From assembly GCF_004010195.1 (NCBI RefSeq), contig NC_057719.1, positions 20,632,870 through 20,696,869 of the forward strand: a stretch of 64,000 nt of DNA. The letters are read 5' to 3'. The notes beneath the pieces were generated by a model. It ran no database searches, had not been told where the DNA came from, and worked only from the letters and a program-made list of their open reading frames with translations. The translations under genes were made by a program, and so were the position numbers. Shown here piece by piece: positions 1 through 64,000 of this stretch; the first letter of the stretch is position 1; each line of letters starts with the position of its first letter. The DNA comes from Chiloscyllium plagiosum (Eukaryota).

Positions 1-192
1 TCACCTTGACCTCTTTCCATCTATCACATTTCCAACGCCCCTCCTCCATGTCCCTCCTCCCTACCTTTTATCTTCTCCTGCTGAACACTCTCTGCTCATT
101 CCTGAAGAAGGGCCTGTGCCCGAAACGTCGAATCTCCTGTTCCCTGGATGCTGCCTGACCTGCTGTGCTGTTCCAGCAATAAAGTTTCAACT
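1..192 (+). mobile_element. Penelope-like element 3' terminal repeat (pLTR) fragment, truncated by window start
   Basis: Pyrimidine-rich tract, then CCTGAAGAAGGGCCTGTGCCCGAAACGTCG...GATGCTGCCTGACCTGCTG...TCCAGCA; the same terminus follows the GIY-YIG region at 3420-3551 and 9236-9333. Confidence 0.85.
98..133 (+). ncRNA. Minimal type I hammerhead ribozyme motif in PLE terminus
   Basis: Stem I ATTC(98-101)/GAAT(130-133); CTGAAGA 102-108; extra A; stem II GGGC-ctgt-GCCC; GAAAC 122-126; GTC triplet 127-129; palindromic ACGT stem III. Confidence 0.8.
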
Positions 193-330
193 ATGGATCA
201 AGCCAGCAACCCTGATCCCATTGAAATAAATATTATTCTTAAAGTACTTTATAGGGTAAATGCCCTTCAAAATAGAGACTGTCACGAGATCTTTCCTTCC
301 ATTAGCACCTGGCTTATCTATTATTTCTGA

Positions 331-537
331 AGTCTTTGGAACTCTGCTGAACAGAGAGCTGTGGGCACAGAGTCCTTATGCGTCTTTAAGGCTGAGATAG
401 GTGGATTCTTGATCAACAGGGGAATCAAGAGTTATGGGGTAAGGGCAAGAACATGGATCAGCCATGATCCTATTGAATGGTGGAGCCAGCTTGAGGACCT
501 GAATGACCTTCTCATGTTCCTGGTTCTTGTGATCTTT
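331..537 (+). mobile_element. CR1-type LINE 3' end fragment (old)
   Basis: FKAEIGGFL-like ORF2 end, then GGATCAGCCATGATCCTATTGAATGG 3' UTR similar to the inverted copies at 22570 and 25970. Confidence 0.7.
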
Positions 538-819
538 GGGGTATTTATAGTGCCATGTGATGGAAAATATTGGTTTAAATTATCTGCCATTTCCTTGTGC
601 TCTCATTATTAATTCCCCAGTTGCATCCTCCATGGGTTGCACACACCTCTCCCACACTCCTGGAGCAACTCTCTTCCATTTCATAAATCCACATGCCTTG
701 TTAAACCAGCTAAACTCTGATAGAAAACTGTCTACTTCTCTGCTCTCACAGGGTGTCTAAAAGGAACAATTGATGAAATTTAGGTCATGCTCAGAGCCAA
801 TTAGCTGAAGTCAATACAG

Positions 820-1200
820 CAAATGAAGTATGCTTGAAGTATAGTTATATTGTAGGTAACCCATAAGCTAATTTGGACACAGCAACCTCACACAAAGGAA
901 CAATGTGATAATGGCCAGACACCTGCTTTTGGCAAACCCAATCGAGAGGTTAATTATTAGTGGCCAACATACAGAACAATCCTCTGCTTCTCATCAAAAT
1001 GTTGCAATTGGATTTTTACTGCCATTCAAAAGAGGAGGTGGCCCATTGGTTCAACAGCTCATCCAAAAGATAGCAACTCCAATGGCATAGCATTGTTCAG
1101 TATTGAACTGATGTGTCAGCCTGATTTTGTGCTCAGGTCCTAGAGTGGAATTTAAAGGCAGAACCATCTAGTCCAGTGGTGAAAGAATTACCAGCTGATG
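820..1200 (-). mobile_element. Degenerate SacSINE1-like (DeuSINE) SINE
   Basis: Reverse strand reads ...CACTCTAGGACCTGAGCACAAAATCAGGCTGACACATCAGTTCAATACTGAACAATGC...TTTTGGATGAGCTGTTGAACCA, resembling the shark DeuSINE body; related pieces at 25200 and 27520. Confidence 0.5.
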
Positions 1201-1539
1201 ATCATGGTTACCCCTCAGGTCATTCTGTGGGCTTGAAGTCACAATATGATAGACAGGATAAGGAAGATAGATTCCTTTCTCTTCACTGGATGGGTTATCA
1301 GAACAATCTGGCAATGACATAATTATTGTTACTACTAATTACTTCATATTTCAGATGTCCAAATGTCAGTAATATTTGAATTTAAATTTATTTAATATAT
1401 TTGCATTATAACATGATTCCAGATATCTTTAAGTGGAACAAAATTATTTTATATATCAGCTTTGGTGTTCCATGTCAATACTCAAAGAAAGTTAACACTT
1501 GAACCCAGCGGTTTTGATTCCAGACCCATCAACTAAATG

Positions 1540-3551
1540 CCGAGAGTCGAGAGTGTAGTGCTGGAAAAGCTCAGCAGGTCAGGCAGCATAGGAGGAGCTG
1601 GTGAATCGATGTTTCGGGTATAAGCCCTTCATCAGGAATGAGACTTGTGGGTTGGGCCTAAGAATAAATGGGGAGAAGGTAGCTGGGAAAATTATAGGTG
1701 GATGAAAGTGAGGGAGAAGGTGATAGGTCGGCGGGGGGGTGAAGTGATGGATGGGTCCAGAGGGCGGTGCTGAGTTGGAAGCTAATGAACCCCACACTGC
1801 CCGATTCTACCGCCTTCCTAAGATTCACAAACCTGACTGCCCTGGTCGACCCATTGTCTCAGCCTGCGCCTGTCCCACTGAACTCGTGTCTTCCTACCTT
1901 GACACGGTCCTGACCCCTTAGTCCAGGAACTCCCCACGTACTTTTGTGACACCACCCATGCCCTTCACCTCCTTCGTGATTTTTAGTTTCCCGTCTCATC
2001 TTCACGATGGACATCCAGTCCCTGTATGTATCGATCCACCACGACGAAAGTCTCAAGCACTCAGTTTCTTCTTCATGCCATCCCAACCAGTACCCTTCCA
2101 CCGATGCCCTCATCCGACTGGTTGAACTGGGCCTCACCCACAACAATTTCTCCTACCAAACTTCCCACTTCCTCCAAACCAAAGAGGTAGCCATTGGCAC
2201 CTGCATGGGACCCAGCTATGCCTGCCTGTTTGTCGGATATGTGGAACAGTCCATCTTCCGCAATTATACTAGGACCGCCCCCAACCTGTTCCTCTGCTAC
2301 ATCGACTGGACCTCTCCATCACGTCTCTGGTGACCGATTAACACAGACAGATACTCCAAGCCCACTGACTCCCACAGCTACCTAGACTACAACTCCTCTC
2401 ACCTTACCTCTTATAAAAACACCATTCTTTACTCCCAATTCCTTCACCTCTGTTGCATCTGTTCCCAGGATGACCAATTCCACCTCACACAGTCCCAGAC
2501 GGCCTCCTTCTTCCACAATCGCAATTTAATTTCCCACGTGGTTGATGATGTCCTCCAGCGCATCTCCTCCACTTCATGCACCACTGCCCTTGAACCCAAC
2601 TGCTTCCAACGCAACAAGGACAGAACTGCCCGGTCCTCACCTGACACCCCACCAACCTCTGCATACATCGCATCATGCTCCGCCACTTCTGCCATGTCCA
2701 AATGGACCCCACCACCAGAGATATATTTCCTTCCCCACCCCTATCTGTATTCCAAAAAGGGCATGCCCTCTGTGACTCCCTCGTCAGGTCCACACTCCCC
2801 ATTGGCCCACACTCCATTCCTGGCACCTTTCCCTGCTGCTGCAGGAAGTACAAAACCTGTGCCCACACCACTCCCCTTACGTCAGTCCAAGGCCCCAAGA
2901 GATCCTTCCATATCTGTCAGAAATTTACTTGCACTTCTACCAATAACTTCTACTGCATCCGTTGCACCTGGTGTGGTTGCCTCTACATCGGGGAGACAGG
3001 ATGCCTTCTTGCGGATCGTTTCAGAGAACATCTCTGGGACACCCGCACCCAACAACCCCACCGCCCTGTGGCAGAACACTTCAGCTTGCCCTTCCACTCT
3101 GTCATGGACATGCAAGTTGTAGGCCTCCTCCACCGCCAAACCGTAACCACCTGATGCCTGGAGGAAGAACGCCTCATATTCCGCCATTGGTCCCTGCAAC
3201 CACACGGGATAAATGTGGATTTCAACAGCTTCCTCATTTCCCCTCCCCCCACATTATCCCAGTCCCAAGCCTCCAACTCGGCACCGCCATCTGGACCCGT
3301 CCATCAATCTCCCTCTGATCTATCACCTTCTCCCTCGCCTTCATTCAACTATCACTTTCCCACTACCTTGCCCCCAGCCCCGCCTCCCTCCCATTTATCT
3401 CTCAGCCCCGACCCACAAACCTCATTCCTGATGAAGGGCTTATGCCTGAAAAGTCAATTCTCCTGCTCCTCAGATGCTGCCTGACCTGCTGTACATTTCC
3501 AGCACCACACTCTTGACTCTGATACTCCAGCATCTGCAGTCCTCACTTTTT
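1540..3551 (+). mobile_element. Penelope-like retroelement (Neptune-like), 5'-truncated, decayed RT plus GIY-YIG, with inverted pLTR at left end
   Basis: RT motifs [44 protein letters not shown]; Cys linker FPCCCRKYKTC; GIY-YIG YCIRCTWCGCLYIGETG...RFREH; 1540-1785 is reverse complement of the 3' end; TSD CCCATCAA(C/A)TAAATG at 1525-1539 and 3552-3566; frameshifted. Confidence 0.92.
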
Positions 3552-4051
3552 CCCATCAAATAAATGTGCGTGTTTTCAGGCTAGTATGACCAAAAGCAAA
3601 GTGACTTTTGATATGCGCTCAAGTAAACCCCAGTTAATGACAGCCATCTTTAGGCACCTGAACACAATTATCAGTATGGGGGTGGGATTGTATACTCTTG
3701 CAGTGGAATGGGAGTATCCTAATTTCCAGACCAGGAGGCTGGGTTTAATTCCCCTTGCACCAGGGGTGTATGATAACATTTCTGTACAGGTTGATTGGAA
3801 AATACTATATGGTAATTGCTCAGGATTACAGCCCATTATCCATTCACTGCTTTTAGTTGGCAATGTTAGCTCTGGAAAGCCCATGTATTCAAATGCAAGA
3901 TTTAGAGGCTGGTAAAGGCCTCTGACAGGAAGTGTTTATAAAGATATATATTTAAACACAAATATATGCTTACTCATTTTTAGCTTTAATCTGCAAATGG
4001 TCATTAATGCTTTTAGCATATTCCAATTGTTGAGGTTTGGTCTCCAATTTA

Positions 4052-4288
4052 TGGAGAAAGTGAGGACTGCAGATGCTGGAGATCAGAGCTGAAAATGTGT
4101 TGCTGGAAAAGCGCAGCAGGTCAGGCAGCAAACAGAAAGGTCTAGGAAGGGGAGGGAGGAGTCCGAGACTGTCCGAGACTGCACACCCCAGGTCATCTCC
4201 TCTGCACAGAAGCTCTTCAGCCACATTCTGAAGCAGACTCGTTACCACAGCCATATCTCCTTTCTCAGCACCTGCCTACGGAGACAGT
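4052..4288. mobile_element. PLE fragment: inverted pLTR end joined to probable N-terminal ORF segment
   Basis: GGAGAAAGTGAGGACTGCAGATGCTGG pLTR end; then + strand RDCTPQVISSAQKLFSHILKQTRYHSHISFLSTCLRRQ, resembling PLE ORF N-termini; 10-bp duplication GTCCGAGACT at the junction. Confidence 0.6.
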
Positions 4289-4575
4289 CTGTTGTTAAGG
4301 AGCTCTTTAATGTTGTCATCACATTACTCTTTGGCTCTGCCCTGTGGTCTCTTCCAGGTGACACCAGAGAACATGGGTGATGATCAACTGACAAAGGTGG
4401 TTCATGGTAAAACCCCATTTGCAGTACTGTGAGCAGCCTGGGCACCACACCTGAGGACGTATTGGCTTCCCTGCTTAGTTTGGCAGAAATAGTACATTAG
4501 ATGCTGTGCTTTTTAATTACTGATGCAAATTTTCAGGCAGTTGGAAATTTTGCTACCTACATGGCAAAACACCAT

Positions 4576-4894
4576 GGGCGGCATGGTGGCACAGTGGTTA
4601 GCACTGTTGCCTCACAGCGCCAGAGACCCGGGTTCAATTCCCGCCTCAGGCGACTCTCTATGTAGAGTTTGCACATTCTCCCCCGTGTCTGCGTGGGTTT
4701 CCTCTGGGTGCTCCGGTTTCCTCCCACAGTCCCCCCCAAAAAATGTGCAGGTTAGGTGAATTGGCCATGCTAAATTGCCTGTAGTGTTAGATGAAGGGGT
4801 AAATGTAGGGGAACGGGTCTGGGTGGGTTACAGGTAGGTGTGGATTTGTTGGGCCGAAGGGCCTGTTTCCACACTGTAAGTAATCTAATCTAAA
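4576..4894 (+). mobile_element. HE1-type V-SINE (tRNA-derived)
   Basis: A box TGGCACAGTGG, B box GGTTCAATTCC, V-domain GTGTCTGCGTGGGTTTCCTC...CCGGTTTCCTCCCACAGTCC, CR1-like tail GGGCCGAAGGGCCTGTTTCC and (AATCT)n end. Confidence 0.9.
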
Positions 4895-5505
4895 GGCTGT
4901 CCTATTGTAGCACTTCCAAATATATGCCCTCTGCTCCTAAATCCCACTACACCAATCCTCTGCATTAACAATGGCAAGTTTCTGTTAATTATTATATTGC
5001 CTGACTGTACCCTGACTGAGCACATATACACTTTCAATCTAGTTTTGGGGCCACCACACAATCAGGCTAATGCTAGTCAGAAAACGAGACGACGCTAACG
5101 CGTTCTGTTCCCATCTTCAGATATTAATCACCCGATATAACTGGGTTTTAAAATATATCCATAAAGATATATTTTTTGCTGGGTCACACTATAAATTGAA
5201 ACACTGATGTCAAGTAGCTCCCTTTGCGCAAATATGACCTATGAAAACATTCTTTTCCTGTATTTTCTTTGTCTTCCCCATTAAATGGTAAATGCACTTT
5301 GAGACAGAATAATTATTATGATTCCTAATGGAGACAGAAATCTTTTGTGCCCCACAATTGTCTGTGTAAAATGAATTGCTCAGCTGGGTATGTTTGTAAG
5401 TTAGAGTACACTCTTTCTTTGAAAAATGTCTCTCTGAGGGTTGTAGGAGCTAGTTTGGGGAGCAACAACAAAAGAGGAAAATCTTTGATTCACTAAGTTA
5501 TTTGC

Positions 5506-5586
5506 TGTGTGTATGTGTGTGTATGTGCGTGTGTCTGTCTGTGTCTGTGTGTATTTGTGTCTGTGTGTGTATGTGTCTGTGTGCGC
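5506..5586. repeat. Imperfect (TG)n microsatellite
   Basis: TGTGTGTATGTGTGTGTATGTGCGTGTGTCTGTC... Confidence 0.9.
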
Positions 5587-5925
5587 CTATCATTTCTTTC
5601 TATTTTTTTCAAGAAGATCTTCCAGCAGAGAATCTGGCACAGACAGATTAAAGAAGAGATGGGGTTTATATAGAAACATGAAAAGACAAGAGTGTCAGCT
5701 CAAGAAGACTTACTTCCTCCTTTATCACAGGAGAATTCGACCTCTGCAGGATAGCTTTACTTACAGAATGTGTCATGGCTAAAGGGCATGTGAGACATCC
5801 CATAGAAAACTATATTTTTTCCTTTATTTTCATGTTTAAATTCTGCTACTCATTAAAAATGAGCAATCTTGTGAGATGCAAGATTGTATTTCTAACATAT
5901 TCTGAATGCTCTGCATTGTATAGAT

Positions 5926-6343
5926 ATGATGTGGAGGGGCTGGTGTTAGACTGGGTGGACAAAGTTAAAAACCACACAACACCAGGTTATAGTCCAATAG
6001 ACTTATCTGGAAGTACTAGCTTTCGGAGCGCCGTTCCTTCATCAGGTAGCTGGTGGGACAGGATCATAGGACACAGAATTTATATTAAAAGATCACAGTG
6101 TCATACAATTTACATATTAATGAATTGAAACCTGCAACCAATTCTAAAAGATGAAAAACTTAATAGCAATCTAGATTTGTTCAATATATCACATGTTGTA
6201 TGGCATTATAATCTTTTGCTATAAATTCTGTGTCCTATGATCCTGCTCCACTAGCTATCTGACAAAAGAGCAGCACTCTGAAAGCTTGTACTTTCAAATA
6301 AACCTGTTGGACTATAACCTGGTATTGTGTGATTTTTAACTTC
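5926..6343. mobile_element. Fold-back PLE-terminus element, second family (AGCT-type hammerhead)
   Basis: Left arm 5960-6110 is reverse complement of right arm 6195-6343; same terminus as 52210-52315 and 48513-48543. Confidence 0.75.
6013..6048 (-). ncRNA. Minimal hammerhead ribozyme motif (AGCU stem III variant)
   Basis: Reverse strand TAC-CTGATGA-A-GGAAC-GGC-GCTCC-GAAAG-CTA-GTA; one mismatch in stem II. Confidence 0.6.
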
Positions 6344-7326
6344 ACATAGATAGTTCAGCTAAAGCTGCTACAAAGGAGTTGCAGATGAACTGTCTGTTTC
6401 TATCCATTTTGAATGGAGGAAAACATCAAATCCATTATGTTAAAGTTGGTGTTAATGCTCTTATAGTTATCTCTTCTTACTATAAAAATTGTCAAGGAAA
6501 GAACTCAGACGGGGGAAGGTAAAGCTACCTTCTAATTAGTCCTCTAAATGGGTCTGTAATGACAGCAGGTCTATAGGCTATGTTGGCAGCCTGCCTAGCT
6601 TTGCCCAGCTCAATCTCCAAACTTCCTGATGCTAAGAGATTAATGTTGCCTGCAAGGAAAACTATTGGGCCTGGCTCAGTGAGGCAATTATTATTGTGAA
6701 CTAACTTTCTGAGAGTTCTAATTCATGTGAATCGATTTAATAACTCTGGAATTGCTAAATCCAAACTTGTCCTTTCCTGTCCAGCTGTCCTTAATTTCTT
6801 GAGTGCTAATGTCTGTGGATGGAGTGGTTAAGCAATTCCCTGTGATTTAATTGTTTTGTTAATGAACCCTACCACTGATTTCAGCTTCAAGGTTTCTGCA
6901 ATGGTTTATTTCAAAATCCAAAAGAAAGAACTGGTGAACAGAATTTGCCCATCTCTGTAAAGAATGGGGCAAAAGGGAAAACAATAGATCCAGCGATATT
7001 TTGGGCTAAAGGGTTGAACAGTATTCTTAATTTGAATTCACCCCATTCACATTTGTCCGTGACAAATGTGCCCTGCAAAAATAATTGGCTCTGGAAATAA
7101 AACTGATATTACCTCTACTGTCTGTAAAGTTGAATGCACTCATGTGGCCACTGAATGTTTTGTTGCACTTTTAACAAACCAAAACTAGACAGAGGGAAAC
7201 TCTGCCCCATCATGATTTTCTTTTCTTTTGGATGTGATTTGAACATTACTACAATGGTAGCATTTTATTGTCCATCCCTAATCACTCTTGTGTGAGCAGC
7301 TTTCTAATGCAGTTTCACAGAGCATA

Positions 7327-7711
7327 TGTTATGTCTCATAGTCAACATGTCATTGTGCCTTTAAGAAGCATGCTCATGAGATCATCAAAGCCTCATAGCA
7401 TGTGACCTGAGGGTATAAAAGTCTCAAACTCCATCGTATTTGAGGAGGATCTAAAGTGTGGCACACAACTAGAAGTATAGACCTCTAGTATAACAGTGAA
7501 TATTAATAAAATAATGCCTAATAATAGTGTCTAATAACTATCAATGGTAATTATAATAGTTTGGTAGATAGTAGCCTGAACACTTATGTTCCTGTTAATG
7601 CAATGCTTCTACAATAGCTAACTAATAAACAGTCTGTTGGATTCTTCCATACTATGCGATCCATATCCAGTTTTGTATATTATAGTAGATAATATAAGTG
7701 TTATCATAAGA
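7327..7711 (+). mobile_element. Possible solo LTR
   Basis: Starts TGTTATG, ends CATAAGA (one mismatch to the inverted terminus); GGGTATAAAAG TATA-like box at ~7411; AATAAA at ~7624; flanks CATA/AATA; sits inside a decayed SINE. Confidence 0.4.
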
Positions 7712-8058
7712 AATAAAATACTCTTCTGGATGCAAAATTGACACCAGCAACTAAGACTAAACCACGTTGCCAAAGTTTTGAAGTCACATGTCAATTAGTC
7801 TGGGTATAGATGGCAAATATCATTCTCTAAACAAGAAAAGTTTCTGCAACAAACTTTCTGTGATCACCGGTATTGAGATTAACTTTCAATTCTAGATAAA
7901 ATTAACTGAATTTAAATTCCACCAGCAGTCATGATAGGCTTTGAGCCCATGAGTCCTGGGCCATTAGATTATTAACAAAATTACCATGATGCCATCATCT
8001 CCCAATAACAGTTACAGCCTGAAGTTCAGAAGAAGTAATTTGCTTTAATATTCCATAG

Positions 8059-9333
8059 GCGAAAATGAGGACCGCAGATGCTGGAGACCAGAGTTGAAAA
8101 ATGTGGCACTGGAAAAATGCAGCAGGCCAGGCAGCATCCAAGGAGTCCTTCTTCAGGAATGAGGCTGGTGTGCCAGCTATACCTGCCTCTTCGTCGGATA
8201 TGTGGAACAGTCCATCTTCCGCAGCCACACTGGCACCAACCCCACCTTTTCCTCCGCGACATCGATGATTGTATTGGCGCTACCTCGTACTCCTTGAACA
8301 GTTCATCCACTTTACTAACACCTTCCACCCTGACCTCAAATTTACCTGGACTGTCTCAGACTCCTCCCTCCCCTTCCTAGACGTCTCCATTTCTATCTCG
8401 GGCAACAGACTCAACACAGACATTTACTACAAACCGACCGACTCCCACAGCTACCTAGATTACACTTCCTCCCACCCTGCCCCCTGTAAAAACGCCATCC
8501 CATATTCCCAATTCCTTCACCTCTGCCATATCCGCTCCCAGGAGGACCAGTTCCACTACCAGTCCAAATAGCGTCCTTTTTCAAAGACTGCAATTTCCCC
8601 TCCGACGTGGTCAACGATGCTCTCCACCGCATCTCCTCCACTTCCCGCACCTCCGCCCTTGAAGTCAGATCCACACCCCCCACCAACCCAACCTTTACTC
8701 GCGGCACCTTCCCCTGCAACCGCAAGAAGTGCAAAACTTGCGCCGCACCTCCCCCCTCACATCCCTCCAAGGCCGCAATGGATCGTTCCATATCCATCGC
8801 AAATTCTCCTGCACTTCCACACATATCATTTACTGTATCTGCTGCACCCGATGTGGTCTCCTCTACATTGGGGAGACAGGCCGTCAACTTGCGGAACGTT
8901 TCAGGGAACACCTCTGGGACACCCGCACCAACCAACCCAACCACCCTGTGGCTGAACACTTTAACTCTCCCTCCCTCTCCGCCAAAGACATGCAGGTCCT
9001 TGGCCTCCTGCATCGCCAGATCCTGGCCACATGACGCCTGGAGGAAGAGCGCCTCATCTTCCGCCTAGGAACCCTCCAACCACACGGGATGAATGCAGAT
9101 TTCTCCAGCTTCCTCATTTCCCCTCCCTCCACCTTATCTCAGTCCCAACCCCCGGATTCAGCACCGCCCTCTTCCCAGTGCCCCTCCCCCAAATCCCTGC
9201 CCCACCTTTTATCTCGGCTCGCTTGGCACACCAGCCTCATTCCTGAAGAAAGGCTTATGCCTGAAATGTCGATTCTCCTGCTCCTCGGATGCTGCCTGGC
9301 CTGCTGCATTTTTCCAGCACCACACTTTTCAAT
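8059..9333 (+). mobile_element. Penelope-like retroelement fragment (Neptune-like) with inverted pLTR
   Basis: CLFVGYVEQ, FLRDIDD, LPFLDV, YYKPTDSHSYL, YCICCTRCGLLYIGETGRQLAERFREH; inverted terminus 8059-8177; perfect 15-bp TSD TTTAATATTCCATAG at 8044-8058 and 9334-9348. Confidence 0.92.
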
Positions 9334-9557
9334 TTTAATATTCCATAGTCCATCAAAACTGGTCAACTTTAAGACTTCAGGGTGTCCTCTACATAAAGAT
9401 GAAGGGTGTTTGACTGCCTTCTATAGGTATCTCTCCTTCTTGGTTAAATGCTGCCTGCCACTAACAATAAAATGATGATGCAGCGGCATAGATAATTTTT
9501 TTTTCTCTCTCTAACTCTCCTAACTTCCATACTACTGCCTAACTATGGTAGTACTTA

Positions 9558-10800
9558 TGAATGTAGGTTTGCTCGCTGAGCTGAAAGGTTCATTTTCAAA
9601 CGTTTTGTTACCTTACTAGCTAATATCTTCAGTGGACCTCTTGCAAAGCAATGCTGAAAATTCCTGCTTTCTATTTATATGTTTGGGTTTCTTCGGGGTT
9701 GGTGATGCCATTTCCTGTGATGATGTTATTTCCTGTGGTGAAGTCACTTCCTGTTCCTTTTCTCAGGGGGTGGAAGATGGAGTCTAACTCGATGTGTTTG
9801 TTGATAGAGTTCCGGTTGGAATGCCATACTTCTAGGAATTCTCGTGCATATCTTTGTTTGGCTTGTCCTAGGATGAATGTGTTGTTCCAGTCGATGTGGT
9901 GTCCTTACTCATCCATATGTAAGGATACTAGTGAGAGAGGATCATGTCTTTTTGTGGCTAGTAGGGTGAAAATTCTCGGGTGAAAAAGCAAACGCACTAT
10001 TTACAGATACCAACACTTACTAACAAGTGGTGGTAGACCCTACCCCACAACTAGAGAACCAAATCACAGCCCTACTCAAAAAACTTCAGAAATCTGGACA
10101 AATAAATAAGACCGACTTCCAAAAAATGAAACCAGATGGATCCAACACACCACGCTTCTACAGATTACCCAAAATTCACAAACCAGGAGCCTCCCTCAGA
10201 CCCATAGTCTCGCTGCCTGGAACACCAACTTACAGAATGGCCAAGGAACTAGACCAAAGACTAAAACACTTAGTAGAAGACTCACACCACTCCATCCAGT
10301 CCACCCAAGAATTCTTGAAGACCATCAAAGACACTAAGATAGAAGAGGATGAAATAATGGTCTCCTTTGATGTAACAGCCCTGTTTGCTTCAATCAACAT
10401 TAACCTGGCCAAGGAAACACTGACTACACAATTAGAAGACCCAAAAACACACACACCAAACACCACTAACTTCATCAACAAGGAGAATATCATCAAGCTA
10501 GTGGACCTATGCCTTACCACCCACTTCACCTTCAACAATAAAACTGACAGACAAACCAATGGAACACCTATAGGATCTCCGATATTGGGGTTCTTAGCAG
10601 AGGCAGTAATGCAGAGACTTGAGCAAACAGCTCTGCCAACCATCCAACCCAAACTCTGGGTCCGTTACGTCGTCACTAAATGAAACAAATTAGAGGAAAC
10701 CTTCAAGACCATTAATAATACCCTTACTGGCATAAAATTCACTAAAGAGGAGGAAAACAACAACAAACTGCCATTTCTAGATGTCACAGTTTATCAAAAC
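9558..10800. mobile_element. Penelope-like retroelement, second clade (Poseidon-like), with internal inversion
   Basis: 10027-10683 + encodes [47 protein letters not shown], then KLPFLDV; 9558-9965 is the 3' end on the minus strand (AREFLEVWHSNRNSINKH) with degraded hammerhead CTGAAGA...AAACGTTT. Confidence 0.88.
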
Positions 10801-12959
10801 ACTGCAGCGTGGAACACATGACAGGGAATGATCCAATGAAGACTTTGGAATGCCAGAGCACCGGACAATAAAATGCTTGTTGTACTGCAAAAAACTTCAA
10901 GAAAGCCTGCTGTCACTGTCAAGGAGCACAGTGGAACCTGGCTTCAATTTGCCTCTTGGCTTCATGTAGAACTTGGAGTTCTCTTTTTATCACCCACCTC
11001 CTCACGCACCACCTTTCCCCACTGCTGGTAGAGTCAATGGCTCCAGAATTGCACTATTCAGTCACCCTATGTCCGACAAGGGACTGCCAAAATTGAAGGT
11101 GGCTCTCTTGGCAGCTTGACTCTACCAATGTAACCACATGCACTTGGATGCAGGAGGAAGATTATGAATCCGATATCAAGTCTATGACCCCTGTTGCCTA
11201 CAGTCACTCTCTGGTTTGCATTTACTTTGGGAGCAGTATAATTTTCAACTTGAAGCAAGCCTTATGTCAATACTTCACAATTTCACTGAGATACTCATTA
11301 AATAATGGATTCCTGGAAGAGATTAACAGCACAGAACAGAGTCTATCAGCTGTCACCATGATAACCATTGTCTGTAAAATATGGCAGTAACACAGATCTC
11401 ATAGTTCGACACTGTCATTTGAACCTCAGAATACGAGATTTATAGATTAAAAAATCACATCTCTGAAATCTTTTATAATAATTTGTGCAACACTGAGGTT
11501 TATGGGACTGGTTTTATTTGACATTAAATCTGTATTTAGATGGCTATAGCTGTCATTTTGATGGTGACAACTAATATCTCCTATCACATTGATGCTTGAG
11601 GATATCTGTATTGACGCAGAGGCTTCTGGGGCATAATTGATAACATTACAGGTTGCTGGAAAACAATAGTACATCATCTCAACAAATGTTGTGCAGTGAT
11701 TTTGTTCCAGTTGCAAAAGATGTTTATTTTATGATCTCTCTGTCTCTATCTCTCTCTGTCTCCATATTCCTAGGAATTCCCTCATGACCTCCCTACCTCC
11801 CCCAATGGTACTTATTTATCCTGATTGCGAATTCTCCAATCACAGGTTGCTTCTCAATTGAAATGAACCTATCAAGAGCAAACATAGAGAGAACAAGCAT
11901 GGGATTGGAGGAGCAGATCCTGAACCCCATTTCTTTCCATTCTGTTTACTGGGATGAATTTTCCCTGATTGTTGGTCCCACAATTGGATTTTCCCAGCAA
12001 CCTGGGAATTTTGAGGCTAGATTCAGCTGTCATTCCCATGTATTTTAAGCTCCAAGCTTAGATTAATCTCATACTGCTACATCTACCTCGCTCCTACTCC
12101 TCCAAGTTTCTCTGTACATAGTCTAAATAATTGGAAAGTGCACACCAAGTTTGCTCAATCTGTCTTCATAGGACAATCCTGCCAATTGGATAGGTATATG
12201 AATAGGAAAGGTTTGGAGGGATATGGGCCAGGAGGAGGAAGGAGGCACTAGTTCTGTTTGGGACTACATTCGGCATGGACTGGTTAGACCAAAGGTTCTG
12301 TTTCTGTGCTGCATGACTCTATGACTATGACTAAGTCTAGTGAAGTTTTGTTGCACATCCTCCATAGCAATAATATCCTTCCTGAGCTAAGGAGATCAAA
12401 ACTGTAGACAATACTCCAGGTGCAGTCTAACCAAGTTTCCATACAATTAAAACAAGATTTCACAACTCCATTACTTAAATCCTTTTGTAACTAAAGACTA
12501 ACTTTCCATTACCTTTCTTAATAGCTTGCTGCAATTACATATTGACCTTCAGTGACTTATTGGTGAAGACATCTAGGTCCATTTTTATATCTACACTTTC
12601 CAACCTCCTATCATTTAAAAACTACTCTGCACATCAGTTCCTCCTACCCAAGTGGAGAATTTCATGTTTTTTCTCCATTATATTCCATCTACCTTGTTCT
12701 TACCCACTCACTGGGCAATTCAAAGTCACCCTACATCTTCCTCAAAACCCAAATTCCCGTTTAGCCTTCAATCATTGACAAATTTGGAATCACATTTGCT
12801 CTCCACACCCAGATGACTGATATACAGTATATTGTAAACAAATACTGATCATTGCACTACCAAAGCAGTCATAGCCTGTAAGCATAAGTATGACCCATTT
12901 ATCCCTAATCTGTTAACTGCTCCTTATCCATTTCTTAATCCTGGCCAGCACATTGTAGT

Positions 12960-13279
12960 GGGTGGAACAGTGGCACAGTGGTTAGCACTACTGCCTCACA
13001 GTACCAGAGAGCTGGGTTTAGTTCCCTCCTCAGGTGATTGACTGTGTGGAGTTTATACATTCTTCCCGTGTCTGCGTGGGTTTCCTCCGGGTGCTCCAGT
13101 TTCCTCCCACAGTCCAAAAATGTGCAGGTTAGATGAATTGACCAAGCTAAATTGCCCGTAGTGTTAGGTGAAGTGGTAAATGTAGGGGAATGGGTCTGGG
13201 TGGGTTGCGCTTCAGCGGGTCAGTGTGGACTTGTTGGGCCAAAGGGCCTGTTTCCACACTGTAAGTAATCTAATCTAAT
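12960..13279 (+). mobile_element. HE1-type V-SINE
   Basis: Same structure as 4576-4894, (AATCT)n tail. Confidence 0.9.
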
Positions 13280-13325
13280 TATCTTCTATCTAATGTGCTT
13301 TAACTTTATTAACCAACCTCCTGTG

Positions 13326-14091
13326 TGTGGCAATGTTGTCACTTTAAGAGGTTATTTTGTCATTTTTTGAAGAGAGGTTGTAAGGCAAAGGTGAAGAGAC
13401 GTCTCTAAGTAAGTAACAATTTGTGAGGCCTTGGGTATTTATTTGAAGTTGGAACAGTGAAAACAGTCTAGGTGCGGCCAGCTCTCACAGACCAGGCTTT
13501 TGAGTTGATTTTTTTACTTTTTAGGTCTAGTTCTGAGTAGAAGCTTTTGGATTCTCAAAAGATTTGGAAGCTTCAGTGAATGTCTCTTGGCTGCTATTCT
13601 CCCTGAATTTTCTCTTGATGTTTTCTTCTGCATTTGAGAATCTGAGTGTGGATTTACGTTTTTGTCAAGGGGTGTGTTTATGGGTGGTACTATACTGGAA
13701 CAGGTAATTAGTAATAGATGCTATATATATATCATTCAGTTAAGTTTTTCAATAGGCAAAAGTGAGGACCGCAGATGCTGGAAACCAAGTTTAGATCAGA
13801 GTGGTGCTGGAAAAGCATAGCAGGTCAGGTAGCATCCGAGGAGCAGGAACATCAACATTTTGGGCAAAAGCCTATAGTTTTCCAATAGTTAAGTTATTCT
13901 AAATTCTCCCTTCTTCGATTTGTATTTTAACTGTAGTGTATAAATAAATTGTTTTGCTTAACATCAAGTAGTTTGACCAGTCATATTGCACCTGGACATG
14001 GCACTTCACATCTATCTTTAAAATAAGAAAACGTTAAGGTGTACGCTACCTGTGTAAAATATTTTGAGGGGGTCTGGTCTGGCACATAACA
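13326..14091 (+). mobile_element. Solo LTR with 4-bp TSD inserted in CR1 RT
   Basis: TG...CA termini (TGTGGC...ATAACA); TGTG duplicated at 13322-13325 and 14092-14095; AATAAA at ~13943; CR1 sequence resumes on both sides. Confidence 0.7.
13756..13875 (-). mobile_element. PLE pLTR-only insertion nested in the solo LTR
   Basis: AAAGTGAGGACCGCAGATGCTGG terminus; TSD AGTTTT(T/C)CAATAG at 13743-13755 and 13876-13888. Confidence 0.8.
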
Positions 14092-15324
14092 TGTGGGTGG
14101 AGGAACTTTGTCAAAAGCTTTCCGAAAATTCAAATATACTAGGACTATCAACTCTATTTTATTAATTTTGTTAGCAACATCCACAAAAACATTCCAAGTT
14201 CATCAAATATAAGTTCCCATTTGCAAAGCCCATGATGATTTGCAAAATCAGATCATGAATCTCCAAATGTTTATTTATCACATCCTTTATAACAGATTCT
14301 AGCAGTTTCCCCATTACTGATACAAAGCTGCCAGATCAGTCATTCCCTTGTTAAATGTAGGGTGACATTTGCTGACTTCCAACCTGCAGGAATCCTTCCA
14401 GAATCTATGAGATTTTGAATAATGATTACCGAGGATCGTCTATCTCTATAGTCACTTCCTTCAACACTCCGGTGAATAAAATATCAGGTCCTGGGGACCT
14501 ATCAAATTTTAGTTCCGTTTTTAAAAAAAAAATTGGTTTAATTTGATTTATTATTGTCACACATTCGTAGGTACAGTGAAAGGTTTTGTTTTGCATTCAG
14601 TACAGGCAGATCATAATATACAAATGTTATAGGGGGTGCTGGAACAGAGCAAGGAATACAAATCTTTGGTTGCAAAGAAGGCTTACAAAAAGCAAAATCA
14701 GCATTAGATTTGAAATTTGGGAGGCCCATTCATCAGTCTAATAACAGCAGGGAAGAAGCTGTTCTTGAACCTGTTGGTGCATGTGTTTAAACTTTTATAC
14801 CTTCAGCCTGATGCAAGAGATTGGAAGAGATTATAACCAGACGGAAGGGCTCTTTGATGATGCTGGCTGCCTTTCTGAGACAGCAAGAAGTATAGATGGA
14901 GTCAACTTTCTGTAGTTTCTTACGGTCCTGGGCAGAGTAGTTGCCTCACCAAGCAGTGATGCATCCAGGTAAAATTTATCCAGTGCAACCATTTTTACCA
15001 ACACTAATTTCCTTCAACCTTTCATTCTCCTAAATCATTTGTATCTCTAATTCTGGGAAATTTCTTTAATCTTCATTTAGCTTTTCTAGATTAATTAGCT
15101 ATTCTGCCATTTATCTATTCCCCATTTAAAATTCCATAAAGGGCCCACATTCATTTTATAAAGATATTTCCTTTTTATGCACCGGTGGCAGACTTTATAG
15201 TCCATTTTGGGATTTTTTGTTAGATTTAATTTATATTCTATTCTCCCTTTCCTCTGAGCTTTTTCTTTCTTCATTATTATATTCTAAAAACTTTCCAAAG
15301 CTTACTATTATTTCAAACACAGCA

Positions 15325-15620
15325 CATTGAACAGTACAGCACAGGAGCAGGTCCTCTGGCCCATAGTGTTGTGCCAAATATGACACTAAATTAAACTAAT
15401 CCCTTCTGCCTGCCCTTGGTCCATATCCACCCACACCCCCCCCCCCCTTCCTTGCACCTTCATTTGCTTATCTAAAAGTCCCTTAAACGCCCTAATATAC
15501 CTGCCCCTATCACCACTCCTGGCAGCATGTTCCAGACTCCGACCACTCTCTGTGTAAAATACTTGTCCCTCACATCTCCTTTGAATTTCCCCCCTTCACC
15601 TTGAATGCATGCCCCCTAGG
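15325..15620 (-). mobile_element. CR1 3' end fragment
   Basis: Reverse complement of GH.FKVKGGKFKGDVRDKYFTQRVVGVWN and 3' UTR. Confidence 0.75.
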
Positions 15621-16089
15621 CAAGGTTTTCAGAGATTAAAAAATAGTCTTAAGCAATTCTAAATTCCTATTTGCCATGATTTATTGACATTTCTTAAGGT
15701 TTTGCACTTTGAAGGAATTTATAGTTGTTGTTAGCAGCCGAACAAGCAATGAATGGCCTTTAAAGAACTAGTCCTATCTTTTAATATCTTTTCAATCCAC
15801 ATCAGCTATTTCTTGTGTCATGCCTTCATAATGTCCCTTATTCAAATTTAACAACCTTGCTTCAGATTGAACTACCCCCCTCTAAAATAAAATATAAAAT
15901 TCTATCATATTGTGTAAGTCATTCCGACATGTTATTTTCATACAAAGATTATCTATTAGTCCTTTTCCGTTACATAATATGAGATCTAAAACAGCTTATT
16001 GTAGTTGACTTCTCAGTAGACTGATCTAGAACACCAACCTTAATACAGTATGGAAACAGCCCCTCCACAACTTGGTTGCTCAATTACCA

Positions 16090-17395
16090 TTGGCAATGAT
16101 CTCTTCACTGTCAACGGGAGTGGTACCAGGGGACTGGAGAGTGGCGAATGTTGTGCCCCTGTTCAAAAAAGGGAATAGGGATAACCCCAGGAATTACAGG
16201 CCAGTTAGTCTTACTTCGGTGGTAGGCAAAGTAATGGAAAGGGTACTGAGGGATAGGATTTATGAGTATCTGGAAAGACATTGCTTGATTAGGGACAGCC
16301 AGCACGAATTTGTGAAGGGTAGGTCTTGCCTTACAAGTCTTATTGAATTCTTTGAGGAGGTGACCAAACATGTGGATGAGGGTAGAGCAGTGGATGTAGT
16401 ATACATGGATTTTAGTAAGGCATTTGATAAGGTTCCCCATGGTAGGCTTGTGCTGAAAGTCAGGAGGCGTGGGATAGAGGGAAATTTGGCCAATTGAATA
16501 GAAAACTGGCTAACCGGTCGAAGTCAGAGAGTGGTGGTAGATGGCAAATATTCAGCCTGGAGCCCAGTTACAAGTGGAGTTCCGCAGGGATCAGTTCTGG
16601 GTCCCCTGCTGTTTGTAATTTTTATTAATGACTTAGATGAGGGAGTAGAAGGGTGGGTCAGTAAATTTGNNNNNNNNNNNNNNNNNNNNNNNNNNNNNNN
16701 NNNNNNNNNNNNNNNNNNNNNNNNNNNNNNNNNNNNNNNNNNNNNNNNNNNNNNNNNNNNNNNNNNNNNNNNNNNNNNNNNNNNNNNNNNNNNNNNNNNN
16801 NNNNNNNNNNNNNNNNNNNNNNNNNNNNNNNNNNNNNNNNNNNNNNNNNNNNNNNNNNNNNNNNNNNNNNNNNNNNNNNNNNNNNNNNNNNNNNNNNNNN
16901 NNNNNNNNNNNNNNNNNNNNNNNNNNNNNNNNNNNNNNNNNNNNNNNNNNNNNNNNNNNNNNNNNNNNNNNNNNNNNNNNNNNNNNNNNNNNNNNNNNNN
17001 NNNNGAGAGTGCTAGGCTTTTTCTCGTTGGAACGGCGAAGGATGAGGGGTGACTTGATCGAGGTTTATAAGATGATCAGAGGAATAGATAGAGTAGACAG
17101 TCAGAAACTTTTTCCCGGCTTACAACAGAGTGTTACAAGGGGACATAAATTTAAGGTGAAGGGTGGAAGGTATAGGGGAGATGTCAGGGGTGGGTTCTTT
17201 ACCCAGAGAGTGGTGGGGGCATGGAATGCGCTGCCTGTGGGAGTGGTAGAGTCAGAATCTTTGGTGACCTTTAAGCAGCAATTGGATAGGTACATGGATG
17301 GGTGCTTAAGCTAGGACAAATGTTCGGCACAACATCGTGGGCCGAAGGGCCTGTTCTGTGCTGTATTGTTCTATGTTGTATGTTCTATGTTCTAA
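16090..17395 (+). mobile_element. Young 5'-truncated CR1 (HER1-like) LINE spanning an N-gap
   Basis: VPGDWRVANVVPLFKKG...[55 protein letters not shown]; tail (TTCTATG)n. Confidence 0.95.
16670..17004. other. Assembly gap (335 N) inside CR1
   Basis: N run. Confidence 1.
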
Positions 17396-17699
17396 TTAAT
17401 TTATCAGCCTTTATGCAGAATAAATTCACTCATATTCACTATGTTGTCCATGCTACATGTTATTCTCATCTCCCAGTTAATGCCATGACCATATTATCTT
17501 TACTATCTGATAGCTATCTTCTACCCCTTGCTGCTTCTTAAATTCACCCAACAGACTCACACACAGTCCTTCTGATCTGAGTTCCTTCCTCACCAGTGCA
17601 CCAATCCTATTCCTTACTATCATCAGCTTTTTTCCCTACTTCCTGTTACCAGCTCTATTTCCTTCCAATCTGAGTATCCCACGATTCCCATCCCCCTCG

Positions 17700-18070
17700 C
17701 AAGTTTAAATCCACCCAACAGCACTAGCAAATTTTCTCCTCAGTAATCAGTCCCAGTTCTGTTATCCTCCAAGCTTGTACAAGTCCCATCTGTCCCAGAC
17801 TGATCCAATGCCTCAGAAATATGATGTCCGCCCTGTTACATTAGTTCTCCAGCTATGTTTTCAATCGATCATTCCCTTTCTCTTCATGCTTAGTGGCACG
17901 TGGCACTCGGAGTAATACAAGGGTTATTGCTCTTGATTTCCTGCTTTTTAATTTTTTTCCTAATCCCTCAAAATCTGCCTTCAGAACTTCATCCCTCTTC
18001 CCCCGTTGTCATTGGTATGAATGCAGGCCACAATTTCTGGCAATCACCCTCCCTTCAGAAGGATATTCTG
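17700..18070 (-). mobile_element. Old CR1 ORF1 (esterase-like) remnant
   Basis: Reverse-complement similarity to the ORF1 region at 31110-31340 (TTACTCCGAGTGCCACGTGCCACTAAG vs TTACTCCCAGTGCTATGAGCTAG). Confidence 0.5.
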
Positions 18071-18279
18071 CAGTGTTCTGAATAGTTATCATTGTTGAAA
18101 GACAGCCTGAGACTGTAAAAGGCACCATGAGGATGTAATGGCTTAATAATATTATTGCTTGACTATTAATCCAGAGATTCCAGGAACCCAGGTTTGAATC
18201 ATGCCATGGCAGATGGTCAAATTTGAATTCAGTAAATATCTGGAATTAGGAGTCTAAGGATGACCATTAACCATTAACA

Positions 18280-18472
18280 ACTACAAAAACAGAAGTAGCT
18301 GAAAAAGCTCAGCAGGTCTAGCAGCATCTGTGAAATCAAAATTCACATCATCGGACCGGAAATGTTAACTCTGATTTCTCTCCACAGATGCTGCCAGACC
18401 TGCTGGATTTTTCCAGCTACTTATGTTTTTGTTTCTGATTTGCAACATCCACAGTTCTTTCATTTTTTTAAA
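18280..18472. mobile_element. Fold-back PLE-terminus-like element (GTTAAC family)
   Basis: ACAAAAACAGAAGTAGCTGAAAAAGCTCAGCAGGTCTAGCAGCATCTGTG mirrored by CACAGATGCTGCCAGACCTGCTGGATTTTTCCAGCTACTTATGTTTTTGT; related to 19240-19375 and 27667-27770. Confidence 0.7.
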
Positions 18473-18494
18473 TTTAATGTTTAACTGACTGCCA

Positions 18495-19172
18495 TATAGA
18501 TCATGTACATAGATCCCTGAAAGTTGCCACCCAGGTTGATAGGGTTGTTAAGAAGGCAAATGATGTGTTAGCTTCTATTTGTAGAGGACTGAGTTTTGGA
18601 GCCACAAGGTCACATTGCAGCTGTACAAAACTATGGTGTGGCCGCTCTTGGAGTATTGCATACAGTTCTGGTCACCGCATTACAGGAAGGTCGTGGAAGC
18701 TTTGGAAAAGGTAGAAAAGATATTTACTAGGATGTTGCCTAATATGGAGGGAAGGTCTTATGAGGAAAGGCTGAGGGAGTTGAGGCTGTTTTCATTAGAG
18801 AGACAAAGGTTGAGAGGTGACTTAATTCAGACATATAAAATAATCAGAGGGTTAGATAGGGCAGACAGTGAGAGCCTTTTTCAAGAGATGGTGATGGTTA
18901 GCATGCAGGGATATAGCTTTAAACTGAGGAGTGATAGATATAGGACAGATGCCAGAGGTAGTTTCTTTACTCAGAGAGTAGTAGGGGTGTGGAACACACT
19001 GTCTGCAACAGTGGTAGGCTCGCCAACTTTAAGGACATTTAAATGGTCATTGGATAAACATATGGATGAAAATGTGATAGTGTAGGTTAGATTGGCTTCA
19101 GATTGGTTCCACAGGTTGTCAAAACATTGAGGGCCGAAGGGTCTGTACTGCGCTGTATTGTTCTATGTTTTA
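18495..19172 (+). mobile_element. CR1 LINE 3' fragment
   Basis: LYKTMVWPLLEYCIQFWSPHYRK, RLRGDLI, FFTQRVVGVWN; GGGCCGAAGGG tail. Confidence 0.92.
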
Positions 19173-19688
19173 CATCTGTTCTCGGCATGACTACATTGAA
19201 GAAATTCTGCTCCTCTCTCTGACAGGATTTCTGTTATTAAGGAGGAAGCGTCACCAGGCCTGAAATGTTAACTTCGATTTCTCTTCAGGGATGCTGCCAG
19301 ACCTGCTGAGCTTAATCAGCAACTTCTGCTTTTGTTTCTGATGTACAACATCCGCAATTCCTTTGGTTCTTTTTACCACAAAACCATTGTTGTCTGTCAG
19401 GAAAAGCCCATCTGGTTCACTAATATCCTTTAGAAAAGAGACTTCCGCCTTTCCCTGGTGTGTCCTACATGTGAGTCCAGACCCACAGCAATGTGGTTGA
19501 TGCTTAACTGCCCTCTGCGCAATTAGGGCTGAGTAGTAAATGATGGCCTAGCCAGTGACACCCAAATCCTGTGAATGAATTTTTAAAAAGTCAATGCAAG
19601 CTCTCTTCCTTCATTAGGACTTTATTCAGAAATCCATTTATCTTGAAACGCTATTTGCAAAAGAGTATTTCTGTTGAGTTTACAGTCA

Positions 19689-19820
19689 CTGGTTCCTGAG
19701 GAAGGGCTGATGCCCGAAACATTGATTCTCCTGCTCCTCGGATGCTGCCTGACCTGCTGTGATTTTCCAGCACTACACTCTCGACTCTGATCTCCAGCAT
19801 CTGCAGTCCTCACTTTCTCC
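19689..19820 (+). mobile_element. PLE pLTR-only insertion with hammerhead core
   Basis: CCTGAGGAAGGGCTGATGCCCGAAAC; TSD TGAGTTTACA(G/A)TCA at 19675-19688 and 19821-19834. Confidence 0.85.
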
Positions 19821-20363
19821 TGAGTTTACAATCATCAAGTTTGATTAAGATCATAAGAATGCTTGGGAAAAGAAGAGGTCTGTTAGCTCTTTGCAACTAT
19901 TCCTTCTGTAGACCAGATATATTATAACGGGCTATACAGATCCACATTATTTCCAAGAAATTATCTTGCTAAAATTTCTTTCTCCATCTCACTCCTATCA
20001 TTAAAGCCAACATTCCTCATTCAAGCTTAGATTGAAATGCTCAAAATATTTCAACCTTATCCTCCGTATGGCCATTGTTTCACATTGTGCCTTTCACTGT
20101 TTATTTGCCAATGATCATTAATAATATTGTTAACCAGGCGTTCGCTTTTCTTCCAATGTTCTCCACTCCACACACACACCACTTTCCTGTCTCATCCCTT
20201 TCAGAAAGGATTGATTCTGACAAGGCGACAGTCTCTGGAGTGCTAGTAATATACTAGTACTTTGATAAATTAAGTCTGCGTTCGCTTTTGGATTAAACAA
20301 TAAGAGTTTGAATCATGGATAGGGCAGAGGTTATCATAGTTGAGCCCAACGTATTGTTGACTA

Positions 20364-20585
20364 GGAGAAACTGAGGACTGCAGATGCTGGAGATCAGTGT
20401 CAAAAAGTATGATGCTGGAAAAGCACAGCCAGACAGTCAGCATCTGAGAAGGAGGAGAGTTGATGTCTCAAGCATGAGCTCTTCATCATCCTGGATAATG
20501 AAGAGCTTATTCTGGAAATATCGACTTTCCTGCTCCTCAGATGCTGCCTGATCAACTGTGCTTTCCCAGTACCACATTTTCTGAC
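20364..20585. mobile_element. Older fold-back PLE-terminus element
   Basis: Two inverted pLTR arms meeting at ~20490 (CTCTTCATCA...TGAAGAGCT). Confidence 0.75.
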
Positions 20586-22151
20586 CTCAATTTATTGTCA
20601 CCTATAATAAATTCATATTTTTGAAAAATGCTGTTGGCAAATATTAAGGGAACTGAAAGTAATTCTCAAGACCATCAGCTGAAGTTGCTATCTTACTTCT
20701 GACAGAAGAGTGCTCAATGTGAATTAGATTTTCTTGAACACCTCTTTACTCCTATAAGGCAGCTTGGTGACAGTCAACATAAACAGATCAAGGCTCCAAT
20801 GTATTCTGAACAGTATTTTCATTCTCTGATTTAGCATTACCTCGCTTCAAAATTCAGAGTTGAATGCAATCATACTTTACTGCAGAATACGTGGCATGAC
20901 ATTTTGTATAATAGAAAAATATTGCATCATTAAATTATGCTGTAAAGGGTTCAGACTGATTTCCAAATTGATTTACAATTTTGAAAAGTTTCTCACAGAT
21001 GAAGAAACATGTAGGTCATAATGACAGTGCATTGTGCTCTCTTAGAAAGTTGTCTTTTTTGATGCTTGCTTGAATTTAATAATTCATTTGGATGCATAGT
21101 CTGTAGATTTAGACTATACATAGTCTGTAATCATCAAAATTCTAGGACAATGGTTTTGGCAGATGTGGTATTTCAACCATTGTGATATCAGGTAGTATTG
21201 ACAATGCCAGAACCTGCAGCATCAGTTGACATATGGATACTTTGTTGTGACCATCAGTATTTTTCTTTTATTTTTTTTCTACATTTTGTTTGGAACTATG
21301 AGCTGCAATTGTGAATTAATCTTTGAACTTTGAACAACAGCTTACTTTAAAAAAGAGAGAACAAAAGGTAGATGCTTGCTGTTGGGAACTGGCCTGGGTA
21401 GATAATGCACGTTAATTACTGCTCCAAGTACACTAAAATGATACAATTAAGATGTTGCTGTGCCCACGGATTGGTAGCTGTTTGGATGCTGAATTGGTCA
21501 ATCTAGGCAGGGCCAGTGTTAGCCAGGTAACCACAGAGATTGTTGAAAATAAAAAGCATAAACTAGCTCTGACTGGATCTCGTCCAGGAGGCAGTTTTTG
21601 TTTGCAAGCTTCTGGACTGGATGTTTTTTTCTGTAAATTTTGTCCTTTATGATTATTCTTCAGTTATTGACTTGTTGAAAGTTCTGAGTAAAGAATCGCA
21701 GTCTGTAAGAAACAATTAAAAGTCTCCGGAGTACAGTGCATCAGCCACCAGTTTTTTTCTGGATTTGGATACCTCTAGGTTCCTCTTTAGGATGGATGGT
21801 CAAAAGTATAGGCTTTGGTATTGACGAACCTCCTTGGTTGCTGCATATAACAGTTCTATTGTAATTCTGCCATAAGGGTAATCTGTGACTGAAAAGCTAA
21901 AATTAGCATTTTCCTGTGAGGTGAATTGAATCACCAAATAGGAAAATATAATCATATTTTAGACTCATTAAACATAGCTTGAAATTTTGGACTAAAAATT
22001 ATTCATATTAATTTAAAAGGACAATAGGCAAAAATATTCCAGAGCAGATTGTCATCTTGCTGGATGAAAAACTGTTGCACAATATACAGTCTACTGGCCT
22101 AAAGAAGCTCACCCACTTTTTACCTCTCTTAATTGGTTGACAGAACGTCAG

Positions 22152-22358
22152 AGCTGAAAATTTGTTGCTGGGGAAGTGCAGCAGGTTAGGCAGCATCCAG
22201 GGAACAGGAGAATCGACGTTTCGGGCATAAGCCCTTCTTCAGGGTTTATGCCCGAAATGTCGATTCTCCTGTTCCCTGGATGCTGCCTGACCTGCTGCGC
22301 TTCGCCAGCAACACATTTTCAGCTCTGATCTCCAGCATCTGCAGACCTCACTTTTTCC
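22152..22358. mobile_element. Young fold-back PLE-terminus element
   Basis: Near-perfect inverted arms centred at ~22240; perfect 14-bp TSD TGACAGAACGTCAG at 22138-22151 and 22359-22372. Confidence 0.9.
22211..22244 (-). ncRNA. Minimal hammerhead ribozyme motif
   Basis: Reverse strand CC-CTGAAGA-A-GGGC-TTAT-GCCC-GAAAC-GTC-GATT; stem I weak. Confidence 0.65.
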
Positions 22359-22569
22359 TGACAGAACGTCAGCCTGGCTCTTTGAAAATTGCCACAAATC
22401 TCTTCATGGCTTTAAATGTCCTCATCTCTGTGACCTCCTCCAGGTTACCAGATATTCTGAATGCTCTGTGCTCCTCCAATTCTGACTTTTTTGTATCCCT
22501 GTTTGTCATTGCTTCACCTTTGCGTTAACCTTTAGGTGCCTGTAGGCCACAAGTTCTGGAATTCTTGGG

Positions 22570-23280
22570 AACATAGGAATTAGGAGCAGTGGTTGGCAAT
22601 TCAGCCCTACAGGTCCATTCCAACATTTAACATGATCAATACTGATCTTATCCTGGTCTCAAATCCACTTTCCCATCAGCTCACCCTACACCTTTACCCT
22701 ACTTTTCATCAGTCTATTGCTTTCTTGAATCTGTTGACTAACTTTGCCTCTGCTGCACTCAGGGGCACTGATTTCCAATGATTCACAACTCTCTGCAAGA
22801 AGTAATTTCTCCTTATCCCAGTTTTGAATCTACCTTCTCTCACTCTATATCTATGACCTCTTGTTTGAAACTGTCCCACAAGGGGGAGCAACTGTTAAAT
22901 GTCCAACTTATCAATCCCCCTTTAGAATTTTCTATACCTCAAACAGATCCTCCCTCATTCTTCGGAACTTCAGTGAGTAGAAGTCCAACCTATTCAACCG
23001 TTCCTCATATGACAGCCCTTTCATCCCTGGAATCAACCTGGTGAACCTCCTTTGAACTTCTTCCAGTGCCACCATACACTTCCTCAAGTAAGGCGACCAG
23101 AAGTGAACACAGTATTCCATGTGTGGGTTCACCAATGCCTGATATATTTGTAAGAACACTTTATTACTTCTATAATCCAACCCATTTGTAATTAATGCCA
23201 GGATTCCATTTATATTTTTCATATTATATGCTGCACCTGCATGCCTACTTTCTACGATTCATGTATAAGGACACCACAAG
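22570..23280 (-). mobile_element. CR1 LINE 3' fragment
   Basis: IYQALVNPHMEYCVHFWSPYLRK, YFLQRVVNHW. Confidence 0.88.
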
Positions 23281-24264
23281 GACAATTCCTTCCCCAGACA
23301 ACCTCATTTCTCCAGTACATTTCTCTGCTGCTTAGAATTTACTTCTTTGACCAGATTTTCAGATACCTGCTCCAATATCTCTTTATAATCAACGGTATTA
23401 CTTATTTTTTTGTTAGTCTCCATCGCTGTGATATTCCTTGGAATGTTCCACTAAAGACACTATATAAATGCATATTATTGCTGTTATTACATTCTCTCTC
23501 ACCCTGTATTCAGTCCACCAAGAAATTCAAGTAGCTGTAGTTGTAAAAACAGAAGAATGCGACCCACAGCCCAGCAAGTCTTTCCTTTCTGCTCAGACCC
23601 ACGCACATTCCTTTTCCCCTGAAATAGAGAATTGATTCAGTCTTGCTTCATCATACTTGACACAAAATAACATTTTGATGCCAATACTATTACAGTTAAA
23701 CTAGGTCTGAGGGAAGTAAACAATCAAGGTAGCAATATACAGTCACATAAAATGTCAGTTAGCAATCTCGCAAGGTTACTGAACCAAGGCATAATACTGA
23801 GATGGGTGAGCCAAAATAACAAATCATGTTTGATTTCACTATAAAGGCATTGAGCTAGATGAATATAATTCATGGAGAGAACAAAATTAAGTTAAGCAAT
23901 GTTTGGATGTTTGTTTTTTTCTTAATCCCCTCTCTTTGTCCTATTATTTTGTAGAAGCAAGCATGGAGCAATATGATGTCTTCAAGAATCTTGGGACTGG
24001 GCCAAAACAACTGTGTTTCTTTTAATGAGGTGATGCCACAAATGTCATACTCATTCAGCAGGAGGAACAAACTGGCAGAAAGTGGAGTGGCAATTGGAGG
24101 ATTAGAGGATCTGACATTAAAAATCAAATAATTGTTCTCTTCCAGAGGTACTTAGTTGCTCTTTTGTTGCTTTTTATAATGTTTTATGGTGAACTGGAGG
24201 AAGGCTGCAAGTGACTGTCTTTGTCAGTCTAATCTGTAATTCTGGGTGACAGTAAATGGCCACA

Positions 24265-24985
24265 TGATGTACAGAGATCTTGGCGTTCAAGTCCATACAT
24301 CCCTGAAAGTGGCCACACAAGCAGATAAGATGGTAAAGAAGGCATATAGCAAGCTTGCCTTTATTGGTTGGGGAACTGAGTTCAATAGTCATGATGCTAT
24401 ATTGCAGACTTTGGTTAGACCACACTTAAAGTGTTGTGTTCAATTCTGGTCGGCACAATACAAGAAGGAGTGGAAGGTTTGGAGATGGTGCAGAAGAGGT
24501 TTACCAGGATGCTGCCTGATTTAGAATGTATTAGCTATAAGGAGAGGCTAGAAAAACTCAAGCTGTTTTCTCTGGAGTGGTAGAAGCTAAGGGGAGACTT
24601 GATAAAAGTAAACAAAATTATGAGGTGCATAGTTAGGGTTGATGGTCAGAATCTTTTTCCTAGAGATGAAATGTCTAAACCTAGGGGGCATGCATTTAAG
24701 GCAAGAGAGGGAAAGTTCAAAGGAGGTGTTAGGGGCAGGTTTTTCACATAGAGAATGATGGGAGTCTGGAATACGCTACCAGGGTGATGGTGGAGGCAGA
24801 TACGATAGGGGCATTTCAGACACTTATAGATAAGCCCATGTATATGTAAGGAGTGAGAGGGTGTGCATGGTCTAGGGGCAGACTGAAGGGATTAGTTTAG
24901 TTTAGTGTCATGTTCGGCACAACATTATGGGCCAAAGGGCTGTTCCTGTGCTGTGTAGTTTTATGTTCTATGTCCTGTGTTCTAT
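24265..24985 (+). mobile_element. CR1 LINE 3' fragment
   Basis: RDLGVQVHTSLKVATQADKMVKKAY, LVRPHLKCCVQFWS; (TTCTATG)-like tail. Confidence 0.88.
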
Positions 24986-26134
24986 GACAGTGCTGCCTTG
25001 TTGAATTTTTTCAACTGTATGCAAAGGGTCAATTTGGAACCAAACCACTTGCTGCTATCTGTTATTGGGCTTGCCAATATCTTCTCTCTGCTCTAATGAT
25101 TTTGAGTAAATTACCCATCTCCAAATTAAGATTAGGAAAATAGAATAAAGTAGATTATAAGAAAAAAATCAGTAGATAAAGAGTTGAAGTCTCTCCAAGG
25201 CACTGAGGGAGTGCTGCATTTCCTTTAAACAATATATTATAACAATCTCTAGTTGCATATTCCAATGAATATAAAAGATAACCAATCTGCTATTCATAAA
25301 GAAAAGCAGACTTTTCCTGTTGTCTGAGTGCAAAACTCAAACAACAGATTAAATGGTCATATATCTTGTTAGTATTTATGCAACTTTAAACACATGACAT
25401 TGAAACAGTTTAAAAGTAATAAATTAGCCTGGAAGTGCTCAAGGACATCCTAAGAACAAGAAAGGCATAATTTATTGACTAGTTTTCTTTAATATATTTC
25501 TGATCACTGTCATTTGTCAGGATTCCAAGCATAATGTCATGCATAGAAATCAAAAATCTGAAGATCAGGACAATTCCTTACTTTGCAAACCCAACCCAGG
25601 AAAGACTGATCCTGAACTACAGATTTGGTTTTGTGGGGATGTGGGAGTCACAATGAGCAACATCAATAGCAGGGAAGAGATTGCTGTGCGCAGAGCCTCA
25701 GTGCACTGATACTTTGTTGAAATAATGAAAAATAATAGATCAAGAACAAACCTCCAGCCCCTTCACCCCCATGCACTCCACATGCTAAACATTGCACTCA
25801 TATACCTCTACATCCACCTCCTTATATTCCATGTCATTGAACCTCTACTTACCCCCAGAGCCTTTTACACTCTCCATGTCAACATAGTGCAAACTTCCTC
25901 TATATTTTCTATGGACAGACCTCATGACTTATGCTGAAATTTAATAAGGTTCTGAAATGATTATTGTTATAAGACCAGACAAAATAGAAACAGGAGTAAG
26001 ACCATTTGGTCTCTTTAACCTTTTCCACCATTCCATAGCATCATGGCTGACCCAACACTTCACACATACACTTTCCTGCCCTTTCCCAATAACCCTTGAT
26101 TTGAATTCAATGTTTCTAAGCAAAATATTTTCAC

Positions 26135-26231
26135 TGTCAAAAAGTGTGGCACTAGAAAAGCACAGCAGGTCAGGCAGCATTCGAGGAACAGGAGAGTCAA
26201 TGTTTCAAGCATAAGCTCTTCATCAGGAATG
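26135..26231 (-). mobile_element. PLE pLTR fragment
   Basis: AAAAGCACAGCAGGTCAGGCAGCAT...AGCTCTTCATCAGGAATG. Confidence 0.75.
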
Positions 26232-27666
26232 TTGGTGTTCATTGTTAATGCCCCTATTCGCTATATTTAATTTCAATGAATCCCTTCAACGAACAAGCAT
26301 TGGAAGTCATAGTCCCACTTCAAAGCACTTATAAGTCACCGACATTTTCTTTAAACACACCTTTATGAACATATCTTTTTGTGAACTGTTTAATCGCAAG
26401 TATCTGAACTGGCTCAACCACTTAACAGTTGTCTTTGAAATATGTGCTTAGTTCTTTTTGACGTATCTGTCAAAGCATGTATTTCAGAGACAACTGTTAA
26501 GTGGTCCTGAAAACTCCTTCTGTAGTTGCCTTTGCCAATTGCAATGAGTTCATGCTCTGATGCACATTCACGCCTACCTGTAACAAACCCAAAAGGCACT
26601 TTAATTCTCCAGAGGGCACCTGAGCTCCCAAGAGTGTTTTGGAAATATATTGTAAAAGATATCCTATGTCTCTTTTGTGTACCTCACTCCAAAAAACTCT
26701 GGCAGTTTTGCATCTTCTCGCACCAGATCTAAGGTGCACAAGTCATGTTTTGGATTTCCCACGACTGAAAATCATATCAGCTTTAACATGTGCAGTTGCC
26801 TCGATGAACCACACACATTCAAATTAGAACCTGCCCTTATAACCCCCGGTGAAAATTATAGGTACCATTTTAAGGGGCAGGATTCCATTATCATTTTCAG
26901 CACGATTGAGAATTTCTCTTTCTTTGTGAAACTTCAGGCCCATCTATTTATTGATTGAAGAGAGCTAGCAACAATCATTTTCACAAGTAGAGATTTTAAG
27001 GAGAAATAACAGATTCGGTCAGAGGCATTATATTCAGCTTTACTTTTTAACTGTCTCCTTATTTGCAAATAGACCATTTTAAATTGATCTCCTGATGAGA
27101 GCTGCAAGAAGCTGTCATGACCATGTGTTCAGCAGATGTAAACCCTTCAGTAATGAGTTACTTGGTTGAACCACTATAAGTAATTATAGAGACAAATGGA
27201 AAAGGGATGACAGATGGAGTCTTCCTTCGTTGATAATTCAAGAATAATGAGAGAAGAAAACTATAAAACAGATTTCTCTGGCATTACTTCATTTACTTAA
27301 TTAATCACCTAATATGACAAGAGAAAAACAAGCATGGAAAATCCATCTAGCCAAATAAATAATTGTGCATTACTGTATGAAAGTACTTACTGAAATTAAT
27401 AACACTTGCCATTTTACTCAGGAGCTGACAGTAACAGGATGTCAAAGTAGTGCATAATTTTTGAAACATAAGGGGACTCTTCGAAGCAACCTTTCTTAGA
27501 CTTTTCATTACATCCCAATGGTGCCACCTCTGGCTCAGTTGGTAGAAAACTTGCCTCGGTCATAATATTAAGAGGTTACATTCTAGTGGCTTGAGCACAA
27601 ATATTCAAGCTTAGCATTTCTATTCTAGGAGCTCTGCATAAAGGAGGTGTAATCTCTCAGATAAGC

Positions 27667-27770
27667 TTCTGAAGAAGGGTCACTGGACTCGAAACGTTAA
27701 CTTTGCTTTCTCTCCACTGATGCTGCTAAACTTGCTGAATTTCTCCAGCAATTTCTAGTTTTGTTTTAGG
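27667..27770 (+). mobile_element. PLE-terminus fragment with hammerhead core (GTTAAC family), adjacent to a decayed DeuSINE head (27520-27660)
   Basis: CTGAAGA(27669-27675)-A-GGGTC-ACTG-GACTC-GAAAC-GTT-AAC. Confidence 0.7.
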
Positions 27771-28886
27771 TTCAGACTCTTTATGGCCTTTTTAAAAATC
27801 ATTTGGGGACTGTAGTATTCCCAGGATTTCCTTGTCCATTCCTGCTTGCCCTTGAGAATATAATGGCAAGTTTTCTTCTTGGAACTTCCATTTACATACA
27901 CATACAATGTTCTTAAGGAGGGAGTTTCAGGATTTTGATCAAATAACAGTAAAGGGTAACCAATATATTTCCAATCAATGTTATGTTTTTATTACTTCTT
28001 TAGATGTTGGAATAATTGGCTAGATCAACACTTATTAACCATCCTTAATTATCTGGCTATTGCTGCTTTCCCTTAACAATATCCAAAAAGGTATATAGGC
28101 TTGAAAGGGGAATGGTCAAATGAAACATCTGCATTTCCTGCTCACAATTACCTGTCTTCCTGGTAGTGAATCAACTCTTCTCTGTCTATGTAGTCCTGAC
28201 TGGTGATAACCACCTCACTAAACGTGCTATTCTTGACATGCTCTGCCTCATGGATGCCTCATGGGGAGTCCATCCAGAGGTCGAGACACCCTTTGTGGCA
28301 AATCAGGAGTTGTAGCTGAACACACCTCCTGCATACATAGTCACCGTGGACACTGGAATGTCCCTGATTCCCACATATTGCAGGAGGAGCATGCTAAGAA
28401 GCCAAGTTCTCCTGCCATGTCAAACATTATCAACTACAGACAACAGATTACACAACTTACCCACTAGTCACCAAGATCAGGTTTCTCAATTCCTCACAGA
28501 CTACAACTACTAAAGGGAAGTACATTATCTCTCTCAAGGACTGCTAACTCAGTCTACAAACTTGGTTCCTGAGCAGCTATGAATATGATCCCTTTCTCAG
28601 TTATGCTGACTGAGCTGACTTCTTCCAGAATGCTCCTTGGGCACTTTTTACAACCTCCTCTGTTGGATGCTCTTCCACCTGATGAGTGCTGGGTTCACTG
28701 CAATCCTCTTCTCAGTCGTGGCTGAACTGACTTCTCCTCAAATCCACCTCTCACCTGTATCCTCTATTGGACTAGATGGTGAATGGTCTGAAGTTCAGGG
28801 GTAATTGGGAAGGTCTAAGCATTGTCAAGGCAAAGGTGTTCAGTGGAGTGATTGTGGGGTAGTCAGATGTATAGTTACCTAAATAG

Positions 28887-29227
28887 TAGATTAGATTAGA
28901 TTAGATTCCCTACAGTATGGAAACAGGCCCTTTGGCCCACAAGTCCACATCGACCCTCTGAAGAGTAACTCACCCAGACTCATTCCCCTAGCCTATATTT
29001 AACCCTGATTAATGCACCCATTGCTATGGGCAATTTCTCATTGCCAATTCACCTGACCTGTACATCTTTGGATTTTGGGAGGAAACTGGAGCACTCGGAG
29101 GAAACCCACGCAGGCACAGGGAGACTGTGCAAACTCAATGCAGACCACCCCTGAGGTAGGAATCGAACCCAGGTCCCTGACACTGTGAGGCAGCAGTGCT
29201 AACCACTGAACCACTATGCCACGCCAC
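28887..29227 (-). mobile_element. HE1-type V-SINE
   Basis: (AGATT)n tail, reverse-complement V-domain, GGAATCGAACC B box. Confidence 0.88.
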
Positions 29228-29305
29228 AGATGAGGTAGATGAGGAGTCTGCTATCTAATATTTCATGGGTAATGAGGTAAGAAAGTTGGGAATGTCCGAA
29301 GTCTT

Positions 29306-29541
29306 TGTAGTGATTGGAACGAGGTTGGCCAGATGGTTCTCATTGAGCATGAATTCCCTGATCAGAGCTGTTAACCTGAGTCAGTCAGGGACTCCTGGCT
29401 GGAAGATATAGACAGGAGTCTCAGTGATACTTCTCATTCTAGGGACTGCTTCTGAGTTAGCTGCTCAAAGTCCATGCACTGTGTGTTTGTAAATAAAGGG
29501 TGTCCTGGTGACAGGATACCGGCCTCCATGAGGTTATTTCA
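29306..29541 (+). mobile_element. Possible short solo LTR
   Basis: TGTAGTG...TATTTCA termini; internal AATAAA at ~29492; TSD not convincing. Confidence 0.35.
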
Positions 29542-29749
29542 GGTTTCAACCTCTAACCTAGCTTTGGAGACATTTTGGACGGGTTGGCTAAAGATGATAG
29601 GTTGAGTAGGTTTTGCCCTTACTTATTGGAGTTTAGAAGAGTGAGAGATGATCACTTTTGAAATATAAGATTCTGGGGGCTTGACAGAGTAGATGCTGAG
29701 AGGATGCTTCCCCTTCTGATTAAATCTGGATTTTGTTTAAATTTATTAA

Positions 29750-30600
29750 TGAGATGGGGGATCAATGTCTCCACCACTTGTCTATTGGTAATTGCCCTTG
29801 AGAAGTTGGGATCATTATGAAGGGATTTTCCAGAAGATCAACATGTGACTGTAAAAGAATTGTAATATGTTATGAAGTCATCATGGTCTGTGCTTAGGAA
29901 GGAAACTTGGAGGCAGTGGGATTTCCACACATCTGCAGTCCCTTTCCTCTTAGATGGCAGACCTCATATGTTTACATACTGCTGTTGAAGGAGGTTTGGT
30001 GAGTTAATGGAACACATTTTGTAGATGGTACACACTGTTGATACTGTACATCTGTCTTGAAGAGATTGAATGTTGAAGACAGTGAATGGAATGTCAATCA
30101 GTGAGTGGGATGGTGTCTAGCTTCTTGAATGTTGTTGAAATAAAATGCATCCAGTCAAGTGGCAAGTATTCCATTATACTCATAACTTGTGCCGTATAAA
30201 TGGTGGACAGATAGCAGTCATGTTACTTTCTGCAGGACTCCAAGCCTCTGAACTGCTTTTTCATGCAGAGTATATTACTGTTAGTTCAGTTCATTTCTGG
30301 CCAATGTTAACTTCCAGACTGTTGACAGTGTGGGATTCAGCAATGGTAATGACACTGAGGTCAAAGAGCAATTATTAGGTTTTTTTGCAGGAAATGGTCA
30401 TTGCCTGACACTTTTGCAGCAAAAATGGTGCTTGCCCAAGCTTGGCTGTTGTCCCAGTTTTGCTGCATATGGACACTGGTTGGTTCAGCACCTGAGGAGT
30501 TGTGAATGGTATTGAACAATGATTGATCATCATCAAATGTCTGCATTTTTGACTGTGCTAAGGGGGTACGGTTATTGATAAAGTATCTGAAAATTGTTGG
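29750..30600 (-). mobile_element. Decayed LINE fragments (RTEX-like, same family as 63310-64000)
   Basis: Reverse-strand similarity to 63520-63800 (AGTATAATGGAATACTTGCCACTTGACTGGATG vs AGTATGATGGAATATTCCCCACTTGTCTGGATG; GTGTGTACCATCTACAAAATG vs GTGTGTACCATTTATAAGATG). Confidence 0.55.
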
Positions 30601-31109
30601 ACCTATAACTAGTGGAGTGCCACAGGAATCAATGCTGGGGTCACAATTTTTTTACAACAGATATTAATAATTTAGTTGATAGCAGTGAATGTACTATCAC
30701 AAAGATTTTTGATGACACATCAATAGCTGGGAAGGCAAGTCGTGAAGATGATGCAAGGATTCTACAGAGGGCTGCAGACAGGTTAAGTGAGTGGGCAAAA
30801 ACTTGACAGATGCAATATTATCCGGGAAAATGTGAGTTTATACACTTTGGCAGGAAGAGTGAAGAGCTGATTTTTTTTTAATGAGGGAATACTGCAGACA
30901 GCTGCAGCATTAAAAGAGATGCTCTGGTGCATAAACAACAAAACCTATCATCCAGTTCTGAGGAAGAAATCACTTGAACCAAATGTTCTGGTTTTAATTG
31001 CCACACTCCTAGTCCTATTTTTTCTGTTTTAGTGTTCGTATTGAAACGTTCTTGCAAATAGAATAAAAGTGCTAAAGCTTTAAGATGTTCCGTCACTTCA
31101 CAGACCTAA

Positions 31110-32887
31110 GGATGGATTACTCCCAGTGCTATGAGCTAGTGAGGGCAGGAATAAGAGGATAGAGCAGATGAATGCATGGCTGAGGAGCTGGTGTATGGAA
31201 GAAAGATTCACACTTTTGGACCATTAGAATCTCTTTTGGAGTTGAAGTGACCTGTACAAGAAGGACGGATTGCATCTAAATTGGAAGGGGACTAATATAC
31301 TGGCAGAGAAATTTGCTACAGCTGCTCAGGAGGATTTAAACTAGTAAGGTGGGGGGTGGGACCCAGGGAGATAGTGAGGAAAGAGATCAATCTGAGACTG
31401 GTACAGTTGAGAACAGAAACAAGTCTAACAGTCAGAGCAAGCAGGGACAAGGTAGGACTAATAAATTAACTGCATTTATTTCAATGCAAGGGGCCTAATA
31501 GGGAAGGCAGATGAACTCAGGGCATGGTTAAGAACATGGGACTGGGATATCATAGCAATTACAGAAACATGGCTCAGGGATGGGCAGAACTGGCAGCTTA
31601 ATATTCCAGGATACAAATGCTACAGGAAGGATAGAAAGGGAGGCAAGAGAGGAGGGGGAGTGGCANNNNNNNNNNNNNNNNNNNNNNNNNNNNNNNNNNN
31701 NNNNNNNNNNNNNNNNNNNNNNNNNNNNNNNNNNNNNNNNNNNNNNNNNNNNNNNNNNNNNNNNNNNNNNNNNNNNNNNNNNNNNNNNNNNNNNNNNNNN
31801 NNNNNNNNNNNNNNNNNNNNNNNNNNNNNNNNNNNNNNNNNNNNNNNNNNNNNNNNNNNNNNNNNNNNNNNNNNNNNNNNNNNNNNNNNNNNNNNNNNNN
31901 NNNNNNNNNNNNNNNNNNNNNNNNNNNNNNNNNNNNNNNNNNNNNNNNNNNNNNNNNNNNNNNNNNNNNNNNNNNNNNNNNNNNNNNNNNNNNNNNNNNN
32001 NNNNNNNNNNNNNNNNNNNNNNNNNNNNNNNNNNNNNNNNNNNNNNNNNNNNNNNNNNNNNNNNNNNNNNNNNNNNNNNNNNNNNNNNNNNNNNNNNNNN
32101 NNNNNNNNNNNNNNNNNNNNNNNNNNNNNNNNNNNNNNNNNNNNNNNNNNNNNNNNNNNNNNNNNNNNNNNNNNNNNNNNNNNNNNNNNNNNNNNNNNNN
32201 NNNNNNNNNNNNNNNNNNNNNNNNNNNNNNNNNNNNNNNNNNNNNAGGAAAGGCTAGTAGGTATAGGGAATGCTGGATGACTAAAGAAATTGAGGATTTG
32301 GTTCAGAAAAAGAAGGAAGCATATGTAAGGTATAGGCAGGATAGATCGAGTGAATCCTTAAAAGAGTATAAAGGAAGTAGGAGTATACTTAAGAGGGGAA
32401 TCAGGAGGGCAAAAAGGGGACATGAAATAGCTTTGGCACATAGAATTAAGGAGACTCCAAAGAGTTTTTACAAATACATTAAGGACAAAAGGATAACTCG
32501 GGAGAGAATAGGGCCCCTCAAAGATCAGCAAGGCGGCCTTTGCGTGGAGCCACAGAAAATGGGAGAGATACTAAACGAGTATATTGCATTAGTATATACT
32601 GTGGAAAAGGATATGGAGATATAGAAAATAGCGAAATAGATGGTGACACCTTGTAAAATGTCCAGAGGGTGGTACATGTATAGAATGAGCTGCTAGAGGA
32701 AGTGGTGGAGGTTGGTACAATTGCAACATTTAAGAAGCATTTGGATGGGTATATGAATAGGAAGGGTTTGGAGGGATAGGGGCCGGGTGCTGGCAGGTGG
32801 GACTAGATTGGGTTGGGATATCTGGTTGGCATGGATGAGTTGGACCAAAGGGTCTGTTTCCATGCTGTACATCTCTATGACTCTATG
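31110..32887 (+). mobile_element. CR1 LINE: ORF1 3' end, ORF2 AP-endonuclease start, gap, internal deletion, 3' end
   Basis: DLYKKDGLHLNWKGT (esterase-like ORF1); CIYFNARGL...DIIAITETWLRDG...YRKDR...GGGVA (APE); KETPKSFYKYIK; jump at ~32660 to 3' UTR with (CTCTATGA)n tail. Confidence 0.9.
31666..32245. other. Assembly gap (580 N) inside CR1
   Basis: N run. Confidence 1.
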
Positions 32888-33779
32888 TACATAAATTATA
32901 ACAACACTATTTTTTCAAAGGGGAAAGAACCTTTTGTCAAAAAAGTATCACTGTTATTCTTGTCCAATGTGAATGAGAATTAAACTTAAATATCACTTTT
33001 ATTGCTTGATGTTTTCAATTCGATTACACTGTTTGATAAGCCTTGTAGAATATTGTTAAACTGTGCTATGAATAATTTTTGTGTGGAATGGAGTGATGTT
33101 GGTAATAAATGTTTAGCTGATTTGATATATTAGGTTATTGAATGACAGTGCCAGAATAGAAAACACAAGAAAACAACTGTATTAAACCGTCAGGTAAGCA
33201 ACCCTTAAGAGACTCACACATGAAGGAAAATTATTCATTGTATGTTGGTCTCATGTGTATGTTGTTCATTTAAAACAAAAATCCATCCAACTTTTGATAT
33301 GCAAATATTGATATTTGCGTCTAGTGACTTGAGCCTTTAATCTACCTCGAAATGAGAGAACAGAAAACATTTGTACTGTGCAGCTATCACAGTTTGATTT
33401 CTCAGAGTATAAGCTGTTAATGATTATAGTGCAAGCTTTCAAAGTAGGAAGGTGTTATCACTTCTGACCCACTTTCTTGAGTGTAGCTTAGGTGGTATTA
33501 ACTAAAAGTTAAACAACATATGCTGTGGATTCTGTGCAACTTGTGCTTTACTCTTGTTAAGCTTTCCTTTAGAACATGTATTGTTCTATTGTTGCAAAAG
33601 CATTGTTAAGATTCCAACAAAAACAGGCATAACTCCCTGTTCTTCTATAAAACACTTAGATGCGGTATTTTCCATCAATTCAAGCATGCTTCAGTTTGAT
33701 GTCTTAACACTTCCTTAGAATTCTACTGGAGAATCAGCCACAATTGTTCTGCTTAAGCCCTGCAGTGGAATTTAAAGCT

Positions 33780-34240
33780 GGACTCTTGGTCATTCAGAGG
33801 CATGGTTAGCATATGTAGAAGAGAAATAAAGAATATTTTTGAACTTGTATGGCAGAGTTAGAGGACTGATTAAACATCCGCTACTGACTGTTGTAAAAAA
33901 AAATCTGATTCACCAATGCGCTTCAGTGAAGGAAATCTGCTGTCCTTACCTAATCTAGCCTACAAGTGATTATAGGCTCACATCAAGATCATGGACTTTT
34001 AATCATCCCCTAATATGGCCGAGCAAACTAATCATTCTATATAAACAAATCAAGTCAAGGTATGAGATTGGACAGATCACCTGTCTTGGTCTAGGCACTG
34101 GAAATGACATTACAAACAAGCCTTTCGATCCTACAAAGTTCTCCTTACAAGCAATTGTGGGCTTATGCCAAAATTGAGATAGCTGTAATTAAGTAATTAA
34201 GCTGTAACAATTAAGTAACAACCTCATATTATCTGTAAGA
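33780..34240 (+). mobile_element. SINE-family-2 body running into a probable LINE endonuclease start
   Basis: GAAGGAAATCTGCTGTCCTTACC block shared with 19430 and 49485; downstream KVLLTSNCGLMPKL...QPHII resembles an APE N-terminus. Confidence 0.4.
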
Positions 34241-34504
34241 CATGATGTTGTGAGGGGGGCGTTGTCTCAGACACCAACTGGTACATTATCACAATTCTCT
34301 GAGGCAAAAACAAAGGGAATGGGATTTAGAAAATACAATCAAACTGATGGTGGTTAACAGGCAACCATAAGTGAAGGTGTGGAGGGATACAGAGGAACGC
34401 ACAACCAGAGAATCAGAAAAATTTGAAATGTCTAAGACTGGAAATCATTCCTATGAAAATATGGAGTAAACATAATAATGAGGGTTTTTGTGAATGTTAA
34501 ATAT

Positions 34505-35340
34505 AACACTTTATTCAATGCCCATGTCATAGAGATGTACAGCATGGAAACAGACCCTTCGGTCCAACCCGTCCATGCCGACCAGATATCCCAACCCAAT
34601 CTAGTCCCACCTGCCAGCACCCGAAGCATAGTAGACATCTTTCAGCACAGCCAAACTTAGAGATATGGAGGCACAAAACTGTAAGATAAAACAAAGAACA
34701 TAGAACATTACAGAGCAGTACAGACCTTTCAGCCCTCGATGTTGCGCCGACCTGTGAAACCAGTCTGAAGCCTATCTAATCTACATTAATATATTTTCCT
34801 CCATTTGTCTATCAAATGATACTTAAATGCCCTTAACGTTGGTGAGTCTACTATTGATGCAGGCAGGCTGTTCCACGCCCCTACTCCTCTGAGTATCGAA
34901 GCTACCTCTGACATCTGTCCTACATCTATCACTCCTCCATTTAAAACTATGTCCCCTCGTGCTAGCCATCACTATCAGAGGAAAAAGGCTCTCACTGTCC
35001 ACCCTCTCTAACCCTCTGAATAGATAAGCTGTCCTTCCCATAGGATGGAGGTTTTCAAGACTTTGGGGAATATTTTTAAGGGAGTGGAGAAAGATTTAAA
35101 AAAGAGATGAGGGGCATTTGTTTTACAGTGGTTCATGTTTGGAGTGAACTTCCAGAGGAAGTGGTGGGCGCAGGTACAGTTACAACATTTAAAAGACATT
35201 TAGATAAGTACATGAATAAGAAATGTATTGAGGGATATGGGCCAAGCGTAGACAAGTGTGGATGAGTGTAGTTTGGACTGTGGTCAGCATCGACTGGTTG
35301 GATGGAAGGGTCTGTTTCTGTGCTGTATGACTCGATGATT
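34505..35340. mobile_element. Cluster of three CR1 3' ends (two minus, one plus)
   Basis: 34505-34625 (-), 34695-35012 (-, HSFKWRSDRCRTDVRGSF), 35040-35340 (+). Confidence 0.8.
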
Positions 35341-35344
35341 CTGC

Positions 35345-35620
35345 ACCTCTCAGGAGATGTTGCAGCTTATGCGTGGCTCAGATGGAAATTCTGATTCCTG
35401 TAGACGAGTAGAGCCACCTGCCTCAGAAAACAAGATGGCATGGTTAGAATTTGTTGAATCTGTCAGCGGCAGCAGCGAAGTGCCACATTCCTGAACACAT
35501 TTTGGAAAGTGGCTCCTCTGTGAAGTGTAACTCAGTGCTCAAGCCCTCTCTTTTACAGGTAGCCAGGTGGCTAAGGAACAGGGAGCTGCTGGAGCTGTTC
35601 CTGCTGTGCATGGTACTGCT
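35345..35620 (+). pseudogene. Myb/SANT-like DNA-binding gene relic (probable Harbinger partner ORF)
   Basis: Frameshifted reading ...MEILIPVD...PPASENKMAWLEFVESVSGSSEVPHS*THFGKW, resembling the W-containing helices of MSANTD-like domains. Confidence 0.4.
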
Positions 35621-38118
35621 GCAACTTCTGTTGTTCTCGTATCTGTGCCTTAGATCCAGATTGGGGATTCCAAACCCCCTCCCATGATATAATGAAGGTT
35701 GTCAGCTGGGAAGTGGAAATCAAGTAATGTAGGCTTTAAAATACCAGAACTGTGGAAACCATTTCCTATCAAAGAGTAGGAAATAGTTTCCACGTTAGTG
35801 AAACATGTTCTATGAGCAAAGGTCTTTCACCAATGTGTGGATGCAAAAGCGATATCTCAACAGTTAAAATGTTGCTTGCCTGTCACTGGCTCAAATCCTG
35901 CTATCCTTTCACTTGGTCAGATTCAAAAAGGCGCACCGGTAAAGTCAGAAATTTGACTACAAGAATGCGGCAATAAGAACGAAAAGCAGGCAGAAGTCAA
36001 AATTTCATATTCAAAGACACAGTTTAATGACATTGCCAACAGCATGTCTTAAATTTAACAGAAAGTGATAGGTAGTGCGACCTGTGGAAATGCAGTGTTA
36101 TTGAACAGCACCAGCTAGCTCACTTGCCTTAATTATTCATTCAGTTTTTCCCTGACTTTAGCCCTTTTTAAAGTCATGCAACTGGCTCCTGGGTAGCAAA
36201 TACTTCTGACTCCCAGATATTTAAAATGTATCATTCTGTGGTCTCTGTTCCCTCAAGGGAATTTGCACTTCCAATTCCCATACATTTTCTAGACCATTTA
36301 TGAATAATCACATCATATGCCAATGGCATCAAGTGGAAATTATTCTAAAATTGAGAGGTAACCATACCACACAGAATAAGATCAGCCTATTTACTTCACA
36401 AGAATTTATGTATTTCCCATAAATGATGAGCAATGTTTGTGATATGAAATTATAAATGCCTGGGGAGTATTAATGTTTTAATTTCATCAAATAAGTTCTG
36501 GTGCTGTGATAAAGCATGAAAATGAAATGTTTCTGGTTTATACAGTAATCGGGACCCGAGGGATCGAACTTTGTTTTCTGAGAAATGACATTATAAAAGT
36601 AGCTTTCATTACTTAGATGAACCAGTTTCACTGAAGCAAAGGAGTTATTCGAGTGTGTCAATGTTCTATCTGAAAGTAAATCATGCGTAAGAGGCGTGCT
36701 GTTGTGTAATTGCATTATTTTATTCAGCAGTTAACTGTTCCATGTTTTATTTATTAATAGTCGCTGCATCTGGCTGGTTTGGATTGCTTGTAGACTCCTT
36801 ATGTAAAACTAAACAATAATGTGAGGGAGTTTGTAGCCTGGTGACACGATTCATCTCAACAGCCTCACTCCATCAAGAGTCTGTGCTATTTCATCACACT
36901 ATGTGATTATTTTATGAATTTTGACATTAACTATCATCATCTGCTGATCTCTTATTTTAATGCATATTAACATGTAAATTTGATGAACATGGGCTGAGTT
37001 ATCTAACTTGGAAATTTGAATTTGAATTTGTTGGAAATCAGAAGCATTTGAAGCAGGATCCTTGGGTTAATTCAACAAATTGTCACTAACAAGTGAGGAA
37101 AGAGGTTGGGATTTTTAATGTTTCATTGCTCGAAGAGATATTGGAATATGGAATGATTTACATCTGGAATAACCAGGATAGAGATCAATCAATGCACCTT
37201 TTAACAGAAAGGAGACAAATATTTGGAGCTTCTCTGGGAGAAGCAATAAAGTAGATTTTGTTTTGAACGATAAACAAAAATACTGAGTACTGTAAGTCTG
37301 AATATATCTGTAATGAAGCAAACTGGACCCAAAGTACGATTTCTATTTCTGTCTCCAAAATACTACCAGATCTGCCAAGGAATTGTTTAAATTTGCTCCT
37401 AAGCTGCAAAGGCATCATCGGGTATTTGGCCCCTACGCGCTACAGGCACCTTTGATATTATGGCTCATATATTCACTGCCCAAACTAAATAGCTTAGTTG
37501 CTTCTACTTTTCGTAATTTAGATAAAATGTTTCATATCTTCCTTCATGAAACAGAAAGCAATGATGCTGTCCGTTGCCTCTCCAGATGACCACCAATGAA
37601 TGCAATCATTACAGCCTATAGTGTTACTGCAATCTACTTCTTTATTGACACTCAGTCAGTTTTACACTGCAGCAAAAAAATTGCATTAGTTTCTAACTCA
37701 AAACTGTCTCAGGTTTACTATTGAAATGTAAGTATTGCCTATATTAGTGAGGAATAGCCAGCCAGGCTTCAGTCACTTAGCTGGGTGTGTCCTCCTTCTC
37801 TTGGTTCCCAGATCAGGGTCTTGTTTCTATGATAGTTATTCCTAGGTTACCCTCATCAATGTCTTCAAAACACTTATTTCTATGTTTTTTTTCTTGATTT
37901 TCTGAAAAGTTTGATTCCCGCCCAGGAACCCTTGTGATTCTGAGATCATCCATCTAATGATCCTACAGACAAGATATATCTGTTCCATTATCTTCTCCTC
38001 TGTCTTTAATTTAGTAGCGTCAAACACCATGAAAGTCAAACAGTCTACATCACTCGACACTTGTTTAAAAAGCAATACCTGGTTCTACCATGCACAGTAG
38101 GCTATTGTTCCTGTGAAG

Positions 38119-38234
38119 GACAAAGTGAGGACTGCAGATGCTGAAAATCAGAGTCAAAAAGTGAAGTGCTGGAAAAGCTCAGCGTTCGAGGAGCAGGAGA
38201 GTCAACGTTTCAAGCATGAGCTTTTCATCAGGAA
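38119..38234 (-). mobile_element. PLE pLTR-only insertion
   Basis: AAAGTGAGGACTGCAGATGCTG terminus; perfect 13-bp TSD TGTTCCTGTGAAG at 38106-38118 and 38235-38247. Confidence 0.85.
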
Positions 38235-39464
38235 TGTTCCTGTGAAGTTGATCACTTTTTCCCATCATCCTTAGCTGTTCATCATTCCAGTACAGTGTAG
38301 GAACTAATATGGCTACAAGGACTATTTGATCCAATTGTATATATAACAAAACAGAAGACTATTCCTCATGTCAGACAGGAATCTCTCACACCAACAAGAA
38401 AAAATCCACTCACCAATCTGTCTTCTGCACCCATCAGAGATGCTGCAATAAATCAAATGGAGTAGTGACTAGTGAAAATAAATTCCAGCCCAGCCTCTGC
38501 TTCAGCACTTTCTCATTCCCCAAAGTGGCATGATGATGCTAGTATGTTTGAGACCTTGATCTTTCCACAACAAAAAGACAATTCCAACAAAGGCATCTTA
38601 AGGACTTATTGAAATGATACTTCAACTCAAAATGCCATTTCAGTTTAGCTGCTTTCTTGGCATTGTCATTTAGCAGTGTTGCTTTCCACCATTTTGCAAA
38701 ATCCTTTTCAGTGCCAATTCATTGGACAAACATGACTAGGCGAATCATATGGGAAATTAAGCAAGCCCTTCATCGATGTTGGATACAAGAAATTGTGTGT
38801 TCAAACTAAGCTCTAGAATTCACGACTAGGTTCTCATGAGTGATCAGCGAGAGGTCTATCACTCATTAGCATTCGTTAATCCCATTTCACTAATATGCAC
38901 TCTCCTATTCCATTAGTCACTAGATAGAAATTAGAAGCTGAGAATTCTTCACATGAAAGTCAGAGCAAACATCCTGTGACTTCAGCGCTCCTCCGGATCT
39001 CTGTTTATGGTAGTAGGCACCAATGTCTCAGGGTAGCTGTGTTACTCTTGTTCTAGGGGTGCTGGTGTCTGGCACATACCAGGTTTTTTGCACCATCATA
39101 ACATATTTTCAATCGAGTTACAGTAACCTCCACCACCATGCTAAACTCTGGGCACACTGACAACTATTGTCAGAATGGATGTTGCAAGGATACCTAGTGT
39201 CTCGGGGAAGACATCCAATTCATTGATTGGATTTCATGAAGAATCTTGGGGCTAGTCCTTTCCTGTCTTAACATTCACTTACATTGCACCTACTTGAAGG
39301 CAGCCACCATCCCTGTTAACCTTGCCTTGTCTTTTAATGTTCTACTCACTCAGCCACAGTGTAATAGCTTATAATGATCCTGTCTTGCCATTTAGTCCAG
39401 ACACAAAGCCGGGCATCTTGTCTTAATGGTCAGCAGTCATCAGTCAAAGGGGTAGACATTAACA

Positions 39465-40040
39465 ATTTTTGAGAAGATTTGTAGTTCAGGTTGATGGTAA
39501 CTGTGTAAGCTAGCTTGCTGAGCTGGAAGGTTTGTTTTCAGATGTTTCATCACCATAATAGTTAACACCATCAGTGAATCGTTGGTGGTATGTCCCACCT
39601 CTCTATTTATAGGTCTTGGTTTCTTAAGGTGGGTGATGTCATTTCCGGTTCTTTTATTCAAGGGAAGTTAGATAGGATCTAAATTGATGTGTTTATTGAT
39701 GGACCTCTTGTTAGAATGCCATGCCTCTCGGAATTATTGTGCATGTCTTTGTTTCGCCTGTCCTAGGATGTGTGTGTTGTCCCAGTCAACGTGGTGTCCT
39801 TCTTTGTCTGTATGTATGGAAACTAATGAGAGTGGGTCGTGTCTTTTGGTGGCGAGTTGGTGTTCATGTGTCCTGGTGGCAAGTTTCCTGCTAGTTTATC
39901 TGATGTAGTGTTTTTACAGTTCTTGCACTGTATCTTGTAAATGATGTTATTTTTGCTGCTGATATCTAAAGGATCCTTTAGGTTCATTAATCACTGTTTA
40001 AGTATGTTGGTAGGTTTGTGGGCTACCATGATGCAAGGGG
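39465..40040 (-). mobile_element. Poseidon-like PLE 3' fragment (GIY-YIG plus terminus)
   Basis: Colinear with 9558-9965; reverse strand RKLATRTHEHQLATKRHDPLSLVS and degraded hammerhead CTGATGG...GAAACATCTG. Confidence 0.8.
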
Positions 40041-40132
40041 TAGACATATGGCTGGATGGAACCTCTGCAGAATGTGCTAGCAGTCTACATTACAAACATA
40101 CATCATGTGCATCAGGTGAACAGCCATGTTTT

Positions 40133-40168
40133 AATCGACGTTTCGGGCAAAAGCCCTTCATCAGGAAT
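40133..40168 (-). ncRNA. Minimal hammerhead ribozyme motif
   Basis: Reverse strand ATTC-CTGATGA-A-GGGC-TTTT-GCCC-GAAAC-GTC-GATT. Confidence 0.72.
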
Positions 40169-41014
40169 AAAGGCAGAGAGCCTGAAGCATGGAGAGATAA
40201 GCTAGAGGAGGGTGGGGGTGGGGAGAGAGTAGCATNNNNNNNNNNNNNNNNNNNNNNNNNNNNNNNNNNNNNNNNNNNNNNNNNNNNNNNNNNNNNNNNN
40301 NNNNNNNNNNNNNNNNNNNNNNNNNNNNNNNNNNNNNNNNNNNNNNNNNNNNNNNNNNNNNNNNNNNNNNNNNNNNNNNNNNNNNNNNNNNNNNNNNNNN
40401 NNNNNNNNNNNNNNNNNNNNNNNNNNNNNNNNNNNNNNNNNNNNNNNNNNNNNNNNNNNNNNNNNNNNNNNNNNNNNNNNNNNNNNNNNNNNNNNNNNNN
40501 NNNNNNNNNNNNNNNNNNNNNNNNNNNNNNNNNNNNNNNNNNNNNNNNNNNNNNNNNNNNNNNNNNNNNNNNNNNNNNNNNNNNNNNNNNNNNNNNNNNN
40601 NNNNNNNNNNNNNNNNNNNNNNNNNNNNNNNNNNNNNNNNNNNNNNNNNNNNNNNNNNNNNNNNNNNNNNNNNNNNNNNNNNNNNNNNNNNNNNNNNNNN
40701 NNNNNNNNNNNNNNNNNNNNNNNNNNNNNNNNNNNNNNNNNNNNNNNNNNNNNNNNNNNNNNNNNNNNNNNNNNNNNNNNNNNNNNNNNNNNNNNNNNNN
40801 NNNNNNNNNNNNNNNNNNNNNNNNNNNNNNNNNNNNNNNNNNTCCTCTAGCTTATCTCTCCATGCTTCAGGCTCTCTGCCTTTATTCTTGATGAAGGGCT
40901 TTTGCCCGAAACGTCGATTTTGCCTGTCCTCGGATGCTGCCTGAATTGCTGTGCTCTTCCAGCACCACTAATCCAGAATCTGGTTTCCAGCATCTGCAGT
41001 CATTGTTTTTACCT
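40135..41014. mobile_element. Young fold-back PLE insertion spanning an N-gap
   Basis: 40135-40235 is reverse complement of 40843-40920; perfect 13-bp TSD AGCCATGTTTTAA at 40122-40134 and 41015-41027. Confidence 0.88.
40236..40842. other. Assembly gap (607 N) inside fold-back PLE
   Basis: N run. Confidence 1.
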
Positions 41015-41307
41015 AGCCATGTTTTAAGGTCAACAGGGATTGTCATCAGTCAAGTCTAGGGGAGCTTTGGTTAGTCAGAAGTGGGTTCCAATGCAGTCAG
41101 TCAAGAGCAGGGTCCCGAGTGACTCCAGGGGTTTCAGCCTGGTCAGATGTCCATTTGGAATGACCTGTGTGAGGTTTCCATTTCACTGCAGTCTAGGAAG
41201 TGTGTCAATGTGGCCCAGTGCAACCAGTCAGGGGCATGAGTGGACTGTCAGTTGCAGAGTTGCAGGGAGATCAGTCTGGGGTCTGATCTAGCATCTTCCT
41301 GGGGCTG

Positions 41308-41521
41308 GATTAGTGGTGCTGGAAGAGCACAGCAGTTCAGGCAGCATCCGAAGAGCAGTAAAATCGACATTTTGGGCAAAAGCCTTTCATCATCCCTGAT
41401 GAAGGGCTTTTGCCCGAAACGTCGATTTACTGCTCCTCGGATGCTGCCTGAACTGCTGTGCTCTTCCAGCACCACTAATCCAGAATCTGATTTCCAGCAT
41501 CTGCAGTTATTGTTTTTACCT
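41308..41521. mobile_element. Young fold-back PLE-terminus element
   Basis: Inverted arms centred at ~41394; perfect 15-bp TSD ATCTTCCTGGGGCTG at 41293-41307 and 41522-41536. Confidence 0.9.
41392..41427 (+). ncRNA. Minimal hammerhead ribozyme motif
   Basis: CTGATGA(41396-41402)-A-GGGC-TTTT-GCCC-GAAAC-GTC(41421-41423). Confidence 0.68.
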
Positions 41522-42999
41522 ATCTTCCTGGGGCTGTCTAAGTCAGTCATTGGATTTGGAGAATGGTCAGTCCTGGGGAAATGAATGTCGTGTGGGTAAA
41601 TGGAGAGTGTGTAGAGAGGTGGTGGGACTGAAATTTGGATCTGGGGGTCAGGATTGTGCAGGATGCAGTGACAATAAAATGAGTGTCATTCAATATGTAG
41701 GTGAAGGAGCCAGTAGTGCATGGGAAGACATTGCATGCTGCAAGAGTCAGGATGATAGGCAGTGACAACATTCATGGTTTCGGCTGGGGCACTGTGTGTC
41801 ATGGTGGGCATAACCAAACAGCAATCACGGCGCTGAGTGGGGGGGGGAGGGGGGGTGAAGATAAGGATGCGAATTGGAACCATAGTTTGAGGCAGCATGT
41901 GGGAACATATGGGATTTCAGTAGAGACGGATTGTCCAGTGATTGCTGGATAGAAAGATGAAAGATGGATAAATGGAAGTTTGGGTGGTTTACATGATGTG
42001 CAGGCTGAGCATTTGCATTAATCAGGCACTTACAATGCACTTGTAGTCATAGCATTGTGCATGTGAAGAGCATGCAGTGTACAACTACATGGAGTGCAAA
42101 TGCTGGTCATAATAATGTTGATGATGTCATTGATCCTTGCAGATTGTAGATTGATTTCTCTTTGAAGCAGAAGTCATCACAGGCCATCTTAAAAGAGACA
42201 CCTGGTAGCCACAGCACAAACTAGATAATATAAGATCACCGAGGGTGCATAATGATATGAAGCCAATTGCCTCTCAATCTGAACTATGAACATAATGGCA
42301 AGACCTGATCTCTTGTCTACAATCATGTTTTTTGTTGATGAAGTAGGGAGTGGATTCAGTACTTATCCAGCTTGTACACTCCCCTGCTGGCTTTTGCCAC
42401 ACAACTGATGGCGTATTGATCAGAACGGGGTCCAATGTCAAAGTGCTAAAATGACTCATTCCACAAGTCTGCTTTTCTGATTGATCCATTACCCATGTAC
42501 AGCCATCATTCATGAGTGATTTGATTACTGACTAATAGCATTGAAAAGGACCCTTTTTCTATTTCGCCTGCTCCTCACACAGGTTCACTGCAATAATAAC
42601 TGTTGGATCCAGCTATAGCTGGTGAGATTGTCATTCTTGGTTTGATGTAATAAAGGGACAGTGAAATGGATGAGGAACAGATATGCCAGCAAGTCCAGTA
42701 CTAGTAACTACTTCCACCAGTTTCTGAATAGCCTCCACATGAAGACATTGCATCTGGAAGCCCTCAGGATGTGCAGGAGATAGAGAAACACCAATATTTG
42801 TTATCATCAACACCATGTAATCTAGACAAATCAGGCTCAGTATCAGTACAGATTTAGGACATCTTGAGACACTGCTGTTGAATTATAGCAACTGTTGGAG
42901 CAGTGTCTGCAACCTGAAGAACTGAGTAGCAATCAAGGTGACAACTGCATCAAACCTCTCTGTGTCTTGCTCCTTACAGCAGATACTAGAGACCTCAAA

Positions 43000-43950
43000 G
43001 AGTCAGAGAGTCACAGAGATGTACAGCCCAGAAACAGACCCTTCGGTCCAACTCAACCATGCTGACCAGATATCCTAACCCAATCTAGTCCCACCTGCCA
43101 GCAACCGGCCCATATCCCTCCAAACCCTTCCTATTCATATACCCATCCAAATGCCTCTTAAATGTTGCAATTGTACCAGCCTCCACCACATCCTCTGGCA
43201 GCTCATTCCATACACGAACCACTCTCTGCATGAAAAAGTTGCCCCTTAGGTCTCTTTTATATCTTCCCCCACTCACCCTAAATCTATGCCCTCTAGTTCT
43301 GGACTCCCCCACCTTGGGAAAAGTCCATGTCTACTTATCCTATCCATGCCCCTCATGATGTTATAAATCTCTGTAAGGTAATCCCTCAGCCTCCAACACT
43401 CCAGGGAAAACATCCCCAGCCTATTCAACCTTTCCCTATAGCTCAAATCCTCCAACCCTGGCAACATCCTTATAAACTGTTTTCTGAACCCTTTCAAGTT
43501 TCACAATATCCTTCTGATAGGAAGGAGACCAGAACTGCGCACAATATTCCAAAAATGGCCTAACCAACATCCTATACAGCTGCAACATGACCTCCCAACT
43601 CCTGTACTCAATACTCTGACCAATAAAGGAAAGCATACCAAACACCTTCTTCACTATCCTATCCGCCTAAGACTCTACTTTCAAGGAGCTATGAACCTGC
43701 AATCCAAGGTCTCTTTGTTCAGCAACACTTCCTAGGACCTTATCATTAACTGTATAAGTCCTGCTAAGATTTGCTTTCCCAAAATGCAGTACCTCACATT
43801 TATCTAAATTAAACTCCATCTGATACTTCTCAGCCCATTGGCTCATCTGATCAAGATCACGTTGTAATTTGAGGTAACCTTCTTTGCTGCCCACTGCACC
43901 CCCAATTTTGGTGTCATCTGCAAACTTACTGTCTATATCTCCTATGCTCA
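43000..43950 (-). mobile_element. CR1 LINE 3' fragment
   Basis: SKFADDTKIGG, FNLDKCEVLHFG, LVRPFLEYCAQFWSP, FFMQRVVRVWNELP. Confidence 0.93.
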
Positions 43951-44127
43951 CATTCTCAATCATTGAAATGTATCAAGGCTATTATTAATGCAATTTGTGC
44001 CAGATCATAGCACTGCATCTTGGTTCATTGTGACAATGACAGTGCTGTAGCCCAGGCAGTAGGATTGGGCAATATATGTTGCTTTCCCCCAATGCAGGGC
44101 ATTAACTGTACCAACATTGCACTGAAT

Positions 44128-44250
44128 GGATGAAGGGCTTTTGCCCAAAACGTTGATTCTCCTGCTCCTTAGGTGCTGCCTGACCTGCTGTGCTTTTCTA
44201 GCACCCCACTCTCAACTTTGATCTCCAGCATCTGCAGTCTTCACTTTCTA
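44128..44250 (+). mobile_element. PLE pLTR fragment
   Basis: GATGAAGGGCTTTTGCCCAAAACGTTGATTCTCCTG...CTGCAGTCTTCACTTTCT. Confidence 0.8.
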
Positions 44251-44363
44251 CCAGACTATATCACAACACAGCTTTGTTTACCTATAAAAAAGTGTTTCAT
44301 TCCATGTGCAAGTGATCTGTGATCATCAGTTCCACTTTCTGGAAATATGCATCAGGTACCCTG

Positions 44364-44673
44364 GGGGCAGCACAGTGGCACAGTGGTTAGCACTCCTGCC
44401 TCACAGCACTAGAGAGCCAGGTTCAATTCTCACCTCAGGCAACTGTCTGTGTGAAGGTTGCACATTCTCCTCGTGTCTGGGTGGGTTTCCTCCTGGTACT
44501 CCAGTTTCCTCCCACAGTCCAAAAATGTGCAGGTTAGGTGAATTGGCCATGCAAAATTGCTCATAGTGTTAGGTGTAGGTGAATGAGTCTGGGTGAGTTG
44601 CTCTTTGGAAGGTCGGTGTGGACTTTTTAGGCCGAATGGCCTGTTTCCACACTGTAAGTAATCTAATCTAATC
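44364..44673 (+). mobile_element. HE1-type V-SINE
   Basis: A/B boxes, V-domain, (AATCT)n tail. Confidence 0.88.
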
Positions 44674-44771
44674 AAACTGCCATGATATTTATATTCTCGA
44701 ACACTCTCATGTTCCTGCTGTGTTTGAGCATCCAGGTGCCTTATGATGCGTACCTGAAAGACTAGGGCATA

Positions 44772-45510
44772 CATAGAACATAGAACATAGAAGAATACAG
44801 CGCAGTACAGGCCCTTCGGCCCTCGATGTTGCGCCGATCCAAGCCCACCTAACCTAAATTAGCCCACTATCCTCCATATGCCTATCCAATGCCCGCTTAA
44901 ATGCCCATAATGAGGGAGAGTCCACCACTGCTACTGGCAGGGCATTCCATGAACTCACGACTCGCTGAGTAAAGAACCTACCCCTAACATCTGTCCTATA
45001 CCTACCCCCCCTTAACTTAAAGCTGTGCCCCCTCCTAATAGCTGACTCCATACGTGGAAAAAGATTCTCACTATCGACCCTATCTAAACCCCTAATCATC
45101 TTGTACACCTCTATCAAGTCACCCCTAAACCTTCTTTTCTCCAATGAAAACAACCCCAAGTGCCTCAGCCTTTCCTCATACGATCTTTCTACCATACCAG
45201 GCAACATCCTGATAAACCTCCTCTGCACCCGTTCCAGTGCCTCCACATCCTTCCTATAGTATGGCGACCAAAACTGCACACAATACTCCAGATGCGGCCG
45301 CACCAGAGTCTTATACAACTGCAACATGACCTCAGTACTCCGGAACTCAATTCCTCTACCAATAAAAGCCAGTACGCCATATGCCTTCTTCACCGCACTA
45401 TTTACCTGGGTGGCAACTTTCAAAGATCTGTGTACATGGACACCAAGATCCCTCTGCTCATCCACACTACCAAGTATCCGTCCATTAGCCCAGTACCCCA
45501 TCTTTTTATT
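44772..45510 (-). mobile_element. Young CR1 LINE 3' fragment (open frame to natural stop)
   Basis: ORF 44854-45555: RDLGVHVHRSLKVATQV...LYKTLVRPHLEYCVQFWSP...FFTQRVVSSWNALP; (CATAGAA)n tail. Confidence 0.95.
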
Positions 45511-46944
45511 ACTCTTATAGCTTTTATTACAGTTATAGCTGATAACTGACTCCATTACAAAGCTCCCATCTCTGATCTAGACCTTGCTTTGCATCTATTT
45601 TTAACCTCAATTCAATGCCTATTAACAAGTAACATTGGACAAATACCATTCACTGAGCTCTTGATCTACAAGTTTCACCACTGCTGAAAATATGAGTCAA
45701 CAGTTAATTGGTCATTGTTTAAATCTAATGCTTCAAGCATTCTCAGAACTTTACCCTCCTGTCTGAACTAGGCATGTATGTTTCATGTCATATTGTTGAC
45801 ATTTTTGTTTTTTGGGAATAATTCCTTTCTCACTTGTAATTTGACTCCTTCATTTTGATCTAGTTAATTGTGTATTAACTTAAGGGTGATTAAAATAACA
45901 AAAGTTGTTGCAATTGACTGAATGAGAGCTAGGGAGAGCGGAATGGATTCTCCATTCTCATCTGGCCATAAGAGTACTCATTGTTAAGCCAACAATGTTT
46001 ACACTGACTCAGGCATGTTCATTGGTTGGATAATTGCCTTCCACCCAAAGACCGGCTGAAGGGTGAAATGAAGGTTATTGTGTCAAGATGTCTGGGTATC
46101 TATACCTCCAGTCCACCTGAAAGCAAGTTGTGACGGCATTGATATTGCCAGCTGCAGTGACATTGGGAGGTTGAATTTGGAAGTTGACCACCATGGCATC
46201 AGCCATTATCTTCTCAAATGGATTCAGTAAGTCATTCACAATTTCATACTGAGGCTGGGCATTTGAGGGAGCTCCTCTTCTCTCTCGTAGAAATCTCACC
46301 AAACATACAGTGAACGCTGTCGCAATGCTAATAGCTAATTTAGAGCACAGGAACAGGCAGCCCTTTTTCTGTTCAGTTATGACATGGCTAACACACCTTG
46401 ACTCCGTTTATCTACCTTTGATTCAATGTCTTTGATATATTTGTATTAGGTGAGGGTATGAAACTTAGTGCTGAAGATGTTATTTCATCTATTGTTCACT
46501 GCCTTTGTGAGATAAGTGTTGAGAATTCTACTATCATTTTCATGTAAAAGTGCTTCCTAATCTTACTCTTAAATAACCTGGCTCTAATTTAAAGATTTTA
46601 TCCTCTAGTTCTGGATTTTCAGATGAGAGGAATTAATTTCCCTCAATATGCCTTTGGTTTAACAGTCTAAAATACTCAATGAGAACTTTCCAATTTTAAG
46701 CCAATACACAAAAAGCTCATGCAACTTTTCATCATTAACACTTCAACCCTGTGCTCCTGGCAAATCTTTCTAAGACCAATATGTTTCAACTTTAATAACT
46801 ATATTATTAATTAGATGTCAGTTAAATTATTTAAAATTATGCTAAATTATAATGGAGAGAGAAACAATGACATCTGCTTTAATCTCCAAGTTTGAACAGT
46901 TGGATTTGACCATACTTTTGGGTAAGTGTCATTTTGTTGAGTTT

Positions 46945-48500
46945 CATAGAACATAGAACATTACAGTGCAGTACAGGCCCTTCAGCTGACCTGTGGAACC
47001 AATCTGAAGCCCATCGATCCTACACTATTCCATTTTCATCCATATGTTTATCCAATGACCATTTAAATGCCCTTAAAGTTAGCGAGTCTACTACTGTTGC
47101 AGGCAGTGCGTTCCACGCCCCTACTACTCTCTGAGTAAGAAACTACGTCTGATATCTGTCCTATATCTATCAACCCTCAATTTAAAGTTATGTCCCCTCA
47201 TGCTGACCATCACCATTCATGGAAAAAGGCTCTCCCTGTCCACCCTATCTAACCCTCTGATTATCCTATATGTCTCAATTAAGTCACCTCTCAACTTTCT
47301 TTTTTCTGACAAAAACAGCCTCAAGTCCCTCAGGCTTTCCTCATAAGACCTTCCACCATGCCAGGCAACATCCTAGTAAATCTTTTCTGCACCCTTTCCA
47401 AAGTTTCCACATCCTTCCTATAATGCGATGACCAGAACTGTACACAATACCTCAAGTGCGGCCGCACCAGAGTTTTGTACAGCTGCAGCATGACCTCGTG
47501 GCTCCTAAACACAATCCCTCAACTCATAAAATCTAACACACTGTCTGCCTTCTTAACAACTTGAACAACCTGGGTGGCAACTTTCAGGGATCTATATACA
47601 TGGACACCAAGATCTCTCTGCTCATCTACATTACCAAGAATCTTATCATTAGCCCAGTACTCTTTATTCCTGTCACTCCTTCCAAAGGGAATCACCTCAT
47701 ACCTTTCCACATGCCACTCGCAGCCCAGCTCTGCAGCTTATACATGTTCCTCTGCAACCTGCAACATCCTTCAGCACCATTCACAACTCCATCAACCTTT
47801 GTGTTACCTGCAAATTTACTAACCCATCCTTCTACTCTCTCATTTAAGTCATTTATAAAAATGGCAAACAGCAGTGGACCCAAAACTGATCCTTGCAGTA
47901 CACCACTAGTAACTGAACTCCAGGATAAACATTTCTCATCAACCACCACCCTCTATCTTTTTCCAGCAAGCTATTTCTGATCCAAACCACTAAATCACCC
48001 TCAATACCATGCCTCCATATTTTGTGCAATAGCCTACTGTGGGCAAACTTATCAAACACCTTACTGAAAAACAAATACGCCACATCAATCTGTTTGGTCA
48101 CCATCTCAAATAACTTAATCAGGTTTGTCAGGCACAGCCTACCCTTCACAAAACCATGTTGACTATCCTTAATCAACGTATTCCTGTCGAGATGATAATA
48201 AATCCTGTCTCTTATAACTTTTTCCAAAACTTTACCCACAACCAAAGTAAGGCTTACTGGTCTACAATTACCAGGGTTGTCTTTATTCCTCTTCTTGAAC
48301 AAGGCAACAACATTTGCGATTCTCCAGTCTTCTGGCACTATTCTTGTAGACAATGATGACATAAAGATCAAAGCCAAAGGCTTGGCAATCTCCTCCCTGG
48401 CTTCCCAGATTATCCTAGAATAAATCCCATCCAGCCCAGGGGATTTACCTGTTTTCACACTTACACCTCATCCTTGAGAATCTCAATCCCATCTAGTCTA
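46945..48500 (-). mobile_element. CR1 LINE RT fragment
   Basis: [55 protein letters not shown]. Confidence 0.93.
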
Positions 48501-48543
48501 GTAGCCTATATCTCATGATTTGGAGATGCCGGTGTTGGACTGG

Positions 48544-49043
48544 NNNNNNNNNNNNNNNNNNNNNNNNNNNNNNNNNNNNNNNNNNNNNNNNNNNNNNNNN
48601 NNNNNNNNNNNNNNNNNNNNNNNNNNNNNNNNNNNNNNNNNNNNNNNNNNNNNNNNNNNNNNNNNNNNNNNNNNNNNNNNNNNNNNNNNNNNNNNNNNNN
48701 NNNNNNNNNNNNNNNNNNNNNNNNNNNNNNNNNNNNNNNNNNNNNNNNNNNNNNNNNNNNNNNNNNNNNNNNNNNNNNNNNNNNNNNNNNNNNNNNNNNN
48801 NNNNNNNNNNNNNNNNNNNNNNNNNNNNNNNNNNNNNNNNNNNNNNNNNNNNNNNNNNNNNNNNNNNNNNNNNNNNNNNNNNNNNNNNNNNNNNNNNNNN
48901 NNNNNNNNNNNNNNNNNNNNNNNNNNNNNNNNNNNNNNNNNNNNNNNNNNNNNNNNNNNNNNNNNNNNNNNNNNNNNNNNNNNNNNNNNNNNNNNNNNNN
49001 NNNNNNNNNNNNNNNNNNNNNNNNNNNNNNNNNNNNNNNNNNN
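48544..49043. other. Assembly gap (500 N) directly after a PLE terminus
   Basis: N run of exactly 500, possibly a placeholder size. Confidence 1.
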
Positions 49044-49294
49044 TGCATTAACATAATGGTACAGTAGGTACAAACTAGTTATTTTCCCTACTAGAGGTAG
49101 GGCATAATGGATGTTACCTTACACAGACAAATGGACACTCCTACACTGTTGTCTACAATAAGTGTCAGGCCACATAACTCACTGATGCTTACACATGTCC
49201 CACCTTTCGCCCTCTCTCATTTGAAACTGCTGTTTCCCAATATCCACTGTAGTCTAGCATTTTATAATTGTTCAAAGTAAGTTGATCAAGGAAT

Positions 49295-49600
49295 GATGGT
49301 AATATAGTCACAATGGCACTGGGCTAGTAATCCAGAACTGCAGACTAATGTTCTGATTCCTTGCATTCAAATCCCACCACGGTGGATATTGGAAGTGAAT
49401 TTGATAAAAAGCTTGTCTCATGGCCACCATGTAACCAGGATTGATTGCTGTAAGAACCGCTAGATTCAATGATGATTTTCAGCGAAGGAAATTTGTCATC
49501 CTTGCCAGTCTGGCTTCAGAGCAATGTGGTTGACTCTTGACAACTGGGGGTGGACAATAAATGCCCAGGCTGCAATTTGCACATGCCATAAACAAATATG
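49295..49600 (+). mobile_element. tRNA-headed SINE (second family)
   Basis: GGCACTGGGCTAGTAATCCAGA...TTCAAATCCCACCACGG head; GCAATGTGGTTGACTCTT; GGACAATAAATGC tail. Confidence 0.65.
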
Positions 49601-49959
49601 TGTGTACTTTTAAAAATCACTGACAGGGAAGCCTTCAAATGATTCAAAAGAGTGACCTTAATTTGAAAGCAACAAATGTGTACAGAAATCAAATAAATAA
49701 AAGCTGCACTTCTTTTCCAGGATATTAACTAACTGGGGGCATGTTAAGCAATGAGTATTTAGCAGTCACTAATTGATGACTGCTCCCAGCTCTCATCTGC
49801 TGAAACCCAGTGTCACTCAACTCCAATCCGCGATGGAGCTGCACTTTGTCAATTGAAATATGATGTTCCTACTACTCAATGTCCTCATTTTCCTTGGAAG
49901 ACTACTCCCATTCTGCCAGTTTCTCAGAGTCCATCACATTCCCTCTTTTCCTGCTCCAG

Positions 49960-50680
49960 CTGTGCTATGCACAGTGTGTTCAGATTATGTGGTGCAGTCT
50001 ATCCAGATATGATGCAAGACGGATCCAAGTAGTGGAGCCTTATCTTCAGAAGCCTATCATTTGCTTTGCCAGGGTCCTAGGTGAGGAATCAACTGATTTG
50101 TGCATTCACTCCATCGTCACAAGGTTGTGTAATGAAGTCACTGGCCGCGATGTCAGTGGATAGCTGTTGTTCATCAGTCTTGCAAGGTCTCTGGGTTCGC
50201 AAACACAACAGGAACACTAAAGTTCTCAAAGGTCTTGACAGCTCCCAGGTACTGGGGACAAACCTCTATGAAGTTGACCCCAGTGATCACAGATTACTTG
50301 CACACTGATAGAATGGAACGCTTTTCTATTGATGAACTGTGCTGGGATACAGCCCTATCAGCACAACAGTGTGTGCAGTTGGCAGTGCTCTGCTGGCGGG
50401 GAAAGCCAGTTATGTTGACGAATCCAACTCCCAGGCTGCAACACTGACCTTGCCATGGGAAATGAGATGAAGTGTGGTGACCAGGCATTAAATGGCATCG
50501 GACACAGTCTTGATGCATTTGTGAGTGGGTGGTTGAGAGGTCTCACATCGGGGCTCTCTGAAAGGAGCCTGTTGTGAAAAGCAATACAGCAGACATCTAG
50601 GATGGTCACCTACTGCCTCAGCCTACAGGTCCCACTCCAGCAACCAGCTTAGTTTATTCACAGTGGCCCAGGACAGCCTC
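49960..50680 (-). pseudogene. Second Harbinger (HARBI1-like) transposase relic
   Basis: Reverse strand with frameshifts: LFTTGSFQ, THKCIKTVSDA, GFVNITGFPRQQSTANCTH, QFINRKAFHSISVQVICDHW, GSCQD, SYPLTSRPVTSL, RTLAKQMIG.LKIRLHYLD. Confidence 0.8.
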
Positions 50681-51799
50681 AGTATGTACTGATACCCTAC
50701 ATCACTCAGCCGAACAACAACGACGAAAGACTCTGGCCCTCTTCTGTCTCCAATGCACTCTGAGGAACCTTTCTGCCATTACCTCTTCATGTGATGGAGG
50801 TTGCTCGGCTTCAGCTATAGGTCACTGCTGATCCAGGGCTTGTTGAAACATCTCTTAAACAATTTTTGGATACTGTTGCATGGGGATAGCCTCTCAGGGG
50901 AAAGCAACAGCAGCAGCCAGATCAGTGGCAACAGGGACGGTCAAAGTGTAGGTGAGCAATAGTGACAGGGGACTGTATAGTCACAAGTGCAGATAAGCAT
51001 TTCTATGGCTATGAGTGTAACTGTAGGATGGTGTGTTGCCTCCCCAGTGCCAAGATCAAGGATATCTCTGAGCAGGCACAAGATATTTTGAATGGGGAGC
51101 GTGAGCAGTAAAAGACTGGGGTACAAACAATATAGAGAGGAACAGATGTATGGTCCTGCAAGGGAATTTAGAGTTAGGTCAGAAGTTGAAAAGCAGGACC
51201 TTTGGTATGGTAATCTCAGAATTACTTCTTGCACCATGTGATAATACTTTTTTTGAATTCAGTCATGGGATATGGGTGTCGCTAACTGGACTAACATTTT
51301 ATTGCCCATCCCTAGTTGTCCAAATTTGACGCGGGGTGGCTGTTTGAGGGTAAAACAAAACATCTGACTTGTGGGAGTCTTTTAAAGGCCAAAGCCAATC
51401 AGAGTCCAGGACCAGCATGATCCTGTGAGGATGAAAACCAAGGATGGAAAGATTTGGGAACCCTGAATGACAAGATATATTAAACGTTTAGTCAAAAAGA
51501 AAATGTAAGGCTTAAGAAACTAGATACAATCTTATTCTCCACAATAACCTGGGAGGGATGTTTTTTTCTGAATGGAGATCTGTGACCAGTGGTGTTCCAC
51601 AAGGATATGTGTTGGGACTTTTGTTATTTGTATTATACATACATAAATATAAATGATCTGGATGAAACTGTAAGTAGTCTGATTAATAAGCTTGACATGA
51701 AAACTTGGATAGTGAGAAAGGTTGTCAAAGGATACAACAGGATATAGATCAATTGGATAATTGGTGGAGAAATAGCAGATAGAGTTTTATCCAGAAAAG

Positions 51800-52315
51800 T
51801 ATGAGTGTCTGTGAGAAAGTGTGTGTATGTGCACGTGTGTGTGAGTGTAAAGGGGTATAAGGCCGTGAGAGGGTGTGTATGTGGGTGTGTATGTGTGAGC
51901 GTACGAAAGAGAGTTTGTGTATGAGAGAGGGTATGGGTCTGTAGGAGTGTGTGCATGTTTGTGTGTGTGTGAGAGAGAGGGAGTGAGCATGTGTAGTGCT
52001 GTGGGGTCGCCTGTAATGTGACATGAACCCCAAGGTCCTGGTTGAGGTCCGGGACATTCAACCTCAGATATTCGGGTGGCCATCCTCCAAGGTGGACTTT
52101 GGGACAAGCAACAACGCAAAGTGGCCGAGCAGATGCTGATAGTCTAGGACCTTGGGTTCCTGTTGCACTACAAGTGAGTCTACTGCACTGCAACACACAC
52201 ACACACACACTCCAAAAGCTAGTACTTCCAAATAAACCTGTTGGACTCTCATGTGGTGTTGTGTGCTTTGTAACTTTGTACACCCCAGTCCAACACTGGC
52301 ACCTCCAAATCATGA
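51800..52315. mobile_element. PLE fragment (AGCT-hammerhead family) with TG/CA-rich tracts, inserted in CR1
   Basis: TG-rich tract 51800-51990; CA run 52192-52210; terminus AAAGCTAGTACTTCCAAATAAACCTGTTGGAC...CCAAATCATG shared with 5926-6343; degenerate flanking duplication TTATCC.GAAA. Confidence 0.65.
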
Positions 52316-52534
52316 TTATCCTGAAAGTGTGAAGGGATGCATTTTAGGAGGTCAAATGCAAGAGGAAAGTATACAGGAAATGGCAGGACCCTAAGGAGAA
52401 TTGATATTCAGAGGGATCTTGGGCCACATGTCCATAGCTCACTGAAGGTGGCAACACAAGTTGACAAAGTGGTGAAGAAAACATATGACATGCTTATCTT
52501 CATTGGTCCGGGCATTGAGTATAAAATTTGGAAG

Positions 52535-52962
52535 GAGAAAGTGAGGACTGCAGATGCTGGAGATCAGAGCTGAAAATGTGTTGCTGGAAAAGCGCAGCAG
52601 GTCAGGCAGCATCCAAGGAGCAGGAGAATCGACGTTTCGGGCATGAGCCCTTCTTCAGGAATGAGGAAAGTGTGCCAAGCAGGCTAAGATAAAAGGTAAG
52701 GGAGGAGGGATTTGGAGGAGGGGTGTTGGAAATGTGAAAGGTGGAAGGAGGTTAAGGTGAGGGTGATAGGCCAGAGTGGGGGGTGGAGAGGTCAGGAAGA
52801 AGATTGAAGGTTAGCAAGGCGGTGCTGAGTTTGTGGGTTGGGACTGAGACAAGGTGGGGGGAGGGGAAATGAGGAAACTGGAGAAATCTGAGTTCATCCC
52901 TTGTGGTTGGAGGGTTCCTAGATGAAAGATAAGGCGCTCTTCCTCCAGCCGTCATTTTCAGC
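52535..52962 (-). mobile_element. Young PLE 3' fragment inserted in CR1
   Basis: Full pLTR end at 52535; reverse strand RLEEERLIFHLGTLQPQGMN; perfect 15-bp TSD TATAAAATTTGGAAG at 52520-52534 and 52963-52977. Confidence 0.9.
52627..52662 (-). ncRNA. Minimal hammerhead ribozyme motif
   Basis: Reverse strand ATTC-CTGAAGA-A-GGGC-TCAT-GCCC-GAAAC-GTC-GATT. Confidence 0.72.
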
Positions 52963-53409
52963 TATAAAATTTGGAAGTTGTGTTGCAGCTACATAAAACT
53001 TTAGTTCAGCTAAATTTGGAGTATTGTGGGCAACTCTGGTCACCATACTATGGGAAGGATGTGGAGGCTTTGGAGAGGGTGCAAAGGAGGTTTTCCAGGA
53101 CGTTGTTTGGATTGGAGTGTATTAGCTATAAGGAAAGGTTGGACAAACATGGATTATCTTCACTCAAGCGTCGGAGAAGTAACTTGATGGAAGTATGTAT
53201 AAGTAAGAGAGGCATGGATGGAGTGGATAGTTGGAGTCATTGTTTTCCCAGGGTGGAAATGTCAAAAGCTTTGGGGCATAGGTTTAAGGTGAGAGGGGGG
53301 TTAGCTTAAAGGAGACATGCGAGGCAAATATTTTACACAGAGATTGGTAGGTGCCTGGGGAGAAATAGAAGCAGATAAGACAGCAATGTTTACGAAGCAT
53401 TTGGATAGA

Positions 53410-53725
53410 CTAGACTAGACTACATTACAGTATGGAAACAGGCCCTTCGGCCCAACAAGTCCACACCGACCCGCCGAAGCGCAACCCACCCATACCCCTA
53501 CATTTACCCCATTACCTAACACTACGGGCAATTTAGCATGGCCAATTCACCTGACTTGCACATCTTTGGACTGTGGGAGGAAACCGGAGCACCCGGAGGA
53601 AACCCACGCAGACACGGGAAGAACGTGCAAACTCCACACAGTCAGTCGCCTGAGTCGGGAATTGAACCCGGGTCTCTGGCGCTGCGAGGCAGCAGTGCTA
53701 ACCACTGTGCCACCGTGCCGCCCAC
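53410..53725 (-). mobile_element. Young HE1-type V-SINE inserted in CR1 3' end
   Basis: CpG-rich near-consensus copy; TSD TGGATAGA at 53402-53409 and 53726-53733; (AGACT)n tail. Confidence 0.92.
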
Positions 53726-56700
53726 TGGATAGATACATGAACAGGCCAGGAATAGAGGGATATAGACTATATGCAGGCAATCGGGATTAGTTTTAAATGG
53801 TGTCATGGTCAGCACATGTGTGGATGGCCAAAGGACCTATTTCTGTGCTGTATGGTTCTACTTTTTCCTTGTTTCTCTTCTCTCTCCCAGCACTGTCATT
53901 ATTGTTAGCAACTCCCGTGATCGCACCTGCTGTGGCTGAATCACATCCAATGATGCTTTTTGGGTACATGGGGAACTGAATAGGTTCTTAGCAGTGAGAA
54001 CAGTTAACAATTCCAGCCATTACAAATAATAGCTTAACATACTCCTCTGTGAGTGAAATATGAAGCATTCTGATATGGAGACCATGTCATTACTCTTCCT
54101 GGAACTTTGATATAGGACCCTATTTTGACGGTTCTTCCATCAGTCATTTAGCAAATGGGTAAGCAGTACAATCTAGCTGCTGAATGTGTAATGAAGCCTT
54201 TCCCTCCCAACCCCACCTCATCCACATAAGGCATCACTCCATGTAAAGGAGTCTTACATTATACTTACAGTTTAGATGGAGAAGAAATCATTTCCCCTAT
54301 GCACTCTTGTAGGTTTTGCATTAGCTGTGTGTGCTGTGGCCTGCAGTTACCACTATATTAGTTTGCCTGTGATTATTTCAGCTTCATAGCGATATCTTTC
54401 TGAAATGTTTTTATGACCTGCAATGATGCCCCATATACTTGTGCAATGCATGCATTTCCTCTGCATGATTGCAAATGTTGTGAGCCTGCGCAGTGTAAGG
54501 ACATGATTAGTGCAATGGCTCATTGAAGAGCCTCCTATGGTGTGGAAATGGAGTTTGCAATTGTGATCATCAAACTGACACTGCTTCTGCCCATTCTGGG
54601 TGTGGTCTCAGCCATTTTCCAATTGTAGGTCAATTTTAGCAATTTGCAGATCATGGAAGGAAACACAGGTCACAGTGAACGTTGTGCATTCCAGGCTCAT
54701 CCTGACTGTCAAGTCACTCCTTGTCTTTTTTTACTTAGTATTCCCTGGGTAGCCCCACCCCAACCACATTATACCCCACTCCAAGACTACCATCACCACA
54801 AATTGAGATTCCCTCCATCTTCCTTACCTCATGGGCACTGTCACTAGTGTGATGTTTGAAGATACCACAATGATACTGCACTGTACCTGCTGTTTGAGGC
54901 TTAAATTGTAATGACTGCATCTTTCCCTCCATCCTCGCATTCCCCGTATGCCACATCCTATTATACACTTCTGACTCCTCCACATATATCGAGCTAATCC
55001 CATTCACCACTCTTGACCCTTCCACATTCAAGGCTGTTGCAATCACTAACATTGATCCCTTCCAATTCCTTACACTGACTGTACACCCTGAGTTTCTCCC
55101 CTCACCTCCAATGCACATTGCACTGATGCCCAGGGCTGATCATGGTCTAATTCCTGGACTCTTATGAGATTGGCCTTGACCTTTACCACCCAAGTGGACA
55201 AATGCCTGTGCCCAAGTCTCTGGACTGTGAGCACACACTGTCCTTGTACCAGGAACACTCAGCATCCACCTCTACTTTGACTTGACTGAGGACTATTTCC
55301 TTTGATTGTGATACCATTTGATTGATGCAATTTTATTTTCCAAGCACAATGTAGGCCCATACTGTAGGTACAAAGTTCACATTGCGTTGTGTCACACGGC
55401 AAAATGTGCACCCTTCTATTGATGACTGCTGACAAGCTTCCGGGCTTTGTACCTGCACTAAACAGCTTGACAAGACAGAGGGACAGTGTGCCTTTAATCT
55501 CTGGCTGAGGGCCCAAGGTTCAGTAAGACAAAGCTTGACAAGTCAAGCCAGAGATGCTTTGAGTGAGCACTATGGTAGACACTAAGTGAGTACGTGATGA
55601 GAGAGCAAGTGAGCAGCCCTGAGATGCAGCCTGCTATGTGCACTGGGTATATGTTCCTGTGCATAATCTGTCTTACAGCAGCACTGAAAGAAGAGATGCT
55701 TGGGAGATCCAAAGTGTACCACTGAAATGTGGTAGCGTACTGTCAGTAGATTGGAGAATTTTAAGGTCACCTCTGGTACTTATACTTCTTCACAGAGATA
55801 TCTATGATAGTGAGTAACTCTTGCCACTCATTACTGAAGATTTTGATTCAATTGTCCTCTGTTGGACAATATGATTTGTTGCTCCTGATGTTGAGAAAGG
55901 CCTCATTGACTTGTTATAAAATTCATCCCGATTTCTCACCACAGCCATGTTGTTCAGGGCCTAGGAGGATTCTGCCCACTGTCTGTCTCTTGCCCAACTC
56001 AAATGCAATTATAACTACAACACTCAAGCATTTTCCCCTCACCTTCCATGGTACAGAGCAAGAATTGGGTGTCGGTTGTGGCTCTCTTTCTTTTCAGTAA
56101 GAGGCTATGGGTTCACTCTGTAGAATCTAAGGATCTTGTGATGGAATGGTTGAGTCTCTATCTCCAGGCCAGATGATCTGGGTTCAAGACCCATCTATTA
56201 AAGAGATATGTCCTAACAGGTTAATTAAAATAAATGACTTCAGAGTATTGTTAGTCTTTGTAATCAATGACTCCAGCAGAGACGTTGAAGAAACAGAGCA
56301 GTAGCAAGATAAGCAAGTTGTGCTTTGTATAAGCATATAAGTGTTAGATCTCTCACCAACTGAGATGAATACTGTAGTTGCCATGATTAATTGGTATAAT
56401 TAGTTTATAAAGGTGAGTCAACAAGGTTATCTGACTTCTTGATTTAAAGTGCACCAGAGGTCTCAAAATCAATGGAATGATGATCATTTTGCCTCACTGC
56501 TGGTTATTTATAGGCTTCCAGAACTTTAAATACTTAAGAAGCAAAACATTGCAGATATTGAATACCTGACATAAAAACAGGAAATGCTAGAAAACCTCTG
56601 CACCTGTGGAGTGACCTTATTCCAATAGCAACATTTGGATTTATATAACACCATAATGTAGTAAAGTATCTCATGGCATTTCTTGGGATCAAATACCAAA

Positions 56701-57124
56701 TATAAAAAAAAGTTGATCAAAGACTAGGACAAGCAGAGAGATGTATAGGTTTAGCAAATAAACTCCAAAGGTTGGCTAAAGGTGTGACCGCTGATGTAGC
56801 AGTGAATAAAATTGGGAGTTTGCACAACACCAGAATTAAAGGAGTACAGCTACCTCTGAAGGTCTTAGGTCTGTTGATGATAACAGATATGGAGAAGTTC
56901 GAGACTCTGGAGCAATTTGAAAATAAGGATGATAACTTCGAAATGGAGATGAATCATGAGACCAGAAATGATCTCTCCATACTTACTGCCTGCCTGACTG
57001 AGTGCTTCCCCTGGAAAAAAGCATGATTTTTGTTAGTGAATGTTGCACACCCTATTTGGGTGACGTGGCTATTGTAGATGAATAGCTGTCATTATGAAAA
57101 TCTGAATTTTCTTTCATGAGGGCT

Positions 57125-57430
57125 TTGACAGCTAGGCCAGCATTTATTGACCATCCCAGAGGGCAGTTAAGAGTCAAATCACATTGCTGTGGGTCTGGAA
57201 TCACATGTAGGTAAGACCAGGTAAGGATGGCAGTTTCCTTCGCTAAAAGGCATCAATGAACCAAATGGCCATCATTTCATGGTCATCATTAGACTCTTAA
57301 TTCCAGATTTTAATTGAATTCAAATTCCACCATTTGCCATGGCAGGATTCAAAGCTGGGTCCACAGAACATTATCTGGGTCTCTGAATTAACAGTCCAGT
57401 GATAATGCTACAAGGCCATTACCTCCTGAT
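57125..57430 (-). mobile_element. tRNA-headed SINE (second family)
   Basis: GGCCAGCATTTATTG...CACATTGCTGTGGGTCTGG...GAATTCAAATTCCACCATTTGCCATGG; reverse complement of the 18120/19375 copy. Confidence 0.75.
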
Positions 57431-58371
57431 TTATGTAAAGATTGATTTCAGGTAAGTGGGAGGATAAAATAAATTGAAAGGTAACTGAGGCTTACGGTCC
57501 ATTAATTAATTGTCTTTTCACACTGCTCTGAGATCATTGGGGCTACAATGGAATGCAGTTCTATCTTTCATTAATGTTTTCTGAGCATATGCCTAGATAG
57601 CATCTTGCTCTTCGAGAATAGATGTTCTCACTCCATATTAGCAGATGTCGTGCAAAATTTAAAAACATTGCTGCACACCTCCTCTCAAAATCAGGTGTCA
57701 TTGAACTTTACACTTCAAAACATTTTGAATACTCTCAGTGTCACAAATGGCTACAAAGCATTTTTTTCTTTAAGGATAACACCACGTGCTCATCATTCAT
57801 GATGTTGGTCTCCTGCACCCTCGGCAGCCTGTAAATCTGATGAGGACTGCTGACTGCATACAGAAATTATGACGCTATGGAGGTAATTGATTACCTGTCT
57901 GCATTAAAATGGATTGGCCTTGCTTAATCATGCATGATCACTTGTCCAATTCATGGTGTTATCCAAACCTGAGGGCTATTTTCCACTAAATGGGTAGATA
58001 ATGCACACTGGAGACTGTTCAACCTCTACAGGTCATGTTGCTGTTATCTTGTTTCTCATATAGCATCTACTTCAAGAATCTCACCAAGATGATATTCATA
58101 AAGAAGTATAACTTGTAAGTTGTAAAAAGAGCAATATATTTCTTATTTCCTATCGCAATGTATTCAGAATAATAACTAGCCCAGTAAGGACACACACAAT
58201 GGATTGGATGTTGGTTCTGACATGAAATATTTAAATGTCACCTTGTAAACAATCGCCAGTTTCTTCATTGTATCTTTCAATGAATAATGATTTCAATATT
58301 ATATTTAACATTTGAAGTGCAAACGGGTTGTTGTAGTGTCAGAAATGCTATCTTTTTGGTTGAGATATTGT

Positions 58372-61300
58372 TATCACCATTGGCAATCACTCTCTACTGA
58401 GTATGATTATATACACAGGAAATCCCATGTCACTGGTCATGGATTCTGTGGGTCCCTGTGTGGCTGATGAACCTAATCTTAGAGCCACATCTCTGACTAC
58501 ACATTTGACAGATGTTTCCAGGAAATGGAATTGGTCCCTGACCTTGAGATCACTGGTGTTCCTTTTTCCAGTTCCTTCTCGATACTCCCTCTTACCAATG
58601 GATGTTCTCAAAACAATTTCATCCATCATACCAAGCTTCCTCCAAGGTGTTGTCTTCTGGGTGAATGCTGCCCACACATTGACATCTATGTTGCATTTCC
58701 TTAGGCAAGTCTCCAAGGAATCTTTGAAAACCTTCCTTTATCCTTCTCTCATTTGAGTGCCTACCTTGACCTGTGCAAAGACTTCACTCATCGGAACTCA
58801 GGCATCTCAAGCACATGGCTGGACTAACAGAGTTGATTGGGATGATCATGACCTCAATACTGGTGCAGTTCATGCTTCAAGGGCACTGACGTTAATATGC
58901 ATGTCCTCCCAGCTGATGCAGAGAATCCATCTCAAATGGTATTGGTGGTATTTGACAAGGCTCTTGAGGTAGCATCTATACGTAGTCCAAATTTCAGAGC
59001 CTTATAGAAGAATCAAAAAGATAACAGCCAGAGACATAAGGATCTTGGTATTAGCACAGATGTCACGGTCATTGATGGCTGTCATACCTAAGCATTTGAA
59101 GGTGGCACTCACAGAATGCATGCGATGTTGAATCAATGTCAGCCTTAGATAAGAGATCAATTCTCAGGTAGGGTAATTGTTCCACAGTTAGGAGTATTCT
59201 CCATTGATCTTAAAGGAAGGAGGGACTGGAACCTGGCCTGGGGAAGGTTGGTTAAGAATTTGAGTCTTCTTGAAGTTGAGCTGAGATAAATTCTTCAGTA
59301 TGCTTCCACACAGATGGTAAGTGTGGCTTGGAGATTCACTTCTGCGATGCCATCAATGACATTGACATCCACATCCTGAGGTCCCACAGGCAAGGTCAGT
59401 CTGGTTCTTTTTGGATCTTAACCGATTGAGGTTTAGAAGCTTTCAGTCCATTCTGTAGACAATGTCCGCAACCATTGGGAAGCTTGTTCTTGACAAAATG
59501 ATGAATGGTGGTGATGATGATGGAGAACAAGGTGAGAGAGATGACATATCCTCTTTTTGACCTCAAAGGATCCATATTACTGTTAATTGCTCACTTTGAC
59601 AGGGTATTCCACAACACTAACTCATTGACTCAGTCAAAAGCCTTGGTCAGATCAACAAAGGTCAGACAGAGTGGTTGGTGTTGTTCCTGACATTTCTCTT
59701 GGGGATCCCACTCAGTGAAACTCATGCCCACAGTTCCATTGTTTTTATCAGAAGCCACACTGGCTTTCAGGAAAGATTCCCTCTTTGATGAGGAGAAGGT
59801 GCCCAGCGAGGCAAAGGTCTTCCAAGTGATGGAGAATAGGGGCATTCCTCAATATTGCCACAGTGTACTTTGTCACCTTTCTTGAAGATGGTGGCAATGG
59901 AACTATTCCTGAGATCGAAAGGAATTTCTTCTTTGTCTCAGATTTTCAGGAACAGTTGATGGAGATTACACATAAATTCTGTTCTTCCAAGTATGAAAAT
60001 ATCCATTGGAATTCCACCTACTCTTGTGGCTTTTCCATTTGCATATATCTAATGGAGGCTTCAACTTCTGCTACACTGGTGAGAGTCCAAGATCATCTTT
60101 GATGGGGAGTTAGGGGATTCCTCGAATATGTCTTTGTCAATGATTGTATAGCAGTTTAAGAGCTATTTGAAATGTATGCACCATCAGAGGCTGATGTCTT
60201 CTCTATCTCTCAAAAGGATCGATCCTTACTCCTCACTGGTTTAAGGCCAAGTGTTTTATATCCATATATTTCCTTGACATCACTGAATGAATTCCTGGTG
60301 TCTTGCTTGTTAGCAAAGATTTGCAGGTCGAAAGCTTTCCTGATCAACTAATGATTCTTGATTTCCTTCATTCTTCTTTGTAACTTTGTGGTTGGATGAT
60401 TCTCCTCTACGCCTCACTGCTGTTGTTGTTTTGCTAGGCATGCAGAGCATTCCTCTTCTTTTCAGTGACGCCTTGTATGATGTGATCATTCTCATCAAAT
60501 CAGTCTTGATGCATCCTGGTCTGGCAGTCAATGGTTTCTTCACACTGTGAGATGGTGGCTGCCTTCAGCTGTTTCCAGATATCATCCACCCTACTAAAAT
60601 GAACTCTTTGGAGATTTTGGTGAAAATAATGTTGAAAGTTCACTAGTCCATGTGGCTCTTGTAACCACTGAATGTTGAGATTTTTCTTTGTCTTCGGTTG
60701 CTTCTGGCGGAATTTGATAGACATTGAGGAGTGGATGAGCCAGTGGTCTGTCCACCTGTACCAGTCATCGCTTTGGTCATGAGGACATCCATTTGGTCCT
60801 AGGATTGAACAATATGTAGCCAATGTTATGTCAGTGTTTTGATTGTGGATGCCTCCAAGAAATCTTAAATTTGCCTTTTTGGTACAGTAGTCTGTTGGTG
60901 AAGACTAGCTGGAGTTCTGTATGTTTGGTGAGCAGCAGAATCGCATTAGAGTTGCAATTCCTGACTCTTCCTTTCTATTGGTTCCTTTCCACAGATCGGC
61001 ATCCTTTCCAACCCAAGCATTAAACTCTCCAAGAAGGATAATTTTATCTTCCTTCGGGATATTGATCAGTATGGTGTCCAGGGTGGAGGAAAAACCATAT
61101 ATGGCATTAAGGGTTAGGGTATAGGCATTCTTGACCTTTGCCTGTTGGTCCTTGGTAAATTGTAGATGGAGAGTTATGAAGCAATCTTTCATGCCAAAAG
61201 GGAGCTCCACGAGTCAGTTAATGGATTTGTTCTGGATAATTAATCTAATCCCAAGTGGGTTCATCCTTGGGGTTTCCTCTCGGAAGAAGGTGTAATCCCC

Positions 61301-63025
61301 ACCTTGCACTTTGATTGCTCATCGAGCTTCCTGAAGGGCAGTCATATCAATGTTGAAGTGCTGGAATTCAAGTGCAACAAGGGCAGTTCTTCATTCTGGA
61401 CAATTCTTTTGTTTGTTATCTATGAATGTTCTACATTTCAGGCATGGAGATTGAATAACACTTTGATTTTCAGACTGCAAGTAGGTGGGCCCACTAGATG
61501 CAGCTTTCCAGCCATGTTGCTGATAGAACAGCGTCTGTTTAAACCACTGTTTCTAGCCCTTTCCCTCTGTGGGGTGAGCAGGGTGGATTCTAAAGAGGGT
61601 TGGGAGAATATGAGCACTGCAGATGCTGGAGATCAGAGTCGAAAGCTGTGGTGCTGGAAAAGCATAGCTGCACAGGCAGCATCTGAGGAGTAGGAGAGTC
61701 GATGTTTGGAGCATAAGCTCTTCATCAGGAATGAGTGGGTGGCCCAAAGGATTGAGAGATAAACAGGAGGGGACTGGCATTGAGGGGAAGGTAGCTGGGA
61801 ATGTGTTAGGTAGATGAAGGAGGGGGTGAAGGTGATAGGTCAGAGAGGAGAGTGGAATGGAGAGGTGGGAATAAAGATGGACAGGTAGGACAGGTCAAGA
61901 GGGCAGTGCCGAGTTGAAAGGTGGATCTGGGATAAGTTGGGGTAAGGGGAATTGAGGAAACTGCGGAAATCCACATTGATCCCATGTGATTGGAGGGTCC
62001 AAGGCGGAAGATGAGGCATTCTTCCACCAGGCTTCGGGTGGTAAAGGTTTAGCGGTGGTGGAGACCCAGGAAGTGCATGTCCTTGTTGGATTCGGAGGGG
62101 GAGTTAAAGTGTTTGGCCACGGGGCAGTGGGATTGTTTCGTGTGTGTGCCCTGGAGATGTTCTCTGAAACTTTCTGTAAGTAGGCGTCCTGTCTCCCCAA
62201 TGTAGAGGAGACCACATCGGGAGCAACGGATACAGTAGATGATGTGTGAAAGTACAGGTAAACCTCTGATGGATGTGGAAGGCTCCTTTGGGGCCTTGGA
62301 TGGTGGTAAGGGAGGAGGTGTGGGCACAGGTTTTGCCATTCTTGCGGTGGCAGGGGAAGGTGACAGAAGGGGAGGGTGGGTTGGTGGTAAGGGGGGAGGG
62401 AGGGGGGTATGGACCTAACAAGGGAGTCGTGGAGGGAATAGTCTTTATGGAATGCAGGTAGGGGTTGGGAGGGAAATATATCCCTGGTGGTGGGGTCTGT
62501 TTGTAGGTGGCAGAAATGGCGGAGGGTAATGCGATATATCCAGAGATTGGTGGGTTGGAACTTGAGGACCATGGGGGTTCTGTCCTTGTTGCGGTTGGAG
62601 GGCTGCTCACTCCTGAAGAAAGCTAGCAAAAGCGAAACTCTCTTCATGTTCTTCTTCCAAGAGCGAAACAAATGAGACTGATGTCCAGGACGTCCAAATG
62701 TCACAATCCTGTCCCTGTCACATCTTTTAACATGGGAATGCTGTTGCACATTAGCAGACACACGGCCCTTGATGGATGGTTGATCCAGTGACAAGGAAAC
62801 CTTGTCAATAGCTGGAGATCTTCCTCCTGCTGCAGCCTTCATCCACCATCCTGGCTGTTGATATCACATGCATATCTTTTAACTGGATCATCATTGAGAA
62901 CATGTCTGGTTCCTCCCCTCTGATCTTACCTTCATGATGGCCCGGCCAAGAGCTGAGACGTCCTGATGGTATCGCTGTTGGAATCAATAGAACGCTCAAG
63001 CCTCTCCACCACAGCAAGGTAGCAA
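58372..63025 (-). mobile_element. Near full-length decayed RTE-clade LINE
   Basis: APE: IPKEDKIILLGEFNAWVGKD, WTDHWLI; RT: QEKCQEQHQPLCLTFVDLTKAFD; C-term HFRWILCISWED; 5' end CCTTGCTGTGGTGGAGAGGCTTG resembles RTE/Expander 5' UTRs; many stops and frameshifts. Confidence 0.85.
61603..62605 (-). mobile_element. Neptune-like PLE 3' fragment inserted in RTE 5' region
   Basis: IIYCIRCSRCGLLYIGETGRLLTESFREH; FPCHRKNGKTCAH; pLTR end at 61603-61735. Confidence 0.9.
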
Positions 63026-63309
63026 TTTAAGAAGGTGAGATATTATACTGAGTCCTTATTTACATCCTCAACTATAGATAGAGATTCTCAGGGCACCATT
63101 CAGTGGGGAGGAGGAATTTCAGTTTCAATGAAAATTTTAACACTCATTTCAACATTTTCATAATCAATCACATGGTCTTCAAATAAAACAACTGAAAGCT
63201 GCTGTTACCACCTGTTATTTCTCAGACTCCTTTCCTTGTGTCTTCTGTTACCTACTACTACCAAAAACTGCTTTGTATGATTTCTCTTGTCCTTTAATCA
63301 GTCCTGGCT

Positions 63310-64000
63310 CCCAGTTACTAATCCATATGTTTCATCAGTGACTAAAATGGAAAAGAAATTAATTGTCTGTATTTCCTGGGGATCACCACTTACCAGAAGC
63401 TGAATTGGACAAGCCATAGGAATAATGTGGCTGTAAGAGCAAATCAGAGGCGAGGAACGGTATGGCAAGCAACTTGCTTCCTGATCACCCAAAGCCTATC
63501 CAATATCTACAAGACACAAGTTGGAGTATGATGGAATATTCCCCACTTGTCTGGATGATTTCCACTTCAATCACACTCAAGATGCCTGACACCACCTGGG
63601 ACAATGCAACCTTCTTAATTGGCACCACAGCAAATAAACATTCAAATTCTTCACTACCAATGCATAATAACAGCAGTGTGTACCATTTATAAGATGCTCA
63701 GTAAGAATTCATGAAGGCTCCTTGAACAACACCTTATAAACGCACAACCACAACCATCTGGAAAGACAAGCAGATACATGGGAATACCACCATCTGAAAG
63801 TTCCCCTCCAAACCACTCAATTCCAAGTTTGGAAATATAAGGTCATTACTTCAATATCACTGGGTCAAAATCCTGGAACTTCCCTCCTAAGAGCATTGTG
63901 CATTCACCTGTACCAAATTGACTGCTACAATTCAAGAAGAAAGCTTAACACTATCTTTTGAAGGCCAATGTGGAATGGGTAATAAATGCTGGCCAAGCCA
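63310..64000 (+). mobile_element. LINE 3' fragment, RTEX-like (tentative clade)
   Basis: SLSNIYKTQV.SMMEYSPLVWM...TLK..DT..D.A.FLIG; ends GGGTAATAAATGCTGGCCAAGCCA. Confidence 0.6.

Follow-up and report, generated by a model that had tools for sequence, protein, structure and literature searches.

The motif at positions 98–133 of the 64-kb stretch of DNA analysed here (the window) is almost certainly a minimal type I hammerhead ribozyme carried by a Penelope-like element (PLE) in its 3′ terminus. Our preferred reading, to which we assign a probability of about two in three, is that it belongs to a PLE family with a C-terminal GIY-YIG nuclease and a linker of the Neptune/Nematis type, in which the hammerhead is selected in active source elements and carried as cargo in dispersed copies that would arise by the stepwise mechanism described below.

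On the plus strand, stem I pairs 98–101 with 130–133 (4 bp in this copy) and encloses the CUGAAGA box (102–108), which is followed by an unpaired extra A109. Stem II (110–113 with 118–121) also has 4 bp and is closed by the 4-nt loop CUGU. GAAA occupies 122–125, the ACGU palindrome 125–128, and C17 is C129, with cleavage predicted between C129 and G130. The extra base after A9 (A109) and the G10.1–C11.1 pair (G110–C121) are both present, as is a palindromic 15.2/16.2 stem III without loop 3, which reads ACGU here and AGCU in a second family. The same anatomy is given for PLE minimal hammerheads in the accessible text of PMC4209133: type I, CUGANGA plus one extra base, G10.1–C11.1, GAAA-NN-UH, and a palindromic 15.2/16.2 with no loop 3.

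Several searches set this motif apart from chance. A loose pattern gave 21 matches in the window against 7.30 ± 2.71 across 100 shuffles, none of which reached 21. Our structural descriptor found 11 strict matches, seven with a palindromic stem III, compared with 0–1 matches in 25 Markov controls, where palindromic ones were absent (0/25). The published minimal-hammerhead descriptor, taken from the available part of the PMC4209133 supplement (CUGANGA and GAAANNUH boxes, stems I and II of at least 3 bp), matched at 102(+) and 6045(−) in the window and gave zero matches in 100/100 controls. With stem I relaxed to at least 2 bp, it yielded 10 matches, and one match in 1/100 controls; most sister copies fall short of the published 3-bp minimum for stem I, which the 98–133 copy passes. 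The intact core that had been predicted at 98–133 is thus real, on the direct reading, the published-descriptor match and the 100 empty controls. Four further cores called intact from the letters alone were recovered as such by the structural descriptor (C3 at 22242(−), 40164(−), 41396(+) and 52658(−)). Their stem I consists of just 1–2 adjacent pairs, and those at 22242 and 41396 sit within long inverted-repeat hairpins. The Infernal-type search that had been suggested as a check gave no such confirmation, as an Rfam scan of the window at E ≤ 1 returned no hammerhead match. It produced four weak miRNA-hairpin matches, three of them on inverted pairs, which we discarded as far below gathering scores.

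Folded in isolation, 98–133 forms stems I and II (−7.1 kcal/mol). In the context 60–200, the pair probability of stem I drops to 0.01–0.02, whereas that of stem II remains at 0.94–0.96. The 4-bp stem I originally described holds for this copy but not for the family, in which two adjacent pairs are followed by a pyrimidine mismatch (U-U or U-C): A132, which completes the 4-bp helix, is found in 1 of 19 copies, as is each of the loop letters C114 and G116. A stem I of two pairs in the family, below the descriptor's 3-bp minimum, and a 4-bp stem II are also the differences from the PMC4209133 set as far as it is accessible. The idea that the stem stays fixed while loop II varies was not borne out either, since in a gapped recount non-CpG differences amounted to 16/125 in stem II vs 11/72 in loop II; a gap-free count of differences from the majority letter gave 26/152 cells and 13/76, respectively, with one row of the 19, 13880(−), out of register. 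Stem II changes mostly keep pairing (90.6% of cells paired). In a covariation count across copies and families, with the two second-family (family-B) rows out of register, the scores were equalled or exceeded in 28/500 shuffles (82.1% paired) and 17/500 shuffles. By direct reading, pair 2 of stem II alternates between G-C and A-U, and stem III between ACGU and AGCU.

The element carrying the motif (Table 1) is tied to a coding PLE through its relatives in the window. Its copy shares 167 of 195 aligned bases with the copy at 52533–52760(−) and has 74.5% identity with the GIY-YIG-linked copy at 3428 across 161 bp; this similarity stops near 187, and the 5′ part lies outside the window. At 3428, 9243 and 61728, homologous termini come after decayed GIY-YIG frames, which stand 200–300 bp upstream of the hammerhead termini and share their strand. 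The Pfam model PF01541 matched frame 8663 above its cutoff (E 2.7e-5) and frame 62049 below it (E 5.9e-4). Frames 2645 and 2334 had no Pfam match, and frame 2645 is 58% identical over 118 aa to the Pfam-positive frame 8663. A CX2-5CxxC motif upstream of the nuclease can be read directly in frames 2645–3154 and 8490–9068. The combination of a C-terminal GIY-YIG with internal cysteines and this upstream motif is that of Neptune/Nematis-type elements. In the part of Craig et al. 2021 (PMC8557442) available to us, the upstream CX2-5CxxC is a Neptune/Nematis feature, and the EN+ PLEs of this type share with our family the C-terminal GIY-YIG, the two core cysteines and the CX2-5CxxC, as well as inverted 5′-truncated copies and a tail at one end. 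We take the probable clade from these nuclease and linker features, as the window holds no reverse transcriptase (RT) of the family. ATG frames near the motif were not tied to any ORF start. Elsewhere, at 10024–10683(+), there is an RT fragment (PF00078 below cutoff) for which no linked terminus was found and which we take to be PLE-like.

Table 1 Features of the motif, its element and related copies in the window
Feature	Positions	Strand	Remarks
3′ terminus of PLE copy, pLTR-type, tail-less class	1–187	+	Extends past left window edge
TTAT, possible TATA-like element	68–71	+	About −30 from A98
Initiator-like motif	96–102	+	A98, first ribozyme base, is the inferred transcription start
Stem II with 4-nt loop	110–121	+	Sole helix forming reliably; pair probabilities 0.94–1.0 alone and in context 60–200
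5′-truncated PLE with decayed GIY-YIG frame and tail	2028–3555	+	Hammerhead at 3428, stem III broken
Second hammerhead family, head-to-head pair	5936–6342	.	6045(−) core intact, AGCU palindrome, CUA triplet
PLE insertion, inverted short tailed arm and GIY-YIG-bearing arm	8059–9333	.	Hammerhead at 9243; 15-bp duplication
Solo stub, ~130 nt	19689–19820	+	Starts 3 bases before core; 14-bp duplication with 1 mismatch
Head-to-head pair	20364–20584	.	Junction at core 5′ edge; one-arm tail; finder detected no duplication
Head-to-head pair	22152–22358	.	Minus-arm core intact, locked in hairpin; 14-bp duplication; one-arm tail
Third family	27668–27790 (3′ end approximate)	+	Core intact; stem II 5 bp, stem I 2 bp; 5′ end just before core
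Solo stub	38119–38235	−	Starts at inferred start base; core intact, GUU triplet; 13-bp duplication
Inverted insertion across N gap	40135–41014	.	Minus-arm core intact; 13-bp duplication
Head-to-head pair	41308–41521	.	Plus-arm core intact, in hairpin; 15-bp duplication; one-arm tail
Long tailed copy	52533–52962	−	Core intact, C3 52658, predicted cut 52631/52630; 15-bp duplication; read-placement reference
5′-truncated PLE with GIY-YIG remnant	61603–62863	−	Broken core at 61728

The claim of more than 20 PLE termini was upheld by a profile search, which gave 26 matches at E ≤ 1 (25 below 0.01) and none on the reversed window; three copies of the second hammerhead family add to these. Short and long copies share the same three subfamilies. 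The insertion features of EN+ PLEs, namely an inverted 5′-truncated arm, a tail at one end and a target-site duplication, are all present. Duplications of 13–15 bp flank 8 of the 18 insertions examined, as scored by a finder for which 4 of 60 random intervals did as well (three top control scores of 20), and the same finder gave nothing convincing at the other 10. A 35–40-nt tail occurs on one arm only in all seven head-to-head pairs, as described for PLEs in the literature accessible to us. The arms of two of these pairs are identical at 78/84 and 73/76 positions, their junctions are near-palindromic, and 3-base overlaps occur at two head-to-head junctions. No head-to-tail tandem (at least two units, each with a hammerhead) was found among the 26 profile matches. 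In the accessible text of PMC4209133, minimal hammerheads are likewise mostly single dispersed motifs, with opposite-strand pairs and several consensus families per genome.

Both long arms of the second family (5936–6342 and 52208–52296) have TATAA 39 bases before the core. The third family (18283–18463, 19241–19358, 27668–27790 and 56545–56602) shares the downstream block and has a 5-bp stem II, and its copies at 19241 and 27668 likewise begin at the core 5′ edge. Most or all of the ribozyme is missing from the arms 8061–8175(−) and 4053–4131(−), in one of them via an internal deletion of ~30 bases. The inverted arm 40135–40164(−) extends 2 bases beyond the predicted cut and directly abuts the 13-bp duplication, its end belonging to neither of the usual 3′ end classes; as this end lies past the cut, we did not count the arm as a cleavage product. 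The window also contains many LINE fragments (16030–17314, 18585–19085, 31465–32624, 44854–45576 and 47853–48467, with an RT match at 16030), presumably CR1-like, and four N gaps totalling 2022 bases, mostly within repeats. The segment 53419–53790 resembles the reverse strand of a tRNA-derived SINE.

To look at conservation, we used the 20 main-family copies found by their downstream part alone (24 rows from which four third-family rows were dropped; 40164(−), without a downstream part, is absent and represents a sixth intact core outside the set). Of these, 18 span the cut and five are fully intact. Non-CpG core cells differed in 3/165 cases vs 18.3 expected from base-matched downstream rates, a count to be read with its small numbers, the trimming of core mismatches at 5′ edges by local alignment, and the relatedness of the two arms of a pair. 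Preferential conservation of the core, one of the expectations attached to the original prediction, was thus found, at subfamily level. None of the core differences is shared between copies, and the three private ones compare with 4.0 expected in a low-power singleton test. CpG cells differ at similar rates in the core (4/18), in stem III (12/36) and downstream (12/38). Because the core is without shared changes while CpG sites decay, selection appears to have worked on the source elements, with no visible effect in dispersed copies: the sources probably kept the core, and their dispersed copies decay. An earlier version of this comparison (4/173 vs 127/708) was set aside as circular, since the copies had been picked by their core; it was also gap-free and had one row misregistered.

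The original prediction also envisaged many sites able to cut any passing transcript. We consider it very improbable that the dispersed copies are active ribozymes cutting the host transcripts that cross them. Some eight intact or near-intact cores of three families occur in the 64 kb, the 98 copy has a better stem I than its family, trans-dimers between abundant RNAs are conceivable, and the PLE family is present on both strands in the RNA of a related organism (RNA run X11, 4039 of 12,955,460 records, 95% of them continuing into unlike sequence). Against this, a stem III with zero loop cannot form in a monomer, stem I hardly forms in context (0.01–0.02), CpG decay strikes G12 and stem III at the background rate, and intact same-strand cores lie 1.9–27.6 kb apart, the nearest to 102 within the window being at 27.6 kb. 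In X11, no listed site is one where many molecules begin or end; given the threshold (one fifth of depth) and the library type (poly(A) single-cell, from another organism), this argues only against frequent cutting. As reported in the accessible part of PMC4209133, monomers showed no detectable cleavage and dimers low cleavage. The two head-to-head pairs that were folded gave hairpins of −159.5 and −163.6 kcal/mol. With 5 of 20 copies intact, and because copies are either monomers or lie within long hairpins, host-transcript cutting is not supported. The earlier interpretation thus holds for identity (a PLE-terminal minimal type I hammerhead with palindromic stem III), multiplicity and core conservation, but fails for the cutting of host transcripts.

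The 5′ boundaries of the copies provided further clues. Among 21 main-family arms, eight reach well upstream and 12 are short; the arm at 4131, without a ribozyme region, was left out. Relative to C3, the hand-read 5′ ends of the short arms lie at −19, −7, −5, −4, −3, −1, +1, +1, +1, +2, +7 and +8, such that 11 of 12 begin within −7 to +8 and none at the cut (+28). Counted per insertion, the two arms of one pair not being independent, 8 of 9 short insertions fall within 16 bases (p 4.5e-5 by simulation against a uniform null from −60 to +60). One of the 12 short arms (38231) begins at the inferred start A, which may there belong to the duplication, and window copies have no clear extra G at the boundary. 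The TTAT upstream recurs at −28 to −32 in 8/8 long arms (7 insertions), a count made without a control, and the sequence at the boundary is, in our judgement, a match to the YYANWYY initiator consensus.

The same boundary appears in records from other organisms (contig runs X5 and X6 and the RNA run X11; 0.05–0.21 of sampled words) placed on 52500–52980, with 140,790 records for X5 and 129,489 for X6. Among the loose ends listed for X5 and X6 (six per run, with 1245 rows beyond those listed and some left uncounted), one alone lies upstream of the ribozyme, namely 52662 (514 and 568 records), the base equivalent to A98 and thus the first of the ribozyme. The flanks beyond it are AT-rich and heterogeneous (agreement 0.31) and begin with a sense-strand G as majority letter, a position that is biased because the first loose letter cannot match the reference letter and for which only the majority letter is given. 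Both listed 5c joints from 52662 also start with that G. For full-length L1, an additional G found at 5′ junctions has been ascribed to the cap (PMC11702581, accessible text). In X11, the loose consensus at 52662 is G-rich and resembles other subfamilies or inverted arms. The 3′ ends at 52533–35 and 52573–78 correspond to the two end classes. One listed head-to-head joint (2 and 6 contigs, 2-base ambiguity) connects 52662 to the base immediately following the cut, 52630, and would mean that some templates were cleaved; other joints near 52630 end at 52614, 52619 and 52627. Rare head-to-tail joints in the relatives' contigs connect 52661/52662 to 52533–52569 (93–129-nt unit), including 52661 to 52533/4 with a 128–129-nt unit in 6–12 contigs per row, and such tandems could form a dimeric ribozyme. 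As a separate observation, 153–174(+) and its homologous copies contain CTGAC, a pyrimidine tract and CAG, resembling a branch point and 3′ splice site, and a second CCAG lies in the tail; no joints indicating splicing at the CAG near 174 were found in X11 reads.

We tentatively suggest, at somewhat less than even odds, that RNA of this PLE family has the first hammerhead base as its 5′ end. The ~95- and ~130-nt stubs would then be run-off cDNAs of capped, uncleaved RNA, made mostly on uncut templates with a small minority stopping at the cut, and the ribozyme would act as a switch, gated by protein or by dimer formation, that takes off the first 32 nt together with the cap and is not required for insertion. 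The common boundary might instead be a reverse transcriptase stop or template switch just past stem II, the end of short non-autonomous masters or, in part, the alignment edge of diverging subfamilies. The window 5′ ends indeed scatter across 16 bases, subfamilies diverge just upstream of ATTC, and the X11 loose consensus resembles subfamily sequence; short masters are possible since head-to-tail joints of the 128–129-nt unit exist. We nevertheless find this rather unlikely. Duplications directly abut short copies, the boundary recurs in three subfamilies that all have long copies too, and the initiator-like and −30 motifs are in register with it. The X5/X6 flanks are AT-rich and heterogeneous, whereas subfamily sequence on that strand would be purine-rich, and a hairpin should stop reverse transcriptase on its 3′ side. 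A start at the ribozyme was not found as an explanation of stub boundaries in the literature searched, which covered few subscription papers; neither the start site nor stub 5′ boundaries are mapped in the accessible text of PMC11167929. In parts of other sources, the Drosophila start site is placed 46 bp upstream of an intron (PMC2377424) and general 5′ truncation is described (PMC8969392).

With a start at the ribozyme, insertion can be pictured as follows. Transcription of the pLTR would begin at the A98-equivalent, which would make the ribozyme nucleotides 1–36 of a capped RNA. By analogy with the Poseidon element PAc of Anolis carolinensis, the element protein would nick both strands of an AT-rich target, and reverse transcription would initiate inside the RNA at two sites ~35–40 nt apart, near +95 and +130. 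For that element, the available text of Frangieh et al. 2024 (PMC11167929) describes nicking and extension of both target strands and reverse transcription starting within the RNA at two sites that bound the tail. Initiation near the RNA 5′ end would run off after ~95 or ~130 nt and leave solo stubs. Two such cDNAs, one per target strand and joined by their 5′ ends, would give head-to-head pairs of which one arm is tailed, and long copies such as 1–187 would result where initiation took place on a ligated circle or in the downstream terminus. At the DNA level, the presumed cDNAs include the ribozyme across the cut site, so that their templates would have been uncleaved or re-ligated. Following the literature, cleavage after C129 would require a second copy or the element protein; on source transcripts it would either take away the cap along with the first 32 nt or cut a precursor with two termini down to unit length, and dispersed monomers would rarely if ever cut host RNA. 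In the accessible text of PMC11167929, the anole hammerhead cleaved only with the element protein, its catalytic mutants left insertion unaffected in vitro, and RNA-seq reads do not end at the cut; dimer cleavage is also credited to PMC5785218, via the available part of PMC6765202.

Two other routes to these copies deserve consideration. In the tentative model of PMC4209133, the main template would be a cleaved and re-ligated unit-length circle produced by two terminal hammerheads acting as a dimer, with intact copies reflecting re-ligation. This would explain both the selection of the core in source elements and those long copies that continue past the ribozyme as far as the ORF end, and dimeric constructs do cleave weakly in vitro. 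However, a circle offers no end where stem I begins and leaves the boundary of short copies unexplained, and catalytic mutants had no effect on insertion in vitro in the accessible text of PMC11167929; we judge it unlikely as the main template, although it may still hold for long copies. Quite unlikely, in our view, is the formation of head-to-head pairs by self-priming on an antisense template, a model proposed together with the description of solo pLTRs and palindromic junctions (PMC3846280, in part), instead of by joining of two sense cDNAs. The near-palindromic junctions and the high identity of the arms would fit self-priming, but solo stubs have the same 5′ boundary without an inverted arm, the arms differ in 3′ end class in 7/7 pairs, and the 3-base overlaps at two junctions fit end joining.

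The host is presumably a cartilaginous fish. The PMC4209133 supplement, in its accessible part, has no row for cartilaginous fish. As in our copies, PAc in the available text of PMC11167929 has two 3′ end classes that differ by a 35–40-nt tail, with the hammerhead ~65–100 nt upstream of them, and its copies keep the uncut motif. It differs in belonging to the Penelope/Poseidon clade, whereas the family described here has the CX2-5CxxC linker motif. Non-LTR retrozymes (Li, Clavereau, Pollet 2026, 10.64898/2026.07.22.740005, as far as accessible) are similarly non-coding, PLE-related, type I and dispersed as monomers, but they form head-to-tail tandems, whereas copies in the window occur singly or as head-to-head pairs.

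The motif and its PLE context are already known, such hammerheads having been reported at thousands per genome in fish, coelacanth and Xenopus; our observations bear on the role of PLE hammerheads. If the stub boundaries do represent the capped start of an RNA whose first base is that of the ribozyme, they would provide in vivo support for the in vitro finding that uncut RNA is the insertion template, and solo stubs and one-tailed palindromes would share a single mechanism. The genome would then record template choice in vivo, and the cleaved fraction could be counted from DNA by comparing stub ends at the start base with those at the cut base.
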